NCBI GenBank assembly: GCA_963580875.1
Contig: CAUZMC010000002.1
Location: forward strand, 6,865-70,864
Length of the DNA stretch: 64,000 nt
Source: Dehalococcoidia bacterium
Lineage (GTDB): Bacteria; Chloroflexota; Dehalococcoidia; Lucifugimonadales; UBA2985
Direction of reading: 5' to 3'
Shown: one piece after another, positions 1 to 64,000 of the stretch
How the letters are laid out: each line of letters opens with the position of its first letter
Numbering within the stretch: position 1 is the stretch's first letter
Translations under genes and position numbers: made by a program
The notes under the pieces: model-generated
Told to the model about the DNA's origin: nothing
What the model saw: the letters and a program-made list of their open reading frames with translations, nothing else
Databases searched by the model: none

Positions 1-98
1 CCCGCTATGAGACCTTTCCAGAACAGTTCAACTGAAGCTCCCATTGGAGTGACTGCTCCAATGCCAGTGACTGCAACCCGTATTCTACTGTTGTTCAT
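1..98 (-). CDS. fabF: beta-ketoacyl-ACP synthase II, N-terminal fragment (gene continues past the left window edge)
   Basis: Not in the ORF track because it is open at the window edge. The reverse-strand ATG at 98..96 translates to MNNSRIRVAVTGIGAVTPMGASVELFWKGLIAG, a typical KAS-II N-terminus (R-V-x-V-T-G-x-G-x-x-T-P-x-G ... W..L..G). Confidence 0.55.
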   Translation of the reverse strand, partial: MNNSRIRVAVTGIGAVTPMGASVELFWKGLIA

Positions 99-177
99 GG
101 CAACCTTTCTTGTTAAGCATGGCGCTTCAAATTGCTGAATGGTTTCTGTTGGCTTAGAGTATTCCAGCAGTATATAT

Positions 178-1554
178 TTATAAATTGTTAGGAGTCAGTG
201 TGGCTTGTGCATTGAAAACTGGATAAATTTCTGGGGTAATACCCTTTATGCGTTCCCTAGTCTCTGCGGCTACAAACAAAGAGCCGGTGACAAGGATCAG
301 GTCTCCATCTGTGGCCATGTCACGCGCCATATCAATGGCCTGGGATATAGTGTCTGTAACGTGTACCTTATCTGTGTAACGTCTAAATTCCCTAGCCACG
401 TTAAGGGATTGTGTTGCCCTAGGATGCCGTGAATGGGTGGTGATTACTTCTGTTGGCTGTAGAAGTCTCAACTCTTCCACCAAACCTCCGAGGTCTTTAT
501 TCCCTGAGACTCCGACTATAAGCAGGATTCTGTGTCTTGGGAACAGCGCTTTGACTGACTCAACCAGACGGGCTGCGGAGTGAGGGTTGTGTGCGCCATC
601 GGCTATCAACAATGGATTTTTACTTAAAACCTCCAGCCTGCACGGCCATTCGACGTGTCGGAATCCTTCTTCTATTGCGTCTCTGTCAATCTCCATCCCG
701 CTTTCGATAAGGGACTCGACTATACCAATCGCCACAGCGGCATTTTCCATCTGGTGTTTTCCGAGAAGAGGAATTTCTAGGTAATAGTGGTTATTGGTGG
801 TGTCCAGTGTGAAAGATTGGCCATCCAGGGATGATACCTCTTCATTCCAACGTATGTCCTCTCCTGCTAAAACCAATTGGCTCCCTTGTTGACGGCAGAC
901 GTCTTGCAACACCATCAGTGCCTCCGTCTTCTGGGTAGCGCAGATCACCGGGACTCCAGGTTTGATGATGCCAGCTTTCTCCGCAGCTATTTCCCCCAGA
1001 GTGTCTCCAAGCACTTCTGTATGATCTAGCCCCAGTGATGTAATGCCGCATACCAGGGGGTGTACCACATTAGTGGAGTCCAGGCGTCCACCCATACCTA
1101 CCTCTATAACCTGTGCTCCCGTTTCCTGATCTCTGAAGTAGTAGAAGGCCATTGCGGTCAAAAATTCAAATAGGGTCACACTGCTATGCTCTGTTTGGTT
1201 AATTGCCTCCATGGTAGGCCAGATCTCCTCAATTAGACTGGCAAAGTCTTCCTCTGTGATGAGTTGACCTCCCACTTGTATCCTCTCACGGAATGTATGT
1301 AAATGAGGGGAAGTGAACAGGCCGGTACGGTAATTTGCTACATTTAGCACTGAGGCAACCATGGCCGCTGTGCTACCCTTGCCCTTTGTGCCAGCGATGT
1401 GGATTGTTGGGGTTCCTAGTTGAGGGTCATCCAGAGCCGTCAGTAGAGCACCGATACGTTCCAGATCATAACGCGCCCTTGTACCTGGAATTGTGCTTGG
1501 TCGTTCGTAGTCCACCATGGCCATGATCTTATCTATGGCTGTCATGTACTGCAT
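178..1554 (-). CDS. folC: folylpolyglutamate synthase / dihydrofolate synthase (Mur-ligase family)
   Basis: 458-aa ORF with the P-loop IHIAGTKGKGST. FolC-like blocks are present (FTSPHL..F.ERI, GLDHTEVLGDTL, HQMENAAVAI, DGAHNP). Confidence 0.9.
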   Translation of the reverse strand: MQYMTAIDKIMAMVDYERPSTIPGTRARYDLERIGALLTALDDPQLGTPTIHIAGTKGKGSTAAMVASVLNVANYRTGLFTSPHLHTFRERIQVGGQLITEEDFASLIEEIWPTMEAINQTEHSSVTLFEFLTAMAFYYFRDQETGAQVIEVGMGGRLDSTNVVHPLVCGITSLGLDHTEVLGDTLGEIAAEKAGIIKPGVPVICATQKTEALMVLQDVCRQQGSQLVLAGEDIRWNEEVSSLDGQSFTLDTTNNHYYLEIPLLGKHQMENAAVAIGIVESLIESGMEIDRDAIEEGFRHVEWPCRLEVLSKNPLLIADGAHNPHSAARLVESVKALFPRHRILLIVGVSGNKDLGGLVEELRLLQPTEVITTHSRHPRATQSLNVAREFRRYTDKVHVTDTISQAIDMARDMATDGDLILVTGSLFVAAETRERIKGITPEIYPVFNAQATLTPNNL

Positions 1555-1560
1555 TACTTT

Positions 1561-2508
1561 TTAGTTATCTCTTATGCGTTTTGGCATGAATCCGAGGATG
1601 ATTTTTAAGGCTTCCACTCGAGATATACTATGGATATATCCTATGTTGCCATCTAAGTGCCTAGGTTTCATTTTAAACGTTTTCTCTACAGCATCAATGT
1701 CTGTAATGTTATTAAGGGCCATCATATTAAGTTGACTGGTTGTTGCCGGAGGATTTTGTGTCACTGCTTCCATTATACGGATGAGGTTCTTAATTATTGG
1801 CAATGGCATATGTACCTTGAATCGTCTAGCCTTGAGCGTTTTGCTTATTATATCAACGATTTCATCATAGGTCAGATGGTCTGGGCCACCAATCTCTATT
1901 ATCCTGCCGGCAAAGTGTGGGTTGTGCACAACTAGCGAGATCATAGCTCCCACTTCTTGTACGGATATTGGTTGTAGTGTGATCTTTCCTGACCCTGGCA
2001 CAGGTATCACAGGGAAAGTCTTAACTATTCCCGCCAAGGTGGTTATGAACTCATCCCCGTCTCCGAACAGAATGGAGGGTCTGAAGATGGTATAGCTTAG
2101 TCCGCTATTTATTACTGCCTGTTCGCCCTGCCACTTGGAATACAGATATGGATAGTCCGAGTTGTCATGTGCACCAATAGCACTGACATATACGAAACGC
2201 TTGACACCCGCATCTTTGGCCGCCCTGGCCACCATTTCCGTGCCCTGTCGGTTTACGATGTCGAAGCTCTGATTTCTTTTTTCGCGGATTATACCCACTA
2301 GGTGGACTACGGTGTCGACATCAGTCATGGCTTTACTGAGGGTTGATTGGTCGAGTACATCGCCGTAGGTCAATTCTACTCGGTAATCTGCTATGGCTCG
2401 CGCTCTGGCAGGGTTCCGTACAAGGCATCTCACTTCTTTGCCTCTGGCACGCAAGGCTTTGATTACATTTTTCCCGACGAATCCTGTGGCGCCAGTGATT
2501 AAAATCAT
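1561..2508 (-). CDS. NAD(P)H-binding NmrA/atypical-SDR protein (NDUFA9-like epimerase/dehydratase fold)
   Basis: 315 aa with an N-terminal Rossmann motif, MILITGATGFVGKNVIKAL. The ORF lies tightly upstream of folC, separated by 6 nt. Confidence 0.8.
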   Translation of the reverse strand: MILITGATGFVGKNVIKALRARGKEVRCLVRNPARARAIADYRVELTYGDVLDQSTLSKAMTDVDTVVHLVGIIREKRNQSFDIVNRQGTEMVARAAKDAGVKRFVYVSAIGAHDNSDYPYLYSKWQGEQAVINSGLSYTIFRPSILFGDGDEFITTLAGIVKTFPVIPVPGSGKITLQPISVQEVGAMISLVVHNPHFAGRIIEIGGPDHLTYDEIVDIISKTLKARRFKVHMPLPIIKNLIRIMEAVTQNPPATTSQLNMMALNNITDIDAVEKTFKMKPRHLDGNIGYIHSISRVEALKIILGFMPKRIRDN

Positions 2509-2689
2509 AGAGTATTTTCAGTGAGTGCCAACCAAAGGACACTAGCAGAGGTGGGTTATGGTGTCAACGTGCATTCTGCTTATTGGTGTAATTCAATGGT
2601 CTTTTATACTGGAAGCAACCATTGTAATATTCTCAGGACTGTATACACAGTTATTTTACGACATGCCTAAAAATGTAGGGAGTCAGTAT

Positions 2690-3280
2690 ATGACAATTCT
2701 GTCCAGTGGTAACATGGCCCTCGATGTGATTCTAGCTAGATTGCCAGGGGGTTTGCGGGAGCACTTGGCCAGGGTGAGCGAGAAGGCTCTGGAACTGGCT
2801 GAAATACACGGAATAGACCAGTCGAAAGCTGGACTGGCAGCACTCTCGCACGACGTCGCTAGGAGCATGAAAGGATCTGATTTGTTGAGGATGGCAACGT
2901 CGTATGGACTGACTCTTCACCCGGTGGAGGAGAATGTGCTGGTATTGCTCCACGGCCCTGTGGGTGCTGAGATGTTGCAACGTGAGTGTGGTATAGAAGA
3001 TAGTGATGTGCTTGAAGCGGTGCGGTGGCACTCTACTTTCAATAAAGGACTGGGGCCTGTGGCGAAAATTGCCTTTTTGGCAGACAAATTGGATCACACC
3101 AAAGTGAGTAGATATCCATTCCTTGAGAGGATTGAATGTTTGGCCAAGGATGACCTGGATGTTGCTGTTCTGTCATTTCTTCAGGAGGAGATTGCAGCCA
3201 TGATTAGGGATGGTAAACTAATTCATCCTGCATCTGTAGAGGGCCGGGACGAGCTGTTGGAGTTGCAAAAGCCTATTTGA
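2690..3280 (+). CDS. yqeK: HD-domain hydrolase, YqeK-type bis(5'-nucleosyl)-tetraphosphatase
   Basis: Track ORF is 2558..3280. The first 44 codons look like hydrophobic junk, so I prefer the ATG at 2690 (about 196 aa, the usual YqeK size). HD-family signature is present: EHLARV, ALSHDVAR, LLHGPVGAEML, VRWHST, FLADKLD. Confidence 0.7.
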   Translation: MTILSSGNMALDVILARLPGGLREHLARVSEKALELAEIHGIDQSKAGLAALSHDVARSMKGSDLLRMATSYGLTLHPVEENVLVLLHGPVGAEMLQRECGIEDSDVLEAVRWHSTFNKGLGPVAKIAFLADKLDHTKVSRYPFLERIECLAKDDLDVAVLSFLQEEIAAMIRDGKLIHPASVEGRDELLELQKPI

Positions 3281-3296
3281 TGATGTCTATTTCACC

Positions 3297-3325
3297 TTGA
3301 CACCAATGCAGTGGTCGCTTAACAT
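3297..3325 (+). promoter_or_regulatory. candidate sigma-70-type promoter for the tRNA-Phe/tRNA-Gly pair
   Basis: TTGACA (3297-3302), a 17-nt spacer, then TAACAT (3320-3325). The -10 element ends 10 nt before the first tRNA nucleotide (3336). Confidence 0.45.
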
Positions 3326-3335
3326 GAGTGTGAAT

Positions 3336-3408
3336 GCCGAGGTAGCTCAGGTGGTAGAGCACGGCACTGAAAATGCCGGTGTCGCCAGTTCGACTCTGGC
3401 CCTCGGCA
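3336..3408 (+). tRNA. tRNA-Phe (anticodon GAA)
   Basis: Hand-folded cloverleaf. Acceptor is GCCGAGG/CCTCGGC, D-arm GCTC..GAGC, anticodon stem CGGCA/TGCCG with loop CTGAAAA, T-arm GCCAG-TTCGACT-CTGGC, discriminator A. No CCA is encoded. Confidence 0.93.
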
Positions 3409-3457
3409 CGGTAGTTACCAAAGGCATAGTAAATATCCACATCATCGTCTTTAGCGA

Positions 3458-3532
3458 GCGGAAGTGGCTCAGTGGTAGAGCATCTCCTTGCCAAGGAGAA
3501 GGTCGTGGGTTCGAATCCCATCTTCCGCTCCA
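3458..3532 (+). tRNA. tRNA-Gly (anticodon GCC), 3' CCA encoded
   Basis: Acceptor is GCGGAAG/CTTCCGC, anticodon stem TCTCC/GGAGA with loop TTGCCAA, T-loop TTCGAAT. The sequence ends with TCCA. Confidence 0.93.
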
Positions 3533-3799
3533 TTTCTTTATTTGCCCCCAATTTTATGGCTGAGGTAATCGCATTCGCTCCGTCGGGCGAGTCCTGAAAG
3601 AGTATGTCGACCTCACCTTCGTGTATATGATCCTTGATGGATTACAAAGGGCAAATGCTTGAGAACATAAACTACCTCCCTGAGTCCGTAACTAGGGCTA
3701 TCGCATAGATAACCTAAACGTTTAGGAGTCTTCCTCCATATATCTCGGAAACGGGAATAATGGAGCTTTATCAGGCCATTAAGATAAGGAGTCCAAAAC

Positions 3800-4789
3800 G
3801 TGAATGTCGATGTGCAGGATAATGAGGATGTTCTACGTATAGAGGACCTACACACCTACTTTTATACCAGAGAAGGTGTGGTAAAAGCAGTCAACGGAGT
3901 CAACCTTTCGGTAAAGGCGAACACCATTCTTGGCATTGTGGGCGAGAGCGGCTCCGGCAAATCCGTGACAGTTCTCTCGTTGTTGCGCCTGGTGCCATAT
4001 CCGGGGAAGATCATCCATGGTGGTGTGTATTTTGAAGATATGAACCTTATTGAGATAGACACTGAGGAGATGCTTAGGGTAAGAGGCAGATCCATATCTA
4101 TGATCTTCCAAGACCCAAAAGGATCCCTCAATCCTATTGAGACCATTGGTAAGCAGATCTCTGAGATACTCCTAGCACATAGCATCATGTCTGTCAGTGA
4201 GGCTTCTGACCGAACTATGGAGCTGATGGTGGAATTGAATCTGCCAGAGCATATCTTTAAACGATATCCATTCGAGCTTAGCGGAGGTCAGGCACAGCGT
4301 GCGATGATTGCCATGGCCACAGCCTGGCAGCCGAAAATCATCATTGCAGATGAACCTACCTCTAATCTGGATATGACAGTCCAGGCTGATGTGCTAGCTA
4401 GGCTTCAGCGCATACGGAATGAGACGCGCTCAGCGATAATGCTAATTACCCACAACATGGGTGTCATAGCACAGATGGCTAATGAGATAGCGGTTATGTA
4501 CGCTGGGTCAGTGGTGGAGTACGGAGATACCACATCGATTTTTGAGAAGCCACGTCATCCATATACCTGGGCATTATTGCAGTCTATTCCCAGGTTAGAT
4601 GAACCTAACCGCGCTCTTCGTCACATCCCTGGCTCAGCTCCTAACTCCATAGACCTTCCAGACCAGTGCCCGTATATGCCTCGATGTCCTAAAGCCTCAA
4701 ACGAGTGTCGCCTCAACGTCAGGCCACCATTGAGGGAAATAGAGCCAGGGCATTACGTGGCCTGCTACAATGTGATTGAGCACTCTTAG
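3800..4789 (+). CDS. ABC transporter ATP-binding protein, oligopeptide/dipeptide (OppD/DppD) type, with no adjacent permease or binding-protein genes
   Basis: GTG start, with AAGGAG 7 nt upstream. Walker A is GESGSGKS, signature LSGGQAQR, Walker B IIIADEPT. The C-terminal oligopeptide-type extension PRHPYTWALLQSIP carries a Cys cluster (CPYMPRCP..C). Confidence 0.85.
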   Translation: MNVDVQDNEDVLRIEDLHTYFYTREGVVKAVNGVNLSVKANTILGIVGESGSGKSVTVLSLLRLVPYPGKIIHGGVYFEDMNLIEIDTEEMLRVRGRSISMIFQDPKGSLNPIETIGKQISEILLAHSIMSVSEASDRTMELMVELNLPEHIFKRYPFELSGGQAQRAMIAMATAWQPKIIIADEPTSNLDMTVQADVLARLQRIRNETRSAIMLITHNMGVIAQMANEIAVMYAGSVVEYGDTTSIFEKPRHPYTWALLQSIPRLDEPNRALRHIPGSAPNSIDLPDQCPYMPRCPKASNECRLNVRPPLREIEPGHYVACYNVIEHS

Positions 4790-4854
4790 GAGCCAATCAG
4801 CGTTTTATTCTGAACACGCCTCAGTAAGATAGCGAGACGTGAGTGTACGTGCCG

Positions 4855-5760
4855 TTATTTTCCGAGCCGATCTCCCGCTTTAAGACCAACTGTATTGGCA
4901 AACTCCGATGCCGCTATAGGGCGGGCTCCTTCTTGTCGTATGCGCCGTATCAGCAGAACCCCACCGTTAAGGGCAATCTTCAGGCCGGATTCATCTACGG
5001 ATAGAACTTCGCCGTACAGGCCTGGGTCTGTGCGTTGGGTCAACTCCACATCTGCTAGGCGTATGACCTCATGACGGAAGGTGGTGGACGCACCTGGTTG
5101 AGGCTCGCATCCGCGTATGTGGTTGTACACCTGTTCTGCTGGGCGGAACCACTGGATATCGGCTAGGTGGCCCTCACAGGGAGGTTCGTAGGTTGCTTGA
5201 GTTTCGTCCTGTACTAATGCCGGAGCACGCCCTTCATTGATGAGTGTGATGGCTTCCACAAGGCCGTCTACACCTTGTGGAAATAGCAGGTTGCGGTAGA
5301 GTGAGCCAAGCGTGTCCGCGTGAGATATGGGCGTTTTCGTTTGTAACAGGATAGGCCCAGTGTCTATGCCTTGATCCGGCCAGAAGATGGTGATGCCAGT
5401 CTCTACCTCTCCGTTGATGATTGCCCAGTTGATTGCGCTGCGACCGCGGTGAAGAGGGAGCAGCGATGGGTGGTACTGGATTGTGCCGTGATATGGGAGA
5501 TTGATAACACGCTCAGGTATGATGACTGTGACAAAGGCCATCACGTTAAGCTCTGTGCCGAGATCTGCGTAAGTCTGGAAGAACTCGCGGCGGCGCAGTT
5601 CCTGTGTTGGGTATGCTGGTACACCCTGTTCTTGGGCTAATGTGTGCAGGGGGTCACCTTCACGCTCGTAGAATACTCCGACCACATTTTCGCCCTGTTC
5701 CAACAGACGGCGGTATACCGCCTCACCGAATGCTGCCTGTCCAATGAGAGCTACTCGCAT
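4855..5760 (-). CDS. formyltransferase-family protein resembling the N-terminal (formyl-THF hydrolase) domain of 10-formyltetrahydrofolate dehydrogenase
   Basis: Track ORF is 4855..5823. I prefer the ATG at 5760 (MRVALIGQ...), which has GGAGGT upstream. Motifs IALIGQAAFGEAVY, YHPSLLPLHRGRSAINWAII, GITIFWPDQGIDTGPILLQ and EGRAP...ATYE match the Fmt/FDH-Nt fold, including its C-terminal OB-like subdomain. Confidence 0.8.
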   Translation of the reverse strand: MRVALIGQAAFGEAVYRRLLEQGENVVGVFYEREGDPLHTLAQEQGVPAYPTQELRRREFFQTYADLGTELNVMAFVTVIIPERVINLPYHGTIQYHPSLLPLHRGRSAINWAIINGEVETGITIFWPDQGIDTGPILLQTKTPISHADTLGSLYRNLLFPQGVDGLVEAITLINEGRAPALVQDETQATYEPPCEGHLADIQWFRPAEQVYNHIRGCEPQPGASTTFRHEVIRLADVELTQRTDPGLYGEVLSVDESGLKIALNGGVLLIRRIRQEGARPIAASEFANTVGLKAGDRLGK

Positions 5761-5909
5761 GATTACCTCCATGGATTTGGTCTGGTTATGTTGCATTATG
5801 AATGCCAAATTAGGCCAGGACAAGAGGTCAATTAGAAGGTAGAAAGACTTGACACTAAAGGCCTAGTTTTGTAGTCTGAGGTTCATTAAGTTAATTGATG
5901 TACCGTGTC

Positions 5910-5970
5910 AATAATATCCGATTGAAGGATGGAAAAGACTAATAATATCCGATTGAAGGATGGAAAAGAC
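5910..5970. repeat. perfect tandem direct repeat, 2 x 30 nt separated by 1 nt
   Basis: AATAATATCCGATTGAAGGATGGAAAAGAC occurs at 5910-5939 and again at 5941-5970. The repeat sits in the divergent intergenic region directly upstream of the TPP-enzyme start at 5987. Confidence 0.95.
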
Positions 5971-5986
5971 CAAGAAGGAGGTATCA

Positions 5987-7651
5987 ATGGCCCAGATCAG
6001 TGGTGGAGAAGTCTTCGGTCGTGCGCTCAAACAAGAGGGCGTGGAATATGTATTCTCCTTGAATGGCGGGCATATCTACACTCTTTATGAGGGGTGTGAG
6101 GACAATGGGATCAAGGTTGTTGATTTCAGGCATGAGCAAGCCGCCGCCCACGCCGCAGAGGGTTGGGCTAAGGTTACTGGCAAACCTGGGGTGTGTATTG
6201 TCACCGCAGGGCCAGGCGTTACAGGTACAGTAACGGCGGTTGCCAACGCTTATCAATCCAACAGCCCGATGGTAGTGATTGGTGGCAATTCATCTGTCAG
6301 AGAGCGTCTCATGAGCGCTCTGCAAGAATTTGACGGTGTGGCGCTGATGAGTTCCATTACCAAATGGTCACATCAGGTGCAAGATGTAAAGCGGATACCA
6401 GATTTTGTGGCCACTGCGTTTCGAATGGCTACCAGCGGAAAACCTGGTCCAGTCTATCTTGAGATTCCCACCGATATAGTGAATGGAAAATTAGAAGAGG
6501 AAGAGCTTGTTCTTCCCACCGGATATCGCACAAAGGCGCGTGTATATCCTGACCCGGAATACATTCGTAAGATTGCGGAGGTACTCAAGGAATCAAAACA
6601 CCCAGTGGTTGTTGCGGGCAGTGATATATGGTGGTCTAAGGCATGGGATGAGCTTCGGGAATTTGTTGAGCTAATAGATGCACCGGTGTTCCTAAACTCC
6701 ATGGGTCGGGGTGCTCTTCCCTCGGATCATCCCAATGTAGGCAGCACCGGACGGCGCTACTCATTGGTAAATGCCGATGCGATTTTGCTAGTCGGTACTC
6801 CCATAGACTTTCGTCTGAGTTTTGGACGGGAGGTTCTGTTCAACAAGGATGCCAAGGTAATCCAGATGATGATGGATGGTGAGGAAATTGGAAAAAATCG
6901 CCACATAGACATTGGTGTTGTTGGGGACGTCAAGGCAATGCTGCAAATGACTATGGACGAGCTTAGGTCCTTAGGTTACCGCTCCCATGGGAGGGAATGG
7001 CTTGAGGAGGTGATGACGGAGGATAAAGTCCTCAAGGAACCTGACGAAGCCATGCTCAACAGCAATCAGATGCCAATCCATCCCATGAGACTTATGAAAG
7101 AGATGAGGGATTTCCTGGATAGGGACGCCACCGTCGTTGGTGATGGTGGCGACATCGTTACTTTTGCTGCCAGAGTGATAGGGATTAACGAGCCGGGCCA
7201 CTGGCTGGATCCAGGAATGTTCGGTTGTCTTGGGCCTGGCTCCGGATTTGCCATTGCGGCTCAGTTGGCACGGCCTGGAAAACAAGTGGCGATAGTATTC
7301 GGCGATGGGGCTTTTGGACTCAACGGCATGGATATGGAGAGTATGGTGCGCCATAAGCTGCCTGTCGTTGCTATAGTCGGGAACAACGGGACGTGGAATC
7401 AGACCACACAAGGTGTTATACGGAGAACTGGGCGCGCCATAGGGACGTTCCTTTCTCAGGAAACACGCTATGACATGATTATGCAGGGATTCGGTGGTTA
7501 TGGAGAACGTGTGACAGACCCGGATCAGATACGGCCAGCTCTTGAGCGGGCTTTCAACTCCGGTACAGCTGCTCTGCTGGACGTGGTTATTGATCCAGAT
7601 GTGTCCTACGGAGATATGGGTGGGCGGTCCAGACAAGTGCGTCAGTACTAG
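5987..7651 (+). CDS. thiamine-diphosphate-dependent enzyme (acetolactate synthase / oxalyl-CoA decarboxylase / 2-hydroxyacyl-CoA lyase family)
   Basis: Track ORF starts at 5960. The ATG at 5987 has AAGGAGG 6 nt upstream. N-terminal Pyr domain is FRHEQAAAHAAEGWAKVTGKPGVCIVTAGPG. The ThDP motif GDGAFGLNGMDMESMVRHKLPVVAIVGNNGTWN looks, by eye, closer to Oxc/HACL than to ALS. Confidence 0.85.
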   Translation: MAQISGGEVFGRALKQEGVEYVFSLNGGHIYTLYEGCEDNGIKVVDFRHEQAAAHAAEGWAKVTGKPGVCIVTAGPGVTGTVTAVANAYQSNSPMVVIGGNSSVRERLMSALQEFDGVALMSSITKWSHQVQDVKRIPDFVATAFRMATSGKPGPVYLEIPTDIVNGKLEEEELVLPTGYRTKARVYPDPEYIRKIAEVLKESKHPVVVAGSDIWWSKAWDELREFVELIDAPVFLNSMGRGALPSDHPNVGSTGRRYSLVNADAILLVGTPIDFRLSFGREVLFNKDAKVIQMMMDGEEIGKNRHIDIGVVGDVKAMLQMTMDELRSLGYRSHGREWLEEVMTEDKVLKEPDEAMLNSNQMPIHPMRLMKEMRDFLDRDATVVGDGGDIVTFAARVIGINEPGHWLDPGMFGCLGPGSGFAIAAQLARPGKQVAIVFGDGAFGLNGMDMESMVRHKLPVVAIVGNNGTWNQTTQGVIRRTGRAIGTFLSQETRYDMIMQGFGGYGERVTDPDQIRPALERAFNSGTAALLDVVIDPDVSYGDMGGRSRQVRQY

Positions 7652-7687
7652 CTTTTAGATGGCCGAGTACTGCTGGAAATGATACTT

Positions 7688-7722
7688 AACATTGGAGCTG
7701 AATCAGATTCAGCTCCAATGTT
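7688..7722. terminator. 35-bp perfect palindrome (hairpin or operator) between the TPP enzyme and the aldolase
   Basis: AACATTGGAGCTGAATC-A-GATTCAGCTCCAATGTT, with 17-nt arms. It has no clear T-tract afterwards, so it may be a terminator-like hairpin or a protein-binding site. Confidence 0.5.
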
Positions 7723-7749
7723 GTTCATGTTCATGTGAAGGAGGAATAG

Positions 7750-8517
7750 ATGCGTGCAAACAAGATAAAGGCCCTATGGAAAGAGGGCACGCCGGCTACG
7801 GCCGGGTGGCTCTCATCTGGAAACCCATACATAGCAGAGGCGATGGCAAACTCTGGCTACGATTCAATCATTATAGATATGCAGCATGGTATGGGAGTGA
7901 CGTCTGACAAAGCAATTGCATGCCTTCAGGCAATATCCACAACCGATACCGTGCCGATCGTTAGGGTACCATGGAACGATCCTAAGGAAATTCAATTCGT
8001 TTTGGATGCAGGGGCGTACGGGATAATCATTCCACTGGTTAATACTTATGACGAAGCTGTCCAGGCGGCTGGAGCATCCCGCTATCCACCACTGGGATAT
8101 AGAAGTCTTGGTCCAAACCGTGCACCGTTTTACGCAGGAGACGATTATTTTCAGCATGCCAACGAAGAAATCATCGTGCTGGTGATGATTGAGACTGTAC
8201 GTGCGGTTAACAATCTGGAAGAGATTGCCAAAGCTCCTGGCATAGACGGCTTCTACATTGGTCCATCAGATCTAGCGGTTTCATTAGGTATCCCGCCTGG
8301 ACCAACCGCTGCCGCCGACCCGCGGCATGCTGCTGCCTGCCAGCGAGTGGTGGATGTTGCCAATGCCTCTGGACTGATTCCATGTCATCACGGGTCTGGG
8401 CCGGATGAAGCGGTGCTCCGTTTTGCACAGGGTTTCAAGATGTGCCAATTAGGTAGCGACGTTGGTATGGTAAGGGCTGGAGCCGCGGCGGCGTTGAAGA
8501 CGGTTTCTGAAGGCTAA
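7750..8517 (+). CDS. HpcH/HpaI-family class II aldolase (2-keto-3-deoxy-acid / 4-hydroxy-2-oxo-acid aldolase)
   Basis: 255 aa, with GAAGGAGG upstream. N-terminus LWKEGTPATAGWLSSGNPYIAEAMANSGYDSIIIDMQHG and the block IETVRAVNNLEEIAKAPGIDGFYIGPSDLA are typical of the family. Confidence 0.85.
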   Translation: MRANKIKALWKEGTPATAGWLSSGNPYIAEAMANSGYDSIIIDMQHGMGVTSDKAIACLQAISTTDTVPIVRVPWNDPKEIQFVLDAGAYGIIIPLVNTYDEAVQAAGASRYPPLGYRSLGPNRAPFYAGDDYFQHANEEIIVLVMIETVRAVNNLEEIAKAPGIDGFYIGPSDLAVSLGIPPGPTAAADPRHAAACQRVVDVANASGLIPCHHGSGPDEAVLRFAQGFKMCQLGSDVGMVRAGAAAALKTVSEG

Positions 8518-8591
8518 CCAACTCCTTAGTTAGAGTTTCTGATTGGTGCTTGTGGCAATATAGTCTATTTTGGATATATAATATTGTATAT

Positions 8592-8679
8592 GCCGAAGTG
8601 GCGGAATGGTAGACGCGATGGTCTCAAAAACCGTTGGGGTGAAAGCTCCGTGCCAGTTCGACTCTGGCCTTCGGCACCA
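8592..8679 (+). tRNA. tRNA-Leu (anticodon CAA), class II long variable arm, 3' CCA encoded
   Basis: Acceptor is GCCGAAG/CTTCGGC, anticodon loop CTCAAAA, long variable arm TGGGGTGAAAGCTCCGT, T-arm GCCAG-TTCGACT-CTGGC. The sequence ends with ACCA. Confidence 0.92.
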
Positions 8680-8905
8680 TTTCTAGCTAAGTAAGGTGGC
8701 ATGGATTAGTGCCACTCCCACTAGGCGCATTGTTTGAGACATACTGGAAGTATGGGAATACCCTTATTCATTAGTTTGTCGATCTGACTCCCCTTGTAAA
8801 CCGATAACATTGAGCGGTGGTGCGTAAAACGCAGTAAATCACTGGCCGGTATAGTAATATTTTCCATGACTACGAGGTCTTGTTTCACTAGGGTATAATC
8901 GCCCT

Positions 8906-9457
8906 ATGGATAACCTGTCAATTTCTCAAATTCTTACAGTGTTTGTACTTGCTCTGTTGGTATTGGGGTTACTTAATCTCACTAACTGGGTCAACAAAAA
9001 ATGGGAATTCGGTCTGCCATTCGTGAGATTTTCCAAGCCGATGGACGAGGGAGATAATAAGGAAATCCATAGGGAACATATTGCAGATGGCAACAGTTGG
9101 GCGTTTTCCAAACTTGCTACTAGGATATCTGTAGATACTCGGGGGCTGTATCCAAGGCATGGAGAGGAGAGGGATTGGAGACGTGGAGGAGAGCTAGTCC
9201 CTGGCAGGACCTTCGCAATTGTCATAGGCATTGTATGCATGGCTATAATATTTAATTTTTCGGCGATTAGCCACGTCTGGGGATATCTCGTGTTGTTGGG
9301 CTGTACAGCAGTAGCAGGTCGGTATTGGAAGGATAGAGTAGTAATTCAATCAATATTTTGGCTGTGGATAGCAATCCTCGCCATCCTTTCATTGTTGCTT
9401 ATAACTCAATCATTTTGGGCTCCGTGGGATATCAATTCTCTTTGGTATAAATGGTAA
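8906..9457 (+). CDS. hypothetical integral membrane protein (orphan)
   Basis: 183 aa with an N-terminal hydrophobic helix (ILTVFVLALLVLGLLNL) and three C-terminal hydrophobic segments. I recognise no family. It lies between tRNA-Leu and the decayed tRNA-Leu copy. Confidence 0.45.
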   Translation: MDNLSISQILTVFVLALLVLGLLNLTNWVNKKWEFGLPFVRFSKPMDEGDNKEIHREHIADGNSWAFSKLATRISVDTRGLYPRHGEERDWRRGGELVPGRTFAIVIGIVCMAIIFNFSAISHVWGYLVLLGCTAVAGRYWKDRVVIQSIFWLWIAILAILSLLLITQSFWAPWDINSLWYKW

Positions 9458-9804
9458 CCACCCATACCCCTTTTGTATTTCAGGTCAGTCATGGATATCT
9501 ACCCTAGACCAACTAATCATCTAAACCATATCCTCATTCCAGCAAGCCTCTATCATAACAGTTGCAACAAAGGCAAACTGCCGATAATCTAAGAGAAACA
9601 GAATCATACAAGATAAACACACACTCAACCTGGAAACCTAGTTCGCGATTTGACCACCACTTTGACTCCCACTTTAGCCACGGATGTCGTTGACATTCGC
9701 TCAGAGGATGCTGCAGTCCGTGAGTGGTTCCCAATAACTAGCCACTATCTAAGCAACGAACGTTGATGGTAGTATAAAAATGTGTGTGGATAAGGGGCAA
9801 CGAA

Positions 9805-9861
9805 TTCAAAAGCCGTTACGGTGAAACTTTCGTGTAAGTTCTACTCTGACCTTCGACACTA
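9805..9861 (+). pseudogene. decayed copy of the 3' two-thirds of tRNA-Leu(CAA)
   Basis: An ungapped alignment of 9805-9861 to tRNA-Leu positions 8623-8679 (anticodon loop to CCA) gives 44/57 identities by my count. The T-stem pairing is destroyed, so the copy is not functional. Confidence 0.6.
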
Positions 9862-10023
9862 CATTATATCCAACACCATAACTGAATCCATTAGCCTCGT
9901 ATCCTATGTGAGTATAGTGAATGACCCATATCACCTGACATGGAAGATATGGTTTTTATTTACATGGAAAACATTCCTGTACTATGAAACACCTAATTGT
10001 AATTGCTATTGAAAAGGAGCTTC

Positions 10024-10785
10024 ATGGAGTTATTCAGCATCGAAGGCAAAACGGCTCTTGTAACAGGATCATCTGAAGGGATCGGGTTTGTTCTTGCCAA
10101 GGGATTGGCTGAAGCAGGTGCGCGCATAATCATAAATGGTAGAGACAAAGATAAACTATCCGCTGCTGCTAGAGTACTTCGAGAGGAGTATGGTCTAGTA
10201 GATGAACTCGCTTTCGATGTGACGGACCATAAACAGGTACGACAAGAAATCGATTATTATCACAAGAACACTGGGCAGATAGATATCTTGGTGAATAACG
10301 CTGGCATGCAACATAGGGGGCCTCTAGAAGATTTCCCTGCAGATATGTTTGAAAAATTGATGCGAACCAACGTCTCTTCTATCTTTAATGTTGGACAGGC
10401 TGTTGGCAGGCATATGATAGAACGAGGCAATGGGAAAATAGTGAATATAGCTTCTGTTCAATCAATGCTTGCTAGACCAGGTATAGCCCCATATACAGCA
10501 ACAAAAGGTGCGGTCGTAAACATCACAAAAGGAATGGCCACGGATTGGGCCGGTAAAGGAATCCAAGTTAATGCAATAGCACCGGGGTATTTTGAAACTC
10601 GGTTAACAGCTGACTTAGTTGCTGATCCAGAGTTTTCAGCATGGCTACAAAAGCGCACTCCAGCCGGTAGATGGGGCAAGATGGAAGAACTAATTGGTGT
10701 TTGCATATTCTTATCTTCTTCTGCTTCCAGTTTCGTGAATGGGCAAACAATATTCGTAGATGGGGGCATCACTGCTTCTTTGTAG
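10024..10785 (+). CDS. idnO: gluconate 5-dehydrogenase / 5-keto-D-gluconate reductase (classical SDR)
   Basis: Track ORF starts at 10003. The ATG at 10024 has AAGGAG upstream. The sequence is colinear with E. coli IdnO as I recall it: FS(L/I)xGK..L(I/V)TGS..GIG, NNAG, YxASKGAV, IQVNxIAPGYFxT, RTPAxRWG, FVNGxxxFVDGG. Confidence 0.8.
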   Translation: MELFSIEGKTALVTGSSEGIGFVLAKGLAEAGARIIINGRDKDKLSAAARVLREEYGLVDELAFDVTDHKQVRQEIDYYHKNTGQIDILVNNAGMQHRGPLEDFPADMFEKLMRTNVSSIFNVGQAVGRHMIERGNGKIVNIASVQSMLARPGIAPYTATKGAVVNITKGMATDWAGKGIQVNAIAPGYFETRLTADLVADPEFSAWLQKRTPAGRWGKMEELIGVCIFLSSSASSFVNGQTIFVDGGITASL

Positions 10786-10830
10786 GAACAAAGACGACGT
10801 AGATAAAAGATTATTCTATGATGCCAGTCC

Positions 10831-11328
10831 ATGACTAAGTTCATCATTATGGGAGTTTCAGGTAGTGGCAAATCATCCGTTGGTTTGGCTTTGGCCCGCG
10901 AACTCGGCGCCGTTTTTATCGATGGTGATGACATGCATCCCGAAGCAAACATAATTAAGATGTCTTTCGGGCGACCTCTAACTGATGACGATAGAAACCC
11001 TTGGCTACAGAGCATTGGTATGGAATTGAATAATAATATCGGCACTGTAATCATAGCTTGTTCAGCGCTTAAAAAAATCTATAGAGATATCATCAGGGAA
11101 ACTTCAGGGCAGTCAGTCATCTTCATACACCTCGCGGGGTCTTTTGAACTAATAGAGGATAGGATCTCCCATCGCATTGATCATTTTATGCCTGTCGGTC
11201 TTTTAAAAAGTCAGTTTGCGATCTTAGAAAATCCAGCAATCCCAGAATGTTTTATTGAAATTGATATAGCCAAATCTATTGAAGCTGTCGTTGAAGAGGT
11301 ATTAGACAATGTCAGCTTTTTACGCTAA
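10831..11328 (+). CDS. gntK: gluconokinase (GntK/IdnK family)
   Basis: 165 aa. P-loop MGVSGSGKSSVG is present, followed by FIDGDDMHP..N..KM..G.PL.DDDR.PWL and CSALKK.YRD, the thermoresistant-gluconokinase pattern. Confidence 0.85.
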   Translation: MTKFIIMGVSGSGKSSVGLALARELGAVFIDGDDMHPEANIIKMSFGRPLTDDDRNPWLQSIGMELNNNIGTVIIACSALKKIYRDIIRETSGQSVIFIHLAGSFELIEDRISHRIDHFMPVGLLKSQFAILENPAIPECFIEIDIAKSIEAVVEEVLDNVSFLR

Positions 11329-11454
11329 CAACATGCTTTCGCAAATTGACAAATTCAGTGCGATGCACGATAGGGATGCCGAGTCGCCGCCGAACGTAAC
11401 ATGCACAACCCTCTGTAGATAGGATGGCTATTTTACTTTTGGAGGTAGTGAGTT

Positions 11455-11646
11455 TTAGCTGGGTGAATCTTCATTGCCGCGGGCGAGAAGGGCTCCGAAC
11501 AATGGTACCAAGATTGTGATGATTAATCCTAAAACAATGGTTGTTTCGTGGCCAACTGCTAAGAATATCATCCCGAGAGTTATCATTACTGTGGCCACGC
11601 CAGCAGTTGCTGCTAGGGGCAGTATGAGAGGGAGGAAGCCATTCAC
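11455..11646 (-). CDS. small hypothetical membrane protein (two predicted TM helices)
   Basis: 63 aa. GTG start with AAGGAG 7 nt upstream. The sequence is almost entirely hydrophobic (LPLILPLAATAGVATVMITLGMIFLAV...VLGLIITILVPLFGALLA). Confidence 0.45.
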   Translation of the reverse strand: MNGFLPLILPLAATAGVATVMITLGMIFLAVGHETTIVLGLIITILVPLFGALLARGNEDSPS

Positions 11647-12100
11647 GGTATGTCTCCTTGTAATCTAAAGTCGTATTCGGTGATGCATCAAACTATGACG
11701 CCACAATATCGCTCCAATATTTTACCCTATTCTAACTGTTGATACCACCTGGCAATCCAATTTAATGGTTTTGATATCCTATTGTATGAATTTAGATTTG
11801 ATATGATGCTCTGGGCGTGTTTCTTGCCAGATACATCAGAGATGAAAAGGCTTCCTTCGATGACTTTCTTGCTAAGCCATAGTGTCAGCACCTCCATGAT
11901 CAACATGTAAGCACCTGCTAACTGCATTAATTTGGCAGAAACCGATGTAGTTTGTAATGTATGTGGAGATATGCTCTAACTATGAATAATTTGAAGCCTT
12001 ATATATGTTGACCGTGTTTTGTGCACGGACTAAAATTGGGGCAAGTCTTTCTGGCAACTCACGTATCGTCGTAGTGATAATGGCAAAAAGATAGGGAGGG

Positions 12101-13054
12101 ATGTCAGTCGTGGCCTTTGAAGAAAATCTGGATGTTTTGGTCGATAAAGCGCAACCTCTGCATGCTGCAGACCTAATGAGCCTTTCGAATATGGCTCAAG
12201 AGGATTTAACGCTCTTGCGTGATGCGTGGCATGGCATAGATACAGGCCGGAAAGAAGAAGTATTGGGGAAGCTAATAGATATATTAGAGACCAATTTGGA
12301 TGCGGATTTTAACGATCTCTTCCGATTTTGTCTCGGCGATGAGAGCCCGGATGTGAGGGCTAAGGCAATAGAGGGCTTATGGGAGTGTGATGACCGTATT
12401 CTGGTGACTATGCTTATATCTCTGTTAGAGCATGACACGTCTGAAAATGTGAGGGTGGCAGCAGCGATGACTTTGGGTAAATTTGCTGTTCTATCGCAGA
12501 GTGGGAAGATGCTTGCAAGAGATGGGGAGCGTATCAGAGAATTACTGATGAAGACCGTTCAGAATGCCGATGAGAGCCAGGAGATCAGGCGGAGAGCTAT
12601 GGAGGCTGTGGCTCCGTTCAATACATCTGATGTTAAACAAATCATTGAAAAGGCTTACAAAAGCGACCAGATAGAAATGAAGTGCAGCGCCGTGCATGCC
12701 ATGGGAAAGAGTTGTGATGTCCAATGGCTGCCGGTAATCCTGGAGGAGTTGTGCAGTCCTCACGATGCCATGAGGTACGAGGCATCAAATGCCTGCGGTG
12801 AGTTGGGCGAGGAGCCTGCTGTGTCTTATCTGATACCGCTGTTTGATGATGATGACCATCAAACGCAGCTATCAGCCATATTTGCCGTAGGTGCCATTGG
12901 TGGTAGCTTGGCGAGGAAGGCCCTGCTGCACTGCCTAAAGTCTTCAGACGATATGGCCGTGGATGCTGCTCGGGAATCGTTGGAAAGCCTAGAATTGGGC
13001 GGTGAAACGATGCACTTTAATTCCGATGCTTATTTCCCGCGTTCTAGCCATTGA
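12101..13054 (+). CDS. HEAT-repeat (PBS-lyase-like) protein
   Basis: 317 aa with GGGAGGG upstream. Repeated D/E-x-x-VR-x-x-A-x-x-x-LG units are present (SPDVRAKAIEGLWE, SENVRVAAAMTLGKF, QEIRRRAMEAV, DAMRYEASNACGELG, HQTQLSAIFAVGAIG). Confidence 0.75.
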   Translation: MSVVAFEENLDVLVDKAQPLHAADLMSLSNMAQEDLTLLRDAWHGIDTGRKEEVLGKLIDILETNLDADFNDLFRFCLGDESPDVRAKAIEGLWECDDRILVTMLISLLEHDTSENVRVAAAMTLGKFAVLSQSGKMLARDGERIRELLMKTVQNADESQEIRRRAMEAVAPFNTSDVKQIIEKAYKSDQIEMKCSAVHAMGKSCDVQWLPVILEELCSPHDAMRYEASNACGELGEEPAVSYLIPLFDDDDHQTQLSAIFAVGAIGGSLARKALLHCLKSSDDMAVDAARESLESLELGGETMHFNSDAYFPRSSH

Positions 13055-13233
13055 GAAACCAGTTGTCCAGCTCCTAGAAGAGAGGCATCGTTTTTCAGCA
13101 CGAGAGTTACAACATTTTGCAGGATGGGTGTAATATAGTTTGCAGGTAAGTTATGGTATTTCTGTACATTACCTTCATTCTCAAGAAGGCATTTAACTTA
13201 TATAATAAATTTCAGTGCGTGCCATCGTAGTAT

Positions 13234-14205
13234 ATGAGAGGAATCGTGAACGAAAGACAAGTAGAGGATCTACTGATAATAGGGTCAGGACCAGCGGGGG
13301 ATACTGCAGCGCTCTATGCTTCCAGAGCCGAGCTTAAGCCGTTGGTTATTGAAGGTGCCACACCGGGTGGGCAGCTTACAATAACGACTGATATAGAGAA
13401 CTACCCAGGGTTTCCAGAGGGTATTCTTGGACCTGACCTAATGGTAAAGTTCAAGGCGCAGGCGGAACGATTTGGTGCCAGGTACGTCAATGGGAATGTG
13501 ACTGCTGTGGATTTTTCACAGAGACCATTCCGAATAGAGGTTGATGAGGAAAGCTACTACTACGCCAAGACGGTTATAATCGCTTCCGGTGCCACCGCAA
13601 TGCTCCTGGGAGTTCCTGGCGAGGCGGAACTTATGGGACGCGGTGTATCGGCATGTGCTACCTGTGATGGGTTCTTTTTCAAGGAGAAGGAACTAATTGT
13701 TGTAGGTGGTGGTGATACTGCGATGGAAGAGGCGACATTTCTTACTAAATTTGCCAGTAATGTCTACATTGTCCACCGTCGTGACCAGCTACGCGCCTCA
13801 AAGATAATGCAGGAGAGAGGTTTTAGTAATCCCAAGATAAGCTTCATCTGGGATACTGTGGTGGAGGAGATACTAGGTGTCGAAGAGGGAGAGGTAAAGA
13901 AGGTTAAACTGCGTAACGTTAAGACCAATGAAGTCATAGAAAGACCCATAGATGGTGTCTTTATGGGTATAGGGCATAAGCCAAACACTGAACCGTTTGC
14001 GGGTCAGCTAGAGATAAACGAGGCCGGGTATATTGTTACCCACGACGGGACGCACACCAGCGTGCCGGGAGTTTTTGCCGGTGGCGACGTGCAGGACTGG
14101 GTATACCGGCAAGCCATAACTGCCGCTGGGACTGGTTGCATGGCAGCCATCGATGCGGAGCACTTCCTGACGTCGTCCCAGGGACAGGAAGCGAAGAGTA
14201 GATAG
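13234..14205 (+). CDS. trxB: thioredoxin-disulfide reductase
   Basis: FAD motif IIGSGPAGDTAALYA, redox-active CATCDG, NADPH motif VVGGGDTAMEEA, and the C-terminal GVFAAGDV. Confidence 0.92.
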   Translation: MRGIVNERQVEDLLIIGSGPAGDTAALYASRAELKPLVIEGATPGGQLTITTDIENYPGFPEGILGPDLMVKFKAQAERFGARYVNGNVTAVDFSQRPFRIEVDEESYYYAKTVIIASGATAMLLGVPGEAELMGRGVSACATCDGFFFKEKELIVVGGGDTAMEEATFLTKFASNVYIVHRRDQLRASKIMQERGFSNPKISFIWDTVVEEILGVEEGEVKKVKLRNVKTNEVIERPIDGVFMGIGHKPNTEPFAGQLEINEAGYIVTHDGTHTSVPGVFAGGDVQDWVYRQAITAAGTGCMAAIDAEHFLTSSQGQEAKSR

Positions 14206-14230
14206 TAACTCTATATCTGAGCCCCATATC

Positions 14231-15649
14231 TTGAAATCCTTGTCGACTTCACAAGCTGGTTCCAGTCCCGTTGTCTATGAACTGGGGCAGATTTCACATC
14301 CTGCTCAACTTTTCTCATCGTTCCAAGATATGCCAAGCCCTGCTCTGCTCGATGGCGCAATGCTTGGTGCGTCTGGAAACCGTTATTCCTACCTTACGGC
14401 CGATCCGTTTTTGGTAATTCGCAGCCGCGGTCGCCAGATTACTTTTGAGCATGACGGCATTTGCGATGAAGTGGAAGATGACCCGTGGTCAGTCCTCCAG
14501 GGTTTTTTGCGGAGATACCGCACGGCACAAATCCCAGGACTGCCATCTTTCCAGGGTGGGGCTCTCGGCTATTGGGGTTACGACTTGGGTAAGCATCTTG
14601 AACGACTGCCCTCGCTGGCGTACGATGACATTCAGGTGCCTGAAATGTACCTTGGTCTGTACGACTGGGCTCTGGCCTATGACAGCGATACCAACCTGAG
14701 TTATCTGTTCTCGACGGGCTTGCCAAACGGCACATTGGAGCATGCCGAGGCACGTGCCAAGGTGATAATGGATCGCCTTGAAAGAGAACCGCTGGTAGCA
14801 CGCCCATCGGAATTCAATGTCCCGGCATCTTTGAAATCCAACTTCACAGTGTCTGGGTATGAATCCGCTGTCGGACGCGTAAAGGAGTACCTGGCTGCTG
14901 GAGATTCTTATCAGGTAAACTTGTCGCAACGATTTCAGGCTCCATTTGAGGGGGATCCGTGGAGTCTCTATCTTAAACTGAGAGAGTTAAATCCTGCACC
15001 ATTCGCTGCGTACTTGAGTTTTCCAGAGCTAAGTGTGCTCAGTGTTTCGCCAGAGGAATTCCTGAATCTTGAACAGGGACGTGTACGCTCGCGACCAATA
15101 AAAGGTACACGGCCTGTTGGTGCAACTTCAGTTGAGACGGCACGGTACTCTGAAGAACTGTTGGCAAACGATAAGGAACGGGCAGAAAATGTGATGATTG
15201 TGGACCTGATACGCAATGACCTAGGACGTGTATGTAATATCGGTTCAGTGGAGGTGACAAGTCTGTTGGAATTGGAGCAACATCCAACTGTGCTTCACCT
15301 AGTTTCCACAGTAATCGGAGAACTACCTTTGTCCGCTGACGCGGTCGATCTGCTGAAGGCGTGCTTCCCAGGAGGGTCTGTAACTGGAGTCCCAAAGCTG
15401 CGGTCCATGGAGATCATAGAGGAGTTGGAGACTGTACGCAGGGGCGTTTATTGTGGTGCAATCGGCTATATCTCTTTTGGAGGTGACATGGGTACCAGTA
15501 TCGCAATTCGTACTCTTGTTCTTACTGGCGGTCAGGTTTATCTCCAGGTTGGTGGAGGAATAGTGGCCGACTCCGATCCATTGGCGGAGTATCAAGAAAC
15601 GCTGCAGAAAGGGAAAGGGCTTCGCCTCTCGCTTGGTTTCCAAGAATAA
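14231..15649 (+). CDS. pabB: aminodeoxychorismate synthase component I (anthranilate synthase component I family)
   Basis: 472 aa with a TTG start. Chorismate-binding blocks are present (SPEEFL, RPIKGTRPVG, DKERAENVMIVDLIRND, GGSVTGVPK, RGVYCGAIGY, IAIRT). It is immediately followed by a class IV aminotransferase-fold gene. Confidence 0.85.
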   Translation: MKSLSTSQAGSSPVVYELGQISHPAQLFSSFQDMPSPALLDGAMLGASGNRYSYLTADPFLVIRSRGRQITFEHDGICDEVEDDPWSVLQGFLRRYRTAQIPGLPSFQGGALGYWGYDLGKHLERLPSLAYDDIQVPEMYLGLYDWALAYDSDTNLSYLFSTGLPNGTLEHAEARAKVIMDRLEREPLVARPSEFNVPASLKSNFTVSGYESAVGRVKEYLAAGDSYQVNLSQRFQAPFEGDPWSLYLKLRELNPAPFAAYLSFPELSVLSVSPEEFLNLEQGRVRSRPIKGTRPVGATSVETARYSEELLANDKERAENVMIVDLIRNDLGRVCNIGSVEVTSLLELEQHPTVLHLVSTVIGELPLSADAVDLLKACFPGGSVTGVPKLRSMEIIEELETVRRGVYCGAIGYISFGGDMGTSIAIRTLVLTGGQVYLQVGGGIVADSDPLAEYQETLQKGKGLRLSLGFQE

Positions 15650-15650
15650 T

Positions 15651-16511
15651 ATGACTGCTATTGTCTATATAAATGGGCGCTTTGTTCCGGAAACAGACCT
15701 AAGTTTATCGCCATTGGACAGGGGATTCACCATGGCCGATGGCCTTTTTGAAACTATGGTGGCATCTGGAAATAGGATATTCCGTCTGAATGACCACATG
15801 TTACGCCTACAGCGTGGTGCAGATGTGCTGTATATACCCCTGCCTCCTGTTGAAGGTTTGATGGATGCCATGCGAGAGAGCTTGCGACGCAACGAATGTC
15901 CCCATTCCGTCGTGCGACTTACAGTCACACGTGGTATAGATCCGGGTCGGGGACTGGACGTGACGCTTGGTATAGCACCATCTGTAGTAATAAGAGTAGC
16001 CCCCTGGCACGGGGCGTTGGACTCATTACCTCCAGGGCGTAATCTGGTTCTCTCACATATACCACGTAACAACCTCTCTCCGCTAGCGAGTATAAAGTCG
16101 CTTTCATACGTAGATGGTGTGCTGGCTCGCCTTGAGGCCCGCCGTTCTGGAGCGGACGACGCACTGGTGTGCAATACGCAGGGGTTCTTGACAGGAGCGA
16201 CGTCGAGTAACGTTTTTGTTGTGATGGATGGAAATGTGATTACTCCTTCTCTGAGTGACGGCATTTTACCTGGTATGGCAAGGCGCACAGTGCTGGAAGA
16301 GGCGAAGCGCATAGGGGTCTTTATAGAAGAACGGTCGTTGACGTTGGATAGTATTATTGGAGCAGAGGAGGTTTTTTTGACTAATGTCGTGACTGGAGTT
16401 GTACCAGTTGTCTCATTATTTGGATCCAGCGTTGGTTTGGGTACGGCAGGTCCAATAACTGGACAGTTGGCAAGCGCTTATTGGGATCGTGTGGCTTCTG
16501 AGTTATCATGA
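15651..16511 (+). CDS. pabC: aminodeoxychorismate lyase (PLP fold type IV aminotransferase family)
   Basis: Track ORF starts at a TTG at 15633. The ATG at 15651 follows the pabB stop by 1 nt. Fold-type-IV blocks are present (DRGFTMADGLFET, RLTVTRG, IKSLSYVDGVLA, ILPGMAR). The pabC call rests on the pabB adjacency. Confidence 0.75.
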   Translation: MTAIVYINGRFVPETDLSLSPLDRGFTMADGLFETMVASGNRIFRLNDHMLRLQRGADVLYIPLPPVEGLMDAMRESLRRNECPHSVVRLTVTRGIDPGRGLDVTLGIAPSVVIRVAPWHGALDSLPPGRNLVLSHIPRNNLSPLASIKSLSYVDGVLARLEARRSGADDALVCNTQGFLTGATSSNVFVVMDGNVITPSLSDGILPGMARRTVLEEAKRIGVFIEERSLTLDSIIGAEEVFLTNVVTGVVPVVSLFGSSVGLGTAGPITGQLASAYWDRVASELS

Positions 16512-16686
16512 CTTTAACTTGTTGGTTATTGTGCATGGAATGGAAATCTATATAACACATAAAATGCAAGAGTATTGTAATGAAATTACAAAGAGGCCAT
16601 TCCTTCATAAAGTGCCTATGCTATTGACATAATTCGTACCATGTTTTAGCATAAATGAGCGTAAACATCGTTAAATTGGAGCAATT

Positions 16687-17127
16687 ATGGATGGATTAGA
16701 CGGAAAAATTATTGGAATACTTCAGCAAGATGGCAGAGCGTCTAATGCCAAGATAGCACGAGAGTTGGATGTTAGTGAAGGCACTATCAGGCGTAGGCTG
16801 AAGCGATTGATAGAAGATGAAGCCATTCAGGTGCTGGCTCTTCCAGAGCCGTCAAAGCTGGGATATGGCACCGAAGCTATCGTTGGTCTTCAGGTGGATC
16901 CCGGTAAGATAGAGCATGTGGCTGCTGAGCTGGCCAGTGCACCACAAGCCTTGAACGTTTCCATTACCACTGGTGCATTCGACCTTTTTGTGTGGGTGGC
17001 ATTGCCATCTTCGGAGGAACTGCACAACTTTCTTCTGACTGTTGTTGGAAATATAGAGGGAGTTAGGCGAACTGAGACTTTCGTTATCATGTCAGTGAAG
17101 AAACGCACCTTTGCGCCGGTGTTTTGA
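16687..17127 (+). CDS. Lrp/AsnC-family transcriptional regulator
   Basis: 146 aa. N-terminal HTH is LDGKIIGILQQDGRASNAKIARELDVSEGTIRRRLKRL. A C-terminal RAM-type domain follows. Confidence 0.88.
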   Translation: MDGLDGKIIGILQQDGRASNAKIARELDVSEGTIRRRLKRLIEDEAIQVLALPEPSKLGYGTEAIVGLQVDPGKIEHVAAELASAPQALNVSITTGAFDLFVWVALPSSEELHNFLLTVVGNIEGVRRTETFVIMSVKKRTFAPVF

Positions 17128-17173
17128 GCCGTAAATTAAGAGAAACAATACATTTGAATGAGGTTTTTGCTTA

Positions 17174-17602
17174 ATGTTAGGAGTTCTTTTCGGTCTCTTG
17201 GCTGCGACCTGTTGGGGATTCAGTGCCATATTGGTACGTCTGGGCCTACAGTATATTCGTCCAACCACCGGTACCTGGGTGTCAGTGATTCCAGGATCCA
17301 TCTTTGTCATGGCTCTGGCGGTGGTGTTCAACTGGGATGATATCACGTCTCTGGCGGCGATAGCATTTGTATGGTTTGCCCTTGGCGGGTTGTTTAATTT
17401 TGCCCTGGGACGTTTTCTCAATGCCGTCAGTATTCAAAAAGCAGGGGTTGCCAGGGCCACACCTCTGTTTAGTACCGCACCTCTTTTTGCAACCATATTG
17501 GCCATAATCTTTCTTGGAGAGAGCGTTACTCCTTGGCTTCTGCTGGGAACCATGACTATTGTCAGCGGTATTGCACTCATAACAAGTGAGCAGGTACGTT
17601 GA
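17174..17602 (+). CDS. half-size EamA/DMT-superfamily transporter subunit (single EamA domain)
   Basis: 142 aa with about 4-5 hydrophobic helices and an EamA-like C-terminal block (FLGESVTPWLLLGTMTIVSGIALI). Its stop overlaps the start of the next EamA half. Confidence 0.75.
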   Translation: MLGVLFGLLAATCWGFSAILVRLGLQYIRPTTGTWVSVIPGSIFVMALAVVFNWDDITSLAAIAFVWFALGGLFNFALGRFLNAVSIQKAGVARATPLFSTAPLFATILAIIFLGESVTPWLLLGTMTIVSGIALITSEQVR

Positions 17603-18078
17603 AAAGCATTCAGTCGTTGATCGGCAATAAAGGCAATATTTGGATGGGTTATGCGGCCGGAATAGGTGCGGCTGTAGCCTATGGCGCTTCGCAGACTGTC
17701 GGTAAGCACGTAACCAGTGAATTTGCTACACCTCTGGTTGGCACCGCCTTTTCTCTGGTATTTGGATTTTTGTACGTCTCAGTCATGTTCCATCGTCACA
17801 TACCAAATGACCTGCGAACATCCCCACGTCGCGGGTTCTTGTGGTTCGGGCTGTCTGGAATTGCCTCAGCGTCAGGTGTTACATTGCTTTACTTTGCGCT
17901 CAGCAATGCGCCACTTGTGGTAGTCTCACCAGTGGTCGCCATAAATCCTCTCATAACGCTTACACTGGCCCATTTCTTCCTGCACAAACTCGAGAAGATT
18001 ACCAAGCGGACGATTATGGGTACTGTTCTAGTGGTTCTTGGCGTTGTCATCATAACCGTAAGCAAAGGCGTTTCATGA
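17599..18078 (+). CDS. half-size EamA/DMT-superfamily transporter subunit (single EamA domain)
   Basis: 159 aa. The TTG start overlaps the upstream TGA (TTGA at 17599-17602); an ATG alternative is at 17644. It has about 5 hydrophobic helices and ends with an EamA-like block (FFLHKLEKITKRTIMGTVLVVLGVVII). Confidence 0.7.
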   Translation: MKSIQSLIGNKGNIWMGYAAGIGAAVAYGASQTVGKHVTSEFATPLVGTAFSLVFGFLYVSVMFHRHIPNDLRTSPRRGFLWFGLSGIASASGVTLLYFALSNAPLVVVSPVVAINPLITLTLAHFFLHKLEKITKRTIMGTVLVVLGVVIITVSKGVS

Positions 18079-18106
18079 TAGCAACGGCATTAAAGGTTGG
18101 ATTGAT

Positions 18107-18241
18107 ATGACTGCCATAGTGCTTGCGATGGTTCTCATTGTCGCCCTGTTTATCTTTGGCATGGTTGCAATTATTTGGCTTTTGCGCCTCTACGACAGGC
18201 TGTTCCCAGAGAAAGAGAATGGGCCGAAGAGAGACGATTAG
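18107..18241 (+). CDS. possible small single-pass membrane protein (44 aa; below the ORF-track size cutoff)
   Basis: ATG at 18107 translates to MTAIVLAMVLIVALFIFGMVAIIWLLRLYDRLFPEKENGPKRDD, one TM helix with a charged tail. The SD is weak. The overlapping 64-aa minus-strand ORF looks like a shadow. Confidence 0.3.
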   Translation: MTAIVLAMVLIVALFIFGMVAIIWLLRLYDRLFPEKENGPKRDD

Positions 18242-18295
18242 CAAGAATCGCCTGGGCGATAGGACAGTTCTCCTGACTGGTGGATGGAGAAGGCG

Positions 18296-20101
18296 TTAGA
18301 ACTGCTTGTAGCTGTTGACTATGGGTAGACGACGATCACGTCCAAATGAGCGAGGAGTAATTTTCAATCCGGGTGGAGCTTGACGGCGTTTGTACTCGTT
18401 GCGGTTCACCATAGTTATGACCATCTGAACGGTTTCCTTATCAAAACCCATCTCCACGATGTCTGAGAGGCTGCGGTCATCTTCCACATAAGCCTTAAGG
18501 ATGGGGTCGAGAATCTCGTATGGTGGAAGTGTGTCCTGGTCAGTCTGGTCTGGCTTTAGCTCAGCTGTTGGGGCCTTGTTAATCACATTGACTGGGATTA
18601 CGCCCTTGGGTTCGCCGTGGGAGTTACGGTGCTTTGACAACTCGTACACCAGCACCTTGGAGACATCCTTGATGACCGCAAGGCCGCCGGCCATGTCTCC
18701 GTAGAGAGTGGCATAGCCGGTTGCCATCTCGCTCTTGTTGCCTGTGGTGAGAACCATACAGCCGAACTTATTGGATATACCCATGAGGATGTTCCCACGG
18801 ATGCGTGTCTGGAGGTTTTCTTCGGCCACATCTGATTCTCTACCCTTGAATGGTTCTGATAGCATATGCAACATGGCCTGAAAAGCCTCTTCTATTGGCA
18901 CTGTGATCAGTTTTATTCCAAGGTTGCTGGCCAGAGCCTTGGCATCCAGAAGGCTGCCATCTGAGGAATATCTGGATGGCATGGCGACTCCAAGGACGTT
19001 GTCCTTGCCTAGCGCGTCTACGGCTATGGCTGAGGTAAGTGTAGAGTCGATTCCGCCGGAGAGGCCGATGACGACCTTTTGGAAGCCGCATTTTCTTACG
19101 TAATCTCTGGTGCCAATGACCAGCGCTGAGTATATCTCCGCAAGGGGTTCCATAGGGTCGCAGAGGTGGTTTCCCAGTGATGCCTTGGGTTTCTCCTGGG
19201 TGTGGGTTGAGTGTTGGATAACTTTTGGTGTGCCTATGGCAACGAGTACGGACCCGTCATTGCGTGAGCCTGAGTTTTGAATGCGATGGTTAAAGATATC
19301 GTCCACGTCAAGGTCTGCCACAACTAGGTCTTCCTCAAATTGTTTGCCACGTGCGACTATCTTGCCAACCTTGTCGAAAATTGTGCTGCCTCCGTCGAAG
19401 ATAAGTTCGTCCTGTCCTCCAATCATGTTGGTGTAGGAGACATATACGCCGTTGTCTGAGGCTCGCGAGGACACCATGTCCTCCCTGAACACGCGTTTGC
19501 CAGCGTAGTATGGGGAGGCGTTTATGTTTACGATGACTTCGGCGCCAGCTTTTCTCTGCACAGTGGTTGGGCCTGTGGGGTACCAGATGTCCTCACAGAT
19601 GTTGATTCCTATGTGGATGCCGTTGATGACAAAGACCGGACATTGGTTGCCAGCCTTGAAGTATCTGTCCTCGTCAAAGACGCCGTAATTGGGCAGGTAT
19701 ATTTTGTGATAGATGCCAAGGAGTTGGCCGTTGTGGGCGATGGCTGCGGCGTTGTATATGTTGTCTTGGGAGTCTACGAAGCCCACTACGACTGTGATGC
19801 CTTGGGAAGCGGAGACCACCTGGTGCATCTTCTGGATGTTGGCCTGTATGAAGGAAGTCTGGAAGAGGAGGTCTTCCGGTGGATAGCCTGTAATTGCCAT
19901 CTCTGGGAAGGCTACGAGGTCGGCCTGCTGTGTCTTGGCTTGCTGGATATAGTCTAAGATTTTGGATGTGTTACCGTCAAGGTCACCGACGGTTGTGTTA
20001 ATTTGAGCCATGGCCAAGCGTAGCTTACGCAATGTGATCGCTCCCTTGCCCTTTGGTGCCTTTGGCCAAGAGTATAGCATATTGATAGTCCTGTTCCGCA
20101 T
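18296..20101 (-). CDS. nadE: glutamine-dependent NAD+ synthetase (N-terminal nitrilase/CN-hydrolase domain plus C-terminal NAD synthetase domain)
   Basis: 601-aa ORF. CN-hydrolase blocks are present (LRLAMAQIN..VGD, FPEMAITGYPPEDL, ICEDIWYP). The PP-loop is GLSGGIDS. The true start is probably internal, near 20032 (TTG giving MRKLRLAMAQ). Confidence 0.9.
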   Translation of the reverse strand: MRNRTINMLYSWPKAPKGKGAITLRKLRLAMAQINTTVGDLDGNTSKILDYIQQAKTQQADLVAFPEMAITGYPPEDLLFQTSFIQANIQKMHQVVSASQGITVVVGFVDSQDNIYNAAAIAHNGQLLGIYHKIYLPNYGVFDEDRYFKAGNQCPVFVINGIHIGINICEDIWYPTGPTTVQRKAGAEVIVNINASPYYAGKRVFREDMVSSRASDNGVYVSYTNMIGGQDELIFDGGSTIFDKVGKIVARGKQFEEDLVVADLDVDDIFNHRIQNSGSRNDGSVLVAIGTPKVIQHSTHTQEKPKASLGNHLCDPMEPLAEIYSALVIGTRDYVRKCGFQKVVIGLSGGIDSTLTSAIAVDALGKDNVLGVAMPSRYSSDGSLLDAKALASNLGIKLITVPIEEAFQAMLHMLSEPFKGRESDVAEENLQTRIRGNILMGISNKFGCMVLTTGNKSEMATGYATLYGDMAGGLAVIKDVSKVLVYELSKHRNSHGEPKGVIPVNVINKAPTAELKPDQTDQDTLPPYEILDPILKAYVEDDRSLSDIVEMGFDKETVQMVITMVNRNEYKRRQAPPGLKITPRSFGRDRRLPIVNSYKQF

Positions 20102-20276
20102 TTAACGGTTATTGTGTCGACCTTAACATATGTGAACATATGTGTCTGAGAACAGGAGCCTTAGATGGTGTAATATGCTAGTTAAGGTATTGTTGGTGCG
20201 TCTTGGCTGGATTGGCGATTGTCATCACAATCACCAATAATTTCCTGAGATCTATTTTAGATAATACAGAGGCAAT

Positions 20277-20585
20277 ATGCTCGTATTCGATGAAAATATC
20301 ACAATAAAGGACAGGGCCGGAAATGCTGTTGGAAGGTGTCGTATGCTCGGCTGGGTCACTGTCAGTGACAGTGGTCTGAAAAGTTGGAAGGGTGAGTTAT
20401 TGGCTATTGCAGGAATACCTCTCGATTTCGATTTTCCATCGATAGAGAAGAGTGGTCTGGAAATCGAGTGCGAGGATGGCGCCGCGGCGAAAATACTCAC
20501 TCCAATGATTGAGGACGCTCGGAGTTTTGGGTATAGATGTACCTTCGAGGGCATTTGGCCACCGCCTAGACAGATTGTTCTGTAA
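20277..20585 (+). CDS. hypothetical protein
   Basis: 102 aa. The composition is protein-like, unlike the low-complexity overlapping minus-strand ORF 20252..20554. I recognise no family. Confidence 0.35.
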   Translation: MLVFDENITIKDRAGNAVGRCRMLGWVTVSDSGLKSWKGELLAIAGIPLDFDFPSIEKSGLEIECEDGAAAKILTPMIEDARSFGYRCTFEGIWPPPRQIVL

Positions 20586-20673
20586 GTTCAAAATAGGCTC
20601 TGGTGTTGTACTTAACACTGGTATGGGCTGATTTCCAAAGAAGCAGTACTTGGAATGGTAAGGAGGTAGAACT

Positions 20674-20943
20674 GTGGTTACAAAGCCTTATGTTCTAATC
20701 GAAGCAGCGGTTGGTAAGACCAAAGATGTGTTTAATGCCGTTCAAGGGATTCATGGAGTCAGAGATGTCGATGCGGTGATCGTAGAGTACGATATTGCAT
20801 CTGTGTTTGAGGCAGATAACGCTGAACAGCGTTGTGGATTTGGTTATTGGCAGCATCCACTCCATAGACGGGATACATGCTATGGCGACATATCTCTCAG
20901 CGAGTGTGGAGTAAAGGCTATGGCGCTTGCCACTCATGGATGA
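20674..20943 (+). CDS. stand-alone Lrp/AsnC ligand-binding (RAM) domain protein, apparently frameshifted near 20820
   Basis: GTG start with AAGGAGGT upstream. The N-terminal 49 aa (MVTKPYVLIEAAVGKTKDVFNAVQGIHGVRDVDAVIVEYDIASVFEADN) fit the RAM-domain pattern. The remainder fits only in the +1 frame (LNSVVDLVIGSIHSIDGIHAMATYLSASVE, stop at 20912-20914). Confidence 0.6.
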   Translation: MVTKPYVLIEAAVGKTKDVFNAVQGIHGVRDVDAVIVEYDIASVFEADNAEQRCGFGYWQHPLHRRDTCYGDISLSECGVKAMALATHG

Positions 20944-21280
20944 GGAATGCATCTTTTGCAGGATTGGATGTGGGGAGATTCCTGCCGATTTCCTTTATAG
21001 TGACGATCAGGCATTTGTCATCATGGATATCAGTCCCAAGACGCCGATACATCTTTTGGTGATGCCGTTTGAACATGTGACTTATCTTGAGTCGTTTACC
21101 CAGGATAGGGAGGCTTTGCTGGGGCACATGATGTTGGTGGCACGTGAGATGGCCCAACGCGAGGGCCTGATGGAGTCTGGGTATCGTCTGGTTATCAACC
21201 AGGGAGCTGACTCTGGTCAGGAAATGCAGCATCTGCACCTACACGTTTTGGGAGGGCGTCGTCTTGGTGACATGGGATAA
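20927..21280 (+). CDS. HIT-family (histidine triad) nucleotide hydrolase/transferase
   Basis: CIFCRI..GEIPA at the N-terminus and the triad HLHLHVLGG. An alternative start is at 20936 (MDEECIFC). Confidence 0.88.
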   Translation: MPLMDEECIFCRIGCGEIPADFLYSDDQAFVIMDISPKTPIHLLVMPFEHVTYLESFTQDREALLGHMMLVAREMAQREGLMESGYRLVINQGADSGQEMQHLHLHVLGGRRLGDMG

Positions 21281-21312
21281 TCTTGAATTTTCTGCAAATA
21301 TGAGATGATGTT

Positions 21313-21663
21313 ATGGTAGAGTGGTTATGGAAAAGGGGGGAGCTTTTGGCATTTAACGAGGTTAAACTAGAGGAAGATGGTGTCCATATCCTATGGGATG
21401 ACGAACACGCTAGCTATTATCCACACAGGTTTCTTAGGGGGCACTGTTGTTGCGCCGGTTGTGTGGAGGAGATGACTGGTAGACGCAGGGTGGCGGAGGA
21501 AGATGTGCGGGAAAACGTTCAGGCGGTGGACTGGATGCAGATAGGTAGATACGCCGTGCAGTTCTTGTGGAGTGATACACATGATTCAGGTATATACCCA
21601 TATGATTTGCTGCGGAAACTGTGTCGCTGCTCCGAATGTTTGGCAGGGGAAAGCAACATCTAA
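21313..21663 (+). CDS. DUF971-family protein (gamma-butyrobetaine-hydroxylase-N-terminal-like Zn-binding domain)
   Basis: 116 aa with the pattern ILWDDEHASYYPHRFLRGHCCCAGC ... VQFLWSDTHDSGIYPYDLLRKLC. Confidence 0.7.
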   Translation: MVEWLWKRGELLAFNEVKLEEDGVHILWDDEHASYYPHRFLRGHCCCAGCVEEMTGRRRVAEEDVRENVQAVDWMQIGRYAVQFLWSDTHDSGIYPYDLLRKLCRCSECLAGESNI

Positions 21664-21784
21664 GGTATGATATTGTCCTTGACACTCAACGGTTCCTGGG
21701 CTTACCATCAAACGATGTTCCATTGTGTGGAGTATCAGAATATTATGGGCTAATTAGCCCGAACAGAAAGGAAGGTGAAGGACA

Positions 21785-23311
21785 GTGGAAACATTGATAA
21801 TTGTCCTTGCCGTCCTCGCGGCCCTAGGAATAGGGACAGCAACCGGATTCTTTTTCAGAGCTAGTATATTAGGTAGGAAGATGAAGAATGCTGGGGAGGA
21901 ATCCTCTCGCATATTGGAGGAGGCTGAGGAACAGCGTAAGAGAACTCTCTTGGAAGCCAAGGAAGAATCCTTGGCTTTACGCACTTCGACGGAGGTTGAC
22001 CTTAGGGGACGGCGTTCAGAGTTGCAGAGCCAAGAACAGAGGCTGACCAATCGAGAAGAGAACATCGAGAGGCGCTCGGATAACTTGGACATCAAAGAAA
22101 ATAGCCAGGTTACTCGAGAAAAAGAGTTGGATGATGGACATGCCGAACTTGATGGCATGAAGAACCAACAAACAGCAATCTTGGAGAACCTCGCAGCTCT
22201 TTCTGCTAATGACGCTAGGGATATTCTCATGAAGAAGGCCGAAGAAGAGATTCAGTACGATGTGGCTCGTCGATATCGGGACGCTGAGCAGATTGCTAAG
22301 GGTGAAGCAGACCAGAATGCCCGCAAGGTTCTGACTCTTGCGATCCATCGCTTGGCTTCCGACGTAGTCTCTGAGAACACGGTTAAGTCAATCCCAATTC
22401 CAAGCGACGACATGAAGGGTCGTCTTATAGGCCGCGAGGGGCGGAACATTCGCGCAATAGAAGCTGCGACAGGGGTAGACCTGATTATAGATGATACACC
22501 TGAGGCAGTTACTATTTCCTGCTTCGATCCAGTACGGCGAGAGGTGGCACGACTGGCCATCACCAAACTCGTTGCAGATGGCAGGATACATCCGGCTAGG
22601 GTAGAAGAGGTTGTTGAGAAGACGCGCGAAGAGGTTGAAGAGAACATCCGTGAAGAGGGTGAAAAGGCTGTATTTGACGCAAAAGTCATGGGCCTGAATC
22701 CCGAACTTATCAAACTGTTTGGTCGGTTGAAGTATCGCTACAGCTATGGAGAGAATATTCTCCAGCATAGCGTGGAGGTCTCCAGACTGGCTGGAATGAT
22801 TGCCGGAGAGATTGGTGCAAATATAGAGATTGCTAAAGTTGGAGGCTTGCTGCACGATATTGGCAAGGCTCTGACTCACGAGGTGGAAGGATCTCATGCG
22901 GAGATCGGTGCCGATGTGGCACGCAAGTATGGAATACCATATGAGATAGAACGTGCCATTATGGAGCACCATGACGAAGAACGTGGGTCTGTGGAGGCCT
23001 TCATAGTGGCAGCTGCGGATGCCATGAGTGCTTCTCGCCCTGGGTCACGTAGGGATAGTGTGGAGCACTATGCCAAGAGGCTGGAAGCTCTAGAAGAGGT
23101 TGCACTAAGCTTCCCAGGTGTGGAGAAGTGTTATGCCATTCAGGCGGGCCGCGAGGTGCGTATTTTGGTCAAATCAGGTGAAGTGGATGATGTGACATCT
23201 GCCAAACTTGCTAGGGACGTGGTAAAGAAGATTGAAGACACCTTGGTGTACCCAGGTTTAATAAAAGTCACGGTGATTCGTGAAACTAGGTCGGTGGAAT
23301 TCGCCCGCTAG
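21785..23311 (+). CDS. rny: ribonuclease Y
   Basis: GTG start and an N-terminal TM helix (LIIVLAVLAALGIGTATGFFF). A Glu/Lys/Arg-rich coiled region follows, then a KH domain (GRLIGREGRNIRAIEAATGVDLIIDD) and an HD domain (HSVEVSRLAGMIA...LLHDIGK). Confidence 0.93.
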   Translation: METLIIVLAVLAALGIGTATGFFFRASILGRKMKNAGEESSRILEEAEEQRKRTLLEAKEESLALRTSTEVDLRGRRSELQSQEQRLTNREENIERRSDNLDIKENSQVTREKELDDGHAELDGMKNQQTAILENLAALSANDARDILMKKAEEEIQYDVARRYRDAEQIAKGEADQNARKVLTLAIHRLASDVVSENTVKSIPIPSDDMKGRLIGREGRNIRAIEAATGVDLIIDDTPEAVTISCFDPVRREVARLAITKLVADGRIHPARVEEVVEKTREEVEENIREEGEKAVFDAKVMGLNPELIKLFGRLKYRYSYGENILQHSVEVSRLAGMIAGEIGANIEIAKVGGLLHDIGKALTHEVEGSHAEIGADVARKYGIPYEIERAIMEHHDEERGSVEAFIVAAADAMSASRPGSRRDSVEHYAKRLEALEEVALSFPGVEKCYAIQAGREVRILVKSGEVDDVTSAKLARDVVKKIEDTLVYPGLIKVTVIRETRSVEFAR

Positions 23312-23356
23312 GAAATCATTGGAAATTGCTCTTTTCAGTGGCGAATCTGTATTGTA

Positions 23357-24172
23357 GTGCTTTGTGCTAACCTGCTCAATGAGGGTCATCTGGGAGATGG
23401 TGATTTGCGGGTTTTGATGATTGGCGATGTGATCGGTAGACCTGGAAGAAGAGCCGTCGAGGCCTTGCTTCCAGGTCTACGCGATGAGTACAAAATAGAC
23501 CTTGTTGTGATAAACGGAGAGAATGCTGCCGCAGGTTTTGGTATTACTATAGAGACCGCTCAGGAATTGTTTGATAGCGGGGTTGACGTCATCACTTCTG
23601 GGAACCACATATGGGACCAGAAAGAGGTAATTCCCTATCTGGACACGGACGTGCCCATACTGCGGCCCTTGAACTATCCTCCTGCAACGCCAGGAAAAGG
23701 CTATGCCAGCGTGAATGGTGTCTTGGTAGTAAGCTTGATAGGCAGAGTGTTTGTTGGTAACTTCGACTGTCCTTTTCGTGCTATGGATGCACTGATAGAT
23801 GAATTTGGAGAAAGCCATCGGGTGATCATAGTAGACTTTCATGCTGAGGCCACTTCTGAGAAAGTGGCTTTGGGCTGGTACTTGGATGGCAGAGTAAGCG
23901 CAGTTGTTGGGACACATACACATGTGGGGACTGTGGATACGAGCATCTTAAATCAAGGTACGGCCTACGTTAGCGACCTAGGTATGGTAGGGCCGTCCCA
24001 TTCAGTGATAGGCAGCAATATAGAAGATGTTCTGGAGCGTTTCCTTAACCAAACTCCGCGTAGACTTACCGTCGCGAATGGGCCGGTCAAGTTTGGATCA
24101 GTAATGATTGATATAGATGAGAGTACCGGTAGAGCTACTCAGATTATTCGTGTGGATAGAGAGGTAAGGTAA
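23357..24172 (+). CDS. ymdB: YmdB-like metallophosphoesterase (2',3'-cyclic-nucleotide phosphodiesterase family)
   Basis: LRVLMIGDVIGRPGRRAV, VINGENAAAGFGIT, SGNHIWD, DFHAEATSEK, GTHTHV. The likely true start is the TTG at 23405, with GGAG upstream. The rny-ymdB order is conserved. Confidence 0.85.
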   Translation: MLCANLLNEGHLGDGDLRVLMIGDVIGRPGRRAVEALLPGLRDEYKIDLVVINGENAAAGFGITIETAQELFDSGVDVITSGNHIWDQKEVIPYLDTDVPILRPLNYPPATPGKGYASVNGVLVVSLIGRVFVGNFDCPFRAMDALIDEFGESHRVIIVDFHAEATSEKVALGWYLDGRVSAVVGTHTHVGTVDTSILNQGTAYVSDLGMVGPSHSVIGSNIEDVLERFLNQTPRRLTVANGPVKFGSVMIDIDESTGRATQIIRVDREVR

Positions 24173-24174
24173 TC

Positions 24175-25017
24175 ATGTCTCAAGTAGACCTCCATCTGCA
24201 TACCACATGTTCTGACGGTCGCTTGACTCCGGCGCAACTGATTGAGTTGGTGGCTGAAAGGGGTCTGCGCGTGGTGGCAATTACAGACCACGACTCTACA
24301 GAGGGACTTACTGCGGTTATGGAAGTGTCGAAGAAATTTCCACAACTTTCCATAATCCCAGGCATAGAACTAAGTACGGATATACCTGGTAATGAGATAC
24401 ACGTCCTCGGTTATTTCATACGTTACCACGACGCCAGTTTTCAGCAAACTCTGAGAGAGTTCAGGGACGGCAGGGTTGACCGGGCACGTGAGATGGTTGG
24501 CAAGCTGGCAGCATTGGGCCTGCCTGTGGACTGGGACAGAGTCCTTGAGTTGGCAGGTGGCGCTGTAGGACGCCCACACATTGCTCAAGCTATGGTAGAG
24601 AAGGGATATATTACCTATCCTCAAGAGGCATTTATTAAATATTTGGGACGTAACGGCCTTGCATATGCTGAAAGAGAAAAGTTGACTCCCTCGGAAGCGG
24701 TTAAGTTGATCGCTAGTGTGGGGGGGCTTCCAGTTCTGGCCCATCCTCGTGAGGTGGATAATGTGGAGCCGATGCTGCCGGAGTTGAAATCAGCTGGTCT
24801 GGTGGGTATGGAGGTTTACTATGGAACCTACAAACCGTCTGAGGTGAAGATCTTTGCGGCTATGGCCAAAAAGTACGGACTTATCCCCTGTGGTGGGAGC
24901 GACTATCATGCCCTGGGTACGCCTGAAGAGGTGGAGCCTGGGACAGTCGGACCGTCGATGGAGATTGCGGAAGAGCTCTATGCAATGGCTGGAAGCAAGA
25001 TTACTCTGAGCCAATGA
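24175..25017 (+). CDS. PHP-domain metal-dependent phosphoesterase (TrpH/YciV-like)
   Basis: VDLHLHTTCSDGRLTP..L......GLRVVAITDHDST.G, then HVLGYF, LAHP and GGSDYH. Confidence 0.85.
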   Translation: MSQVDLHLHTTCSDGRLTPAQLIELVAERGLRVVAITDHDSTEGLTAVMEVSKKFPQLSIIPGIELSTDIPGNEIHVLGYFIRYHDASFQQTLREFRDGRVDRAREMVGKLAALGLPVDWDRVLELAGGAVGRPHIAQAMVEKGYITYPQEAFIKYLGRNGLAYAEREKLTPSEAVKLIASVGGLPVLAHPREVDNVEPMLPELKSAGLVGMEVYYGTYKPSEVKIFAAMAKKYGLIPCGGSDYHALGTPEEVEPGTVGPSMEIAEELYAMAGSKITLSQ

Positions 25018-25124
25018 GGGCCTTGGCTGCTGTTTGCATGTATTTGCCCAATGATCCCTGACTCCTCTATTTTATTAACTCGTTACTATGATATTGGCAT
25101 GCTCCAGGATAAGGAGACTATCTT

Positions 25125-25814
25125 ATGACGGAAATATGGATAGTTGTTCTAGCCTACCTCATAGGCTCCATACCTATGGCCTACATTATAGGATGGGCTT
25201 TGAAAAAAATAGATATTCGTCGTTATGGTAGCGGTAACGTGGGTACGTCAAACATATGGGTGCACGTTGGGAAATTGGCAGCGATTTCACTGGGAGCATT
25301 CGATATATTTGTGAAGGGGGCGTTTCCAGTATATCTGACACAAGAATTTGCCAATAGCCCGTGGATAGTCGTTATGTCTGGCCTGGCCACGGTCGTTGGA
25401 CATAACTGGTCGTTGTATTTGAAGTTCACGGGAGGAAGAGGCATTACTGTGGTCCTTGGTGTGCTGCTGGTGTTGGCCTGGAAGGAACTGGCTATAGGGT
25501 TGCTTATAACTCTGTTAGGGTGGCTTATTTCACGCAGTAGCGCTCTTTGGGTGGGGATATCCGTGGCGCTGATACCGGTGTGGAGTGTTGTATTTGGGGA
25601 ACCTCTTTACGTTAAGGTGTTATGCGTTGCTTTGTTGGTTATAGTGGCTGTCAAACGTGTGATGTCAAACCGTGGTACAGCTGCACAGAGGGTTTCCTGG
25701 AGAAACGTATTCTTCCAGCGGCTCATCTACGATAGAGATGTTTCCAGTAGGGACGAGTGGATCTACATGTCTCCTCCTGAAGCTGTAAGCGATGACAGAG
25801 ATGGAACAACTTAG
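25125..25814 (+). CDS. plsY: glycerol-3-phosphate acyltransferase PlsY (acyl-phosphate dependent)
   Basis: YLIGSIPMAYIIG, RRYGSGNVGTSN, HNWSLYLKFTGGRG. It is a multi-pass membrane protein of 229 aa. Confidence 0.88.
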   Translation: MTEIWIVVLAYLIGSIPMAYIIGWALKKIDIRRYGSGNVGTSNIWVHVGKLAAISLGAFDIFVKGAFPVYLTQEFANSPWIVVMSGLATVVGHNWSLYLKFTGGRGITVVLGVLLVLAWKELAIGLLITLLGWLISRSSALWVGISVALIPVWSVVFGEPLYVKVLCVALLVIVAVKRVMSNRGTAAQRVSWRNVFFQRLIYDRDVSSRDEWIYMSPPEAVSDDRDGTT

Positions 25815-25943
25815 TATTGCACTCGCCCCACGTATTGAGACTCGTCTTGGATGTAGTCAATGCTCTATGCGGGGGGACGTATATAGCTGCCAGTCGAGTG
25901 ATGTGAAGGCCACACATTATGTGGTAGCGTAGGCATTTCTTGC

Positions 25944-25972
25944 TTGCGCTGTTCTGAGGCCTCTGGTATATT
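25944..25972 (+). promoter_or_regulatory. candidate promoter for tRNA-Ala(GGC)
   Basis: TTGCGC (25944-49), a 17-nt spacer ending in TGG (extended -10-like TGn), then TATATT (25967-72). The tRNA starts 11 nt later. Confidence 0.4.
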
Positions 25973-25982
25973 GGACTTTCAC

Positions 25983-26055
25983 GGGGCTGTAGCTCAGTTG
26001 GGAGAGTACCTCAATGGCATTGAGGGGGTCAAGGGTTCGAATCCCTTCAGCTCCA
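25983..26055 (+). tRNA. tRNA-Ala (anticodon GGC)
   Basis: Acceptor is GGGGCTG/CAGCTCC with the G3:U70 alanine identity pair, anticodon stem CCTCA/TGAGG with loop ATGGCAT, T-loop TTCGAAT. No CCA is encoded. Confidence 0.9.
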
Positions 26056-26384
26056 CCTCTCGGGTCAATCAAGACCTGTCTCTTGATTGTTTTCATGGCA
26101 AAATGGCATAGTGAACCCGTATCGTATAGTTTCATGATATCGATCCCTTACGATTTCCGTGATGAAGGAACTGAGTACAATTCGGTGTTCACATACTGTG
26201 TCCAGATGGATAACTTCTGATTCAGGAGTGGAGTGTGCTCCCTTTATTTGTCCCCAGTCTTGTTCATGGTTCAACCGTACTCAGTGATACTTGGACAATA
26301 CCACGTGAATAGGGATCTTCAGTTGAAATTTAACTACTGACGTGCCACAATGGTGATCAAATAATCTACAAAGGAGGGTTTTCT

Positions 26385-26453
26385 ATGTGTGAAAGTTGTG
26401 GATGCGACGCCGATAACAAACCCACTCCCATGCCACCATATCCCAAAGGTTAA
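26385..26453 (+). CDS. candidate 22-codon Cys-rich micro-ORF (MCESCGCDADNKPTPMPPYPKG)
   Basis: AAGGAGGG ends 7 nt before the ATG, which is ideal SD spacing. It is the only strong-SD ORF in the 465-bp gap between tRNA-Ala and the convergent CoA-transferase operon. A perfect 12-bp hairpin follows 78 nt downstream. Confidence 0.4.
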   Translation: MCESCGCDADNKPTPMPPYPKG

Positions 26454-26530
26454 GAATAACCTCTCATAATCCGGCAAGAACTTGTTTTAAAATGAGGAAC
26501 TGTCTGGTATTTATTAAATATCCAGAATGT

Positions 26531-26560
26531 GAACGCAGTGCATATAATTGCACTGCGTTC
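26531..26560. terminator. perfect 12-bp-stem hairpin between convergent transcription units
   Basis: GAACGCAGTGCA-TATAAT-TGCACTGCGTTC, followed on the plus strand by GTTTGTGTGG. It lies 40 nt beyond the stop of the minus-strand CoA-transferase gene. Confidence 0.55.
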
Positions 26561-26599
26561 GTTTGTGTGGGGTAGATATTGATTGAGTTACGTCTATGG

Positions 26600-27856
26600 T
26601 TAGAGTGCCAAATTTTCAGACAGAGCGGTCAGTTCTGCTTGAGACAAGCCAAACTCGTCACAGAAAATCTCTTGGTTGTGCTCTCCAAGAAGAGGAGCGC
26701 GCCGGGTGATTTGCCATGGTGATTCGCTCCAGATGGCAGAAGTGCCGGGGTAGGTGAATGTCTCGTTCAGTTCAGGGTTGTCCACCTGTACCCAGAAGCC
26801 GCGGTCGTTCAACTGGCCATCGTCCAGCAGTTCATCGTGTGTACGGACTGCTCCCCAGGAAAACCCTAGTTCCTGAGCGCCGCGATATACCTCATCCCGT
26901 GTCATGTTGTTAATAAACTTACGTACTGTCAGGCTAATGTGGTCGGCCTCTTGCTGTATCGCAGACGTATCTTTGTACTTCTCGTCCATAAGGTCATCTG
27001 CCATGCCGTATTTGTCCATCCATTCGGCCAGTGAGCGGAGTTGGCTGGCTGGCAGCCTCATGGCTATGAGTTGGATGTTGATGTATTTGCCGTCCTTACA
27101 TAGTGTCTGTGTTGGCGGGGTTGGGGCGATGCCAGCATGACGTCCTGTCTGACGAATCATCGTTTTTCCAGTATATATCCACGCTGACATGGCGCCCTCA
27201 GTTGTAAGGGCACATGATTCGTGAATCGACACGTCTATGTACTGCCCTAAGCCTGCGTTAGCGCGGTGGATTAGGGCAGCTGTAATGGCCATGCAGGCGT
27301 AGTGGCTGCCCATGTGCCATGCCTGCCCACCACCTGGCGCGATGGGTGGCGCGTCAGGTATGTCGTCGTACCCGCAAGAGCCCATTTGACCTCCTGCAGC
27401 CAAGTGCAGGAGGTCACTGGTCTCAAAATCACGCCATGGCCCCGTTTGCCCGAAGGGTGTCAGTGAACACAGAATAACGCTGGGGTTCAGTTTCTTCATA
27501 TCGTTATATCCGAGTCCCAGCGATGCAAGATACCCTGGCCGGAATGTTTCAAGCACAACGTCTGCCGTGGCTATCATGCGACGGAATAATGCTCTGCCGT
27601 CCTCTGTTTCTAGGTTTAGTGTCACACTTCGCTTTGATGTGTTGTAGTGCCAGAAGCTTAGGCTCCGTTCTGGGTTGTCAACGTCTTTATAAAATGGTCC
27701 TACAGTGCGGGCGTTCTCTCCGTCAGGTGGCTCTATCTTGATTACGTCCGCTCCAAGATCACCGAGCAATTTGCCGCACCATTGGCCCTTCTCGTCTGCA
27801 AGCTCCAGTACACGGATTCCGTTGAATGGGCCACTCGCCGTATTCTGTGTAGTCAT
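26600..27856 (-). CDS. family III CoA-transferase (CaiB/BaiF/Frc family), subunit or paralog B
   Basis: 418 aa. The N-terminal family signature is GIRVLELADEKGQWCGKLLGDLGADVIKIEPPDG. Its start overlaps the upstream paralog's stop (ATGA at 27853-27856). Confidence 0.88.
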   Translation of the reverse strand: MTTQNTASGPFNGIRVLELADEKGQWCGKLLGDLGADVIKIEPPDGENARTVGPFYKDVDNPERSLSFWHYNTSKRSVTLNLETEDGRALFRRMIATADVVLETFRPGYLASLGLGYNDMKKLNPSVILCSLTPFGQTGPWRDFETSDLLHLAAGGQMGSCGYDDIPDAPPIAPGGGQAWHMGSHYACMAITAALIHRANAGLGQYIDVSIHESCALTTEGAMSAWIYTGKTMIRQTGRHAGIAPTPPTQTLCKDGKYINIQLIAMRLPASQLRSLAEWMDKYGMADDLMDEKYKDTSAIQQEADHISLTVRKFINNMTRDEVYRGAQELGFSWGAVRTHDELLDDGQLNDRGFWVQVDNPELNETFTYPGTSAIWSESPWQITRRAPLLGEHNQEIFCDEFGLSQAELTALSENLAL

Positions 27857-29211
27857 CGTATTAGCTCCTCCTGGTAGGGATAGAGGTCCATATCCTTGGG
27901 CCAGAACGTATCGTCCTCGTATCCGGAGGACAATTCTTCTTGGCTCATTCCCAGAAGCCCCATCAAAATTTCACGGTTGTCCTGTCCGATAAGCGGCCCG
28001 TGGCGATGGTTAACAGCGGGTGTTTCAGAGAGTTTGAATGGGGCGTTTTGCAACCGCCAAGAACCAAGGACTGGGTGCTCAACTTCCTGATACATGCCAC
28101 GTTCACGTAATTGAGGGTCATGTTCAGCACGGTCTTCATTGCTCTGGACTGGCATTGCCCTTACACCATTCGTCTGACATTGTTCAGTAAGTTCATATTT
28201 CTCAAGGGTCAGTGACCAGGTCTCTATCCCATTGTCCAGTTCCTCTTGGTGCTCTAGCCTACCTTCGACTGTGTTGAATTTTACGTCTAGAGCCCAAGCA
28301 GGGCTTCCCATGAGGCCTACAAGATTGAGCCATTCTTGCTCTGAGAAGCAGGCGATGGTGCACCAGTCGTTGTAGCCGCCACCCTTTGTTCGATAACTAT
28401 TGTGAGGAGCTACCGTCTGCCCGCGGTAGTTACTCAGATGTGGTGTCCCCGGCCAGTGCGCACGGTTGCCAGAGGGGTAGCCATCACGCTGGGATTTGCG
28501 GCCATTTATGGTCATGTCTAACAGAGCAGGTCCGTTGAGTGTGGCTCCCATGATCATCTGCCCCATGTCAACGTGCTGACCCTGGCCTGTCATTTTACGG
28601 TGGAATATTGCGGCCATAGTGTAGAAAGCGATGTACATGCCGCCGGTATCGTCAAGGTAAGACCAGCCCCAGCCCGCTGGCGGTTGATTTGGCAGGCCGG
28701 AGGCAAATGTCATTCCTGAGAGGGCCTGGGCCGAAGGGCCGAACGTGGTGTAGTGCTTGTCCCTCCCAGTATGCCCAAACCCAGACATGGAAACGTAGAC
28801 TATATTTGGAGACAGTTTCTTGAGTTCCTCGTATCCCAGCCCCCAACTTTTCAGTACATTAGCGCTGTAGTTTTCCACAACAACGTCAGACTCAGAGATG
28901 AGTTTTTTGATGATCTCTATGCCGCGTGGGCTGCGAACATTCAGTGAAAGGCTCAACTTGTTGGCATTTGTATCGTTGAAGTGGCCAGATGTGTTGAGGC
29001 TCGGTTGAATGCCTGGAGGAGTGTTGGCCGGCCCTCCCGCTCTTCCGAATTCACGCAGAGGCCACTCTACTTTGATAACCTCTGCACCAAGCGCACCTAA
29101 CCATCGAGTGGCCCATGGTCCTGCCCGTACCCATGTGAAATCCACAACTCGAATTCCTGATAGGGCCTTGGGTACAGCACTCTCAGTTACCGGTGTCATA
29201 GTTTTCTCCAA
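27853..29211 (-). CDS. family III CoA-transferase (CaiB/BaiF/Frc family), subunit or paralog A
   Basis: 452 aa. The N-terminal signature is LSGIRVVDFTWVRAGPWATRWLGALGAEVIKVEWP. It is translationally coupled to the next CoA-transferase gene. Confidence 0.88.
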   Translation of the reverse strand: MEKTMTPVTESAVPKALSGIRVVDFTWVRAGPWATRWLGALGAEVIKVEWPLREFGRAGGPANTPPGIQPSLNTSGHFNDTNANKLSLSLNVRSPRGIEIIKKLISESDVVVENYSANVLKSWGLGYEELKKLSPNIVYVSMSGFGHTGRDKHYTTFGPSAQALSGMTFASGLPNQPPAGWGWSYLDDTGGMYIAFYTMAAIFHRKMTGQGQHVDMGQMIMGATLNGPALLDMTINGRKSQRDGYPSGNRAHWPGTPHLSNYRGQTVAPHNSYRTKGGGYNDWCTIACFSEQEWLNLVGLMGSPAWALDVKFNTVEGRLEHQEELDNGIETWSLTLEKYELTEQCQTNGVRAMPVQSNEDRAEHDPQLRERGMYQEVEHPVLGSWRLQNAPFKLSETPAVNHRHGPLIGQDNREILMGLLGMSQEELSSGYEDDTFWPKDMDLYPYQEELIR

Positions 29212-29320
29212 TCTGGCTTAGAATAACAAAGTTCATGAAACAGATAACACGGACTGGTTTTCTTGATCAGGTCGTGCGAATACTCAAGGTTGAGCAATAG
29301 AGTGTCCGCACGTCATACAT

Positions 29321-30643
29321 TTAGTCTGGAGTTGCGCTCCACACTGTGAAGTTGCCACCCATTGGCATGGGACCTCCGGAGATACCTATCTCAGGTTTCA
29401 CACCTGTTACTGCTCTTGCACCAGCGCGTCCTTGTAACTGTTGAATGCAGTCTGTGTGCATCCAGAAACGGCTACGGCCACTGCCGACGTTGCCGCCGCT
29501 GGGAGAGATAGGATTCGGGCCTTCAGGGCTGATATCCGTCTGGTAAAAGTCTAACGCTTCGCCGAACTTGATGCCGCGGAATCCTAGGCCCTCTAGGTGG
29601 AATTGGTGGAATAGGGCAAAGCCATCATACATATTTTCAAATGAGAGGTCGTTTACGGTTATCCCTGCACCTTCAAACAGCTTCCTTCCTGTACTGGCCG
29701 TCTCATCCTGTATCTCATCCAGGGTTGGGGTGAGACTTCTAGCCCTGCCTCTGCTGGACGCATGGTTGAGGATGTAGACTGGCTTCTGCTTCATGTCTTT
29801 GGCAAGTTCAGCGGTCGTGAAGAGGTAGGCTCCGGCAACCATTATTGGTATGTCGTTGTCGTAGAGATTTGCAGGCTTGGCAACCCATCTGGCGCTTACG
29901 TAGTCCTCACGTGTCATTTCTTCAGGACGATGCTGGTACCAGAATCCCTCAGGAAAATTGAGGCCGTTCTTTTTCCATTGGATCATCGCTGGTGCCATCA
30001 TGTCGTGGGTTTTGCCATACCTGCGGCAGTACTCAGCAAATTGAAGGGCCGTTCCGTATGACGCTGGGGTGCCCCAGAGGCCAGAGATTGCTCTAGTACC
30101 AGGGATGGAATCCTGAGAGTTCTCTCCTCCCTGGTAGTACCGACCTGAATAATTGTGCCACCCTTTCAGCACTAAACAATTGCTTGTAAGGCCGTCGCCA
30201 ACAGCCTGTGCGGCAACGACGACGGCATTCGACATACACCCAGGACCGTACATTGTGAACTTGACGTTCTTCAGTTCCGGCATGTTCTTGATTATCCATT
30301 CGGCACTCAACTTCGCGATACCATCCAAGGGGTCATCTGTGGGATTGAAGTGATTGACGACGTCTTGTGGTATTGGATCGCCAGCCGGCCAAGGGGCTCC
30401 GGTTGTGGTCGTTGAGTCCATAACAAGGCCGTCGATCTTGTCAGGAGAGACTCCGGCGTCCTCTATGGCCTTGCGGAGAGCGTCGATAGCTAAAGCGCCG
30501 ACGGAGGTCTCAGCTTTGCCGTCCCATCGCCTAGCTGTCGGTGAGTGTCCCACGCCAACCGCTGCTACCTTGCCTCGGTGTTCCCAAATACCCAATTCTT
30601 CTCTGGCCCTGTATATGGAATCTGGAGCGTTCTGTGTTGTCAT
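29321..30643 (-). CDS. thiolase-like protein (SCP-x / lipid-transfer-protein-type thiolase superfamily)
   Basis: 440 aa. Thiolase-fold blocks are present (IDGLV.., GPGCMSNAVVVAAQAV as the candidate nucleophile-Cys loop, C-terminal G..GSG...W...D.IQQLQGRAG.R.V). It is paired with an upstream DUF35 gene, as is typical for this subfamily. Confidence 0.8.
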   Translation of the reverse strand: MTTQNAPDSIYRAREELGIWEHRGKVAAVGVGHSPTARRWDGKAETSVGALAIDALRKAIEDAGVSPDKIDGLVMDSTTTTGAPWPAGDPIPQDVVNHFNPTDDPLDGIAKLSAEWIIKNMPELKNVKFTMYGPGCMSNAVVVAAQAVGDGLTSNCLVLKGWHNYSGRYYQGGENSQDSIPGTRAISGLWGTPASYGTALQFAEYCRRYGKTHDMMAPAMIQWKKNGLNFPEGFWYQHRPEEMTREDYVSARWVAKPANLYDNDIPIMVAGAYLFTTAELAKDMKQKPVYILNHASSRGRARSLTPTLDEIQDETASTGRKLFEGAGITVNDLSFENMYDGFALFHQFHLEGLGFRGIKFGEALDFYQTDISPEGPNPISPSGGNVGSGRSRFWMHTDCIQQLQGRAGARAVTGVKPEIGISGGPMPMGGNFTVWSATPD

Positions 30644-30693
30644 TGTTCACGCCTTTCTGTGAGCTTCTGTCACACCCGTAAACATATATGAGG

Positions 30694-31134
30694 TTAGCCT
30701 GTGACTCTCCATTCGGGGACTTTTTGGCCGCTTGGAGTAGACTCAAATATTACCTCTACTGTGGCTCCAATGGGGACATTGTCCACCGGGGTTCCTGGAA
30801 GGTGGGAATACATTTGTATGCCCTGATCTTCATCCAACATGACCACTGCCACGTTGAAGGGCTGATCATCTTGGAGTAGTCTGATTGGGCAGTCGTAAAC
30901 CACTCCGTAGTTGTATATCTTGCCACGCCCACTCATCTGCTTCCATTCCAGGTTGTTTCCTGAGTTGCATTTGTCACATGCTTGCCGTGGTGGATGTATT
31001 AGCCTATTGCAGGCGGTGCAGTTCTGGATGACTAAGCGTTCCTCGTTAGCGGCGTTCCAAAAGTACTTAGTCAACTCATCGGGTACTGGAGATTGTTTAG
31101 GCAAATTTCGCCTCCATTCCAGATTTGTAATCAC
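30694..31134 (-). CDS. DUF35 protein (rubredoxin-like Zn ribbon plus OB-fold, acyl-CoA-associated)
   Basis: 146 aa. A four-Cys ribbon is CTACNRLIHPPRQACDKCNS, followed by an OB-fold block (GRGKIYNYGVVY...FNVAVVMLDE..GIQMYSHL). Confidence 0.82.
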   Translation of the reverse strand: MITNLEWRRNLPKQSPVPDELTKYFWNAANEERLVIQNCTACNRLIHPPRQACDKCNSGNNLEWKQMSGRGKIYNYGVVYDCPIRLLQDDQPFNVAVVMLDEDQGIQMYSHLPGTPVDNVPIGATVEVIFESTPSGQKVPEWRVTG

Positions 31135-31325
31135 CGGGAGAATAATTTAAAGCGGAAAGATAGTCAAGTCGTACTTCGTCAGTGTACTGTGCATGTCCAG
31201 TAGTGTTGTTATCTATGAGTGCGATGTGTGGCTGTGTTGTGAAATCATACACGCTAAATTGAGACGAATTCCTGCATTACCAATAGAGCATTGGAACAGT
31301 TTTTTAAGAGAGGGCAATAAAGCCC

Positions 31326-32573
31326 CTATAATTTCCTGATTTTAGGGAAGAAGGCGAACGCTCCTACTGAAAGAATAATGAGGCCAGTAGCATGTGCCAG
31401 CAGCGCCATACTGACACCGAAGGCAGAGGCCAACGCCCCTATTTGGAGATGGCCCACAGGGCCAAGGCCAACAGCTAGTACCCAAGAGCCCATTGCACGG
31501 CCACGTAATTCATCAGGCACCACGGTCTGGACCAGACTTTGAGATAGAATATCAGATAATGCTCCCATTCCATTTATGACTATTATGGCCAGAATGGCAA
31601 AGTAGAAGGTATTTGCTATGCCAAGGAATAGTAGTGATATGCCGAAAATATGTAATGCCACCAAATACAACAGTCCCTTTCGACGCACCTCTCCAAGAGA
31701 TGACAGTGCCAGTATGGCTACAATACCGCCTACGGAACGCAAGGCGTTCATAAGACCAAGGCCTTCAGCACCAACTTCAAGTACGTCCCTGGCTAAGACT
31801 GGTAGGAGTACTTGGTGAGAGAAGCCAAGTATCTCCACTGATGAGGACAATATTAGCAGTATCCGTAAGGTTTCGTTTTGCCGTATCTCCTTACCAAGCT
31901 CCTTCAGGTTCTGCCAGAGCGGCTGTTGGGCGCTTGATGTAGATTGACCGTGAGAGTGAGTGAAGTTGATAGCCGTTGCTGACCCTATGTAGCTGGCAGT
32001 CAGGACCGCATAAGCCACATCTGCCCCAAAACGTCCTAGCAGGAAGCCTACTGCCAAGGAACCACAAATGCCTCCAACTCTCATGCCCAAAGAGAGATAT
32101 GATAGGCTATTAACAAGGTTGTTTGCCCCAACTATATCGTAGGCAAAGCTCTGTCGTGCAGGCTGGTGCATGGCTCTAAGGCATCCGCCTGCAAAAGTAA
32201 TCAGCATCAGATGCCATAGAGCCATTATGTCCAGCATGATGATTAGACCGATGGCGACGCTGAGAGCAGCCATGCTGATGCTGACCAAACGAAGGAGTTT
32301 GCGACGGTCTACCCTATCGGCTACGGCTCCCGCAATCACCCCCAGTAGGAGAAAAGGAACCATTCTCAGTGCAAGAGTCGCACCGACCATCAGTGTTGAG
32401 TCTGTCAGTTCCAGTACCAGCCATCCAAGGACAACCTGCTCACCTATGAAACCAGTTGAGTTGAATATTCCAGCTATCCATAGGAGGCGAAAGTCTCGGA
32501 AACGCATTGCAGGGGTTGCAAGGAGATTGCGGAGCAGGGAGCGACTTTGGAGATTCAATTCATTTTCTGGCAA
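31326..32573 (-). CDS. MFS transporter, paralog 3 of 3 (MFS_3 / EntS-like type)
   Basis: 415 aa with about 12 hydrophobic helices. N-terminal family pattern is FRDFRLLWIAGIFNSTGFIGEQVVLGWLVLELTDS and the loop motif is AGAVADRVDRRK. Confidence 0.85.
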   Translation of the reverse strand: MPENELNLQSRSLLRNLLATPAMRFRDFRLLWIAGIFNSTGFIGEQVVLGWLVLELTDSTLMVGATLALRMVPFLLLGVIAGAVADRVDRRKLLRLVSISMAALSVAIGLIIMLDIMALWHLMLITFAGGCLRAMHQPARQSFAYDIVGANNLVNSLSYLSLGMRVGGICGSLAVGFLLGRFGADVAYAVLTASYIGSATAINFTHSHGQSTSSAQQPLWQNLKELGKEIRQNETLRILLILSSSVEILGFSHQVLLPVLARDVLEVGAEGLGLMNALRSVGGIVAILALSSLGEVRRKGLLYLVALHIFGISLLFLGIANTFYFAILAIIVINGMGALSDILSQSLVQTVVPDELRGRAMGSWVLAVGLGPVGHLQIGALASAFGVSMALLAHATGLIILSVGAFAFFPKIRKL

Positions 32574-32716
32574 TTGTGCTCTTTCCTATATACATCGCAT
32601 GTGCAGACCAGCATCTACAGCGAATCGTATCCCAGTATCCAGCGATTGTAGAGGAATGTGGCATTGGTTAAAGCGAAGCCCTAGCCAATGCCGTGGGAAA
32701 CGTTATACTTGGAGTT

Positions 32717-34033
32717 CTACTCGATACGACGTAAAGCCGGATAGAAGAGGTACATGATTGCAGCGATTACGACTAGGCCAATGCCGAATAGTATTTGCGC
32801 CACCTGTACACCCAACGCGGCAGCGGCCATTCCAGCGACGAATCCACCGAAGGCGGTCATGGCTCTATCCAGGCTGAGAACACCCATCATACGACCCCGC
32901 ATGTTATCCGGTGCCGCCTGAATGATGACTGTATTGATAATTGGCATGAAGATAGACTGCCCAGCTCCTATTGCAATTATTAGAACAACCGCCAACGTGA
33001 GTGAGTTGAGATAAGTGCCAACTGAGAAGCATATAAGAAGGATTCCAAAAATTGCCATCATAGCTAGTGCTAAGATGCCACGTTTTTTGGTTGGATTCAA
33101 AGTAGCCAAGGTCAGGCCTCCCACGAGACTTCCTATCCCCATAACGGAGATAAGTAAGCCGAAACCTGTTGCCCCTATGTCTAGGACACGAGTCGCGAAG
33201 AGAGGAGCAAAGACCTGCATGAAAGCCATTCCGAATGTGAAGTAGCCAAGTGATATTATCAGTACTCCTCGAATTGCGGGAGCGTTCCAGGCGTATTTGA
33301 ATCCCTGACCCAAGTCGACACCCATATTACGGATTCCCTGATAGCCGGATCGCTTGTGGTCAGGTACTTGAAGCATCACCGTGACTATAACAGCGATTAT
33401 GTAGACTGGGACGATAAATAGGAATGGCGCCGCCAGACCAAAGACTCCCATGAGGATTCCGGCTAAAGATGCTCCAACGATGCGCATTGCGCCCATGGTT
33501 GTGGTGCTGAGAGCCATTGCATTGGTTACTAGATGGGGTGGCACTAACGCTGGAATCATTGCTCTGCGGGCAGGCTGATCGAAGGCCATAAACCCTCCCC
33601 TGAGGAAACTGAAAGCGTAGATGTGCCATATTTCTATCAAGTTAGTTACGACTAGCAAGGCAAAGATAGTATTCAGTCCCAGGACTAGGAATTTGACCAC
33701 GACAAGCACCGTACGTCGATTGAAATTATCCGCTACTACACCTGCTATCATGCCTAGGAACAGTCCTGGTATAGTTCTGACCAGTATGACTGCTCCTAGA
33801 TGAACGGCAGAATCTGTCAAGGCTAAAATTAGAAGAGGACGGGCCGTCTGCTCTAGCCACAGAGCAAAGGCGTGTGTCATCTGTCCTATCCAGAGAAGTG
33901 TAAAGTTCCTGTATCTCAGAGAAGCGAAAGTATTCTTTATTGAAACGCGGTGTTCGTTGCCTTGCCCGTGCTCCATGTTTTCTTGTGGTTTTCGTTCCAT
34001 GTTTTTTATAAATCTACTTGGATTTAGGTTCAC
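32717..34033 (-). CDS. MFS transporter, paralog 2 of 3 (MFS_3 / EntS-like type)
   Basis: 438 aa. Pattern YRNFTLLWIGQMTHAFALWLEQTARPLLILALTDS and the loop AGVVADNFNRRT are present. It lies 9 nt downstream of paralog 1. Confidence 0.85.
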   Translation of the reverse strand: MNLNPSRFIKNMERKPQENMEHGQGNEHRVSIKNTFASLRYRNFTLLWIGQMTHAFALWLEQTARPLLILALTDSAVHLGAVILVRTIPGLFLGMIAGVVADNFNRRTVLVVVKFLVLGLNTIFALLVVTNLIEIWHIYAFSFLRGGFMAFDQPARRAMIPALVPPHLVTNAMALSTTTMGAMRIVGASLAGILMGVFGLAAPFLFIVPVYIIAVIVTVMLQVPDHKRSGYQGIRNMGVDLGQGFKYAWNAPAIRGVLIISLGYFTFGMAFMQVFAPLFATRVLDIGATGFGLLISVMGIGSLVGGLTLATLNPTKKRGILALAMMAIFGILLICFSVGTYLNSLTLAVVLIIAIGAGQSIFMPIINTVIIQAAPDNMRGRMMGVLSLDRAMTAFGGFVAGMAAAALGVQVAQILFGIGLVVIAAIMYLFYPALRRIE

Positions 34034-34042
34034 AGATAGTAA

Positions 34043-35419
34043 TTAATCCAGCCTCCTCATTCTAGGCATAAAGACCAGCATGAAGATAGAGAAGACTATA
34101 AGAATGATGGCCAGTCCGCCTACGGCCCATTGCACTCCGATTATGTCCGTTAGTACGCCGGCGGCAAATACCGCAAAGCTGGTCAGACCGAACTCCATCA
34201 TCATGAGACTTGAGACTCTGCCACGGTATTCGTCATCTACGTAGTATTGCAACAGGGTATTACCAAGCGTCATTCGAGCCGTCTGACCGATTCCGACGAA
34301 GAAGATGAATCCCATGGCCATTGGCCAGGCAATATTACTAGGAAACCATGAACTGGAGAAGAACAGTCCCACTAGGGCAATGCCGAGGATTAGGCTTCCC
34401 ACTATGAACATAAGGCCGCGTTTCTTGTCTGGTAATGAGGCTAGGAAGATGGCCCCGAGCATAGCACCCAGCCCAGATGTGCTAAGCAACAGTCCGAATC
34501 CTCTTGAGTCAACCTTGAGAATATCCTCTGTCAGCGCGGGAAGTAGCATCATGTATGGCATGGAGAGGAGGGTCACCACGAATGTAACAAGTAGGACAGT
34601 GATTAGAATTGGCTGATTTCTGACATACTTGAGCCCGTCGATAGCGTCCCTCATGGCACCGCGCCCGCTCAGGCTTATGGTTCCTGTTTCTGGCATCAAG
34701 GAGATGAAGACGACGGCCATAACGTACATGCCTGTCATGACGAAGTAGACAGCTTCGAAGCCAAACAGGTAGATGATGAACCCCACGGGTATCGGAGCCA
34801 GAAGTCGCATTGCACTCATCCCGAAAGTGTTGAGGGCTACGGCGTTCATAAGTTGGTCCTGTTCCACGATCTCGGCGATCATGGCCTGGCGGGATGGCAT
34901 CATAAGACCCATTATGGTCCCTTGGATCAGGGCGGCTACTACTAGGATAATCCAGGAGCCTGAACGCTCCTCGCTCAAAAGCCCGAATACCAAGATAAGG
35001 CCAATGCCCAGAGAAACAAGGGCAGATCCCGCCTGACCTGCCCAGAGTATGTATTTCTTTTGAATCCTGTCTGCCATGACGCCACCGTAGAGAGAGAAGA
35101 AGAGCATTGGCAAAGCGTTCCCCAGCGCCATGACGCCAAGGGCCGTGCCGGACCCGGTCAATTCAAATACCAACAGGGATCTGGCAATCATCTGCATGTT
35201 CATGGCGGCCATCTGACCTATCATGGCACCGTAGTAGAGTCTGAACACGGGGTTTTTTAGAGATGTGAATGTCCTCAGGTTACGTAAGGATATGGAATGT
35301 CCGCCGCCACGGCCGCCCATTCTCATTTGCCTAGTGACGTTGTTAGATGCGTTTTCAGACTTAGCATTGTCGTTTGCTTCTGTCTCTTTAATATTTTGGT
35401 CTTGAATTGGTTGACGCAC
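34043..35419 (-). CDS. MFS transporter, paralog 1 of 3 (MFS_3 / EntS-like type)
   Basis: 458 aa. Pattern NPVFRLYYGAMIGQMAAMNMQMIARSLLVFELTGS and the loop GGVMADRIQKK are present. A polar N-terminal extension of about 45 aa precedes these. Confidence 0.85.
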   Translation of the reverse strand: MRQPIQDQNIKETEANDNAKSENASNNVTRQMRMGGRGGGHSISLRNLRTFTSLKNPVFRLYYGAMIGQMAAMNMQMIARSLLVFELTGSGTALGVMALGNALPMLFFSLYGGVMADRIQKKYILWAGQAGSALVSLGIGLILVFGLLSEERSGSWIILVVAALIQGTIMGLMMPSRQAMIAEIVEQDQLMNAVALNTFGMSAMRLLAPIPVGFIIYLFGFEAVYFVMTGMYVMAVVFISLMPETGTISLSGRGAMRDAIDGLKYVRNQPILITVLLVTFVVTLLSMPYMMLLPALTEDILKVDSRGFGLLLSTSGLGAMLGAIFLASLPDKKRGLMFIVGSLILGIALVGLFFSSSWFPSNIAWPMAMGFIFFVGIGQTARMTLGNTLLQYYVDDEYRGRVSSLMMMEFGLTSFAVFAAGVLTDIIGVQWAVGGLAIILIVFSIFMLVFMPRMRRLD

Positions 35420-35513
35420 TAGTTACTCCTAGCATTGATATATAGCTCGTATATTTTAAACAGCGTATTTATAATGATTGGTTTTGTAATCTGCAGTCAG
35501 CGACTAAAGGAGC

Positions 35514-36047
35514 TTACTTCATAGATTTGATTCCGTGTTCCGCTTTGTGAGTGGCGCTGAGAACCAATTGCATGGCTTCACTCACTTTTCCCAGTTCAAG
35601 CTGAGACAGTGCGGCTAGTCGATCCTCCCACCGTGAGCGCCGCGCCGCAATGAGTCCATTCCCCAGCACATTTCCATGATTCGTTAGGCTGCACAGCACA
35701 GAGCGGCGGTCATCCGGATCCGTCCAGCGATTCACGAGTTCCTTTTCCACCAATCGGTCTACTAGGCCTGTTGCCCTTGACATGGAAATATCCAGATTAG
35801 AGGCCACATCACTCATACGCAGTGATGTCTCTTGAAGCAGAAGGAAGACCACCCTGACCTGCGGCATACTTAAATCCAGAGTGAACCACTCTGGAGACAC
35901 CACGCGTGGTAGAGAGTGGGTCACTTCATCCAGGATATTTACGACTTGGGTCAGCAGATAGCCCCTGGATTGTTGAGCGTCAGGCGAGGCCGATTTAGAT
36001 TTTTGCAACATTTCATAATACCTGTATATTTCAAATAACTGTAACAA
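35514..36047 (-). CDS. MarR-family transcriptional regulator
   Basis: Winged-HTH pattern LSMPQVRVVFLLLQETSLRMSDVASNLDISMSRATGLVDRLVEKELVNRWTDPDDRRSVLCSLTNHG. The start is uncertain (TTG at 36047 or ATG at 36011). Confidence 0.85.
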   Translation of the reverse strand: MLQLFEIYRYYEMLQKSKSASPDAQQSRGYLLTQVVNILDEVTHSLPRVVSPEWFTLDLSMPQVRVVFLLLQETSLRMSDVASNLDISMSRATGLVDRLVEKELVNRWTDPDDRRSVLCSLTNHGNVLGNGLIAARRSRWEDRLAALSQLELGKVSEAMQLVLSATHKAEHGIKSMK

Positions 36048-36050
36048 TTA

Positions 36051-36079
36051 TATATTGTCAGTAAATTAAGGTCAATATA
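36051..36079. promoter_or_regulatory. imperfect inverted repeat in the divergent MarR / Mo-enzyme intergenic region (candidate operator)
   Basis: TATATTGTC-N11-GTCAATATA, with 8 of 9 arm positions complementary. The surrounding DNA is AT-rich, so a chance occurrence is plausible. Confidence 0.2.
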
Positions 36080-36189
36080 AATATTTGGATTTTTGAGGTT
36101 TAAAAAAAATGCATTTGTGGTACATTGGTGGTCAGTGAAAAAGGGATTTGGTATATTAGAATTAGCTCATAGTATTTTGCGGAGGGAAT

Positions 36190-38502
36190 ATGCTGGATTA
36201 TAAGCCAAACATTGTGTTGTCTAATAAGGAATTTAAAGTTGTAGGCACGAGGCCCATACGCCATGATGGATGGGACAAGGTGACGGGTCGTGCTAGGTAT
36301 GCCAATGACGTTGCCATGGCTGGCATGCTCTACGGGAAAATTCTGCGCAGTCCTCATGCCCATGCCATAATCAAAAAGATTGATTATAGCAAGGCTCTCA
36401 AATTGCCTGGTGTTCAGGCAGTGGTAACGGCCGAAGATATGCCGAACCTTTCTGCCAGACTGGTGGATCAGGAAGAGGGCGCAATGGCCAACACCGGATT
36501 TCGCAGTCGTAATGTCATGGCAAGAGAAAAGGCTCTTTATATTGGACATGCAATAGCGGCGGTGGCTGCTACAAGTCAGCACATTGCCGAAGAGGCTTTA
36601 GCACTTATAGATGTTGAGTACGAGGTGTTGACTCCGGTAATAACACCTGCCGCAGCCATGAAGGAAGATGCCCCTATTATTCATGAATTGTTGATCGCAA
36701 AGTCGAGCGCAAGTGGGCCTGGTGGATTGGGCGATGAACCAGCGGAGAAAGGCACCAATGTTGCCAATCGCTTCGAGTTTCGGCTTGGTGATACAGACGA
36801 AGGATTTAAAGAAGCCGACATTATAGTGGAGCGTGAGTTTCACACCAAGCGTGTACATCAAGGATACATAGAGCCACATGCAGCTACTGGAATGTGGGGC
36901 ATGGATGGATATGTGACCATATGGACGAGCACTCAGCAATTGTTTGGCGTGCGTGAGGACTGCGCAACGTTACTGGGATTGCCAACGTCAGGAGTAAAGA
37001 TCATACCAATGGAGATCGGCGGCGGCTTTGGAGCTAAGGGGACAAGCTACTTGCCAGCGGTGGTCGCTTTACTTTCCAAGAAAAGTGGCAAGCCGGTTAA
37101 GATTGCCATGAGTCGGACCGAGGTGTTCATGGCGACCGGCCCAACTTCCAGTGCTGACATCAAGGTCAAAATGGGAGTTAACAAAGATGGTCGGATAACC
37201 GCTGCAGAGGCACACTTGATTTACGAGGCAGGAGCTTTCCCAGGTTCATCTGTAGGTGGTGGAGCACGCTGTATGTTTACTCCCTACAACATACCTAACG
37301 GTTACATTGAGGCCTTTGATGTGTTATGTAACACTCCAAAAGTGGCTGCGTACCGTGCTCCTGGCGCTCCAATGGCCTCATTTGCAGTTGAGCAGGTCGT
37401 GGATGAGTTGAGCCAGAAACTCTCAATGGATCCTCTAGAGTTCCGTATGCTCAATGCGGCCAGTGAGGGGACACGACAGATTACAGGCCCACTGATAGGC
37501 AATGTTGGTCATATGGAGACCTTGGAAGCTACCAGAGCTCACCCACACTACTCAGCGCCGTTGGGAGGGCCCAACAGAGGTCGCGGTATAGCATCAGGCT
37601 TTTGGGGTAACGGCTCCGGTCCTGCAAGTGCCATAGCAAGTGTGAATGCGGACGGCAGCATAAGCCTTATAGAGGGTGCACCGGATGTTGGTGGAAGTAG
37701 AGCTGCAATGGCCATGCAAGTAGCTGAGGCGTTGGGAATAGCTTCTGAGGATATTAGACCTTCCATTGGAGACACGGACTCAATCGGTTTCAGTACAGGT
37801 GCGGGAGGAAGCGGCGTAACTCAGAAAGTTGGAGCCGCCTGCTATCTAGCCGCTCAGGATGTTAAACAGCAGATGGTGGTGCGGGCTGCCAAAATCTGGG
37901 ATATCCCCGCTGACGAAGTTGAGTATGAGGATGGCGTAATCAAAAGCAAGACGGACTCTGAATTGAAAATAACTTTCAAGGATTTGTCTGCTAAGCTGAA
38001 TGCAACCGGTGGCCCTGTCACAGGACGTGCCAACCTCAACCCTGGAGGAGCTGGGGCTGCCTTCGCTCTCAATATAGTAGACGTTGAAGTGGACCCAGAG
38101 ACTGGCAAAGTAACCATTCTTCGGTTCACGGCGATTCAGGACGTTGGTAAGGCCATTCACCCAAGTTATGTGGAAGGTCAGATCCAGGGTGCCTCGGTCC
38201 AGGGGATTGGATGGGCATTGAACGAGGAGTACTTCTATAACGACAATGGTCAGATGATGAATGCCAGCTTCCTTGACTATCGTATGCCGATAAGCTTGGA
38301 CTTGCCTATGATAGACACAGTGCTTGTGGAAGTTGCCAACCCCGGGCATCCATACGGTGTCCGTGGCGTCGGTGAGGTCTCTCTTGTTCCCGTGATGGGG
38401 GCAATTGCCAACGCAATTCAAAATGCCACGGGCGTTAGAATGACTAGCATGCCAATGTCCCCAGGACGTATAATGAAAGAGATAGACGAGGCAAGCAAAT
38501 AG
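36190..38502 (+). CDS. molybdopterin-binding large subunit of a xanthine dehydrogenase / aldehyde oxidase-family molybdenum hydroxylase
   Basis: 770 aa with GGAGGG upstream. The a/b-hammerhead N-terminus is VGTRPIRHDGWDKVTGRARYANDV..MLYGKILRSPHAHA.I..ID. Mo-cofactor blocks are GGGFGAK, AAYRAPGAPMASFAVEQVVDEL and GVGEVSLVPVMGAIANAI. It lacks the CODH-type VAYRCSFR/AYRGAGR loop. Confidence 0.9.
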   Translation: MLDYKPNIVLSNKEFKVVGTRPIRHDGWDKVTGRARYANDVAMAGMLYGKILRSPHAHAIIKKIDYSKALKLPGVQAVVTAEDMPNLSARLVDQEEGAMANTGFRSRNVMAREKALYIGHAIAAVAATSQHIAEEALALIDVEYEVLTPVITPAAAMKEDAPIIHELLIAKSSASGPGGLGDEPAEKGTNVANRFEFRLGDTDEGFKEADIIVEREFHTKRVHQGYIEPHAATGMWGMDGYVTIWTSTQQLFGVREDCATLLGLPTSGVKIIPMEIGGGFGAKGTSYLPAVVALLSKKSGKPVKIAMSRTEVFMATGPTSSADIKVKMGVNKDGRITAAEAHLIYEAGAFPGSSVGGGARCMFTPYNIPNGYIEAFDVLCNTPKVAAYRAPGAPMASFAVEQVVDELSQKLSMDPLEFRMLNAASEGTRQITGPLIGNVGHMETLEATRAHPHYSAPLGGPNRGRGIASGFWGNGSGPASAIASVNADGSISLIEGAPDVGGSRAAMAMQVAEALGIASEDIRPSIGDTDSIGFSTGAGGSGVTQKVGAACYLAAQDVKQQMVVRAAKIWDIPADEVEYEDGVIKSKTDSELKITFKDLSAKLNATGGPVTGRANLNPGGAGAAFALNIVDVEVDPETGKVTILRFTAIQDVGKAIHPSYVEGQIQGASVQGIGWALNEEYFYNDNGQMMNASFLDYRMPISLDLPMIDTVLVEVANPGHPYGVRGVGEVSLVPVMGAIANAIQNATGVRMTSMPMSPGRIMKEIDEASK

Positions 38503-38518
38503 ACACGGGAAGGTAACT

Positions 38519-38788
38519 ATGCCAGAAGTATGGATGTCACCAAGAATGCAGAGGTTTAGTGGTGGAAAAGAGAAGGTTCAGGTAGTAGGTGCTACCGTAC
38601 GTCAGGTTGTTAACAACCTGGAAAAAGAGTACCCGGGTATCAAAGGTGAGTTGTGCGAAGAAGAGGATATCGATCCTGGTATAGCGGTGGTTATAGATGG
38701 TGAAACATCAAACCTTGGCATGCTTGAACGCGTGAATGAAGACAGCGAGATCCACTTTATTCCGGCTATGTCGGGTGGCTCAGACTGA
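38519..38788 (+). CDS. MoaD/ThiS-family ubiquitin-like (beta-grasp) protein with a two-residue extension after the Gly-Gly
   Basis: 89 aa with GGAAGG upstream. It has the MoaD-like layout (..VQVVGATVRQVVNNLEKEYPGIKGEL ... IAVVIDGE ... EDSEIHFIPAMSGG) and ends in GG-SD. Confidence 0.7.
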   Translation: MPEVWMSPRMQRFSGGKEKVQVVGATVRQVVNNLEKEYPGIKGELCEEEDIDPGIAVVIDGETSNLGMLERVNEDSEIHFIPAMSGGSD

Positions 38789-38813
38789 AATCGCTTTTTC
38801 AGAGTAGGTTTCT

Positions 38814-38850
38814 AATACAGGGTGGCTAAGCAGCCACCCTGTATTAGTTT
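38814..38850 (+). terminator. intrinsic-terminator-like hairpin after the Mo-enzyme/MoaD-like pair
   Basis: AATACAGGGTGGCT-AAGC-AGCCACCCTGTATT is a perfect 14-bp stem, followed by AGTTT. The T-tract is weak. Confidence 0.6.
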
Positions 38851-38941
38851 GAACGGTATGATATCGGCCAGTTTACACTACCGATCTTGAATGATACTCT
38901 GAGAATGTAACGGAATCTCCATACCCCAGTTAATCATTTAT

Positions 38942-40240
38942 TTGCAAAGGAAACTAAGTATAACTGTGCCTGTAAAAAAGAAAATCTTCTATGGATGGTA
39001 CATTGTAGCTGGTAGTGTCGGGCTTAATTTTTACCTATCCATTGTGTTCTTCCAGGGATTCCAGGTGTTCTTCCTTCCAATTCTCCAAGAGTTCGGATGG
39101 ACCAGGGCAATGACCTCCGGAGCGTTTTCACTGCGTCAACTTGAGAGCGGCCTTTTGGCCCCCGTGATCGGTTTTCTTGTGGATCGGTGGGGTGCTAAGG
39201 TAGTCATCGTGACGGGTGTGATTGTAGGTGGGCTGGGAATGATTATGATTGGCTATGCCAATTCTCTCTTTACATTCTATCTAGCCTTCCTGATTACTTC
39301 GTTGGGAGTGAGCGGTGCTTCTCATGGCGTTTCCTGGGCAGTTGCCGTTGCCAACTGGTTTAACAAGCTACGTGGACGTGCATTGGGAATTGCAATGCTA
39401 GGTCCTGTGATAGGAGGCCCGTTCATAGTTCTAGTAACAGTACTAGAAGGACTGCTTGGATGGCGCGTATCTATGATAGTAATGGGAACTGGGCTGATTG
39501 TTGTGGGTGTCCCGCTTGGTTTTGTGGCACGCTCCAGACCGGAACCCTATGGATACCTCCAAGATGGAGCTACGCCAGACGAAACAGGCGAATGGGAGGA
39601 AACTGAAGCAGGTAAAAGCGTGCCAGCAATTGTCGAAGCTTTAGAAGGATTCACGGTGAGACAGGCTGTTAACACACGTGATTTCTGGGTCCTCATAATT
39701 CTGTTTGCTGCTGTATTCATGGGTATTAGCGGTCTGATGGTACATCTAATACCCATGCTTGAGGACATGGACTATAGTTCTGCACAGGCGGCGAGCATTC
39801 TGGGCATTATGTTTCTGCTCAGTGGGATAGGTAGAATTAGCTCCGGATTTTTGGCTGACATGATTGATTTCAGAGTGGTCATGGCCGGCCTCATATTATT
39901 CCAATTGGTAGGACTGTTTCTTCTCACCTTGGTTGGACCTTCCCAAATCTGGCTTGTGGGCTTGTTTATACTGCTCTTCGGTATAGGTTTCGGTGGCACC
40001 ATACCCCTTCGCCCATTTCTCATCATGCAGATATTTGGAGCACGTTCATTTGGATCTCTCCAGGGATTGGTGCAGGGAGGCGCAATCGGTGCTGGGATGA
40101 TGGGACCGGTTTTCTACGGTTGGATCTTCGACACCACGGGCTCATACAATATTGCTATATATGTTTCCATTGCAACAATCCTGATGGCTTTTCCTCTACT
40201 ATTTTTGATGAAGAAACCACAGTCTGTGTCAACATGTTAA
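38942..40240 (+). CDS. MFS transporter, oxalate/formate-antiporter-like (OFA/monocarboxylate type)
   Basis: 432 aa with a TTG start; the exact start is uncertain. N-terminus is FYGWYIVAGSVGLNFY and the loop is GFLVDRWGAK. About 12 hydrophobic helices are split by a central acidic loop. Confidence 0.82.
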   Translation: MQRKLSITVPVKKKIFYGWYIVAGSVGLNFYLSIVFFQGFQVFFLPILQEFGWTRAMTSGAFSLRQLESGLLAPVIGFLVDRWGAKVVIVTGVIVGGLGMIMIGYANSLFTFYLAFLITSLGVSGASHGVSWAVAVANWFNKLRGRALGIAMLGPVIGGPFIVLVTVLEGLLGWRVSMIVMGTGLIVVGVPLGFVARSRPEPYGYLQDGATPDETGEWEETEAGKSVPAIVEALEGFTVRQAVNTRDFWVLIILFAAVFMGISGLMVHLIPMLEDMDYSSAQAASILGIMFLLSGIGRISSGFLADMIDFRVVMAGLILFQLVGLFLLTLVGPSQIWLVGLFILLFGIGFGGTIPLRPFLIMQIFGARSFGSLQGLVQGGAIGAGMMGPVFYGWIFDTTGSYNIAIYVSIATILMAFPLLFLMKKPQSVSTC

Positions 40241-40359
40241 ATGTGAAGTTTCTGATATTATCTGTCTGATGTATCCATAAAAAGCTTCTATGATGTAGAA
40301 TTACGACTCTTATGGCGATATTTGAATGGCCAAATCGTCCGTCATGAAGGAGGTGTGGT

Positions 40360-41487
40360 TTGGCACTTGAAATAGATGCAGAGAGAGTCCTTGTTGACGC
40401 CAAACAACTTGAGCAGTTCGTCGTCACTGTATTTATAACGCTTGGATTAACAGAGGCCAACGCTCGTGATGCGGCTATTGTCCTTGTTAAATCTGATATC
40501 TACGGTATAGAGTCCCATGGAGTGCCGAGGCTGGCTGGCTACGTGAACCGGCTCAAAAGCGGTGCTTTACAGGCTAATCCTGAGGTTATTGTTGTCCGTG
40601 AACTGCCATCAACGGCGCTTATGGATGGAGGCAATGGACTGGGAATGATTGTGGGTCAGCGCGCCATGGAAGTGGCAATCAGCAAGGCCAATGACACTGG
40701 GGCTGGTTTTGTATCTGTACGAAACAGCTCTCATTTTGGTATAGCGGGCTTTTATGCCAGAATGGCTCTTGAGCATGACATGATCGGCTTTTGTATGACA
40801 AACGTTGGCAACGGCGGGAATACTCCCCCAACCGGGGGGAGCACAGGGTTCTTTGGAACCAATCCTATAGCGGTGGCTGCTCCGACCGAGACGCCTCCGG
40901 CCTTCGTGATGGACTTTGCAACTACGGTAGTGGCATCAGGGAAGCTTCAGATTGCTCAGAGACGCAACCATGAGGTACCTCTTGGATGGATCATTAATGG
41001 CGATGGGATTCCTTCTACAAACCCTGCCGAACGGCACGGTGGAGGCTACATTCTTCCACTTGGCGGCCTGAGTGAGACCAGCGGCCATAAGGGATATGGT
41101 TTCCTTCTCCTAGTGGATATCCTTTCTGGTGTCCTTTCAGGTGCCGCGGTTGGGGCTACAGCCTCCAAGTTGGCTACGGAAGGTGTAGAATACGAACGTT
41201 CGCGCTCAGATGGTGCTGGAGACAATACGGGCCATTTTTTCGGAGCGTTGCGCGTGGACGGTTTCCGTCCTGTTGAGGAGTTTAAGGCAGAGATGGATGA
41301 GATGTTTCGCGTTATACGTAGATCTGAGAAGTTGCCAGGATGGGAGCGCATCTACGTTCACGGTGAGATGGAGTGGGAAGCGGAGCGTGACCGTCTTGCC
41401 AATGGAATCCCTTTGGACTTGCCCACATATAAATCACTTGAGGGAGTCTCTGCTGACTTGAACATTCCGTTGAATGTAAAAATATAA
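40360..41487 (+). CDS. Ldh_2-family oxidoreductase (malate / L-sulfolactate / ureidoglycolate dehydrogenase family)
   Basis: 375 aa with a TTG start after GGAGGTG. Family blocks are SDIYGIESHGVPRLAGYV, VRNSSHFGIAGFYA, GTNPIAVAAP and LPLGG...HKGYG. Confidence 0.82.
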   Translation: MALEIDAERVLVDAKQLEQFVVTVFITLGLTEANARDAAIVLVKSDIYGIESHGVPRLAGYVNRLKSGALQANPEVIVVRELPSTALMDGGNGLGMIVGQRAMEVAISKANDTGAGFVSVRNSSHFGIAGFYARMALEHDMIGFCMTNVGNGGNTPPTGGSTGFFGTNPIAVAAPTETPPAFVMDFATTVVASGKLQIAQRRNHEVPLGWIINGDGIPSTNPAERHGGGYILPLGGLSETSGHKGYGFLLLVDILSGVLSGAAVGATASKLATEGVEYERSRSDGAGDNTGHFFGALRVDGFRPVEEFKAEMDEMFRVIRRSEKLPGWERIYVHGEMEWEAERDRLANGIPLDLPTYKSLEGVSADLNIPLNVKI

Positions 41488-41497
41488 GGAGGAAAAT

Positions 41498-42421
41498 ATG
41501 AAACTGGTGCTATTCGGTGAAGATTTTAGGCTTGGAGTTCTTCATGGAGAGACTGTTGTAGACGCTTCCTCTGTGGCTAATGAGATACCACATTATACGC
41601 CTCAGGATATGATGAACCGACTCATTGAGGATTTTGACAAATATAGAAGTGCCTTGGAGCGTCTGGCGGGTAGTTCTTCTGGTGTGCCCGTTGGCGAAGT
41701 ACGTCTTCGTGCGCCGCTACCACGTCCGGCGAGATTGGCGTGCATGGCGGTAAACTACATGGAGAGTGAGGCACAGACTGAGCCTCCTCCAATCAACGCC
41801 TTTAACAAGTCGTCTAGTAGTGTAATTGGCAATGGGGACACAGTAGTGCTTCCAGATATCCCTGCTACTATCTTTGAGCATGAAGCGGAACTGGGCATCG
41901 TTATAGGTAAGAGAGCCAGTGCTATAAAGGAAAAGGATGCCTACAATCATATATTTGGCTACGTTAACTTCATGGATGTCTCAAGCCGTGGGGTTGGTCC
42001 TGCCGGACGTGACAGTTTCTTCATAGGCAAATCATGGGACACATTTGGACCAATGGGACCAGCCTTGGTAACAGCGGATGAAGTAGCAGACCCACTAGAC
42101 CTGCCAGTACGGCTGAGTGTTCAGGGAGATCTCAGGCAGGACTATCGCACCAGCGGCATGGCTCATAAGATTCCAGAGATGTTGGAGTGGATTACTTGTA
42201 TCACTACTCTTGAGCCGGGTGACGTGGTTGCGTGTGGGACTAACCATCGTGGGCTTGGCCCCCTTCAGGACGGTGATACCGTTGAGATGGAGATCAGTAA
42301 CTTTGGCAAACTCACAGTTAACGTGACAGATGTAAAGAAGCGGCTATGGCCGCGTGAGACACGCGCTCAGAAAGAAGCTCTGGAAGCAGAGAGAGGAAAT
42401 AGGGTTTTTAAAAAAACCTAG
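41498..42421 (+). CDS. fumarylacetoacetate hydrolase (FAH)-family protein (2-keto-4-pentenoate hydratase / oxaloacetate-type decarboxylase-like)
   Basis: 307 aa with AGGAGG upstream. FAH C-terminal domain blocks are present (CMAVNY, FEHEAELGIVIGKRA, IFGYVNFMDVSSR, GKSWDTFGPMGPALVT, GDVVACGT). Confidence 0.82.
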   Translation: MKLVLFGEDFRLGVLHGETVVDASSVANEIPHYTPQDMMNRLIEDFDKYRSALERLAGSSSGVPVGEVRLRAPLPRPARLACMAVNYMESEAQTEPPPINAFNKSSSSVIGNGDTVVLPDIPATIFEHEAELGIVIGKRASAIKEKDAYNHIFGYVNFMDVSSRGVGPAGRDSFFIGKSWDTFGPMGPALVTADEVADPLDLPVRLSVQGDLRQDYRTSGMAHKIPEMLEWITCITTLEPGDVVACGTNHRGLGPLQDGDTVEMEISNFGKLTVNVTDVKKRLWPRETRAQKEALEAERGNRVFKKT

Positions 42422-42544
42422 ACCCGGTTCCCTTGCAACCCTGCCTAGGTTTAGTGCATAATCAGTTTGCCCGCTATGCATTTATTATGCTGGGAGTGGT
42501 GCATTATATGGAACCCTATAACTTTGATATGGAGGTAATTTATA

Positions 42545-42817
42545 TTGGCACATTTACTTATACGGTGCAAAGTTGAAAGCTATCCAAAATGGCGACCTGT
42601 ATTCAACGAGGGTGATGCAGCGCGCGTTGCAGCCGGCCAGATAGGAACACCCCAAGTGTTCCGCAGCGGTGATGACCCTTGGGAGATTGTGGTGCTAATG
42701 GAGTGGGATGAGCTGGAGAGGGCCCGACAGTTTGTTGTATCACCGGAATTAGAAGCCGTTATGAAGAGCTCTGGCGTGGCTGACATTCCCACTATTACTT
42801 TCCTGTCGCAGGTCTAA
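42545..42817 (+). CDS. small hypothetical protein, possibly a dimeric alpha/beta-barrel (ABM-like) fold
   Basis: 90 aa with a TTG start 8 nt after GGAGGT. The pattern HLLIRCKVESYPKWRPVF......R...G......FR..DDP.EIVVLMEWD.LE.A..F resembles small barrel proteins. The family assignment is tentative. Confidence 0.45.
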   Translation: MAHLLIRCKVESYPKWRPVFNEGDAARVAAGQIGTPQVFRSGDDPWEIVVLMEWDELERARQFVVSPELEAVMKSSGVADIPTITFLSQV

Positions 42818-42889
42818 AGGGAATTTCACAACCGCCCCCCACTTACGTGGAGAGAGGTGACCGTACAGATTTACGGGTAAAGGGTTCTT

Positions 42890-43609
42890 TTGCAAATTAC
42901 GGATAACCCCTCTGCTATACCAATATGTCTCTTTGCTAGGCTTGGTCTTCTGGATTACCATGAAGTGTGGGAAGCACAGAAGGACATTGCTAAGCGAAGA
43001 AACGACGGTTTTGCACCTGATACACTTATTCTCTTGGAACATCCACACACCTACACATTGGGTCGTATGGGCAAACTTTCGGACGTGCTTTTGGACGAGC
43101 CGACTCTTGAGAGAATGGGCATTCAGGTTTGTCATGTCGACAGAGGCGGCGAAGTAACCTACCATGGGCCAGGACAGATTGTGGGCTACCCAATAGTTGA
43201 TGTGAGGCCCCTGAGAGGACCAGTTGCGTACGTACGTACGCTAGAGGCAGTGCTCGTTCATACACTGGGAGACTTTGGTCTGGAAGCCAGTCGGAAGGAC
43301 AACCTTACAGGGGTATGGGTGGGGAACGAGAAGATTGCTGCCATTGGTGTTAAAATTAGCCATGGTATCACCACTCATGGATTTGCTCTTAATGTAAACC
43401 CTGACCTGTCGTACTTCCAGCATATAGTGCCGTGTGGCATTCGTGGCATGCGAGTTACATCTATGGAGCGTCTACTTGGAGGGCCAGTAGACTTGAAAGA
43501 AGTCTCCATGAGTCTGACTCACAATTTTGGGATGTTGTTTGGCAGAACTATGAAGAAGGCGGCTGGTCAAGTCTTACACCCACAGTTGGCTGGTGTTGCG
43601 CTGGTTTGA
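42890..43609 (+). CDS. lipB: lipoyl(octanoyl) transferase
   Basis: LLEHPHTYTLGRMG, DRGGEVTYHGPGQIVGYPI, KIAAIGVKISHGITTHGFALNV. The start is uncertain (TTG at 42890). Confidence 0.88.
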   Translation: MQITDNPSAIPICLFARLGLLDYHEVWEAQKDIAKRRNDGFAPDTLILLEHPHTYTLGRMGKLSDVLLDEPTLERMGIQVCHVDRGGEVTYHGPGQIVGYPIVDVRPLRGPVAYVRTLEAVLVHTLGDFGLEASRKDNLTGVWVGNEKIAAIGVKISHGITTHGFALNVNPDLSYFQHIVPCGIRGMRVTSMERLLGGPVDLKEVSMSLTHNFGMLFGRTMKKAAGQVLHPQLAGVALV

Positions 43610-43646
43610 TAGTTCTGTCTTTACGACTTCTTACTTAATCAGACGT

Positions 43647-45863
43647 CTAATTGTGGTTGTCAGCGTTGTCACCGCTATGTTCCAGTAGAAGCTCCTGTCG
43701 GTGTCCCCATCTCTTTAGGAAGCGACGGAAGTTGTTCTGGCTCAGGTTCTCTCTCTTCTCATTTGGCAGATTTGTCCAAACCCGGTGCTCGTGGCGTTGC
43801 AATGGTAAAGAGCCAAGGGCCATTATTCGATAACCCATATCCAAGAAACAGAAGCTGTATTCTAGGTCAAGGTTACGGTAGAAGCGGAAATTTTCACGCA
43901 TGAGACCTACTTCGGAAAGCAGAGCTCTGCGGAAAGCAAAACAGTAGCCTTGTATGGCGTCTACTTGGCCATTGTCGATCTCATTAAAGAGATGCATGTC
44001 TCTGCTGCGGAGTCCCCATGGCCCGGCTAGGCCTACCGATTCGTCTGATAGAGTCTGAGACAGAGGGGTCAGGAAATCTGCTGTTGCTTCTATTGAAGTG
44101 TCCATGAGCACTATGTAGGCACCGCGGCTTTGCTTGAGCAGAATATTTTTGGCCGCTGCCTCGCCTAGTACGTGGTCTGTATGAATTACCCTAATATGGT
44201 AGTCCTGAGTTGCCTGGTCTTCCAACCAAACGGATGTGCCATCTGTAGAACCGTTGTCAACAACTAGTATCTCCAGTGTATGGTTCTCGGTTAAGGGCAA
44301 AATGCTTCTGATGCAGCGTTGTACATCTGCGATGTAGTTGCAGGCCACAATACCAACGGAGAAGTCAAGTCTGTTAGGCACATGCAGTAGCGAAGATATC
44401 TCTTTTGAGGATGAGAATTCCTTCCAGCGTTCCTGGCGTTTTTCAAGGGTGGATTTTGGGCGTATCCGTGTTCCGGAAACGTCGTCTTCCAGAATGAAGC
44501 CCTCGTTACTGAGCTGCTTTCTTAGGCTGTCGGCCGCGGAGTAGTCCTTCTGCGTCTTCAGAGTTGTCCGACTCTTTGTGGTCTCAATTACATGCTCAGG
44601 GACGCTCCACGCTTGGACTGTGCTATCTAAATTAAGGCCCAAGATGCGGTCGAACTCCAATAGAAGTCCGAGTCTGGATTTCATTGGCATATCTGCTCTA
44701 GTCATATCCCATGTCAGTCCAAGAGCGCCTGGCATATCCAAATCGTCGTTTACTCGTTGCCAGAATGTCTGTCTCCATCCTTCTGTCTCGCTGCCGCTGC
44801 TGTCTGGTGATGCCTTTAGTGACCATTCCCACACCTTGTTTCGCAGCTGTTGAAGTCCACGTTGTGCTGCTCTGAGAGCAGTAAATGTGAAGTTCAGGCG
44901 GGAACCGTATTGCACAGTGAGACAGAGATATCTGTAGGCAATTGGGTCAAATCCTTTGTCTTCAAGGTCTTTCAGTGTGTAATCATTGGCGACGGACTTG
45001 GACATCTTTACTCCGTCTACTAGGAGGTGTTGGCCATGGACCCATATTTGTACAAATGGCTTGCCGAAAGCGGCTTCGCTCTGTGCAAGTTCACCTTCGT
45101 GGTGTGGGAAGATGTTGTCTACTCCGCCCGTGTGTATATCTAACTGCTCACCAAGGTATTTGGTTGACATGGCTGAGCATTCAATGTGCCATCCTGGAAA
45201 GCCGGTACCCCAAGGGCTAGACCATTTGAGAACCCTACCAGGTTCAGTTGCCTTCCACAGCGTGAAATCTTGCTTATCACGTTTTAGCTGGTCTACCTCA
45301 GTGCGGATACCATCCAGTAACCCCTCCTGGATATTGCCAGAAAGTTTTCCGTAATCCGGGAATTTGGAAACGGAAAAGTAGACGTTACCATGCACCTCAT
45401 AGGCGTATCCCTGTTCCTCCAATTTCCGGATGATCTGTATCATCTCCTGGATGTTGTCAGTGGCTTTCGGGTAATGAGTGGCTGGAAGAATGCCTAGCTT
45501 TGCCTCATCCTTGTGGAAGGCATCTGTGTAGAACTGGGCTATCTCCTGTGGGGGTGTGCCATCTGAGATGGCTGAGGCAATGATCTTGTCCTCGCCCTCC
45601 TCAAGCATCTCCTGGCGCATGTGGCCCACATCGGTTATGTTCTTGATGTGGATGACCTGTAGTCCTTGGCTTTCCAGTGACCTGCGAATCCAGTCGGTCA
45701 TGAGGTATGTGCGAAAGTTGCCAATGTGGGCGTAGCTATAGACCGTGGGGCCGCAGCTGTACATTCGCACTAACCCCGGCTCAAGGGGGTGAAGACCCTC
45801 TATTTTTTTGGAGAGAGAGTTGGATAATTGCAAATACGTATTCCCTCTTTTCAGCATTGGCAA
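43647..45863 (-). CDS. cysS: cysteine--tRNA ligase fused to a C-terminal GT2-family (GT-A fold) glycosyltransferase domain
   Basis: 738 aa. Residues 1-470 are a full CysRS, with HIGN (46-49), C37, WHIEC (225-229), HHE (254-256), KMSKS (286-290), a DALR-like domain and the usual C-terminal helix. Residues 471-500 form a linker. Residues 501-700 are GT2-like (FSVGIVACNY, EILVVDNGSTDGT, GAYIVLMDTS, GYCFAFRRALLSEVG). Confidence 0.88.
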   Translation of the reverse strand: MPMLKRGNTYLQLSNSLSKKIEGLHPLEPGLVRMYSCGPTVYSYAHIGNFRTYLMTDWIRRSLESQGLQVIHIKNITDVGHMRQEMLEEGEDKIIASAISDGTPPQEIAQFYTDAFHKDEAKLGILPATHYPKATDNIQEMIQIIRKLEEQGYAYEVHGNVYFSVSKFPDYGKLSGNIQEGLLDGIRTEVDQLKRDKQDFTLWKATEPGRVLKWSSPWGTGFPGWHIECSAMSTKYLGEQLDIHTGGVDNIFPHHEGELAQSEAAFGKPFVQIWVHGQHLLVDGVKMSKSVANDYTLKDLEDKGFDPIAYRYLCLTVQYGSRLNFTFTALRAAQRGLQQLRNKVWEWSLKASPDSSGSETEGWRQTFWQRVNDDLDMPGALGLTWDMTRADMPMKSRLGLLLEFDRILGLNLDSTVQAWSVPEHVIETTKSRTTLKTQKDYSAADSLRKQLSNEGFILEDDVSGTRIRPKSTLEKRQERWKEFSSSKEISSLLHVPNRLDFSVGIVACNYIADVQRCIRSILPLTENHTLEILVVDNGSTDGTSVWLEDQATQDYHIRVIHTDHVLGEAAAKNILLKQSRGAYIVLMDTSIEATADFLTPLSQTLSDESVGLAGPWGLRSRDMHLFNEIDNGQVDAIQGYCFAFRRALLSEVGLMRENFRFYRNLDLEYSFCFLDMGYRIMALGSLPLQRHEHRVWTNLPNEKRENLSQNNFRRFLKRWGHRQELLLEHSGDNADNHN

Positions 45864-45961
45864 TTAGATATAATTCTAGTCCTACAGGTGTAATGCTTCA
45901 ATCCCAATCTGTTAAAATTAACTCTGTTCATTTTGGTGGATTTGTTGTAAGGAGAAATGCA

Positions 45962-46804
45962 TTGGTCTCACACGGAAAATCAGGTATAACTCGCTGCGGT
46001 CCCATTGAGCTTGAATGGGGAAAGCGCACTTACATTATGGGGATAATTAATGCGACCCCGGACTCTTTCTCTGGCGATGGCCTAGGATTTGATGTGCAGG
46101 CGGCCTTGGAGCAGGCACTGCGATTTCAGGCTGAAGGTGCGGATATCATCGATGTTGGAGGTGAGTCAACGCGCCCCGGCTCCATGGCGGTTGACTCTGA
46201 TGAAGAGATACGACGTGTTGTCCCAGTAATACAGTTGCTGTCTTCACGGCTCGATATTCCGATTAGTGTAGATACCTACAAATACGCTGTGGCTAGTGAA
46301 GCCCTGGCAGCTGGTGCCACTATGATCAACGATGTATGGGGCCTGCAACAAGCCCCTGCCTTAGCTGACTTGGCTGCCAAAGAAGGAGTGCCAATTATTC
46401 TTATGCACAACCAGAAGGGCACCAGTTATGCAGACTTAGTTCCTGAGGTTATAGCGAGTTTACAAATCAGCCTTGGTCAGGCTCTGAAAGCTGGTATTCC
46501 ATTTGAAAATGTTATACTGGATCCAGGTTTGGGTTTCGGTAAAGCACCTGCTCATAATCTGGAAATTCTTCGAAGGTTGCAAGAGTTTAAGGCGTTGAGT
46601 GTGCCTATACTGGTAGGTACGTCTCGCAAATCAACCATAGGCCTTGTGTTGGGATTGCCTGTGGAAGAACGTTTGGAGGGCACAGCTGCCACAGTGGCTC
46701 TGTCAATTGCGAATGGAGCCGATATTGTGCGTGTCCACGACGTGAAGGTCATGACACGTGTGGCTCGCATGAGCGATGCAATTGTGCGTGGATGGGCAGT
46801 GTGA
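45962..46804 (+). CDS. folP: dihydropteroate synthase
   Basis: The track ORF (45707..46804) has a spurious 5' extension antisense to cysS. I prefer the TTG at 45962, with AAGGAG 7 nt upstream; an ATG alternative is at 45893. Motifs are IMGIINATPDSFSGDG, GADIIDVGGESTRPG, DPGLGFGK and GTSRKS. Confidence 0.88.
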   Translation: MVSHGKSGITRCGPIELEWGKRTYIMGIINATPDSFSGDGLGFDVQAALEQALRFQAEGADIIDVGGESTRPGSMAVDSDEEIRRVVPVIQLLSSRLDIPISVDTYKYAVASEALAAGATMINDVWGLQQAPALADLAAKEGVPIILMHNQKGTSYADLVPEVIASLQISLGQALKAGIPFENVILDPGLGFGKAPAHNLEILRRLQEFKALSVPILVGTSRKSTIGLVLGLPVEERLEGTAATVALSIANGADIVRVHDVKVMTRVARMSDAIVRGWAV

Positions 46805-46925
46805 ATCACGTACCAATATGATGTGCGTTGTTGTATAAATACCTCTTTCATTTACTTTTAACGGGATGTTTGGTTAGACTCAAAGAGTATTCGATAATAT
46901 TTTGAGAAATTTAAACAATAGACAA

Positions 46926-47423
46926 ATGGTAATAGTCACGGCATATCTGGGTCTTGGCTCCAACCTGGGAGACCGAGAAGGCAATCTGAGAAGAGTTCTT
47001 TCACTGCTCGGCCAGAAAATGGTACTCAAGGACATCTCATCTATATATGAGACAGAGCCATGGGGATACGCGTTGCAACCGACTTTTTTTAATATGGTTT
47101 GTGCCGTGGAAACTGGACTCAGTCCTCAGGAGTTGTTGAAGGTGACTCAGGAAATTGAGCGTGACCTAGGGAGGGCACCCACGTTTCAATACGGTCCAAG
47201 GATTATGGACGTGGACATTCTTTTGTACGGTGGATACGTGATAGATACGCCTGAACTCCAAATCCCTCATACGTATCTTTGGGAAAGGGCGTTTGTCCTT
47301 GTGCCTATGGCTGAGATCGCTCCAGGTCTGACTCATCCATCCCTTGGAAAATCCGTGATGGAATTACTTGCGCAGGTATCGGAAAAGGAAAAGGTGGTAA
47401 TCCTTGGGCGGATGTCTGCTTAG
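46926..47423 (+). CDS. folK: 2-amino-4-hydroxy-6-hydroxymethyldihydropteridine diphosphokinase
   Basis: The track start is the TTG at 46902; the ATG at 46926 gives MVIVTAYLGLGSNLGDR. Further motifs are IYETEPWGY, GPRIMDVDILLYG, LQIPH and ERAFVLVP. Confidence 0.88.
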   Translation: MVIVTAYLGLGSNLGDREGNLRRVLSLLGQKMVLKDISSIYETEPWGYALQPTFFNMVCAVETGLSPQELLKVTQEIERDLGRAPTFQYGPRIMDVDILLYGGYVIDTPELQIPHTYLWERAFVLVPMAEIAPGLTHPSLGKSVMELLAQVSEKEKVVILGRMSA

Positions 47424-47602
47424 CTACGCAGGTTGGGAGGAAGGAGGTTTGGAATGGAGTCATCTATTGGATAGTCTTCCTTGCAGTTCTCACAGTGCAT
47501 ATTTCCCTGCACAATCTCCACATCGTTTTCTTCTTTCACCGTTAGAGTCAGAGGACTTTTGCACATCGGGCATGCGAGGATATCTAGAAGGGTTCTTCTC
47601 AT
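47420..47602 (-). CDS. Trm112-family small zinc-ribbon protein (UPF0434/YcaR-like)
   Basis: 60 aa. The pattern is LLDILACPMCKSPL ... HCENCKEDYPIDDSIPNLL, with two CxxC pairs. It is convergent with folK and overlaps it by 4 nt. Confidence 0.8.
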   Translation of the reverse strand: MRRTLLDILACPMCKSPLTLTVKEENDVEIVQGNMHCENCKEDYPIDDSIPNLLPPNLRS

Positions 47603-47653
47603 ACTTTACTCCAAGCAGTGTTTAGCTTATTCAATTCCAATATTGCCTGTCGC

Positions 47654-48160
47654 CTATCTACCTGTCAACCCCTGCTGATAGATGAATGCCAGTAGGTCTG
47701 AGATGAAGAATACAATTATCCCAAGTATAACCGTTAGATTGATTCCAGACATGAGAGTCATAAAGTGGGTGAGGCGACCGCGTTTATGGATTGCTGAGGA
47801 TGCCGATTGTGATTGTGCTGGCCTACGCCTCTGCCATCGGCGACGTGCTATGGCAAACATCCACAAAGCGAGAGATATTTTTATGCTCGCAGTTATCAGG
47901 TAAGCAGACGGGGTCGAAGGAGAGGTTATTCTGTCGAATATCATTATGGTTCCGGTAATGAGAAGAACCGCTATACATGTATCCACCAGTCCCTTGAATT
48001 GGGTTAAGGCTTCTGGCCCCATTATAGTCCCATCGGTGCTTGCTTTTCGTTGCTGAGGTCTAATGACTATAACGTAGAAAAGGCTGCCTCCAATCCATGT
48101 CACGGCGGCCAGTGAGTGGGCCCAGCGTATCAGTAGTAAGAATCCCTCGCTTGGGCTCAC
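47654..48160 (-). CDS. hypothetical integral membrane protein (about 4 TM helices; CopD-like topology)
   Basis: 168 aa. It has hydrophobic helices and a basic loop (RRRWQRRRP). N-terminus is RWAHSLAAVTWIGGSLFYVIVIRP. The function is not assignable by eye. Confidence 0.6.
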   Translation of the reverse strand: MSPSEGFLLLIRWAHSLAAVTWIGGSLFYVIVIRPQQRKASTDGTIMGPEALTQFKGLVDTCIAVLLITGTIMIFDRITSPSTPSAYLITASIKISLALWMFAIARRRWQRRRPAQSQSASSAIHKRGRLTHFMTLMSGINLTVILGIIVFFISDLLAFIYQQGLTGR

Positions 48161-48451
48161 GACTGAAATCCTTTCAGGCTAGTCATCGGCATATAGATGT
48201 GTTGGATCCTAGGCTTTCGCGTTTCCTGTGTGCTACTTGGGCAGTTTACCGATAATATTGAGTGTCTCTTAATCAATGTATTTGCAGTTTAACATCTTTT
48301 GTTTGATGTTTACTCCGCTACATTGAGCCTTGCATCTAGTCTTTGATACTGTTTGAGAGTTAGATCTGGCGGAAAAATGAGTGAGGTTGCCTGGTAGATA
48401 TTTCTATAATTCAAATGATTCGAACTCCATTAATTTAATGGCAGCACATGT

Positions 48452-48480
48452 TTGACTACGCCTCGGTGATATGATATATT
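48452..48480 (+). promoter_or_regulatory. candidate sigma-70-type promoter for infC-rpmI-rplT
   Basis: TTGACT (48452-57), a 17-nt spacer, then TATATT (48475-80). It lies about 40 nt upstream of the proposed infC start. Confidence 0.35.
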
Positions 48481-48520
48481 TCGCTAGAGTTTTACTACAC
48501 ATTTCAAGTGGGAGAAGAGC

Positions 48521-49075
48521 ATACCAAAAGAGTATAGAATAAACCAACGGATTAGAGTGCCAGAAGTTCTCGTCATTGATGATGAGGGCGAACAGTTAGG
48601 CAGTATGCCGACATTTGAAGCCATCAAACTCGCTCAAGAGCGGGGGCTGGACTTGGTGGAAGTTGCGCCTGAGGCTCAGCCTCCAGTGTGTAGGTTGTTG
48701 GATTATGGCAAATTTCGTTACGTTCAGACCAAGAAGGATCGTGGTGGGCGTAAAACACAAAAGATAAATCTCCTGCGTGAGGTTAGGTTTCGCCCGCGTA
48801 TTGGCGACCATGATTTGGAAGCCAAGAAACGTCTGGTGAAGAGACTGTTGGATGAGGGATCTAAGGTAAAATTGACAGTAATGTTTAGAGGTAGAGAAAT
48901 AACGCACCAAGATATAGGTGTGGATTTGCTACGCAAGGCGGCCGAAGCCTTCAAAGACGAGGCCAAGCTTGAGAAGTCTCCAACTATGGAAGGGCGAAGA
49001 CTTAGCATCATAATATCTCCAATGGTCGTTAGCTTGAAGCCTGTGAAAGAACCTGAGGCGGTTGTAAATGCCTAA
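48521..49075 (+). CDS. infC: translation initiation factor IF-3, probable non-AUG (AUA) start
   Basis: The track begins at the GTG at 48557, but the conserved N-terminus KEYRINQRIRVPEVLVIDDEGEQLG is encoded in-frame upstream; the frame is open from 48488. ATA at 48521 sits 6 nt after GGGAG. There is no in-frame ATG, GTG or TTG in 48488-48556. Confidence 0.8.
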   Translation: MPKEYRINQRIRVPEVLVIDDEGEQLGSMPTFEAIKLAQERGLDLVEVAPEAQPPVCRLLDYGKFRYVQTKKDRGGRKTQKINLLREVRFRPRIGDHDLEAKKRLVKRLLDEGSKVKLTVMFRGREITHQDIGVDLLRKAAEAFKDEAKLEKSPTMEGRRLSIIISPMVVSLKPVKEPEAVVNA

Positions 49076-49265
49076 ACTAAAAACTCATAAGGGTGCCAAA
49101 TCCCGTTTCCACATTACAGGTACGGGTAAGATATTGCGTATGAAGGCGCATAGGAGCCATCTGCGCCGTAAGAAATCTGCTAGCGTGAAGCGTCAGTTTC
49201 ACCAGAAGCTTGCAGTCAGTCCATCTGATGTTCGTAGAATTCATACCCTGATACCTAACTTATAA
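49068..49265 (+). CDS. rpmI: 50S ribosomal protein L35
   Basis: MPKLKTHKGAKSRFHITGTGKILRMKAHRSHLRRKKS. It overlaps the infC end by 8 nt. Confidence 0.93.
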   Translation: MPKLKTHKGAKSRFHITGTGKILRMKAHRSHLRRKKSASVKRQFHQKLAVSPSDVRRIHTLIPNL

Positions 49266-49283
49266 CATACTGGAGTTGTTACT

Positions 49284-49658
49284 GTGCCAAGAGTAAAACG
49301 CGGGGTGACCACAGGGCACCGTCACAAAAGATTGTTGCATCTGACCAAGGGCCATAGGGGAGGGCGCCACAGTCTCTTTAAACAGGCCAAAGAATCTCTT
49401 CTGAAGGCCTTGAGTCATGCCTATAACCATCGTCGTGAACGTAAAGGTGATATGAGGCGACTCTGGATTATGCGTATCAACGCAGCTGCCAGGTTGCACG
49501 GGCTGTCCTATAGTCAACTTGTTTACGGCCTCAGTCAGGCGCATGTGGCGATAGATCGCAAGATACTTGCAGACCTCGCAGTGAGAGACGACGAAGCTTT
49601 TGCACAGTTGGTTTCTGTTGCCAAGGAAAACGCAGAGTCGGAAGCCGTTTTAGCATAG
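49284..49658 (+). CDS. rplT: 50S ribosomal protein L20
   Basis: GTG start. MPRVKRGVTTGHRHKRLLHLTKGHRGGRHSLFKQAKE...RRLWIMRINAAARLHGLSYS. Confidence 0.93.
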   Translation: MPRVKRGVTTGHRHKRLLHLTKGHRGGRHSLFKQAKESLLKALSHAYNHRRERKGDMRRLWIMRINAAARLHGLSYSQLVYGLSQAHVAIDRKILADLAVRDDEAFAQLVSVAKENAESEAVLA

Positions 49659-49859
49659 CCACGCTGTTTCCTCTATAGCGTACTGACTTCGCTCAGTTAT
49701 TTCCAATATGGGTGTCTATTCCTGTGGATTCCCCGAGCTCCAGGAATGCTTTGAATTTCTTGTGTGTTGTTTTCACTACGTTTGGTGCTAACAGATACCA
49801 TTTAGTGTTCCAGTAGCGATTGAGAGCATCTCTGTCGTGGACTAAGCTATTCGCAGGAG

Positions 49860-51110
49860 ATGCGTGTGCGGATTCTTAAAACGGCGGTTCGTTTTTCTTT
49901 TGTCTTGTTGATTTCTTTTGTGTTGCTCACCGGTAGGGACACTTTGAACCTGACGCCCATAGAAAATCTTGCTAGCACACACCTCTATTCACTTATGCAA
50001 TGGGAATTCGAGAACGTTCTGGACAAGTGGCTGTACAGAATCAGACTTCTTCTCCCCGGCAACTCTTTAGATGAACAGGCCAAAATTGCCCTTGTTCTCG
50101 ACTATTTCCAGCTATTGGAACGTGAAAGAGTTTTGGAGAAGGATATTCATGAAGTGAGGAACTCCTCTGCGGTTGATTGGAGCAGCTCTCTGCTTGACCT
50201 TGAAGATGAGCTGGCTGAAGTGGAGCAGCTGCGCGGCAAGATGAGAGATATGGTGGAGGAGATAATGGAAGGAAGGCTTGACTCCATTATAGCCGCCGAA
50301 GGGCTTGTGGTCGGAGGCCCGATGAAGGCTATTGGAATCCACTTTCCACCGGTAGATTTTCGGCTGGAGAAACCTCCACGTGTGTTGGTGGTATCTCCAC
50401 GTGATCGCATTGAGATGGTCGATGGCATTCTGTTAATACCTAACATTACTGTAGACGAGAGTGAGGCACTGGAGGAACGAATCTTTAAAGATAAGGATTT
50501 TTCCGTACTGGTGCAAGCCACGGGAGGGGTGGCCACGTACCCAGCGGTCGTTTCCACTGATTCCTCGCTGAGGGGTGTATTCATCACGACAGCCCACGAA
50601 TGGTTACACCACTACCTCTTTTTCCACCCTCTTGGCCGTACATACGGGACAAACTCAGATATGACAGCGCTCAATGAGACATTGGCCACCATCTTCGGCA
50701 AGGAGATTGGAGAGTTGGCATACAGTAGATTCGAAACAACTCCGTTGAGGTACATACGTCCGGAGTTGGCTGGAAATTCCACAGCGGCTGAGCACGAATT
50801 CGATTTCCGGGTGGAAATGCACATGACTCGCTTGAGAGTGGGGGAATTGCTCGGAGATGGGAAAATAGAGGAGGCTGAGCAGTACATGGAGGACAGGAGA
50901 CTCTTTCTGGCCGACAACGGCTACTATATACGCAAGCTGAATCAGGCCTATTTTGCCTTCCACGGAACGTATGCCGACAGCCCCTCATCCATTAGTCCTA
51001 TATTTAATCAGTTGAGCACTCTGAGGGATGCAAGCCTTTCCCTTGGCGTATTTGTGCGAGAAATGGCGGACGTCTCCACCTACGATGAGTTCCTAGAACT
51101 GCTTGAGTAG
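49860..51110 (+). CDS. hypothetical membrane-anchored protein with a gluzincin-like HExxH...NExxA metallopeptidase motif
   Basis: 416 aa with an N-terminal TM helix (FSFVLLISFVLLTG) and a coiled acidic region. It then has HEWLHH followed 22 residues later by ALNETLA, a thermolysin/M1-style third-ligand Glu context. Confidence 0.6.
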   Translation: MRVRILKTAVRFSFVLLISFVLLTGRDTLNLTPIENLASTHLYSLMQWEFENVLDKWLYRIRLLLPGNSLDEQAKIALVLDYFQLLERERVLEKDIHEVRNSSAVDWSSSLLDLEDELAEVEQLRGKMRDMVEEIMEGRLDSIIAAEGLVVGGPMKAIGIHFPPVDFRLEKPPRVLVVSPRDRIEMVDGILLIPNITVDESEALEERIFKDKDFSVLVQATGGVATYPAVVSTDSSLRGVFITTAHEWLHHYLFFHPLGRTYGTNSDMTALNETLATIFGKEIGELAYSRFETTPLRYIRPELAGNSTAAEHEFDFRVEMHMTRLRVGELLGDGKIEEAEQYMEDRRLFLADNGYYIRKLNQAYFAFHGTYADSPSSISPIFNQLSTLRDASLSLGVFVREMADVSTYDEFLELLE

Positions 51111-51294
51111 GAAACGACAGTGTTCGCTCTTCCAGAAGGTCAGCAGTTTGAGAAGATCTCCAAATGTGACCATGTTTACCTACTTAAACGCCGACGCTAA
51201 GTGATGGTCTAAGGTTAGAAACATTCTCACAGAGATCAAGAAGAAGATATAGCAATTCGCCTTTCTTGTAGCGCTTAAACGCCCTGTGATATGA

Positions 51295-51843
51295 TTGCAA
51301 CGAGTCCTATTTCGTCTGATGCCCTGGAGGAAAGCCAGCTTGTCATACGTACCATCCCAAAGAATAGATGTGCAAATTTTTCCGGCCTTCATGCGCAGGT
51401 TATCCAAGACTTGGCTCAGGGAAGTGGCTGAACAGGCATTGGAGAGCCATGGTGATGGAAACCCTATGAGCATTAGTCTTGTCATTGCTGACGACGAAAC
51501 GGTGCATACTCTCAATCGTGACTACCGAGGCTTGGACGAAATTACAGATGTTCTGGCCTTCCCTCTTTGGGAATCAAGAGAGAACGAAATACAGGGTGCT
51601 GATGGGTTTGTCTTGCCATCGGAAGCAACAATCCCTGTTGGAGAGATTGTAGTCTCATATCCACAGGCAGCAAGACAGGCCAGAGAAGGAAAGAAACTTC
51701 TGAGAGCGGAAATTGCGTTGTTGATAGTCCACGGGGTGCTTCATCTCCTTGGATACGACCATGCTGATGCTCAGCAGGAGAGCCGTATGTGGGCAATGCA
51801 GGACCAAGTCCTGGGGAAAGTTTCCATAGTCCCCATTAGATAG
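51295..51843 (+). CDS. ybeY: rRNA maturation endoribonuclease YbeY
   Basis: Zn motif HGVLHLLGYDH and the block ITDVLAFP. The true start is likely internal (TTG at 51340, 9 nt after GGAGG, giving about 167 aa). Confidence 0.88.
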   Translation: MQRVLFRLMPWRKASLSYVPSQRIDVQIFPAFMRRLSKTWLREVAEQALESHGDGNPMSISLVIADDETVHTLNRDYRGLDEITDVLAFPLWESRENEIQGADGFVLPSEATIPVGEIVVSYPQAARQAREGKKLLRAEIALLIVHGVLHLLGYDHADAQQESRMWAMQDQVLGKVSIVPIR

Positions 51844-51857
51844 GAGAGAGTTAAGAA

Positions 51858-53591
51858 TTGCCTCAGGTATTTTATAGAAAATGGCGTCCTCAATCGCTGA
51901 GCGATGTTATAGGCCAGGATCACGTTACCCGGACTCTAAGACAGGCCGTGATCCAGGGTAGGATAGCTCATGCCTATCTTTTCTGCGGGCCGAGGGGCAC
52001 TGGAAAGACCAGCACGGCGCGCATTCTTGCCAAGGCTATAAATTGCATCAACTCATCTGATGGGGAACCGTGCAACCAGTGTCATCTCTGCGAAGCGGTC
52101 AACGATGGCAGAGCACTGGACATGGTGGAGATAGACGCCGCTAGCCAGCGCCGCATAGACGACGTGCGTAACCTGAGAGAGAAGGTTCATTTCACCCCTG
52201 CTGAATCTACTTACAAGGTCTATATTATCGACGAAGTGCATATGATGACCTCCGAAGCATTCAACGCATTGCTCAAGACACTAGAAGAACCTCCGGCTCA
52301 TGCCATTTTCATCTTGGCCACCACCGAGGCGCACAGCGTCCCTGCAACAGTGGTTTCAAGGTGTCAGCGATTCGACTTCCATCGTATATCACAGGAGCAC
52401 ATTGAGAAACGGCTTACTCAGCTATGCGAAGGCGAAGGAATTGAACACGAACCGCAGGTGCTGAAGTCACTTGCACGCAACGCCTCTGGAAGCTTGCGTG
52501 ATGCCGAAAATCTCCTTGAGCAATTGGTGGTCTCTTGTGACTCAAATATTACCCTGAGTAAGGTGAGGGAGATGCTTGGTCTGGGAGACGACGAAATGTC
52601 ACTTGCTCTGGTGGGCCATATCCTTAGAGGGGAAACACGTGATGGGCTTAGGATCATCAATGTCGTGGCAGACCAGGGATTGGACCTGCGCCGTTTCCAT
52701 CGTCAGCTCGTTGATCAATTGCGGAGCATCTTGCTTATTAGCGCGGGTGCCGGCGAAGCCATAGAGCACACCCATGAAGCCTTGGATACCATGAAAGCAA
52801 TTGCACAGTACTCCACTACTGAACGCATTATAAAGGTAGTTAGGGCATTTGAGCAGGCCTTCCCAAAGCAGGACGGCCCGTCCACCCTGCCTCTGGAATT
52901 GGCGCTTGTGGAGACATCGCTTGATAGTGAATTGGTGCGTCAAACATTATCTTCAAACGTGAGCCGAGAGCCGTTGACAGAAGCACCACAGCCAGCTCAG
53001 AAAACCAAAGAGACGTCCAGAGAAACAAAAAATGAAATTCTATCTGTGACAGAGCCGGTACAGGAAACGGAAGTTCTTGTACCACCTGACGAAGAACCAA
53101 CTGACAGACTTCCGCTCGTAGCGATGACTCTTTCTTCTGCGGAAGAAGTGCCATCACAGAGCAACGAAGGCGCTCAATCTGAGCAAAAATCGCCGATGCC
53201 GCAGGAGATTGTGGATGAGAGCTTGTCGGATTTCCAGTGGGATGCAATTCGCAAGGCCACCAAGAGCCTGAAACCAAATAAATTCAATATAGGCGCATTA
53301 CTATTGGACTGCGTGAAAAGGTACACCGAAGATGGTACCCTTGTGGTGGTGTTCAAGACACGTGCCAATATGGAACGGTTGCAGGGTGAGATGGAGAATC
53401 CAGATACACGTAGGCTGCTAGAAGAGACTGTTGAACATGTGACCGGCACGGCTTATAACCTTCGGTTGAGGCTTGTAGACCAAGCACACACTGAGAGGAG
53501 CGCTCCTATGGGTCATCTTGTAAGGGCTGCACAGGCAATTGGAGCCCGTATTATTGATGAAGTCGAATCAGAGGAGAAATCAAATGAATAA
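51858..53591 (+). CDS. dnaX: DNA polymerase III subunit gamma/tau
   Basis: TTG start. Motifs are YRKWRPQ, HAYLFCGPRGTGKTSTARILAKAINC, the Zn module C..C..C, VYIIDEVHM and SRCQRF. A long acidic/Pro-rich linker and a C-terminal tau-type domain follow. Confidence 0.92.
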   Translation: MPQVFYRKWRPQSLSDVIGQDHVTRTLRQAVIQGRIAHAYLFCGPRGTGKTSTARILAKAINCINSSDGEPCNQCHLCEAVNDGRALDMVEIDAASQRRIDDVRNLREKVHFTPAESTYKVYIIDEVHMMTSEAFNALLKTLEEPPAHAIFILATTEAHSVPATVVSRCQRFDFHRISQEHIEKRLTQLCEGEGIEHEPQVLKSLARNASGSLRDAENLLEQLVVSCDSNITLSKVREMLGLGDDEMSLALVGHILRGETRDGLRIINVVADQGLDLRRFHRQLVDQLRSILLISAGAGEAIEHTHEALDTMKAIAQYSTTERIIKVVRAFEQAFPKQDGPSTLPLELALVETSLDSELVRQTLSSNVSREPLTEAPQPAQKTKETSRETKNEILSVTEPVQETEVLVPPDEEPTDRLPLVAMTLSSAEEVPSQSNEGAQSEQKSPMPQEIVDESLSDFQWDAIRKATKSLKPNKFNIGALLLDCVKRYTEDGTLVVVFKTRANMERLQGEMENPDTRRLLEETVEHVTGTAYNLRLRLVDQAHTERSAPMGHLVRAAQAIGARIIDEVESEEKSNE

Positions 53592-53889
53592 GAATATGCT
53601 ACGTCAAGCCCAGCAGATGCAATCAAAGCTGGCAAAAGCACAGGAAGAGCTGGAGAGCGCGGTGGTGGAAGCTAGCGCCGGTGGAGGCGTTGTGAAGGTG
53701 GTTGTTACTGGGAAACTGAAGATACTGTCAATTGAGATATCACCTGATGCAGTGAATCCGGAAGATGTGGAGATGCTACAGGATCTGGTTATGGCGGCCA
53801 CTAACGAGGCTCTGGATAAGGCACATGATTTGGCACAGAGTAGCCTTAGCGCCATAACTGGAGGCATGAAAATCCCTGGATTTATGTAA
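53584..53889 (+). CDS. ybaB: nucleoid-associated protein YbaB/EbfC
   Basis: The track starts at 53539 inside dnaX. The ATG at 53584 (GAGGAG upstream) gives MNKNMLRQAQQMQSKLAKAQEELE...GGGVVKVVVTG...I.I.P....PED.E.L.DL...A.N.A. Confidence 0.88.
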   Translation: MNKNMLRQAQQMQSKLAKAQEELESAVVEASAGGGVVKVVVTGKLKILSIEISPDAVNPEDVEMLQDLVMAATNEALDKAHDLAQSSLSAITGGMKIPGFM

Positions 53890-53936
53890 TTTCAACCAAG
53901 AAGCCATAAAACCAAAAACTGAGTTTTAATCAACAA

Positions 53937-54551
53937 ATGACCTACGATTTTCTTCCATCGGTTGCTGCACCCCTTGCACGTGTGATACAGGAATTTCACA
54001 AACTCCCTGGTATAGGCCCAAAGAGCGCCCAGCGCCTAGCCTATTACCTTATACGTATGCCGGCAGATGAGGCCCATTCCCTAGCTGAGTCCATTCTTGC
54101 GGTGAAAGAAAAAGTCATATTTTGTGGGGTGTGTCAGAACATTACCGAGATTAGTCCATGCTATCTCTGCTCACATGAGAGTCGAGACAGATCACGCATA
54201 TGCGTGGTAGAAGAACCGCTTGATGTACTTTCCCTAGAGAGGACACAGTCATACAAGGGACTGTATCACGTGCTGCACGGCGTCATATCACCAGCGAGCG
54301 GCATAGGGCCTGAGAACTTGAAGATACGTGAATTGCTGGAACGACTGAAAGACAATAGCGTCTATGAGATAATTCTTGCCACCAACCCAAGCTTAGAGGG
54401 AGAGAGCACCGCAATGTACGTTCATAGGCTTCTTTCACCGCTGGTCTCTCGCGTTACGCGCTTGGCCCGCGGACTCCCGGTTGGCAGTGACCTGGAATAT
54501 GCCGACGAGGTTACATTGAGCCGTGCTTTGGAAGGTCGCCAGGAAGTATAG
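53937..54551 (+). CDS. recR: recombination protein RecR
   Basis: LPGIGPKSAQRLAYYL is the HhH motif and CGVCQNITEISPCYLC is the Zn finger. A Toprim block is ICVVEEPLDVLSLE. Confidence 0.92.
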   Translation: MTYDFLPSVAAPLARVIQEFHKLPGIGPKSAQRLAYYLIRMPADEAHSLAESILAVKEKVIFCGVCQNITEISPCYLCSHESRDRSRICVVEEPLDVLSLERTQSYKGLYHVLHGVISPASGIGPENLKIRELLERLKDNSVYEIILATNPSLEGESTAMYVHRLLSPLVSRVTRLARGLPVGSDLEYADEVTLSRALEGRQEV

Positions 54552-54558
54552 TCTGTTC

Positions 54559-55368
54559 ATGACGACACCGCAGAAGATATATAAAACTGAAGCCATTGTG
54601 CTCAAGCACTTTGCATTTGGAGAGGCGGACTACCTACTGACCCTGTACACTCCCAACGCTGGCAGGTTAAAGGCGGTTGCCAAGGGCGCGAGGAGAGTTA
54701 AAAGTAAGCTGGGAGGTCACATAGAACCGTTAATGCGCACATCTTTTCTCATCACTAGGGGCTATAACTTGGACACAATTAATCAAGCAGAGGTGCTGGA
54801 GGGTCATCGCTCCGTGCGAGAAGACCTGGACAGGCTGTCCATTGCAATTTACATGATGGAATTGGTGGATGCAATGACCCCTGAAGGGCAGTCCAACTAT
54901 CCAATATATAGGCTTCTCACTGAGACTATGCGGTCTCTGGCCGATGACGATTCGCAATTGCTACTGTCCTACTTTCAGCTTCGTCTGTTGGGCTACAGCG
55001 GGTTTATGCCTGAGCTTTACAATTGCGTGGAGTGCGCTTCACTCCTGGAAGAGGGCCATCATCGTTTTGCTCCAGACCAGGGCGGAAGCCTTTGCAACTC
55101 ATGCCACCCATTCAACGTACCAGTTATACCACTCTCTGTGGACACTCTCAAAGTGTTACGCTTCCTTCAGAAAGAGGAGTACACTGGTAGGGTAGAGAGA
55201 CTTCACTTGGAACAGGGAACTCTGTTAGAGTTAGAACGTTTGCTGGAGACAATGTTGCGTCATGTTCTAGACAGAGAAATCAAAGGATCACGGTTTCGAA
55301 ACCAAGTAGCTCATGGGATGAATTGGGAAAGCACTCCAACGTTAACAGAGATAGACGTCAAGGGATAA
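54559..55368 (+). CDS. recO: DNA repair protein RecO
   Basis: The track starts at 54523. The ATG at 54559 gives MTTPQKIYKTEAIVLKHFAFGEADYLLTLYTPNAGRLKAVAKGARR (OB-fold N-terminus). A Cys4 motif is C.EC...........C..C. Confidence 0.85.
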   Translation: MTTPQKIYKTEAIVLKHFAFGEADYLLTLYTPNAGRLKAVAKGARRVKSKLGGHIEPLMRTSFLITRGYNLDTINQAEVLEGHRSVREDLDRLSIAIYMMELVDAMTPEGQSNYPIYRLLTETMRSLADDDSQLLLSYFQLRLLGYSGFMPELYNCVECASLLEEGHHRFAPDQGGSLCNSCHPFNVPVIPLSVDTLKVLRFLQKEEYTGRVERLHLEQGTLLELERLLETMLRHVLDREIKGSRFRNQVAHGMNWESTPTLTEIDVKG

Positions 55369-55372
55369 GCAT

Positions 55373-55870
55373 ATGACTGAAGAGTTTGTAGAGGGATTGT
55401 ATCTTGCGGCCACAGGGATGGGATTGGTATTTCTTACCCTTGTGGTCTTTATGCTTATATTGTTTGCCCTTGGGAAACTCTTTCCTGGTGAAGAGGTTGG
55501 TGAGGATGTCGAAACCAATGGAATTGCCGATGGAGTAAGTGTAACAGATCAAGCCGGGCAGCTCAGTGCTCAATCGGGTTTTGCTGCTGTTGTTGCTCAG
55601 CAACCGTCAGCGGTCTCTGTAGGTTCTGGAGACGGCAGAATACCAGGTGCGAAAATAGCTGCAATTGCCGTATCCATGTATCTGGCAACTGAGCAAGAAG
55701 AAAGAGTATTGAGGGCTCCTGCTCCGGCCGCGACTATGAATCTATCCGATGCCACCAGCGTTTGGGCAACCCTGGGCAGAAACTCCCTCATGGAGAATCA
55801 GGGACGCCGACCTCAGTCATACAATCAGAAGAGCCACAGCGCATATTCTCCAAGAACCGGGTTGAGGTAG
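55373..55870 (+). CDS. OadG-like gamma subunit of a Na+-translocating decarboxylase, with a long C-terminal extension
   Basis: An N-terminal single TM with the OadG pattern (GLYLAATGMGLVFLTLVVFMLILFALGKLF). At 165 aa it is about twice the usual length. It lies directly upstream of the beta subunit. Confidence 0.65.
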   Translation: MTEEFVEGLYLAATGMGLVFLTLVVFMLILFALGKLFPGEEVGEDVETNGIADGVSVTDQAGQLSAQSGFAAVVAQQPSAVSVGSGDGRIPGAKIAAIAVSMYLATEQEERVLRAPAPAATMNLSDATSVWATLGRNSLMENQGRRPQSYNQKSHSAYSPRTGLR

Positions 55871-55876
55871 TAAACT

Positions 55877-56983
55877 ATGCCTGATCAGTTTTTGGGAGCC
55901 TTTCCAGACATTACAGTTAGCGGCGTTGTTATGATTGTAATCGCCCTGGGCATGATGTATTTGGGGGTGGCTAGGAAATACGAGCCACTACTTCTTTTGC
56001 CAATAGGGATTGGTGTTTTGCTTGCTAATTTACCGTCTACTGGAATGGCCGAAGACGATGGGTTTCTCGGGCTGCTGAGACATGCTGGGTTGGACAATGA
56101 GTTGTTTCCATTGCTGATGTTCCTTGGAATTGGCGCTCTCACTGATTTCACCCCAATGCTCCGGAATCCTGTCACGGTACTTCTTGGAGCCGCTGCACAG
56201 TTCGGCATTTTTGCAGCGTTCATAGCTGCATTGCTGTTGGGATGGGATATGAGTAACGCGGGAGCCATCGGTATCATAGGTTCCGCTGATGGTCCAACCA
56301 CAATTTTCGTTTCTACCCAGCTGGCAGACGTGGAACTTTGGGCTCCCATAGCTGTAGCTGCTTACTCCTATATGGCAATGGTACCCTTAATACAGCCTCC
56401 AATAATGCGATTATTGACCACAAAAAAAGAGAGACTGGTCAAGATGCACTATCCCTCACGTGTAGCTTCCTACAAGGCCCGTGTTCTTTTCCCGATAATC
56501 GTCATTATTCTGGCCAGCCTTATAGCTCCAAAAGCCGCACCATTGGTCGGTATGCTTATGTTCGGAAATCTCCTGAGGGAGGTTGGCGTGGTTGATCGGC
56601 TTGCAAAGGCTGCACAGAATGAACTGATAAATATCACCACCATATTTTTGGGTTTGACTGTCGGTTCTACTATGACAGCCGACCGATTTCTGGATACAGG
56701 GACACTTGGTATATTTGCCCTTGGGCTATTTTCGTTTGGTATAGCCACTTTCTCGGGAGTCCTGTTTGGGAAAATCATGTACTATGCTTCCAATGGAAAG
56801 ATAAATCCGCTCATAGGTGCTGCCGGAGTGTCGGCCGTACCTATGAGCGCCAGAGTGGTGCACAAAATAGGTCGTGATGAAGACCCGGATAACTGGCTGA
56901 TAATGCACGCCATGGGACCAAACGTGGCAGGTGTGCTTGGCTCGGCCATTGCCGGAGGAGTGATACTGGAAACGCTCCTTTAG
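55877..56983 (+). CDS. sodium-ion-translocating decarboxylase beta subunit (OadB/MmdB/GcdB family)
   Basis: It is colinear with Klebsiella OadB as I recall it: YEPLLLLPIGIG, GIGALTDFTPMLRNP, LLGAAAQFGIF, IGSADGPT, VAAYSYMAMVPLIQPPIM, FGNLLRE.GVV.RL, INPLIGAAGVSAVPM.ARV, MHAMGPNVAGV.GSAIA. Confidence 0.9.
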   Translation: MPDQFLGAFPDITVSGVVMIVIALGMMYLGVARKYEPLLLLPIGIGVLLANLPSTGMAEDDGFLGLLRHAGLDNELFPLLMFLGIGALTDFTPMLRNPVTVLLGAAAQFGIFAAFIAALLLGWDMSNAGAIGIIGSADGPTTIFVSTQLADVELWAPIAVAAYSYMAMVPLIQPPIMRLLTTKKERLVKMHYPSRVASYKARVLFPIIVIILASLIAPKAAPLVGMLMFGNLLREVGVVDRLAKAAQNELINITTIFLGLTVGSTMTADRFLDTGTLGIFALGLFSFGIATFSGVLFGKIMYYASNGKINPLIGAAGVSAVPMSARVVHKIGRDEDPDNWLIMHAMGPNVAGVLGSAIAGGVILETLL

Positions 56984-57077
56984 TTGCATCTGGTGGTTGT
57001 ATTTGGGTTTGGCTGATTCATTTTCGGCACCTTAGAGATATAAGCGGTTAATCCGGCACGATTGATAGATATTACCA

Positions 57078-57950
57078 ATGAACTTCACCGAGTTGTACAA
57101 CACCGGACGCCAGGCCATCTCATTTGAGTTGTTTCCTCCGAGGACAGCGAGAACACTGGCAGAACTAGAAGAGCGACTGACAAGGCTCATCGCTCTTGGC
57201 CCTTCACTCATGACAGTGACCTATGGAGCACTTGGTAGCACTCAAGAGCGCACTCTGGAAATTGCCTCCAAGATAAAGAATGAATACGGCATTGAAACGG
57301 CCCACCATCTCACATGTGTGGGGTCAAACCGCGACGAGATTGAACTTATACTGGACGATATTCGAAAGCATAACATTGAAAATATCGTCGCACTTCGTGG
57401 AGATCCTCCCAAAGGTGAGGCGGAGTTTACTCCGCCCAAGGACGGTTACACAAATGGCAATCAGCTTGTAGAGCACATAAGCCGTTACGGCGGATTTGGT
57501 ATCGCTGTGGCAGGCTATCCTGAGAAACACCTAGAAGCCGTAGATTTCGAGACGGACCTCAGTAATCTCAAACGAAAGGTGGATAGCGGTGCTGACGTGG
57601 TAATTACCCAGCTATATTACGACAATCGCAACTTCTATGATTTCGTGGAGCGGTGCAGGTCAATTGGTATTGATAAACCTATCATACCCGGTCTCATGCC
57701 AATATTGAACTTGGGGCAGATCAAGAGAATCACCAGTATGTGCGGTGCAACCATACCGATAGGACTTCTACGACAACTTGAGGACGCAGGGAATGATGAG
57801 GCTCGTGTACATGAAATTGGGATAACCCATACTGCAAATCAGGCCATTGACCTGTTGAAGCATGGTGTCCCTGGCATTCATTTTTACGTGTTAAACCGCC
57901 ATTTCCACATCGCTGAGATTATGGAGCGTATCAAGCCTGCGTTGAAGTGA
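57078..57950 (+). CDS. metF: methylenetetrahydrofolate reductase
   Basis: ISFELFPPRT, VTYGALGST, HLTCVG, IVALRGDPP, GYPEKH, ITQLYYD. Confidence 0.9.
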   Translation: MNFTELYNTGRQAISFELFPPRTARTLAELEERLTRLIALGPSLMTVTYGALGSTQERTLEIASKIKNEYGIETAHHLTCVGSNRDEIELILDDIRKHNIENIVALRGDPPKGEAEFTPPKDGYTNGNQLVEHISRYGGFGIAVAGYPEKHLEAVDFETDLSNLKRKVDSGADVVITQLYYDNRNFYDFVERCRSIGIDKPIIPGLMPILNLGQIKRITSMCGATIPIGLLRQLEDAGNDEARVHEIGITHTANQAIDLLKHGVPGIHFYVLNRHFHIAEIMERIKPALK

Positions 57951-58154
57951 GCTTGGGACTTGATGTTTTGGCAGTGGAGATTTCTACCAGGTCCATGATA
58001 ATCTGTTTATCAGATTCACCGATGGACCAGCTCGAGCCGGCCGGGGTATCAGCTACACAGATAACTCTGTTGTAGACCATAGAACTCCATAGACATGCAA
58101 CAATGCCACCCGCCAATCACAGCATTCTCAATAGAAGGAAATTATACATCCTTG

Positions 58155-58186
58155 CTCACAGTGTCTACATATATAGACACTGTGAG
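58155..58186. terminator. perfect 13-bp-stem hairpin between convergent metF and the phosphoesterase gene
   Basis: CTCACAGTGTCTA-CATATA-TAGACACTGTGAG. It lies 16 nt beyond the stop of the minus-strand gene. There is no T-tract on either side. Confidence 0.45.
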
Positions 58187-58201
58187 AGGTTGGGAAAGTT
58201 C

Positions 58202-58759
58202 CTAGTCAAGCTTGGAAAGGTCTACAAGCCTGACATTTCTGCTGCCAGGAGATAGATCCAGTACAGCTACAGTGCCTGGCATAACCCTCTGATTTGGCCA
58301 TGTTGCGCTTCCCGGGTTGATGAATAGTATGCCGTCATGTTCCTCTATGACACTGATGTGGGAGAAGCCATATACCACTATGTCAACTGGTCTGCCGAAT
58401 ATCTTGGCTATGGCATCTGGGAGAGAGGCGTCTGATGGAAACTTCGCGTCTATGACTCCGGGAAGTACCTCCAGCGCTAGCATGTTGGGAATAGACAGCT
58501 CCTGTACGAGTCCGATTGTAAAGCCCTCTGCTTCCACCACACGATCATGTTCTGCGACCCTGGAATCCCCTGTGAACTGTCGTTCGGCGCCAGTTTCCAC
58601 TGCCTTTACCGGCGCTATTTCTTCCAAGTAGTCCAGGCAAGAGGGAATGAGGATATCTCCAGCGTGGAGTATGAGGTCTACTCCCTCAAAAGCAACTTTC
58701 ACCTTGGGTGAGAGCTCTGCCGATGGAACCTGTGTGTCTGCGATGAGTCCGATTTTCAT
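58202..58759 (-). CDS. YfcE/MJ0936-family metallophosphoesterase
   Basis: MKIGLIADTQVP, DLILHAGDI, GFSHI, INPGS. The protein is 185 aa. Confidence 0.82.
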   Translation of the reverse strand: MKIGLIADTQVPSAELSPKVKVAFEGVDLILHAGDILIPSCLDYLEEIAPVKAVETGAERQFTGDSRVAEHDRVVEAEGFTIGLVQELSIPNMLALEVLPGVIDAKFPSDASLPDAIAKIFGRPVDIVVYGFSHISVIEEHDGILFINPGSATWPNQRVMPGTVAVLDLSPGSRNVRLVDLSKLD

Positions 58760-59085
58760 AGTAGGATGTCCTTTCTACGTCTGGTGAACTGAATGCCCAA
58801 TGTATCCGTATGCCAGGAACATGCCTGCATTGGATTAACGGGATTGTATGGTCATACCATAGCCTAGTCAACCAATAAATACCACAATACTTGGAGGTGA
58901 TTTGGCATATATTGAGATCTACATTTTTTTAGAAGATAAGGTTATTGAAATAATTAATAGATGCAAAAGGCATAACGTGTGGGGTTCCTGTGATTTAAAT
59001 CTAAAAAGTTTGTGGACTTTTGTTAGAAATGACTTAGCTCAATCAGTTTAATCACCGATTGATTGTAAATGTAATTACCATGTTA

Positions 59086-59114
59086 TTGAAGTTGCACTGG
59101 GGCACTGATACAAT
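59086..59114 (+). promoter_or_regulatory. candidate promoter for tRNA-Ala(CGC)
   Basis: TTGAAG (59086-91), a 17-nt spacer, then TACAAT (59109-14). The tRNA starts 20 nt later. Confidence 0.35.
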
Positions 59115-59133
59115 TTAGAACGTATGGGCGATC

Positions 59134-59206
59134 GGGGATATAGCTCAATTGGGAGAGCGCGGCGTTCGCAATGCCGAGGTTGGGGGTTCGAGCCCCCCTA
59201 TCTCCA
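59134..59206 (+). tRNA. tRNA-Ala (anticodon CGC)
   Basis: Acceptor is GGGGATA/TATCTCC with G3:U70, anticodon stem CGGCG/TGCCG with loop TTCGCAA, T-arm GGGGG-TTCGAGC-CCCCC. No CCA is encoded. Confidence 0.9.
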
Positions 59207-59258
59207 CCGCACTGGTCCTAATGCAACCATCGCCTGAGTGGTAAAGGTTTTTGGTTAT

Positions 59259-60407
59259 ATGAAAATCATCATCGCTCCGCAGGCATTTAAGGGCACGGCG
59301 TCCGCTTCCGTAGTTGCCGATTGCATGTGCCGGGGCGTGCTTCTGTCAATGCCATATGCCGATGTTATCACCATCCCAGTTGCGGATGGTGGAAACGGCA
59401 CTGTTGAAGCTTTGGTGACTGCCACAGGTGGCCGTTATATTACTTCTCTCGTTTGCGATCCTTTGGGCCGCCCAATTACAGCTCGTTGGGGCGTGTTGGG
59501 CGATGGCGAGACGGCGGTTATAGAATCCTCGGCTTCTTCCGGCCTGGCTCTTCTCGAAGCATACGAACGCGACCCGACAAAGACCACGACCAGAGGGATC
59601 GGCAATCTGCTCAAGGATGCCCTAGATGCAGGTTATAGGCATATACTGATTGGTCTCGGTGATAGTGCCACAAACGATGCCGGGATTGGTATGGCTCAAG
59701 CTATTGGCATCAAGGCTCTGGATAGTGAGGGCATTGATATTCCAGATGGCGGAACAGCTTTGATTGAGCTCCATTCCCTGGATTTTAAAGATGCTCATCC
59801 TGGCCTCTCATCTTCTACGATAACGGTGCTTTGTGATGTTACCAACCCTCTTTATGGACTGAACGGTGCATCTGTCATTTTTGGTCCGCAGAAGGGAGCT
59901 GATGCCATGCAGGTTTTGCTTCTGGACGCCGCTTTAGAGCACTTCTCAGATGTAGTTGAAGAACAGATGGGATGCAACGTGAAGGACATTTCTGGAGCAG
60001 GAGCGGCTGGTGGGCTGGGAGCTGGACTTGTGGCCTTCTGTGGAGCGGTGTTGAGGCCAGGTTTCGAGGTCATCAGCAATGTTCTTAACCTTACGGAATT
60101 GATGAATGAAGCAGATATTGTCCTTACAGGAGAGGGTCGTATAGATGCACAGACCGGCGGGGGCAAAGGAGTTGCTGGTGTTGCGGCTCTTGCAAAAGAG
60201 CAGGGAGTTCCTTTGGTTGCCGCGATTGTCGGAAGTAACGGACTTGACGCGAATGAAGCGGCTACTCTTGGAATTGATGTAGTATTTGAACTGTCAGGTA
60301 AATCTGATAAGTCAATCGCCGATGCGGAGGCCACTCCGCATCTAATTGAAGCAGCTACTGCACGTGCTGTTGTCAGTCTTCTCAATTGGAGTAGCAATGA
60401 CTTCTGA
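59259..60407 (+). CDS. glycerate kinase (GlxK/GarK family)
   Basis: The track starts at 59238; the ATG at 59259 gives MKIIIAPQAFKGT.S. Further motifs are PVADGG.GT, LIGLGDSATNDAG.G, GAGAAGGLGAG and VLTGEGRID.QT..GK. Confidence 0.88.
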   Translation: MKIIIAPQAFKGTASASVVADCMCRGVLLSMPYADVITIPVADGGNGTVEALVTATGGRYITSLVCDPLGRPITARWGVLGDGETAVIESSASSGLALLEAYERDPTKTTTRGIGNLLKDALDAGYRHILIGLGDSATNDAGIGMAQAIGIKALDSEGIDIPDGGTALIELHSLDFKDAHPGLSSSTITVLCDVTNPLYGLNGASVIFGPQKGADAMQVLLLDAALEHFSDVVEEQMGCNVKDISGAGAAGGLGAGLVAFCGAVLRPGFEVISNVLNLTELMNEADIVLTGEGRIDAQTGGGKGVAGVAALAKEQGVPLVAAIVGSNGLDANEAATLGIDVVFELSGKSDKSIADAEATPHLIEAATARAVVSLLNWSSNDF

Positions 60408-61374
60408 AAAACAGCGCGTGTTTGTCACACGGAGATTGCCGCAAGAAATCCTGGATAGGTTAAATGAACACTTTGATGTCGATCTATGGGACAGCGATCT
60501 TCCTCCGGACGCGGGTAATCTTCGTGAACGTGTGGCGAATGCCGACGGTATTTTTTGCCTACTAACAGATAAAATAGATGCTGATCTTCTATCCGCAGTG
60601 CCTTCCTTGCGGGTTGTCAGCAATATGGCAGTCGGTACAGATAACATAGATATTGTTGCAGCGACGGCGCGTGGAATACCAGTTGGCAATACTCCGGGTG
60701 TCCTGACGGAAACTACAGCGGATTTTGCTTTTGCGCTTATAATGGCTACTGCACGGCGTATTGTTGACGGCGATAAGTATATCCGTACAGGTCAGTGGAA
60801 GACTTGGGGCCCGAACGTGCTGTTGGGTCGGGACCTGTTTGGTGCAACACTTGGAATTGTCGGGTTCGGTGCCATTGGTCAGGCAGTGGCACGCAGAGCG
60901 CAGGGGTTTTCCATGCGTGTTATCTATACGCGCCGTTCTCCTGTACCGCCGCCACCTGGCGTGGATGCCACATCAGTGTCACTGGTCCAACTGCTTCAAG
61001 AATCAGACTTTATCTCTCTCCACGTTCCACTCACAGACGAGACGCGGCAGATGATTGGTTCGCGTGAGATGTCGATGATGAAGGACACATCCATTCTTGT
61101 GAATACGGCGCGTGGCGGGATAGTAGACCAAACGGCACTTGTGGATGCGCTTAAAAAGGGACGACCTGCAATGGCTGCGTTGGATGTAACGGCTGTTGAA
61201 CCCATCGATTCACAAGATGATCTCCTAACTCTGTCTAATGTCGTAATCACTCCCCACATTGCCAGTGCCAGCGTGGTTACCCGGCTTCTTATGGCCCATA
61301 TGGCAGTTGATAATTTGGTGGCTGGCCTATCTGGCGTGCCACTACCCAACTGTGCTAACCCGTATGTTTATTAG
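60397..61374 (+). CDS. D-isomer-specific 2-hydroxyacid dehydrogenase (glyoxylate/hydroxypyruvate reductase-like)
   Basis: The track starts at 60346. The ATG at 60397 (MTSEKQRVFVTRRLP) overlaps the glycerate kinase end by 11 nt. The NAD motif is LGIVGFGAIGQAVARR, and the catalytic blocks are NTARGGIVD and PHIASAS. Confidence 0.85.
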   Translation: MTSEKQRVFVTRRLPQEILDRLNEHFDVDLWDSDLPPDAGNLRERVANADGIFCLLTDKIDADLLSAVPSLRVVSNMAVGTDNIDIVAATARGIPVGNTPGVLTETTADFAFALIMATARRIVDGDKYIRTGQWKTWGPNVLLGRDLFGATLGIVGFGAIGQAVARRAQGFSMRVIYTRRSPVPPPPGVDATSVSLVQLLQESDFISLHVPLTDETRQMIGSREMSMMKDTSILVNTARGGIVDQTALVDALKKGRPAMAALDVTAVEPIDSQDDLLTLSNVVITPHIASASVVTRLLMAHMAVDNLVAGLSGVPLPNCANPYVY

Positions 61375-61422
61375 GTGTGAAAGAATCGTAGTTTGTCATA
61401 CATTAGAGGTGCAAATATCTGG

Positions 61423-61447
61423 ACTGATTGAATCAGTTCTTTTTGTT
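61423..61447 (+). terminator. weak intrinsic-terminator candidate after the 2-hydroxyacid dehydrogenase gene
   Basis: ACTGATT-G-AATCAGT (an effective stem of about 5 bp) is followed by TCTTTTTGTT. Confidence 0.3.
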
Positions 61448-61482
61448 ACATTTGCAACATGAATAAAATGGAGGAAAGAAAA

Positions 61483-62274
61483 ATGCCGAGGCAAAACATA
61501 CTCAGGCAAAAACTGAAAAACGGAGAGCCCACGTTGAGTACACATATCAACAGCGTTTGGCCCGCGGAGGTGGAGGCCATCGGGCATACAGGGTTTTACG
61601 ATTACGTGGAGTTTGTTGCGGAGTACGGCTCCTTTGACCTGCACGACCTGGACAATCTGTGCCGCGCCGCTGACCTTTACAACATGGGTAGCATGATCAA
61701 GGTAGATCAGAGTTTCATGCCGTACCTCACTCAGAGGGGTATCGGTGCCGGATTCGGCAGTGTCCTATTCACTGACGTCCGTAATATAGATGAGGTGCGT
61801 GAGTGCATTAAAGCCGCTAGGCCTGACCACCCCGATTACGGAGGACGTTATGGAGTGGCCACCAGGCGCAACTCCTATATGGGCTATGGTGGAACGCTTC
61901 AGTATGTTCAGTCCATAGCTGATACGGTGCTAATGTTTATGATTGAGAAGAAGGGTGCACTGGATAATTTGGAAGAGATTCTTGAAGAACCAGGGGTGGA
62001 AATGATCCAGTGGGGCGGGGCGGATTATTCGATGAACATAGGCCATCCGGCGGAATCGGACCACGCAGATGTCGTTGCAGCCAAGAAGAAAACATTTACC
62101 ACAGCAATAAGTATGGGAGTGCCTCCACGGGCTGAGATTGGGACTGCCGACCAGGCAAAGGAGTATCTGGACATGGGCGTCAGGCACTTCTCAGTTGGAA
62201 CCGACCTTGCAATCTTGTTCAGCTTCTGGAGGCGTGAGGGAGAGCTGATACTGAAGGCACTGGAGGGACGTTAA
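61483..62274 (+). CDS. HpcH/HpaI-family aldolase (second copy in the window)
   Basis: The track starts at 61459; the ATG at 61483 follows GGAGGA by 7 nt. Motifs are LRQKLKNGEPTLSTHI, GFYDYVEFVAEYGSFD and IEKKGALDNLEEILEEPGVEMIQWGGADYS. Confidence 0.8.
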   Translation: MPRQNILRQKLKNGEPTLSTHINSVWPAEVEAIGHTGFYDYVEFVAEYGSFDLHDLDNLCRAADLYNMGSMIKVDQSFMPYLTQRGIGAGFGSVLFTDVRNIDEVRECIKAARPDHPDYGGRYGVATRRNSYMGYGGTLQYVQSIADTVLMFMIEKKGALDNLEEILEEPGVEMIQWGGADYSMNIGHPAESDHADVVAAKKKTFTTAISMGVPPRAEIGTADQAKEYLDMGVRHFSVGTDLAILFSFWRREGELILKALEGR

Positions 62275-62606
62275 TCATACACGGTTCCTGTTGCCATGGA
62301 TGTTGAGATGGATCTACTCTTGCAGCGTTCTTGACGGAGAACATGTGGTGATGCATGGATTCAGACATATGTGTGAGATGAGGGTGCTCAGATGGTTTCA
62401 GGGAATGAAGGGATCGACTATATAGGAAACGTCGCATGCGCAGGTGAAAAAAGGTAGGCGAACTTGCAGACATGCGTAGTATAATCGACAATGATGTGTA
62501 CTGTAGATACCATTGTTATTAGGTATTGCCTCATGGCCGTTCACAGTGGATATTGGAAAGTGTGGTTCGGTTCGCAATCTCTTGATTTACCGGTTAGGAG
62601 TATTAT

Positions 62607-64000
62607 ATGGCACAGCTAAAAACAGCCTCTGGAAACGTTGTACAGGTACACGACCACTTGTATGAATTTGTGGAAAACGAAGTTCTCAAAGGCACTAAAT
62701 GGACAGTCGCCCAGGTGTTCGGGATGCTTGGCGAACTTGTAGAGGAGTTTGGGCCCAAGAACCGTGAGCTTTTGGACTCACGATCGGCCTATCAGAGCAA
62801 AATAGACGCATACTACCAGGGCAAAAGAAACAATGGATGGAGTCCAACATCTGAGTCTGCTGATGAAGATGCTGAAGACTTCGAGAAGTTTTTGGTGGAT
62901 ATTGGGTATCTAAATCCGTATAGACCTATAGATTTTCAGATGACTACGCCACAGCTTGACCCAGAAATGGGGCAAAACGGGCCTGAACTAGTTACTCCAG
63001 TTAATAATTCAAGTATGGCTGTTGGCGGAGCCAATGCTCGCTGGGGGAGTCTGTACGATGCATATTTCCTCAGCGATCTGCATGCGGAGATAGACAAGGA
63101 GGCACAACGAGCAGAGCGTCTTCTCATGGTTGTGAAAGAAACGAACATATTTCTAGATGAGCACGTCGCCAAATGGGAAGGTAATGTAGGATTTGGCGAT
63201 ATTGCCTCATATTCAGTGGCCCAGAGTGGCCAGGGAAAATACGAGCTTTTAGGTCACACATCCAAGGGTAGCGAAGTACGCCTACAGGAACCAGCCAAAT
63301 TCATCGGATTCAATCAGAATGAAAAGCAGGAACTGTACGAGTTCTTCTTGATTGATAATGGTCTGAGAATTCAATTGCAGCTCTATGAAGGCGGCAAAGT
63401 TAACGCCGATAATGGACAGTTAAGGGACCTTATTGTTGAATCGGCTGTTACCAACATCATTGATTTTGAGGATTCGGTAGCAGTTGTTGATGCCGATGAC
63501 ATGGTCGTGGCTTTGCGGAACTATTTGGGTCTTATAAAGGGAGATCTGCAGGCATACGGTTCTCGCGGCAATACCAAAACCATCAACTCAGATAAGACTC
63601 TGGTGGATGTGGATTCCAGTGAACAGACCTTGAAAGCAACCAGCCTTATGTCGGTTCGTAATGTGTCACTGCATATGTATACAGATATGGTGACTGTGGA
63701 TGGACGCGATATTCCGGAGAGATTTCTCGGAGTCTTGCTGACGACGCTTATTGCGACTTCACATGATAACGGATCCAATGGGGAGGCAAGAGAAGGCGAA
63801 GGCGAGATAGATACGTTGCCTGTTAGAGGCCCAAACAGTAGCAAAGGATATGTTTATCAGGTGACACCCAAGCTGCAGTCGGCCGAGGAAGTAACAGAGC
63901 AGGTAAGATTGTTTGAATACATTGAGGAACGGCTAAGCTTGGCAAAGGGGACTATCCTAATTGGAATCATGAACGAAGAGCTTGGCATGACGTTACAATT
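62607..64000 (+). CDS. glcB: malate synthase G, N-terminal two-thirds (open at the right window edge)
   Basis: Absent from the ORF track because there is no stop inside the window. The ATG at 62607 follows TAGGAG by 6 nt. The translation MAQLKTASGNVVQVHDHLYEFVENEVLKGTKWTVAQVFGMLGELVEEFGPKNRELLDSRSAYQSKIDAYY... and the later NARWGSLYDA and LIGIMNEELG match the MSG pattern. Confidence 0.85.
   Translation, partial: MAQLKTASGNVVQVHDHLYEFVENEVLKGTKWTVAQVFGMLGELVEEFGPKNRELLDSRSAYQSKIDAYYQGKRNNGWSPTSESADEDAEDFEKFLVDIGYLNPYRPIDFQMTTPQLDPEMGQNGPELVTPVNNSSMAVGGANARWGSLYDAYFLSDLHAEIDKEAQRAERLLMVVKETNIFLDEHVAKWEGNVGFGDIASYSVAQSGQGKYELLGHTSKGSEVRLQEPAKFIGFNQNEKQELYEFFLIDNGLRIQLQLYEGGKVNADNGQLRDLIVESAVTNIIDFEDSVAVVDADDMVVALRNYLGLIKGDLQAYGSRGNTKTINSDKTLVDVDSSEQTLKATSLMSVRNVSLHMYTDMVTVDGRDIPERFLGVLLTTLIATSHDNGSNGEAREGEGEIDTLPVRGPNSSKGYVYQVTPKLQSAEEVTEQVRLFEYIEERLSLAKGTILIGIMNEELGMTLQ

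Follow-up and report, generated by a model that had tools for sequence, protein, structure and literature searches.

A marine Chloroflexota gene cluster juxtaposes three separately inherited units and may combine BbsEF-type CoA activation with non-thiolytic C–C bond cleavage

The eight-gene cluster on the minus strand of the window (the whole 64,000-nucleotide stretch of DNA analyzed here) is a juxtaposition of three separately inherited units rather than one fixed operon: a MarR-family regulator heading three major facilitator (MFS) genes, a DUF35/thiolase-fold pair (DUF35-Thl), and a pair of family III CoA-transferases (F and E). Our preferred explanation, to which we give an even chance, is that in this three-unit juxtaposition F/E CoA-activates an organic acid, upon which DUF35/Thl performs a non-thiolytic C–C cleavage. 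If true, this would represent an uncharted, though not unprecedented, ocean carbon metabolism. At the gene level, an earlier sequence-only reading proved accurate: an ORF check returned all eight co-oriented genes (36047 to 26600) at the coordinates it had given, along with the short spacing of the first two MFS genes, the ATGA stop/start overlap of the CoA-transferases, the hairpin closing the cluster, and the motifs shared by the MFS translations (F-R/T-L-L/Y-W/Y, L-T-D/G-S, and A-D-R/N-x-x-R/K-R/K). From MarR onward, intergenic gaps measure 94, 9, 143, 191, 50, 109, and −4 nt (Table 1).

Table 1 Features of the cluster and their positions in the window
Feature	Position	Strand	Remarks
Imperfect palindrome, candidate MarR operator	36051-36079	-	inverted repeat, 14-nt arms, 79% complementary; putative function
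Sigma-70-like promoter TTGACC-17-TATAAT	36075-36047	-	11/12 consensus matches, best in region; putative function, from consensus match alone
MarR-family winged-helix regulator	35514..36047	-	PF01047, 1.5e-12; 177 aa as listed
MFS1, EntS/DHA3-like major facilitator	34043..35419	-	458 aa; PF07690, PF05977
MFS2, EntS/DHA3-like major facilitator	32717..34033	-	438 aa; PF05977 + PF07690; 9 nt after MFS1
MFS3, EntS/DHA3-like major facilitator	31326..32573	-	415 aa; PF05977 + PF07690
Weak promoter-like site TTGACT-17-TATTCT	31139..31167	-	9/12 matches; ends 4 nt before DUF35 GTG
DUF35 protein, stand-alone, C4 zinc ribbon + OB fold	30694..31134	-	146 aa; PF12172 + PF01796; GTG start
Thiolase-fold protein (Thl), non-thiolase active site	29321..30643	-	440 aa; PF22691
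F, BbsF-like family III CoA-transferase, catalytic subunit	27853..29211	-	452 aa as listed; PF02515
E, BbsE-like family III CoA-transferase paralog	26600..27856	-	418 aa; PF02515
Hairpin, perfect 12-bp stem	26531..26560	.	40 nt past E stop; dG -23.4 kcal/mol, z = -6.0

The modular inheritance is visible within the genus. One congener (G001) carries MFS1-3 and F-E with a clean 1683-bp deletion of DUF35-Thl, while a second (G002) encodes the MFS array at one locus, DUF35-Thl at another, and nothing orthologous to F/E. MFS1 orthologs share 90% (G001) and 78% (G002) identity with the window copy, MFS2 orthologs were found in both congeners, and DNA homology to G002:C13 stops at 31342, just past MFS3. 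The MarR and three-MFS array is specific to the genus, F/E orthologs stand alone in other genera, and the full eight-gene order is repeated in no sampled genome. Hence the single compact conserved module proposed earlier gives way to three independently conserved units, and the possibility raised with it, that no relative would retain synteny, was half borne out: the units are conserved individually, the eight-gene order is not. Since the MFS genes and F/E remained intact in G001 after the loss of DUF35-Thl, F/E is not strictly dependent on that partner copy, a point we counted against our preferred explanation.

The two CoA-transferases form a paralogous, heteromeric pair of the BbsEF type. 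The best match of F is 9fn0_B (2e-66, next best 7e-45) and that of E is 9fn0_A (7e-60, next best 3e-50), with far weaker cross-matches to the opposite chains (1e-19 and 9.5e-29), so that these reciprocal best matches lie ~10–20 orders of magnitude over the next family. Together with 9fol and 9fun, 9fn0 represents the succinyl-CoA:(R)-benzylsuccinate CoA-transferase BbsEF; some close F homologs are likewise named “BbsF subunit” by JGI. The alignment position of the formyl-CoA transferase (Frc) catalytic residue Asp169 is occupied by D187 (28651-28653) in F and by W180 (27317-27319) in E. Across 40 homologs of each, F has Asp in 39, whereas E has Trp in 25 and never Asp, mirroring the Asp of 9fn0_B and Tyr of 9fn0_A. 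The catalytic Asp, whose absence from the transferases would have spoken against the earlier reading, is thus present where BbsEF has it, in the F-type subunit; judged by these residues, E is a degenerate, non-catalytic structural partner. The F/E junction reads CGATGACT, with ATGA at 27853-27856, and this junction is kept together with a GGAG-type Shine-Dalgarno in 6/6 F/E ortholog pairs inspected across three genera: F and E are translationally coupled. For F itself, an ATG four codons downstream of the listed TTG and behind GGAG is the more likely start.

Physical pairing of F and E is further supported by single-chain F-E fusion ORFs of 885–897 aa, four of which (C5, C6, C9, C29) are encoded by this genome and many more by relatives. 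As in PtmU4, these paralogs are one polypeptide with two CoA_transf_3 domains, one of them catalytic, although the Asp-bearing domain is N-terminal in the genome’s fusions and C-terminal in PtmU4, and the window F and E are separate genes. BbsEF resembles the window pair in its two adjacent subunits but differs in several respects: identity of F/E to BbsF/BbsE is well under the 60–93% seen among the family’s own members, no bss or other bbs genes lie alongside, the host lineages comprise marine Chloroflexota along with other heterotrophs of aerobic type, and the F/E family also occurs in the fused form. Other heteromeric family III relatives are the phthalate transferase SptAB and the Chloroflexus malate transferase SmtAB.

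The DUF35 protein has a canonical zinc ribbon (C39-x2-C42-x10-C53-x2-C56) and is the partner subunit of Thl, its gene lying directly upstream of Thl in 80/80 related loci. The Thl active site departs from that of thiolases: C136 occupies the nucleophile position, but Y339-D-G341-F replaces HDCF and G387-S-G-R390 replaces GHP. Of the Cys/His/Cys triad that the sequence-only reading had singled out for inspection, the nucleophile-position Cys is therefore retained, and both catalytic His and the acid/base Cys are gone. Among 114 Thl homologs, Y339, G341, R390, and R392 are invariant and C136 is kept in 110. The closest relatives with known structures are Ltp2-ChsH2(DUF35) and Sal-Shy(DUF35) (6ok1, 9myr; PMC12329534), which head the sequence and fold matches of both subunits. 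Fold searches with Thl placed 6ok1 (Ltp2 aldolase), 4u4e, 7yvy, and 9myr (Sal aldolase) on top, sequence identity to the two aldolases being about 20%, and the DUF35 protein matched ChsH2(DUF35) of the Ltp2 aldolase (1e-13), an archaeal DUF35 (2e-11), and the Shy DUF35 (1e-10) in the PDB.

In both retro-aldolases, catalytic residue roles have been described for the YDHF (Ltp2) and YDCY (Sal) motifs, and the catalytic base is the YDxF Tyr (PMC12329534). Thl shares this conserved Tyr, the loss of the GHP His, and a zinc-ribbon DUF35 partner, and by these residues looks like an aldol-type C–C bond splitter. It differs in the third motif residue (Gly vs. His in Ltp2 and Cys in Sal), in Arg390 at the position of the Ltp2 acid Tyr344 and Sal Gln352, and at the nucleophile position (Cys vs. 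Ala in Ltp2 and Gly in Sal). That this active site differs from both the YDHF + Tyr344 combination of Ltp2 and the YDCY motif of Sal was counted against the preferred explanation, and the retained C136 could instead support covalent acyl-enzyme chemistry. In addition, DUF35 here is stand-alone rather than forming the C-terminal domain of a MaoC hydratase, and no hydratase gene lies near DUF35-Thl.

The resemblance of F/E to BbsEF suggests another route, in which a BbsAB-type thiolase cleaves a 3-oxoacyl-(succinyl)-CoA and the succinyl-CoA is reused by F/E on a substituted succinate, the oxidising steps being encoded elsewhere. BbsF and BbsE are the closest relatives of F/E among solved structures, and BbsAB (benzoylsuccinyl-CoA thiolase, 7pxp) combines, as here, a small DUF35 subunit and a large SCP2-type thiolase-fold subunit encoded beside a BbsEF-type transferase; the widely kept Cys at the nucleophile position and weak NCBIfam matches to the BbsA and BbsB models also fit. 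However, those matches fall far short of the model cut-offs (21 bits vs. 250 for BbsA, 32 vs. 750 for BbsB), BbsB ranks 15th by fold and 5th by sequence, far behind the aldolases, and BbsA was not among the PDB matches of the DUF35 query. A Bbs-like thiolase is not supported for Thl: the His and Cys of HDxF and the His of GHP are missing, their replacements being invariant, whereas BbsB keeps HDAF and GHP. Neither bbsCD nor bbsG- or bbsH-like genes occur within the cluster, which is indeed free of dehydrogenase and hydratase genes as first described, and the hosts are lineages of aerobic-type marine heterotrophs. We consider this route quite improbable; of the two activities named earlier for DUF35/Thl, the retro-aldol-type lyase is favored by the residues and the Ltp2/Sal matches, and the BbsAB-like thiolase is not.

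A condensing or acyl-transferring DUF35/Thl (a PhlABC-like C-acyltransferase, or a thiolase/HMGCS-type scaffold), or a non-catalytic scaffold, with F/E supplying or recycling acyl-CoA, appears even more remote. DUF35 proteins do serve as scaffolds, both in PhlABC and in the archaeal complex of thiolase with HMG-CoA synthase (PMC12329534). The Thl fold matches include PhlC as well as archaeal thiolase, and C136 could carry an acyl group. Yet 0/80 cassettes adjoin a KAS III/PhlA-like or HMG-CoA synthase gene, the only constant cassette neighbors across these loci are DUF35 and a mini-HAD, and the HDAF and GHP that archaeal thiolase retains are absent from Thl. Moreover, Thl paralogs have expanded in catabolic islands alongside monooxygenases, SDRs, acyl-CoA dehydrogenases, and amidases, a setting indicative of degradation.

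Beyond this cluster, DUF35-Thl and F/E-type genes are statistically linked. Of 30 complete genomes, 8 have an F-like gene (E ≤ 1e-90) inside the 21-kb Thl locus, vs. 0.36 expected (P = 5e-9), and counting the linkage as four independent arrangements alone still yields P = 5e-4. Overall, F/E-type genes are enriched ~20-fold near the Thl family in complete genomes, in at least four arrangements and two phyla. A co-oriented DUF35-Thl-(HAD)-F-E order is seen at six SAR202/Dehalococcoidia loci and an F-E...DUF35-Thl-Thl order at five Gammaproteobacteria loci. The Thl tree implies nine gains or losses, at least seven of them forced by supported branches, indicating that linkage changed repeatedly.

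This recurrence has to be weighed against the lack of any functional coupling, i.e., chance neighbors in which a MarR-MFS efflux operon, DUF35-Thl, and F/E serve different pathways. The 1.31-Mb genome of this marine Chloroflexota host is crowded with paralogs (6 F/E pairs, 5 Thl, and ~10 related MFS genes), and separate inheritance of the units, the 109–191 nt gaps between them, and the promoter-like site ahead of DUF35 are all compatible with independence. So are the Thl orthologs closest to the window copy (G002, G012, G016, G009), which are unlinked to F/E; these we counted against the preferred explanation, as we did the ~70% of Thl loci without an F/E-type transferase within 10 kb and the absence from the window of the mini-HAD, the usual third cassette gene (76/80 loci). 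Chance, however, does not sit well with the enrichment and the repeated changes on the Thl tree, nor with the MFS genes that again adjoin a CoA-transferase or DUF35 at loci C5, C29, and C53/C56 of the same genome, nor with internal gaps that contain no terminator-like site on the coding strand, along which the genes could be co-transcribed. On balance, we regard chance neighborhood as unlikely.

Under the preferred explanation of activation followed by cleavage, F/E would take CoA from a donor thioester and load it onto a carboxylic acid, in the simplest case a β-hydroxy or dicarboxylic acid; by analogy alone with BbsEF, SptAB, and SmtAB, the donor would be succinyl-CoA. DUF35/Thl would then split a C–C bond of the CoA ester in a retro-aldol-like, non-thiolytic manner, yielding a carbonyl product plus a short acyl-CoA. 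Such a route would carry no ATP cost and require no dehydrogenase or hydratase step.

The MarR-MFS unit would carry an organic anion or toxic intermediate across the membrane. Transport direction is not readable from MFS sequence; to our knowledge, characterised members of the EntS/DHA3-like family are exporters, so that the import initially proposed is unsupported and family precedent would favor export. With mutual identities of just 26–30% (MFS2 vs. MFS1 30%, vs. MFS3 28%), MFS1-3 are ancient paralogs, not recent duplicates. MarR-controlled MFS efflux operons with EntS/DHA3 carriers (TIGR00900 and PRK10489 models) are a known system, likewise with MarR heading co-oriented 12-TM-type MFS genes and a promoter overlapped by a palindrome. 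Here, by contrast, three to four diverged carriers stand in tandem, and all their scores, including the TIGR00900 and EntS-like matches of MFS1, are under curated equivalog cut-offs; named MarR equivalogs also matched the regulator weakly.

The sigma-70-like promoter and the overlapping palindrome (36047..36079) lie within a 142-bp divergent region with a Mo-hydroxylase gene on the other side, and MarR probably represses the MFS array at this palindrome over its own strong promoter. Because the listed TTG start (36047) is overlapped by the −10 box, translation of MarR probably begins instead at codon 13, an in-frame ATG at 36011, giving 165 aa. The weaker site upstream of DUF35 lies inside the G002 homology block (window 29322-31179), with its hexamers also present in G001, and may serve the DUF35-Thl cassette as a promoter of its own, from which the transcript could be leaderless. 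At the other end of the cluster, the hairpin has no adjacent U-tract and is thus no canonical intrinsic terminator; it may act as a bidirectional transcript end or stabiliser.

Both the ORF listing and the family scans recovered eight co-oriented minus-strand genes in the window, one for a winged-helix MarR regulator, three for MFS carriers, one for a DUF35 protein, one for a thiolase-fold protein (Thl), and two for family III CoA-transferase subunits, F (BbsF-like) and E (BbsE-like). The sequence-only reading had described these as a single MarR-headed cluster, closed by a hairpin and devoted to import, CoA activation, and C–C cleavage: its observations held, and this interpretation was borne out in part. 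From MarR to E, the intergenic gaps are 94, 9, 143, 191, 50, 109, and −4 nt, and an ATGA is indeed common to the stop of F and the start of E. The 12-bp hairpin is also real (26531–26560, dG −23.4, z = −6), yet with the U-tract absent it is ruled out as a canonical terminator. The TTG start listed for MarR overlaps the −10 box of TTGACC-17-TATAAT (11/12), the best promoter-like site of the region, which is a consensus match only, as promoter and terminator calls here are consensus matches occurring at background frequency; the in-frame ATG at 36011 is likelier to be the true start. For F, translation probably starts at an ATG with GGAG upstream, four codons 3′ of the listed TTG. A plus-strand ORF (32170–32757) that encodes an Arg-rich product and runs opposite the MFS genes was judged spurious. 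In an NCBIfam search, none of the eight cluster proteins reached an equivalog. The assembly (1.31 Mb, 96% complete) has SAR202/Dehalococcoidia-type marine Chloroflexota as its relatives.

Genes of the minus-strand cluster, and fused transferase paralogs in the same genome
Feature	Position	Strand	Source or location
MarR regulator	35514-36047	-	ORF listing, family scan
MFS carrier (MFS1)	34043-35419	-	ORF listing, family scan
MFS carrier (MFS2)	32717-34033	-	ORF listing, family scan
MFS carrier (MFS3)	31326-32573	-	ORF listing, family scan
DUF35 protein	30694-31134	-	ORF listing, family scan
Thiolase-fold protein (Thl)	29321-30643	-	ORF listing, family scan
Family III CoA-transferase (F)	27853-29211	-	ORF listing, family scan
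Family III CoA-transferase (E)	26600-27856	-	ORF listing, family scan
F-E fusion ORF	C5:24567-27248		own genome, outside window
F-E fusion ORF	C6:37099-39792		own genome, outside window
F-E fusion ORF	C9:29642-32299		own genome, outside window
F-E fusion ORF	C29:11755-14436		own genome, outside window

We evaluated the active site of Thl through a profile of 18 paralogs searched against the PDB and an alignment of 114 homologs. From the Cys/His/Cys triad of thiolases, Thl retains a Cys at the nucleophile position, with both the His and the acid/base Cys missing: C136 aligns with the nucleophile of the CxS motif (Cys in 110/114 homologs), Y339-D340-G341-F342 replaces the HDCF of SCP2 thiolases and the HDAF of BbsB (from the benzoylsuccinyl-CoA thiolase BbsAB) and an archaeal thiolase, and G387-S-G389-R390 lacks the His of the GHP that BbsB and the Pyrococcus thiolase show in the same alignment. 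With both the HDCF/HDAF motif and the GHP histidine missing, the comparison with an SCP2- or BbsB-type thiolase did not hold. The replacement motif is itself strongly conserved, Y339 and G341 being found in all 114 homologs, D340 in 113, and Phe or Tyr at residue 342 in 102 and 12, respectively; R390 and R392 are likewise invariant. The top sequence and fold matches, the latter obtained with an AlphaFold model as query (pLDDT 78.5, pTM 0.84), were the Ltp2-ChsH2(DUF35) aldolase, a Sphaerobacter “putative thiolase”, the Pyrococcus thiolase, and the Sal-Shy(DUF35) aldolase, with BbsB at rank 15 in the fold search. The best PDB match of the DUF35 protein was ChsH2(DUF35), and BbsA was not detected in that search.

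Ltp2 and Sal act with their DUF35 partners as retro-aldolases on steroid side chains. In Ltp2, the base is Tyr294 of YDHF and the acid Tyr344, and in Sal the catalytic residues are Tyr302 and Cys304 of YDCY, with the Cys as catalytic acid (PMC12329534). Y339 aligns with Ltp2 Tyr294 at the first YDxx position, i.e., the base in Ltp2. However, the third motif residue is Gly341 instead of the His of Ltp2 (oxyanion hole) or the Cys of Sal, and the second-acid position, following GG-x-x-G-x-G, holds Arg390 instead of Ltp2 Tyr344 or Sal Gln352, in a short, low-pLDDT stretch of alignment whose register is uncertain. A DUF35 gene lies next to Thl in 80/80 loci, and its product may bind the thiolase-fold dimer as a zinc-ribbon partner; here it is a stand-alone protein and not a hydratase domain. 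Thl shares only the Tyr with Ltp2 and Sal, and by its residue pattern it therefore falls outside the thiolases and outside both aldolase classes, as another active-site variant of this group.

The two transferase subunits both match PF02515 (CoA-transferase family III), scoring 310 and 279 bits (cut-off 23.3). We placed them by E-value ranking against all PDB chains, and took subunit roles from the resulting alignments. F best matched chain B of the benzylsuccinate CoA-transferase BbsEF (9fn0_B, 2e-66), followed by YfdW (7e-45), with 9fn0_A at 1e-19; E best matched 9fn0_A (7e-60), followed by a match at 3e-50, with 9fn0_B at 9.5e-29. The two subunits are 26% identical and each is closest to a different Bbs chain, with far weaker cross-matches, which indicates that the E/F split is older than the divergence of this family from Bbs. 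The catalytic residue was located by counting along the alignment with formyl-CoA transferase (Frc), whose Asp169 lies in the GDSNSGMH loop; this count ruled out a catalytic Asp near the “AQA” helix. At the Asp169 position F carries D187, like 9fn0_B, and E carries W180, at a site occupied by Asp in YfdE, SUGCT, and 4ed9 and by Tyr in 9fn0_A. Across 40 homologs per subunit, Asp was present in 39 F-type sequences and in none of the E-type sequences, 25 of which have Trp. Because F keeps this Asp and E never has it, the pair would consist of one catalytic and one degenerate subunit. The resemblance to BbsEF thus lies in two different, adjacent family III subunits with the catalytic Asp in the F-type one, but the bbs/bss operon context (bbsCD, bbsG, bbsH) is absent around F/E, and family scans of the cluster and its flanks detected neither an SDR pair nor genes for an acyl-CoA dehydrogenase or an enoyl-CoA hydratase.

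Elsewhere in the same genome, four F/E paralogs (60–66% identity) are single 885–897-aa F–E fusions with two CoA_transf_3 domains, the N-terminal F-like domain bearing the Asp and the E-like domain a Trp. A more distant two-domain protein of 819 aa is encoded at C23:12895-15354. Type III transferases with two domains have been described before, DddD and PtmU4 being characterised examples (PMC6006322; PMC5395668). In relatives, most F/E paralogs are fused, and the orthogroup of the window (77–93% identity, three genera) is always split, with the ATGA junction kept throughout. Taken together, the fused paralogs, the always-split orthogroup, and the constant junction support a physical association of F and E.

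We then considered how often DUF35-Thl and F/E occur together, using the neighborhoods of 80 Thl homologs from GTDB genomes. After DUF35 and a mini-HAD-like gene, an F/E-type transferase was the next most frequent neighbor (~23/80 loci), in the order DUF35-Thl-(HAD)-F-E at six Chloroflexota loci and F-E...DUF35-Thl-Thl at five gammaproteobacterial ones. Among 30 complete genomes, eight had an F-like gene within the 21-kb Thl locus against 0.36 expected (P = 5e-9, phylogeny being only partly corrected for), and the linkage still reached P = 5e-4 when only four independent arrangements were counted. Mapped on the Thl tree, F/E linkage must have been gained or lost 9 times, and supported branches force at least 7 of these changes. 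This combination of enrichment and repeatedly changing linkage is the main argument for a shared F/E and DUF35-Thl pathway. A Mo-hydroxylase large subunit is encoded beside MarR (36190–38502), and homologs with 58–63% identity occur near DUF35-Thl in 11/80 loci, often with an OFA-type MFS gene (L064, L072, L080, L090, L091, L104, L119-L122). Its enrichment was weak, with close homologs in the Thl locus of 3/30 complete genomes against ~0.7 expected (an estimate from 139 homologs), and we kept it as a lead, not as a member of the module. One gammaproteobacterial locus searched for substrate clues (L109) encodes a transposase, a DUF169 protein, and a dienelactone hydrolase, and nothing more of use.

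Within the genus, the eight-gene order is not maintained. In the relative G001, MFS1-MFS2-MFS3 is followed directly by F-E, and DUF35-Thl has been lost by a clean 1683-bp deletion (window 29353–31035; L038 = G001:C50, 3123-3227) that left the first ~33 DUF35 codons fused to the last ~10 Thl codons, whereas the MFS and F/E genes on either side are intact and share 85% DNA identity with the window. In a second relative, G002, the MFS array, with an extra paralog, is followed by unrelated DNA, the DUF35-Thl ortholog (83% and 94% amino acid identity) lies at another locus where homology to the window is confined to 29322–31179, and an F/E ortholog was not found. Other genera have F/E orthologs without DUF35, Thl, or these MFS genes. 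This separate inheritance indicates that the cluster is a young juxtaposition of three units, namely MarR with the MFS array, DUF35-Thl, and F-E.

The import role proposed for the carriers was not supported. MFS1-3 score 138, 132, and 107 bits on PF05977 (cut-off 27) and match the NCBIfam equivalogs EntS and TIGR00900 below their cut-offs. Characterised members of these families are exporters, which would make export the likelier direction here by family resemblance. Mutual identities of 26–30% rule out a recent triplication. A fourth MFS paralog lies between MFS1 and MFS2 in G002 (L123 = G002:C13, 692-2038), G001 has a 74-residue remnant of one (L038 6143-6361), and the window has none, so that the array appears to gain and lose members. 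Upstream, an imperfect palindrome with 14-nt arms (36051–36079) overlaps the MarR promoter and is a candidate operator.

Building on the observed residue patterns and gene linkage, we infer the following reaction steps. F/E would move CoA from a thioester donor to a carboxylic acid; BbsEF and other heteromeric family III enzymes suggest, by analogy, that this donor may be succinyl-CoA. In the second step, the DUF35/thiolase-fold enzyme would split a C–C bond without thiolysis, in the simplest case through the retro-aldol cleavage of a beta-hydroxyacyl-CoA, a route that would account for a module that does not need dehydrogenase or hydratase genes. This logic has a precedent in Chloroflexus, with its succinyl-CoA:malate CoA-transferase and malyl-CoA lyase. 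At a paralogous locus on C5, a co-oriented MFS gene and F–E fusion (C5:24567-28670) adjoin genes (21684–24548) for a 547-aa ThDP-dependent enzyme and a 375-aa FMN-dependent alpha-hydroxy-acid dehydrogenase. Such neighbors hint that this transferase family acts on hydroxy or oxo acids.

SAR202-type Chloroflexota abound in the dark ocean, and their expanded enzyme families are proposed to serve the oxidation of recalcitrant dissolved organic matter (PMC5395668). Two such expansions lack a characterised member, i.e., the single-active-site BbsEF-like CoA-transferases and the DUF35/thiolase-fold cassette with its new active-site pattern, and the 6 transferase pairs and 5 cassettes of this 1.3-Mb genome make up a notable share of its coding capacity. 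If the residue patterns are read correctly, the database label “thiolase” is wrong for Thl, which looks like a non-thiolytic lyase, and only one transferase subunit is catalytic; with the two families linked far above chance, this provides concrete, testable enzyme pairs with which the substrates of this metabolism could be sought. Every part falls in a known superfamily, and no new principle is revealed. A more far-reaching scenario, which as a whole we consider rather unlikely, is that the YDGF/Cys136/Arg390 proteins and their stand-alone DUF35 form a third mechanistic class of acyl-CoA C–C lyases and, with split or fused single-active-site BbsEF-type transferases, an ATP-free “activate-and-split” cycle that processes beta-hydroxy or dicarboxylic acids of marine dissolved organic matter, in which the acyl-CoA product re-donates CoA and the MFS array expels the non-metabolisable carbonyl or acid fragment.

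The Thl family is tight, with only 75 representatives reaching 1e-30 in a library clustered at 50% identity, few of them full length. Thl is 72–80% identical across Chloroflexota, Entotheonella (Tectimicrobiota), Binatia, and Gammaproteobacteria (loci L043-L122), an unusually high cross-phylum identity that suggests strong constraint, horizontal spread, or both. YDGF thiolase-fold proteins reach up to 13 copies in 2-Mb genomes. A “type B” paralog (41–43% identity) has Asn or Ala at the nucleophile position and keeps YDGF and GxGRxR (L047, L048, L028, and L005, the last on C39 of the window's genome); in Entotheonella (L047, L048) types A and B are tandem genes, and either one has a separate DUF35. 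Four tandem DUF35-Thl cassettes within ~13 kb adjoin a reverse-order (E-F) two-domain CoA-transferase in two other genomes (L026, L027; G017, G014). The mini-HAD-like gene (~117–123 aa, FDIDGTL...GDREDLD) lies directly downstream of Thl in 76/80 loci (L043-L122) and is absent from the window, its only copy in this genome (C39:6403-6732) being next to the Thl paralog with 41% identity. It could be assigned to no curated family, with no NCBIfam match and only sub-threshold Pfam matches to DUF7124 and Hydrolase_3. Six contigs of the same assembly (C28, C29, C39, C42, C53, C56) end inside DUF35 or Thl paralogs, indicating that this multi-copy cassette fragments the assembly. Two of these may represent one locus with the MFS-DUF35-Thl order of the window, since C53 carries an MFS gene and the N-terminal part of DUF35, and C56 the C-terminal part and Thl.

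Follow-up and report, generated by a model that had tools for sequence, protein, structure and literature searches.

Several ThiS-family sulfur carriers are made with residues past their Gly-Gly and are trimmed by a JAMM peptidase, as in the QbsE/QbsD and HcyS/HcyD systems. The PdtH/PdtG system is of the same carrier/JAMM kind and is listed by Iyer, Burroughs and Aravind (2006, PMC1779556), who also report MoaD genes strictly adjacent to tungsten AOR genes and make no mention of XDH or CoxL. In Aromatoleum aromaticum, the MoaD-like proteins AorD and AorE are regarded as putative maturation factors of the cofactor and are missing from the enzyme as purified (PMC6365974). The known bacterial route to the Mo=S ligand of XDH-family enzymes involves XdhC and a cysteine desulfurase. 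For Rhodobacter capsulatus XDH, XdhC and NifS4 provide for Moco sulfuration and insertion, and the review of this subject names no ThiS-family protein in sulfuration (PMC13653126). Here we describe a ThiS-family gene which, judged by gene order, is conserved as the fourth gene in one XDH-family operon clade. We found no description of such a pairing with an XDH-family Mo subunit in the literature searched.

The locus belongs to a Dehalococcoidia bacterium (assembly GCA_963580875.1; 1.3-Mb genome, 96% complete) and lies on contig CAUZMC010000002.1 (C2), of which a stretch of 64,000 nt, the window, was analysed. Genes are abbreviated as L (Mo subunit), S ([2Fe-2S] subunit, CoxS), M (FAD subunit, CoxM) and T (ThiS-family carrier), so that the full operon reads M-S-L-T. 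Both open reading frames of the preliminary description, a large subunit and a small protein ending in GG-SD shortly behind it, were confirmed (Table 1). The invariant residue W5 and the conserved N-terminal MPEVW support the ATG at 38519 as the start of T.

Table 1. Features of the L-T locus (positions within the window)
Feature	Position	Strand	Description
MarR-family regulator	35514..36047	-	Divergent from L, heads a minus-strand MFS cluster; Pfam MarR
Promoter-like site	36129..36157	+	TGGTCA, 17 nt, TATATT, with TG before the -10; consensus scan only
L	36190..38502	+	XDH/CoxL-family molybdopterin-binding large subunit, 770 aa, without a fused FeS domain
L-T spacer	38503-38518		16 nt
Putative ribosome-binding site	38507..38513	+	GGGAAGG, 5 nt upstream of the T ATG; read from sequence
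T	38519..38788	+	CysO/MoaD-type beta-grasp sulfur-carrier-family protein, 89 aa
T, Gly-Gly codons	38774-38779
T, Ser-Asp tail codons	38780-38785
T, stop codon	38786-38788
Hairpin	38813..38846	+	Perfect 15-bp stem, 4-nt loop, starts 24 nt past the T stop

By its sequence, L qualifies as a large subunit of the xanthine oxidase/CoxL type. It contains the Pfam domains Ald_Xan_dh_C, MoCoBD_1 and MoCoBD_2 (E-values 1e-31 to 1e-66) and retains the motifs VHQGYIEP, MEIGGGFG, AAYRAPG and RGVGE. The catalytic Glu in RGVGE aligns to the active-site region of the 4-HBCR alpha subunit, and the Gln/Glu motif lies in VHQGYIEP. The nearest NCBIfam and PDB relatives are 4-hydroxybenzoyl-CoA reductase alpha, XdhA, glyceraldehyde dehydrogenase alpha and CoxL, and the scores of L against all of the corresponding NCBIfam models are far under the equivalog cut-offs. 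Form I CO dehydrogenase CoxL is recognized by its active-site loop AYXCSFR, in which the Cys binds copper. The loop of L reads AAYRAPGAP and lacks the Cys, and L scores 322-328 bits against the CoxL models, which have cut-offs of 950-991; L is thus not a form I aerobic CoxL. In the L tree, the T-linked L proteins cluster in a clade of 58 members that includes L, and the four other L paralogs of this genome fall outside it. An insertion at residues 175-187 of L was considered as a clade-specific docking site and rejected, since it is also present in L paralogs that are not linked to T and is therefore not diagnostic.

T is a beta-grasp protein of the MoaD/ThiS/CysO type, as had been proposed from its layout. 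It matches PF02597 (ThiS) with 32.1 bits (cut-off 22.5), and its homologs likewise bear precomputed PF02597 matches. The AF2 model (pLDDT 88, pTM 0.78) shows a beta-grasp fold with residues 86-89 as a disordered tail. In a Foldseek search, CysO structures come first (4n6e_B with a TM of 0.87, then 3dwg_C; CysO range 0.86-0.87), followed by a Thermus MoaD-related protein, SAMP1, Urm1 and MoaD, and the probability is 1.0 from CysO through MoaD. The CysO structures are also matched by sequence profile (hmmsearch E = 1e-11 and 4e-7; identity 19-27%). The C-terminus of T reads ...IHFIPAMSGGSD, that is, Gly-Gly followed by Ser-Asp. Gly-Gly is kept in 240 of the 241 T family members. The sequence beyond it is not conserved and ranges in length from 0 to 16 residues, with no extra residue in 32% of the members, one in 31%, two in 20%, three in 8% and at least four in 9%. 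Therefore, conservation of the GG-SD end holds for the Gly-Gly and not for the Ser-Asp. The combination of a nearly invariant Gly-Gly with a variable tail argues for a pro-form of T that is trimmed, and the tail variability itself is no argument against T being a carrier.

The association of T with L recurs far beyond this genome. Of the best 80 related loci, which are distributed over three phyla (Chloroflexota, Poribacteria and Entotheonellaceae), 74 have L just upstream of T in the same orientation, and the median distance between the two genes is 24.5 nt (30 nt or less in 43 of the 74). The flanks of the pair are otherwise unconserved, so the linkage is far beyond chance, and the recurrence of the gene pair itself, asked about in the preliminary description, is clear. 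We also surveyed 151 Dehalococcoidia genomes, sampled evenly over the class and representing 111 genera. Since the scores of L orthologs and paralogs overlap in this sample, coordinates and fetched contexts were used instead. T is present in 53 of the genomes (36 genera), nearly always in single copy; 50 of the 57 T genes are direct neighbours of XDH-family genes, another 4 are no more than 2.6 kb away from one, and 3 have no XDH-family neighbour in this sample. The arrangements include L-T, M-S-L-T, L-L-T, T-L and M-S-T, the last as stand-alone modules without L in genomes G060, G155 and G137. The order FAD_binding_5, Fer2_2, L, ThiS was confirmed with independent gene calls and Pfam labels. 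The tree of the best 80 loci suggests a single loss of the M/S linkage; this was rejected because in the wider sample L-T, L-L-T and M-S-L-T coexist even within the source genome's own order, which requires more than one change. An apparent L-T fusion in G164 (846-aa frame) proved to be an artefact of a long open frame arising from high GC content, and L and T are read in different frames.

The 64-kb window contains no FeS or FAD subunit gene, as originally noted. A whole-genome Fer2_2 HMM search gave one match, on contig C17, and the CoxM and CoxS of C17 each retrieve only themselves when used as phmmer queries against the genome. This coxM-coxS pair, the only one in the genome, lies alongside another L paralog. 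The genome thus encodes five L proteins (51-67% identical, with every motif retained), one S and one M, which leaves four orphan L genes; T is beside one of these and the other three lack it. The absence of FeS/FAD genes is real yet not peculiar to the L-T locus. Gene counts make it most likely that L, like the other three orphan paralogs, borrows CoxM and CoxS of C17 in trans. At 96% completeness, a second coxMS is possible in this genome. All 26 near-complete relatives with the L-T pair have at least two S genes, and ten of the 26 have 5-11 L genes against 2-3 S genes. Across the lineage, L paralogs exceed S genes 2- to 5-fold. Together with the stand-alone M-S-T modules, this excess suggests a mix-and-match design, in which SAR202-type bacteria may combine many L proteins with few FeS/FAD modules for the oxidation of diverse deep-ocean dissolved organics.

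T is the fourth ThiS-family paralog of the genome. The MoaD (GG-VA end) adjoins the genome's only MoaE on contig C7, ThiS adjoins a ThiO-like gene, and a CysO-like protein (GG-AW end) on contig C15, which is far more CysO-like than T, adjoins a PALP enzyme and a NIL-domain protein. The presence of these separate genes indicates that T is not a housekeeping carrier; in particular, a role as the housekeeping MoaD is ruled out by the MoaD-MoaE pair. The idea that T is dedicated to this enzyme is borne out. The activation genes that a carrier with a tail past Gly-Gly had been expected to need are also there, one of each: a ThiF-family E1 on contig C3, beside a CysM/CysK-like gene, and a Prok-JAB (JAMM) peptidase with the motif HxHx7Sx2D. 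Both probably serve the three tailed carriers, MoaD, the CysO-like protein and T. In the surveyed loci, E1, JAMM and sulfurtransferase genes are not conserved neighbours of the L-T pair. One XdhC is encoded away from L-T, which rules out T as an XdhC replacement.

Comparison with the known systems shows partial parallels only. Like the AOR-linked MoaD, T is a small MoaD/ThiS-family protein tied to one pterin-cofactor oxidoreductase outside the main Moco operon. However, the partner is a W-bis-pterin AOR of unrelated fold in one case and an XDH/CoxL-family Mo enzyme in the other, and AOR clusters often have MoeB, MoaE or MoaA, whereas L-T loci have none. We regard the likeness as an analogy, not as membership. 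The nearest relatives of T are CysO of the Mycobacterium tuberculosis CysO-CysM-Mec+-MoeZ system (3dwg, 3dwm) and the Amycolatopsis CysO in the BexX complex (4n6e). They have a C-terminal GG in common with T and probably also a dependence on E1 and JAMM, but T adjoins XDH-family genes and never a cysteine synthase. QbsE, HcyS and PdtH share with T the GG plus short extension, and one JAMM and one E1 are encoded in this genome as well; in those systems carrier, JAMM and E1 cluster and make thio-metabolites or homocysteine, whereas the JAMM and E1 available to T are unlinked. Finally, XdhC is, like T, an accessory factor encoded behind XDH-family structural genes, and it is needed for Mo=S installation. 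It is unrelated to T and receives persulfide sulfur. With one XdhC encoded elsewhere in the genome, the route by T would be additional or alternative to it.

XDH-family enzymes require the terminal Mo=S ligand for activity. The best of the readings compared, at somewhat less than an even chance, is that T is a thiocarboxylate carrier which is dedicated to this enzyme and serves the maturation of its cofactor, probably by supplying this ligand. T would be synthesised as a GG-SD pro-form and trimmed by the single JAMM peptidase. The single MoeB/ThiF-type E1 would then adenylate the exposed Gly-Gly, which would be converted to the thiocarboxylate, and the flexible C-terminal tail would hand the sulfur over during maturation of the molybdenum cofactor of the L-containing enzyme. 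The acceptor would most likely be the Mo=S ligand that XDH-family hydroxylases require. In this genome the M-S-L-T operon is split, with L-T alone on C2 and M and S with another L paralog on C17. To our knowledge, no experiment or structure ties any ThiS-family thiocarboxylate to Mo=S formation. Moreover, a second sulfuration route is not obviously needed because XdhC is present, and the occurrence of T at one of five L paralogs argues against a general maturation need, as the other L proteins would need T too. In a milder form of the co-substrate reading given below, a form which is itself rather doubtful, the flexible tail of T would thread the substrate funnel and (re-)sulfurate the Mo centre buried inside the folded enzyme.

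An unlikely alternative is that T is a second MoaD, which works with the single MoaE in dithiolene sulfur insertion and provides more pterin cofactor for the L enzyme. Several sources label the T family as molybdopterin synthase sulfur carrier subunit (or MoaD/ThiS family protein), the AOR-linked MoaD paralogs are usually so read (PMC1779556, PMC6365974), MoaD structures are among the fold matches and T reaches 34.2 bits against the archaeal-type MoaD model TIGR01687, under its cut-off of 49.5. However, T reaches only 17 bits against the bacterial MoaD model TIGR01682 (cut-off 66.15), CysO and not MoaD is nearest to it in sequence as well as in fold, C7 already carries a MoaD-MoaE pair, and no MoaE, MoaA or MoeA gene lies beside T in any of the surveyed loci. 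The molybdopterin synthase label is probably wrong.

Equally improbable is a T without sulfur chemistry, that is, a structural or assembly partner, chaperone or removable plug which retains GG for docking its tail into L. Its tight coupling to L, its single copy per genome and the lack of a dedicated E1 or JAMM gene at the locus are consistent with such a role. On the other hand, a near-invariant GG with a free tail is a hallmark of C-terminally activated carriers, unlike a docking peptide, and M-S-T modules without L exist. The related suggestion of the preliminary description, a T in place of the usual small subunits, fails: many operons have M and S together with T, which there follows a complete coxM-coxS-coxL, and only one of the four orphan L genes here has T.

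Still less probable is a ubiquitin-like modifier of the SAMP/TtuB type, whose Gly-Gly, once trimmed, would be conjugated to lysines of L or other proteins for regulation. SAMP1 is indeed the top NCBIfam match of T (NF041918, 39.9 bits), the Urm1-like model NF053661 gives 29 bits, the fold matches include structures of both SAMP1 and Urm1, and E1 and JAMM peptidase are both in the genome. Nevertheless, the two scores are under the respective cut-offs (60 and 70 bits), the locus has no linked conjugation-specific factors, conjugation leaves the bond of T to one enzyme clade unexplained, and known dual-function systems put sulfur carriage first.

We give slightly less weight again to the T-thiocarboxylate as a co-substrate that reloads Mo=S, from which sulfur is passed to an organic substrate to form a C-S bond or a thio-acid; the (re-)sulfuration of the folded enzyme is more likely than this. 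There are precedents. A metallopterin ergothioneine synthase, fused to a cysteine desulfurase, puts sulfur on a C-H position (PMC9516567); trimmed-tail thiocarboxylate carriers serve thio-metabolite pathways, such as those for PDTC and quinolobactin (PMC1779556); and 4n6e, which ranks first among the structural matches of T, is a BexX/CysO complex. However, the motifs typical of hydroxylases are retained in L, among them the catalytic Glu and the Gln/Glu, and a stoichiometric sulfur donor should sometimes sit with E1, which it never does in the surveyed loci. In addition, the neighbouring genes look catabolic rather than biosynthetic: MFS, Ldh_2 and FAH at this locus, and DHDPS, hydrolase and MR_MLE at those of relatives.

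That the adjacency is meaningless and T a housekeeping CysO/MoaD-type carrier beside L by accident is very nearly refuted by the linkage counts in three phyla and by the MoaD, ThiS and CysO-like genes already present in their expected contexts, even though CysO proteins are the nearest solved relatives and three T genes of the class sample stand alone.

T directly follows L here and in most related marine Chloroflexota, and it occurs in about a third of the sampled Dehalococcoidia genomes as well as in Poribacteria and Entotheonellaceae. Being tied to one XDH-family clade, it is a candidate, open to testing, for a second route of sulfuration or repair. If sulfuration of the folded enzyme by the T tail is true, it would represent the first means of repairing desulfo enzymes in vivo in bacteria; if the co-substrate reading is true, the M-S-L-T enzymes would not be plain hydroxylases but XDH-family enzymes that form C-S bonds or thio-acids with a protein-bound sulfur co-substrate.

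Candidate transcription signals flank the L-T pair. The promoter-like site lies in the 142-bp divergent region between L and the MarR gene; the consensus scan gives as many matches as expected from shuffles, so the site is a weak candidate, and the MarR gene is not conserved beside L-T in the other loci compared. The hairpin described behind T is present, with a stem one base pair longer than the 14 bp first given. It has no T-run, and a terminator scan of the sequence makes no call there. Folding of the RNA (85 nt) gives -35.7 kcal/mol (z = -5.2 against shuffles), and the hairpin likely marks the end of the L-T transcript.

Our core finding is the linkage of a small ThiS/MoaD-family gene, T, with genes of XDH-family enzymes. 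In the window, T stands directly behind L, the gene of an XDH/CoxL-family molybdenum subunit (see table). The L-T pair noticed in a preliminary description was confirmed, as was every other point made there about the locus except the length of the hairpin stem, given as 14 bp. A survey using one genome per species yielded at least 530 loci with T. Among the best 80 of these, L lies just upstream of T on the same strand in 74, with a median gap of 24.5 nt (30 nt or less in 43 of the 74), and no conserved flanking genes were found beyond the pair. Ten of the more distant loci, Poribacteria included, show the order coxM-coxS-coxL-T (M-S-L-T, where M is the FAD subunit and S the [2Fe-2S] subunit); independent gene calls and Pfam labels confirmed the order FAD_binding_5, Fer2_2, L, ThiS. 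To counter bias toward close relatives, 151 genomes spread evenly over the class were also sampled. T is present in 53 of them (36/111 genera), nearly always as a single copy. Judged from match coordinates and 20 retrieved contexts, T is directly beside XDH-family genes in 50 of 57 cases, 0.7-2.6 kb from them in four and alone in three. The arrangements are L-T, M-S-L-T, L-L-T, T-L (G110, G048, G147) and M-S-T; small-genome relatives from the window's own order have M-S-L-T, L-L-T and L-T.

Features of the window (contig C2, 6865-70864; positions in the window) and of the rest of the source genome (contig:positions; assembly of 1.31 Mb, 57 contigs, 96% complete)
Feature	Position	Strand	Remarks
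L	36190-38502	+	770 aa; Ald_Xan_dh_C, MoCoBD_1, MoCoBD_2 domains
T	38519-38788	+	89 aa; ends IHFIPAMSGGSD; C-terminus GG-SD; starts 16 nt after L, behind GGGAAGG
Hairpin 3' of T	38813-38846		perfect, 15 bp; z = -5.2; without T-run
Genes after the pair	38942-42421		lactate-type MFS transporter, Ldh_2-family dehydrogenase, FAH-family hydrolase
Orphan L paralog	C47:146-2434		no M, S or T neighbour
Orphan L paralog	C12:8018-10348		no M, S or T neighbour
Orphan L paralog	C12:34520-36844		no M, S or T neighbour
MoaD	C7:21927-22606		C-terminus GG-VA; overlaps MoaE
ThiS	C43:4494-4697		C-terminus GGG; ThiO-like neighbour
PALP/NIL/CysO-like set	C15:16267-18158		threonine-synthase-like PALP enzyme, 94-aa NIL-domain protein, carrier, in this order
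CysO-like carrier	C15:17877-18158		C-terminus GG-AW
ThiF-family E1	C3:7673-8551		only one in genome; beside CysM/CysK-like gene
Prok-JAB (JAMM) peptidase	C9:4689-5093		only one in genome

In the maximum likelihood tree of L proteins, the 58 T-linked L without M and S form one clade (aLRT 99), whose sister group consists of nine L proteins from M-S-L-T operons (aLRT 94). The four other L paralogs of the source genome fall outside both T-linked groups. The ancestral state was likely an M-S-L-T operon, from which the M-S link was lost repeatedly while the tie to T was retained. Two tandem L paralogs precede one T at L083, L112 (G055), L118 (G090) and G118:C1:1532428-1537468. At L100 (G032:C1:792000-799000), M, S and L of an M-S-L-T operon are each split into many frame fragments: either the operon is decaying or this single-contig assembly contains indel errors.

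The L protein has intact VHQGYIEP, MEIGGGFG, AAYRAPG and RGVGE motifs, and a domain search found no fused FeS domain in it. The source genome carries five L genes, 51-67% identical (one each on C2, C17 and C47, two on C12). The absence of coxS and coxM beside the window's L was borne out by a genome-wide search, in which the sole pair lies within an M-S-L operon on C17. The surplus of L over S holds across the lineage, with 5-11 L and 2-3 S genes in ten complete or near-complete relatives. By counts and similarity, the simplest reading would be one electron-transfer module common to several catalytic L paralogs. A second coxMS could be hidden in the missing 4% of the source genome; at least two S genes are present in 26 of 26 relatives checked. 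At L105 (G060:C26), L106 (G155:C1) and L110 (G137:C12), coxM-coxS-T occurs with no L within 4 kb. They resemble independent electron-transfer modules in which the carrier gene has been retained.

T proved to be a real beta-grasp protein of the ThiS/MoaD type, as first proposed. It scores above the ThiS-family cut-off in a profile search, and a structure model built with 25 homologs in the alignment gives a confident beta-grasp fold (pLDDT 88) with a disordered C-terminal tail. By profile search and fold, the nearest solved structures are those of CysO (4n6e_B, then 3dwg_C), followed among structural matches by a Thermus MoaD-related protein, SAMP1, Urm1 and MoaD. Since T is nearest to CysO and remains under the NCBIfam cut-offs of the SAMP1, archaeal-type MoaD, Urm1-like and bacterial MoaD models, it represents an unnamed subfamily. 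Its homologs are labeled Dehalococcoidia, Chloroflexota or SAR202 in the source databases.

Conservation of the GG-SD end had been suggested as a test of the carrier reading. The SD varies: near relatives (84-88% identical) end in GG, GG-SS, GG-SA, GG-SG or GG-SV. The GG is kept in 240 of 241 family members, within the motif H-[FY]-[IL]-x-[AS]-[IMLV]-x-GG, which favors a carrier. It is followed by no residue in 32% of the 241, by one in 31%, two in 20%, three in 8% and 4 to 16 in 9%. An invariant GG with a variable tail is the pattern that would be expected of a pro-peptide cut off before GG activation.

The JAMM peptidase and E1 that such a carrier would need were both found. The genome has four ThiS-family genes including T, which is an additional, dedicated paralog. 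Three of the four carriers (MoaD, the CysO-like carrier and T) have two residues after the GG, which makes the one JAMM a plausible maturation enzyme for all three. Even Moco synthesis in this streamlined genome may depend on JAMM trimming. The PALP enzyme on C15 has a Cys-rich zinc-ribbon-like stretch at its N-terminus, and the whole set suggests a route to cysteine or homocysteine that depends on a protein thiocarboxylate.

What does T do? Very probably it is a conserved, enzyme-specific accessory of the carrier type. That T is a passive structural partner of L is unlikely, given the invariant GG and disposable tail, which point to C-terminal activation. It is also unlikely to be the MoaD of molybdopterin synthase: a separate MoaD-MoaE pair exists elsewhere in the genome, T is nearer to CysO, and no MoaE accompanies it in the surveyed loci. 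T cannot substitute for M and S, because many operons encode T together with both, and of the four orphan L genes in the source genome only one has a T; the preliminary interpretation is thus upheld for a dedicated carrier and fails for a substitute subunit. In XDH-family operons (xdhABC, paoABCD), maturation genes such as xdhC follow the structural genes, and T occupies the same position. Considering all these points, the best supported mechanism, to which we give slightly less than an even chance, is one of sulfur delivery. The JAMM peptidase would trim the tail, the E1 would adenylate T, and T, converted to a thiocarboxylate, would hand sulfur to the cofactor of the L enzyme, with the terminal sulfido ligand as the most likely acceptor. 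This mechanism has three weak points. First, we know of no precedent for a thiocarboxylate as Mo=S donor. Second, the source genome encodes an XdhC (one gene, on C4). Third, T stands beside only one of the five L paralogs.

The closest described parallel is the strict adjacency of MoaD genes to tungsten AOR genes (PMC1779556), where XDH or CoxL enzymes are not mentioned. Related are aorD and aorE, which encode MoaD-like putative W-cofactor maturation factors that were not part of the enzyme as purified (PMC6365974). For bacteria, a review of 2026 on the sulfido ligand lists only XdhC and NifS4, with no mention of MoaD or sulfur carriers (PMC13653126). Our literature search found no published description of the L-T pairing. 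The new aspect is that the enzyme-linked MoaD/CysO-type carrier now extends to the XDH family, and the pair opens the sulfuration or repair of bacterial Moco to direct testing.

The nearest named relatives of L are 4-hydroxybenzoyl-CoA reductase alpha, XdhA, glyceraldehyde dehydrogenase alpha and CoxL. Its scores against all their models are far under the equivalog cut-offs. Of the relatives, only the nearest (L011, L013, L016) repeat the MFS/Ldh_2/FAH block behind L-T; DHDPS-family, alpha/beta-hydrolase and MR_MLE genes lie behind M-S-L-T operons. With low confidence, both sets resemble aldehyde-yielding non-phosphorylative sugar-acid or keto-acid catabolism, and therefore L may, equally tentatively, be an aldehyde oxidoreductase.

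In 12 loci of one subclade (L029, L031, L034-L036, L038-L041, L043, L044, L046), L-T is preceded by a divergent gene for ATP sulfurylase (PUA_2 and ATP-sulfurylase domains), located at about 0.3-3.2 kb in the coordinates of each locus. Its presence could reflect synteny within the lineage, or it could hint at the sulfur supply. Finally, T lacks an upstream L at L054, L055 and L066 (around 6001-6270) and at L056 (1890-2156). Its neighbors in these four loci are a divergently oriented BKACE-family gene and a 93-aa ORF that is conserved but has no known domain.

What the first reader, a model, noticed from the sequence alone, without database searches (positions are those of the whole stretch)
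43647..45863. Complete cysteinyl-tRNA synthetase fused in-frame to a GT2 glycosyltransferase domain
**Seen in sequence**
- One uninterrupted 738-codon ORF spans the region.
- Residues 1-470 carry every CysRS hallmark I can check by eye: HIGN at 46-49, Zn/Cys-site residues C37, C229 (WHIEC) and H254-H255-E256, KMSKS at 286-290, the DALR-type anticodon-binding region, and the terminal helix (DYSAADSLRKQLSNEGFILEDD..GTRIRPK) that normally ends the protein.
- The ORF does not stop there. It continues through a Ser/Lys/Glu-rich linker of about 30 aa (nt 44364-44453).
- It then enters a GT-A/GT2 domain of about 200 aa (FSVGIVACNY, EILVVDNGSTDGT, AKNILLKQSRGAYIVLMDTS, GYCFAFRRALLSEVGLMRENF).
- The position equivalent to the DxD motif reads D588-T-S, a variant.

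**Established knowledge**
- CysRS paralogs such as MshC ligate cysteine to a glycoside during low-molecular-weight-thiol (mycothiol) biosynthesis, alongside a glycosyltransferase.

**Inference**
- The fusion could couple cysteine activation or Cys-tRNA to a glycosyl-transfer reaction, for example in a novel Cys-glycoside thiol or a glycoconjugate.
- Alternatively it could be a moonlighting appendage on the housekeeping enzyme.
- I am not aware of a described aaRS-GT2 architecture.
Basis: partly seen in the sequence, partly recalled or inferred. Interest (0 to 1): 0.75.

Follow-up and report, generated by a model that had tools for sequence, protein, structure and literature searches.

The report
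CysRS carrying a tRNA-anchored glycosyltransferase
This is a real, widely conserved gene of marine Chloroflexota in which the enzyme that loads cysteine onto its tRNA carries a rigidly attached sugar-transferring domain; that domain's constant partner across bacteria is the piece that grips the tRNA-Cys anticodon, so it may be an undescribed bacterial enzyme that works on, or is controlled by, tRNA-Cys.

Summary
Window 43647-45863 (-) is one 738-codon ORF with a complete canonical CysRS (TIGR00435 420 bits, cut-off 340), a 30-residue connector and a GT-A/GT2 domain (Pfam 71.5 bits; AF2 pLDDT 92). It is not an assembly artefact: 78 of 80 reference-genome loci from Dehalococcoidia/Chloroflexota (SAR202-type) MAGs carry the same uninterrupted fusion, and the two halves co-evolve (r=0.91). 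The CysS_C-to-GT2 spacing is exactly 33 residues in all 79 sequences.

The main new result is that the GT2 domain belongs to a large uncharacterised family. Its stand-alone members (about 300 aa; Actinomycetota, Ktedonobacteria; at least 1,621 clusters) keep only the small CysRS C-terminal anticodon-binding domain (Pfam CysS_C). The residues that read G34 in E. coli CysRS are conserved in 137-138 of 138 of them.

I infer that the glycosyltransferase is docked on tRNA-Cys (confidence about 0.4). The acceptor is unknown. The mycothiol-like thiol idea is poorly supported.

The protein is already in public databases, labelled only "cysteine--tRNA ligase", and I found no paper describing the architecture. 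Novelty: new variant of a known kind (a synthetase with an appended catalytic domain). Interest 0.68.

The parts
43647..45863 (-). Whole CysRS-GT2 ORF, 738 codons plus stop. TTG start at 45863; alternative ATG at 45857, used by public gene calls (736 aa).
44862..45791 (-). CysRS class-I catalytic domain (residues 25-334) with HIGN 46-49, KMSKS 286-290 and zinc site C37/C229/H254/E258
   Evidence: Pfam PF01406, 328 bits; all these residues invariant in 79 fused proteins
44592..44861 (-). Helical (DALR-type) anticodon-binding region of CysRS (residues 335-424)
   Evidence: Covered by TIGR00435 and by the alignment to solved CysRS structures; helical in the AF2 model
44454..44591 (-). [quoted passage not shown]
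   Evidence: Aligns to E. coli CysRS 421-459. The positions match the published G34 contacts R423/R427/W432/D436 (PMC12684709, PMC13449415). Invariant in fused proteins and stand-alone proteins.
44364..44453 (-). Structured connector (residues 471-500) with invariant E474 and S484, and near-invariant S491 (76/79)
   Evidence: Exactly 33 residues between position 468 and the first GT2 strand in 79/79 sequences; pLDDT about 82-88
43674..44363 (-). GT-A / GT2 glycosyltransferase domain (residues 501-730): D536-N-G-S, D588-T-S-x-E592, D635-A-x-Q-x-Y-C, R660-F-Y-R-N-L-D666, H691-E-H-R694, then a basic C-terminal helix 701-719
   Evidence: Pfam PF00535; AF2 pLDDT 92.4; Foldseek hits to GT-A enzymes; conservation
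43650..43673 (-). Short acidic, His-containing C-terminal tail (residues 731-738, ...GDNADNHN); low pLDDT
   Evidence: similar His/Asp-rich tails in relatives
45873..45901 (-). Promoter-like match (TTGAAG-17-TAGAAT) just upstream of the start codon. The number of such matches is no higher than in shuffled sequence.

Best explanation
SHOWN. The ORF is a genuine, vertically inherited bifunctional gene. It encodes a canonical cysteinyl-tRNA synthetase whose last domain, the small anticodon-binding CysS_C domain, is joined by a fixed-length, structured connector to a GT-A/GT2 glycosyltransferase domain. That domain keeps the usual nucleotide-sugar and metal-site residues (D536, D588-x-S-x-E592, D635, D666, H691/H693). 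The GT2 domain belongs to a large uncharacterised family. Its constant partner is the tRNA-Cys anticodon-binding domain, either as part of a whole CysRS (Dehalococcoidia/SAR202-type MAGs) or alone (CysS_C-GT2 proteins of about 300 aa in Actinomycetota and other Chloroflexota).

INFERRED. CysS_C docks the glycosyltransferase on the GCA anticodon of tRNA-Cys. The enzyme then transfers a sugar from a nucleotide-sugar to a site on tRNA-Cys close to the anticodon stem-loop, or at the least its activity is gated by tRNA-Cys binding. In the fused form, one anticodon-binding domain serves both aminoacylation and this second reaction. The sugar donor and the acceptor atom are unknown.
For: Real and conserved:
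- 78 of 80 GTDB species-representative loci have one uninterrupted frame covering CysRS and GT2, at 54-86% identity.
- All 120 best database hits to the full protein are fusions of 700-994 aa, many on megabase contigs.
- Split gene calls in L001-L003 and L077 are single frame changes at different positions (L003 across an insertion), and L004 contains a run of 10 N.
- The two halves co-evolve: r=0.91, Mantel 0/999.

Both activities look intact:
- All CysRS motifs and zinc ligands, and about 25 GT2 residues, are invariant in 79 sequences.
- AF2 gives pLDDT 92.4 for residues 425-738, and Foldseek matches GT-A enzymes.

Coupling through CysS_C:
- 15 of 15 diverse stand-alone relatives carry Pfam CysS_C in front of the GT2 domain.
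- At least 1,621 clusters of this form exist, 300-312 aa long.
- None of 85 stand-alone loci is fused to or adjacent to a CysRS catalytic domain.
- In 138 stand-alone proteins the equivalents of E. coli R423, R427, D436, G446 and D451 are 100% conserved, R439 is conserved in 137/138, and the W432 position is aromatic in 137/138. R427, D436 and W432 are the published G34 contacts, with R423 in the water network (PMC12684709; PMC13449415).

Rigid geometry:
- The connector is exactly 33 residues in 79/79 sequences, with invariant residues.
- pTM is 0.82 for both the 314-residue and the 738-residue models.

Precedent: animal glycosyltransferases QTGAL and QTMAN glycosylate an anticodon nucleoside (PMC11755703, PMC12518689).
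Against: - I know of no glycosylated nucleoside in bacterial tRNA-Cys, and literature searches found none.
- The GT2 domain is net acidic (mean -9), so there is no sign of a large RNA-binding surface. The tRNA-binding catalytic domain is equally acidic, so this is weak evidence.
- Four to seven of 20 diverse stand-alone representatives lack the canonical Asp at the D536 or D588 positions.
- A minority of relatives appear to lack CysS_C, although one that I checked is a contig-edge truncation.
- Gene neighbourhoods give no tRNA-modification context.
- Whether the fused gene is the only cysS of its genome could not be tested.
Confidence: 0.4

Rival explanations
1. An ordinary sugar-polymer, glycolipid or small-molecule glycosyltransferase whose acceptor has nothing to do with tRNA. 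In this reading CysS_C serves as a structural cap, an oligomerisation surface or a regulatory sensor (for example sensing tRNA-Cys abundance), and the fusion to CysRS is a moonlighting appendage.
For: - GT2 enzymes usually act on envelope glycans or lipids. The sequence hits are to generic GT2 enzymes such as GalT1, chondroitin and heparosan synthases, TagF, PcManGT and DPMS.
- A ManC-type sugar-nucleotidyltransferase gene lies 250 nt upstream of the Ktedonospora stand-alone gene.
- The domain is acidic and ends in an amphipathic basic helix of the kind that sits at membrane interfaces.
- Some members appear to lack CysS_C.
Against: - Near-perfect conservation of exactly the anticodon-contacting residues in 138 stand-alone proteins is hard to explain for a purely structural cap.
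- The fixed 33-residue connector implies a constrained geometry between the two domains.
- No transmembrane segment is present, and no envelope-biosynthesis operon is conserved around either form.
Confidence: 0.25
2. The GT2 domain acts on the aminoacyl end. It glycosylates the cysteine of Cys-tRNA-Cys (on S or N), or makes a glycoside that is then cysteinylated from Cys-tRNA. Cys-tRNA would be channelled from the synthetase as in LysX (LysRS-MprF) or ErdS (AspRS-DUF2156).
For: - The domain is fused to the enzyme that makes Cys-tRNA.
- In one Chloroflexi MAG the stand-alone gene sits 29 nt downstream of a FemAB-family gene, a family of aminoacyl-tRNA-dependent transferases.
- GT2 S-glycosyltransferases that modify Cys exist (SunS/ThuS; my own knowledge).
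- aaRS-transferase fusions are precedents (my own knowledge).
Against: - The GT2 domain is tied by a short, rigid connector to the anticodon-binding domain. In CysRS-tRNA complexes that domain lies at the opposite end of the tRNA from the CCA end (inference from 1U0B; not measured here).
- Stand-alone forms lack any synthetase body and are not next to cysS.
- The FemAB neighbour was seen only once.
- S-glycosyl-Cys-tRNA would risk misincorporation at Cys codons.
Confidence: 0.1
3. One reading: the fusion makes a low-molecular-weight Cys-glycoside thiol (mycothiol- or bacillithiol-like), with the GT2 domain making the glycoside and the CysRS body ligating cysteine to it.
For: - MshC is a CysRS paralogue, and the window protein hits TIGR03447 weakly.
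- In 13 Actinomycetota-type stand-alone loci a PIG-L/LmbE-type deacetylase follows an ECF sigma / zinc anti-sigma pair about 2-3 kb away.
- DinB_2 and EamA genes flank one stand-alone gene.
Against: - The MshC model scores 209.9 bits against a cut-off of 485.1, whereas the cysS model passes its cut-off.
- The full anticodon-binding apparatus is retained and invariant.
- Stand-alone relatives keep CysS_C but no Cys-activating domain.
- The deacetylase lies beyond a convergent FtsH gene and is present in only a minority of loci.
- No deacetylase is conserved near the fused genes.
Confidence: 0.08
4. Artefact: a lost stop codon, a frameshift or a chimeric assembly joined two adjacent genes.
For: Several relatives are called as two genes.
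Against: - Those splits lie at different positions inside the CysRS body, not at the domain boundary. They come from contigs whose names suggest low-coverage long-read assemblies, or from a scaffold that contains a run of 10 N.
- 78 of 80 independent genomes and 120 of 120 top database clusters carry the intact fusion.
- The identical protein is present on 16 contigs.
Confidence: 0.01

Closest known systems
Canonical bacterial cysteinyl-tRNA synthetase (E. coli CysS, PDB 1LI5/1U0B; TIGR00435)
   Same: The first 470 residues are collinear from end to end. They have the HIGH and KMSKS motifs, the zinc site, the helical anticodon-binding domain and the C-terminal CysS_C domain with the G34-contact residues.
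   Different: The protein carries about 268 extra C-terminal residues: a structured connector and a GT-A/GT2 domain. Canonical CysRS ends within about 2 residues of window residue 468-470.
Synthetases fused to a second catalytic domain that uses their product: LysX (LysRS-MprF, mycobacteria) and ErdS (AspRS-DUF2156, fungi)
   Same: A housekeeping-type aaRS is covalently linked to another enzyme, which suggests coupling or channelling (comparison from my own knowledge).
   Different: In those cases the appended domain is an aminoacyl-tRNA transferase (GNAT-like fold) acting on lipids. Here it is a GT-A glycosyltransferase, and it is attached to the anticodon-binding end rather than near the acceptor end.
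tRNA queuosine glycosyltransferases QTGAL (B3GNTL1) and QTMAN (GTDC1) of animals
   Same: They are glycosyltransferases that add a hexose to an anticodon-loop nucleoside of specific tRNAs (PMC11755703, PMC12518689). This is the only known class of tRNA-base glycosylation and the closest functional analogy to the inferred mechanism.
   Different: They are eukaryotic, act on queuosine in GUN-anticodon tRNAs (Tyr, Asp) and have no aaRS-derived anticodon-binding domain. tRNA-Cys (GCA) does not carry queuosine.
MshC (Cys:GlcN-Ins ligase of mycothiol synthesis, TIGR03447; PDB 3C8Z/8HFM)
   Same: A CysRS-type catalytic domain linked to glycoside chemistry. There is weak homology over residues 11-383.
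   Different: MshC lacks the anticodon-binding domains and works on a small molecule. The window protein fails the MshC cut-off, passes the cysS cut-off and keeps all the tRNA-recognition residues.
Uncharacterised Leptospira borgpetersenii GT2 (PDB 6P61) and generic GT-A enzymes (ppGalNAc-T/GT27, PcManGT, WrtF, GalT1)
   Same: GT-A fold with an N-terminal nucleotide-binding half. 6P61 is the only solved structure that aligns over the whole domain (24% identity).
   Different: None of them has a CysS_C domain, the RFYRNLD or RHEHR motifs, or the D-x-S-x-E variant. None has a known link to tRNA.

Membership tests
Cysteine--tRNA ligase (cysS, TIGR00435) | Full-length equivalog HMM score above the curated cut-off | tested here: met
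   420.5 bits against a cut-off of 340, residues 11-468
Cysteine--tRNA ligase (cysS, TIGR00435) | Class-I HIGH and KMSKS motifs and the Cys/Cys/His/Glu zinc site | tested here: met
   HIGN 46-49, KMSKS 286-290 and C37, C229, H254, E258 are present and invariant in 79 fused proteins. The zinc-ligand mapping comes from my own knowledge of E. coli CysRS.
Cysteine--tRNA ligase (cysS, TIGR00435) | C-terminal anticodon-binding domain with the G34-contact residues | tested here: met
   Aligned to E. coli 421-459. R432/K436/Y441/D445/R448/D460 correspond to R423/R427/W432/D436/R439/D451, and the contacts are taken from PMC12684709 and PMC13449415.
Cysteine--tRNA ligase (cysS, TIGR00435) | Aminoacylates tRNA-Cys and is the cell's housekeeping copy | not testable with these tools
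   There is no second cysS in the 64-kb window. Whole genomes could not be scanned. Activity needs an assay.
MshC (mycothiol Cys ligase, TIGR03447) | HMM score above the cut-off, and absence of tRNA anticodon-binding domains | tested here: not met
   209.9 bits against a cut-off of 485.1. The anticodon-binding domains are present.
Glycosyltransferase family 2 (PF00535) / GT-A fold | Pfam score above the gathering threshold | tested here: met
   71.5 bits against 23.3, residues 502-614
Glycosyltransferase family 2 (PF00535) / GT-A fold | GT-A Rossmann-like fold | tested here: met
   AF2 pLDDT 92.4. Foldseek probability 1.0 to GT27 and GT2 structures, TM 0.5-0.62 on the query and up to 0.79 on 6P61.
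Glycosyltransferase family 2 (PF00535) / GT-A fold | DxD metal / nucleotide-sugar motif | tested here: inconclusive
   The motif reads D588-T-S-x-E592. D588, S590 and E592 are invariant or nearly invariant in fused proteins, but D588 is replaced in 6 of 20 diverse stand-alone representatives. An invariant H691/H693 could supply a third metal ligand, as in DxH- or His-using GT-A enzymes (inference).
Glycosyltransferase family 2 (PF00535) / GT-A fold | Glycosyl-transfer activity, with identified donor and acceptor | not testable with these tools
   Needs biochemistry.
CysS_C-GT2 module family (uncharacterised; delineated here) | CysS_C domain, connector and a GT2 core with the shared motifs (R516, D588-x-S-x-E, D635-A, Y-R..D666, H691-x-H693-R, S708..N711) | tested here: met
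   The window protein has all of them. The motifs are shared between 79 fused and 138 stand-alone proteins. Pfam CysS_C is found in 15/15 stand-alone representatives.
aaRS-aminoacyl-tRNA-transferase fusions (LysX, ErdS) | The appended domain is a DUF2156/MprF-type aminoacyl-tRNA transferase | tested here: not met
   The appended domain is GT-A/GT2. This is an analogy only.
tRNA nucleoside glycosyltransferases (QTGAL/QTMAN) | Homology to B3GNTL1 or GTDC1, and queuosine-34 as the acceptor | not tested
tRNA-Cys (GCA) is not a queuosine tRNA (established knowledge), so at most the mechanism is analogous.

The most novel reading that the evidence does not exclude
The CysS_C-GT2 module is the first bacterial RNA glycosyltransferase: an anticodon-guided enzyme that installs a sugar on tRNA-Cys. 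In SAR202-type Dehalococcoidia it is built into the synthetase itself, so that charging and glycosylation share one tRNA-binding event. In soil Actinomycetota and Ktedonobacteria it is free-standing.
Probability: 0.3. Interest if true: 0.9.

Novelty: new variant of a known kind. Interest (0 to 1): 0.68.

Why it matters
Aminoacyl-tRNA synthetases with appended catalytic domains are rare. Where they have been studied (LysX, ErdS, GluQRS-type paralogues) they revealed new uses of tRNA outside translation.

This appendage is present across a large group of Dehalococcoidia/Chloroflexota MAGs, several labelled SAR202 cluster. Its free-standing form is abundant in soil and sediment metagenomes and is attributed by NCBI to Actinomycetota MAGs, yet both are annotated only as "cysteine--tRNA ligase" or "glycosyltransferase".

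The domain logic gives a directly testable hypothesis: a glycosyltransferase that always travels with an anticodon reader, whose base-contact residues are frozen, may be a new tRNA-directed sugar modification, or a tRNA-Cys-gated glycosylation, in bacteria. A cultured carrier of the stand-alone form exists (Ktedonospora formicarum, WP_220194942.1), so experiments are feasible.

Even if the acceptor turns out not to be RNA, a conserved second enzymatic activity hard-wired to a housekeeping synthetase would matter for annotation and for understanding the physiology of these organisms.

Tried and rejected
1. Assembly artefact. The first homology search with the C-terminal 299 aa returned only hits of 520 aa or less, and split gene calls, which looked like evidence against the fusion. 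tblastn showed that each split is a single frame change inside the CysRS body, or lies in a scaffold containing 10 N. The full-length search returned only intact fusions. The earlier absence was a candidate-sampling effect.

2. Operon partners of the fused gene. No neighbour is conserved beyond phylogenetic synteny (best 35 of 77 loci). In the window the gene is flanked by a convergent lipB and a divergent folP.

3. Operon partners of the stand-alone gene.
- The dominant neighbour is a convergent FtsH gene, which cannot be co-transcribed (61 loci).
- Alpha/beta-hydrolase, cNMP-binding, ECF sigma / anti-sigma, PIG-L and Nth genes recur only in subsets.
- The FemAB and ManC neighbours were each seen once and did not recur or 63-65.

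4. A 1,325-aa ORF in L062, which might have been a pyruvate kinase-CysRS-GT2 triple fusion. It is out-of-frame high-GC read-through.

5. 'GT2-only' relatives as evidence that CysS_C is dispensable. P0153 starts 36 nt from a contig edge. The others remain unresolved.

6. Net charge as a test for RNA binding. It does not discriminate, because the GT2 domain (-9) and the CysRS catalytic domain (-8) are equally acidic.

It was repeated with 7 sequences.

8. Model coordinates are not exposed, so the planned measurement from the active site to the anticodon was impossible.

9. Literature searches for the architecture or for bacterial tRNA glycosylation found nothing relevant.

10. The neighbour-joining tree has no support values, so I do not rely on it beyond a hint that more than one fusion or fission event occurred.
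Full report
OBSERVATION

The window holds one uninterrupted ORF at 43647..45863 on the minus strand. It is 738 codons long from a TTG; public gene calls of the identical protein begin two codons later, at the ATG at 45857 (736 aa). Pfam finds the class-I CysRS catalytic domain at residues 25-334 (328 bits) and Glycos_transf_2 at residues 502-614 (71.5 bits, cut-off 23.3). NCBIfam's cysS equivalog model TIGR00435 scores 420.5 bits (cut-off 340) over residues 11-468, whereas the MshC model scores only 209.9 bits against a cut-off of 485.1. The first 470 residues align end to end with solved CysRS structures, including E. coli 1LI5/1U0B residues 2-459 of 461. GC content is even across the junction.

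NOT AN ARTEFACT

A first search with the C-terminal 299 residues returned only partial or split proteins, and four relatives on long contigs were called as two genes. tblastn showed that each split is one frame change at a different position inside the CysRS body:
- L001: -1 base at residue 420/421.
- L002: +1 base at residue 279/280.
- L003: a frame change across an insertion.
- L004: the locus contains a run of 10 N.

None of the breaks is at the domain boundary. Two of these contigs carry names that suggest low-coverage long-read assemblies.

A scan of one genome per GTDB species found 447 stretches encoding a relative of the GT2 domain. Of the 80 best loci, all from Dehalococcoidia or Chloroflexota MAGs, 78 carry a single-frame ORF covering CysRS and GT2 at 54-86% identity. 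One of the other two is cut by a contig end and one has a frameshift. A search with the full protein returned 120 of 120 top hits as fusions of 700-994 aa, many on megabase contigs. They are named by sources only as cysteinyl-tRNA synthetase or cysteine--tRNA ligase, with labels including SAR202 cluster. Pairwise distances of the catalytic and GT2 parts correlate (r=0.91; Mantel 0 of 999), which fits an old fusion inherited vertically.

ANATOMY AND CONSERVATION

Across 79 fused proteins:
- All CysRS catalytic and zinc-site residues are invariant.
- The CysS_C positions that correspond to the E. coli anticodon contacts are invariant or conservatively replaced.
- About 25 GT2 residues are invariant, including D536-N-G, D588, S590, E592, D635-A, Q638, Y640, C641, R646, R660-F-Y-R-N-L-D666, H691, H693, W696, S708 and N711.
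- The spacing between CysS_C and the first GT2 strand is exactly 33 residues in every sequence, with invariant E474 and S484.

AlphaFold2 models are confident. Residues 425-738 give pLDDT 92.4 and pTM 0.82. The full length gives pLDDT 84.2 and pTM 0.82, with low confidence only in loops of the catalytic domain. The connector scores about 82-88, so it is a structured connector and not a flexible linker.

Foldseek places the C-terminal domain among GT-A enzymes: polypeptide GalNAc-transferases, PcManGT, WrtF, GalT1 and the uncharacterised Leptospira GT 6P61. Sequence and profile searches of the PDB match only the generic N-terminal nucleotide-binding half of GT2 enzymes, except for 6P61. No curated NCBIfam model covers the domain.

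THE KEY LEAD

An exhaustive search of 50%-identity representatives with the C-terminal region found intact fusions of 709-818 aa. It also found a set of proteins of about 300-340 aa that start with Met at the beginning of the small CysRS C-terminal domain. Pfam recognises CysS_C ('cysteinyl-tRNA ligase anticodon binding domain') in 15 of 15 of them, in front of the GT2 domain. One is WP_220194942.1 from the cultured Ktedonospora formicarum.

A search seeded with a high-GC member found at least 1,621 clusters of uniform length (300-312 aa), which NCBI attributes to Actinomycetota, including Solirubrobacterales. In 85 stand-alone loci (80 of them metagenomic; median GC 69%) the median ORF is 308 aa, and none is fused to or adjacent to a CysRS catalytic domain.

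Published analyses of the E. coli CysRS-tRNA-Cys complex 1U0B report that G34 hydrogen-bonds to R427 and D436 and stacks on W432, with R423 in the hydration network (PMC12684709). R427, W432, D436 and R439 were the positions mutated to re-target the anticodon (PMC13449415). These positions map to window R432, K436, Y441, D445 and R448. In 138 stand-alone CysS_C-GT2 proteins the equivalents of R423, R427, D436, G446 and D451 are 100% conserved, R439 is conserved in 137, and the W432 position is aromatic in 137.

The constant partner of this GT2 domain is therefore the tRNA-Cys anticodon reader, under strong constraint, and not the cysteine-activating body.

INTERPRETATION

What is shown: a real, conserved bifunctional protein with an apparently intact CysRS and an apparently intact GT-A glycosyltransferase, joined in a fixed geometry through the anticodon-binding domain.

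What I infer, with confidence of about 0.4: CysS_C docks the glycosyltransferase on tRNA-Cys, so that the sugar is transferred to tRNA-Cys near the anticodon arm, or the enzyme is at least gated by tRNA-Cys. In the fused form one anticodon-binding event would serve both reactions. The only precedent for tRNA-base glycosylation is in animals, QTGAL and QTMAN acting on queuosine (PMC11755703, PMC12518689). tRNA-Cys does not carry queuosine, so the chemistry would be new.

Evidence against this reading:
- No glycosylated nucleoside is known in bacterial tRNA-Cys, and none turned up in the searches.
- The GT2 domain is net acidic, though so is the tRNA-binding catalytic domain.
- Some diverse stand-alone members have lost the canonical Asp residues.
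- A few relatives may lack CysS_C, although one of them is a contig-edge truncation.
- Gene neighbourhoods are uninformative.
- I could not measure distances in the model, because coordinates are not exposed.

RIVALS
(a) An ordinary glycan, lipid or small-molecule GT2 with CysS_C as a cap or sensor (0.25). This fits what most GT2 enzymes do and the single ManC neighbour, but it does not explain the frozen anticodon-contact residues.
(b) Action on the aminoacyl end of Cys-tRNA, by analogy with LysX and ErdS and with the single FemAB neighbour (0.1). The rigid attachment at the anticodon end, and the stand-alone forms without a synthetase, argue against it.
The protein fails the MshC model, the tRNA-recognition apparatus is retained, the stand-alone forms lack the activating domain, and the PIG-L deacetylase seen in 13 loci lies beyond a convergent FtsH gene.
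(d) Artefact (0.01), refuted above.

COMPARISON AND NOVELTY

The protein is a member of the CysRS family by every sequence criterion that I could test, and of the GT2/GT-A family by HMM and by fold. The DxD motif is a D-x-S-x-E variant, and the invariant His pair H691/H693 may complete a metal site (inference). It is not MshC, and it is not an aaRS-aminoacyl-transferase fusion of the LysX or ErdS type.

The AARS Online domain catalogue lists no glycosyltransferase appendage, and seven literature searches and look-ups found no description of it. The sequences themselves are abundant in public databases, but they carry only generic names. I classify the finding as a new variant of a known kind: a synthetase with an appended catalytic domain. 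There is a credible chance, about 0.3, that it represents a new kind of bacterial tRNA-directed glycosyltransferase.

A rough neighbour-joining tree, without support values, places the main Dehalococcoidia fusions in one clade. A few other fused representatives fall among stand-alone forms, which hints at more than one fusion or fission event.

LIMITS

I could not test the following:
- whether the fused gene is the only cysS in its genome (there is no second copy in the window);
- the sugar donor;
- the acceptor.

Noticed in passing
L085-L172 and proteins P0129-P0411 (not in the window): A large uncharacterised family of stand-alone proteins of about 300 aa with the architecture CysS_C (CysRS anticodon-binding domain) plus GT2. 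It occurs in Actinomycetota (including Solirubrobacterales) and Ktedonobacteria, comprises at least 1,621 clusters, and keeps the G34-contact residues almost perfectly.
   Followed up: yes
L001 about 6007; L002 about 5915-5917; L003 5912-6178; L004 5848-5965; L077 about 5887-5893: Relatives of the fused gene are called as two overlapping genes because of single frame changes, or (L004) in a scaffold that contains a run of 10 N. Two of the contigs have names suggesting low-coverage long-read assemblies. These calls populate protein databases with spurious 'glycosyltransferase, partial' fragments.
   Followed up: yes
L089 744-2805: In one Chloroflexi MAG a FemAB-family gene (aminoacyl-tRNA-dependent transferase) ends 29 nt upstream of the stand-alone CysS_C-GT2 gene on the same strand. 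It was seen only once.
   Followed up: partly
L090-L169 (high-GC metagenome loci): There is conserved synteny around the Actinomycetota-type stand-alone gene. A convergent FtsH gene lies immediately downstream (61 loci). An ECF sigma, a zinc anti-sigma, a PIG-L/LmbE-type deacetylase and endonuclease III follow in 13-18 loci. An alpha/beta hydrolase and a cNMP-binding protein lie upstream in 22-23 loci.
   Followed up: partly
window 43650-43673, and C-termini of P0001, P0004, P0129, P0146, P0149, P0158, P0161: Many family members end in a short His/Asp-rich tail (for example ...DNADNHN, ...HDDDHDHHDH, ...HHHHAHH, and a long His-rich tail in P0146). These could be metal-binding tails and are unexplained.
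   Followed up: no
proteins P0144, P0177, P0199, P0213, P0244 and others: Giant proteins of 1,000-4,061 aa contain 3-8 tandem GT2 domains that are 26-31% identical to this domain. Their origin and function are unknown.
   Followed up: no
window 45707-45863: The longest folP ORF (ATG at 45707, plus strand) overlaps the 5' end of the cysS-GT2 ORF by 157 nt on the opposite strand. The syntenic L001 folP is called at 292 aa, so the real folP start is probably downstream. That would leave a very short divergent intergenic region, which holds the only promoter-like match for cysS-GT2 (45873-45901).
   Followed up: partly
proteins P0437 (994 aa), P0137 (802 aa), P0143 (818 aa): Some fused CysRS-GT2 proteins are 60-260 residues longer than the usual 725-745 aa. 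The nature of the extra segments was not examined.
   Followed up: no
L003 about 5912-6178 (protein P0058): One relative has an insertion of about 265 nt, encoding an acidic segment rich in Asp, Glu, Ser and Ala, within the helical anticodon-binding region of the CysRS part. The frame change lies across it.
   Followed up: no
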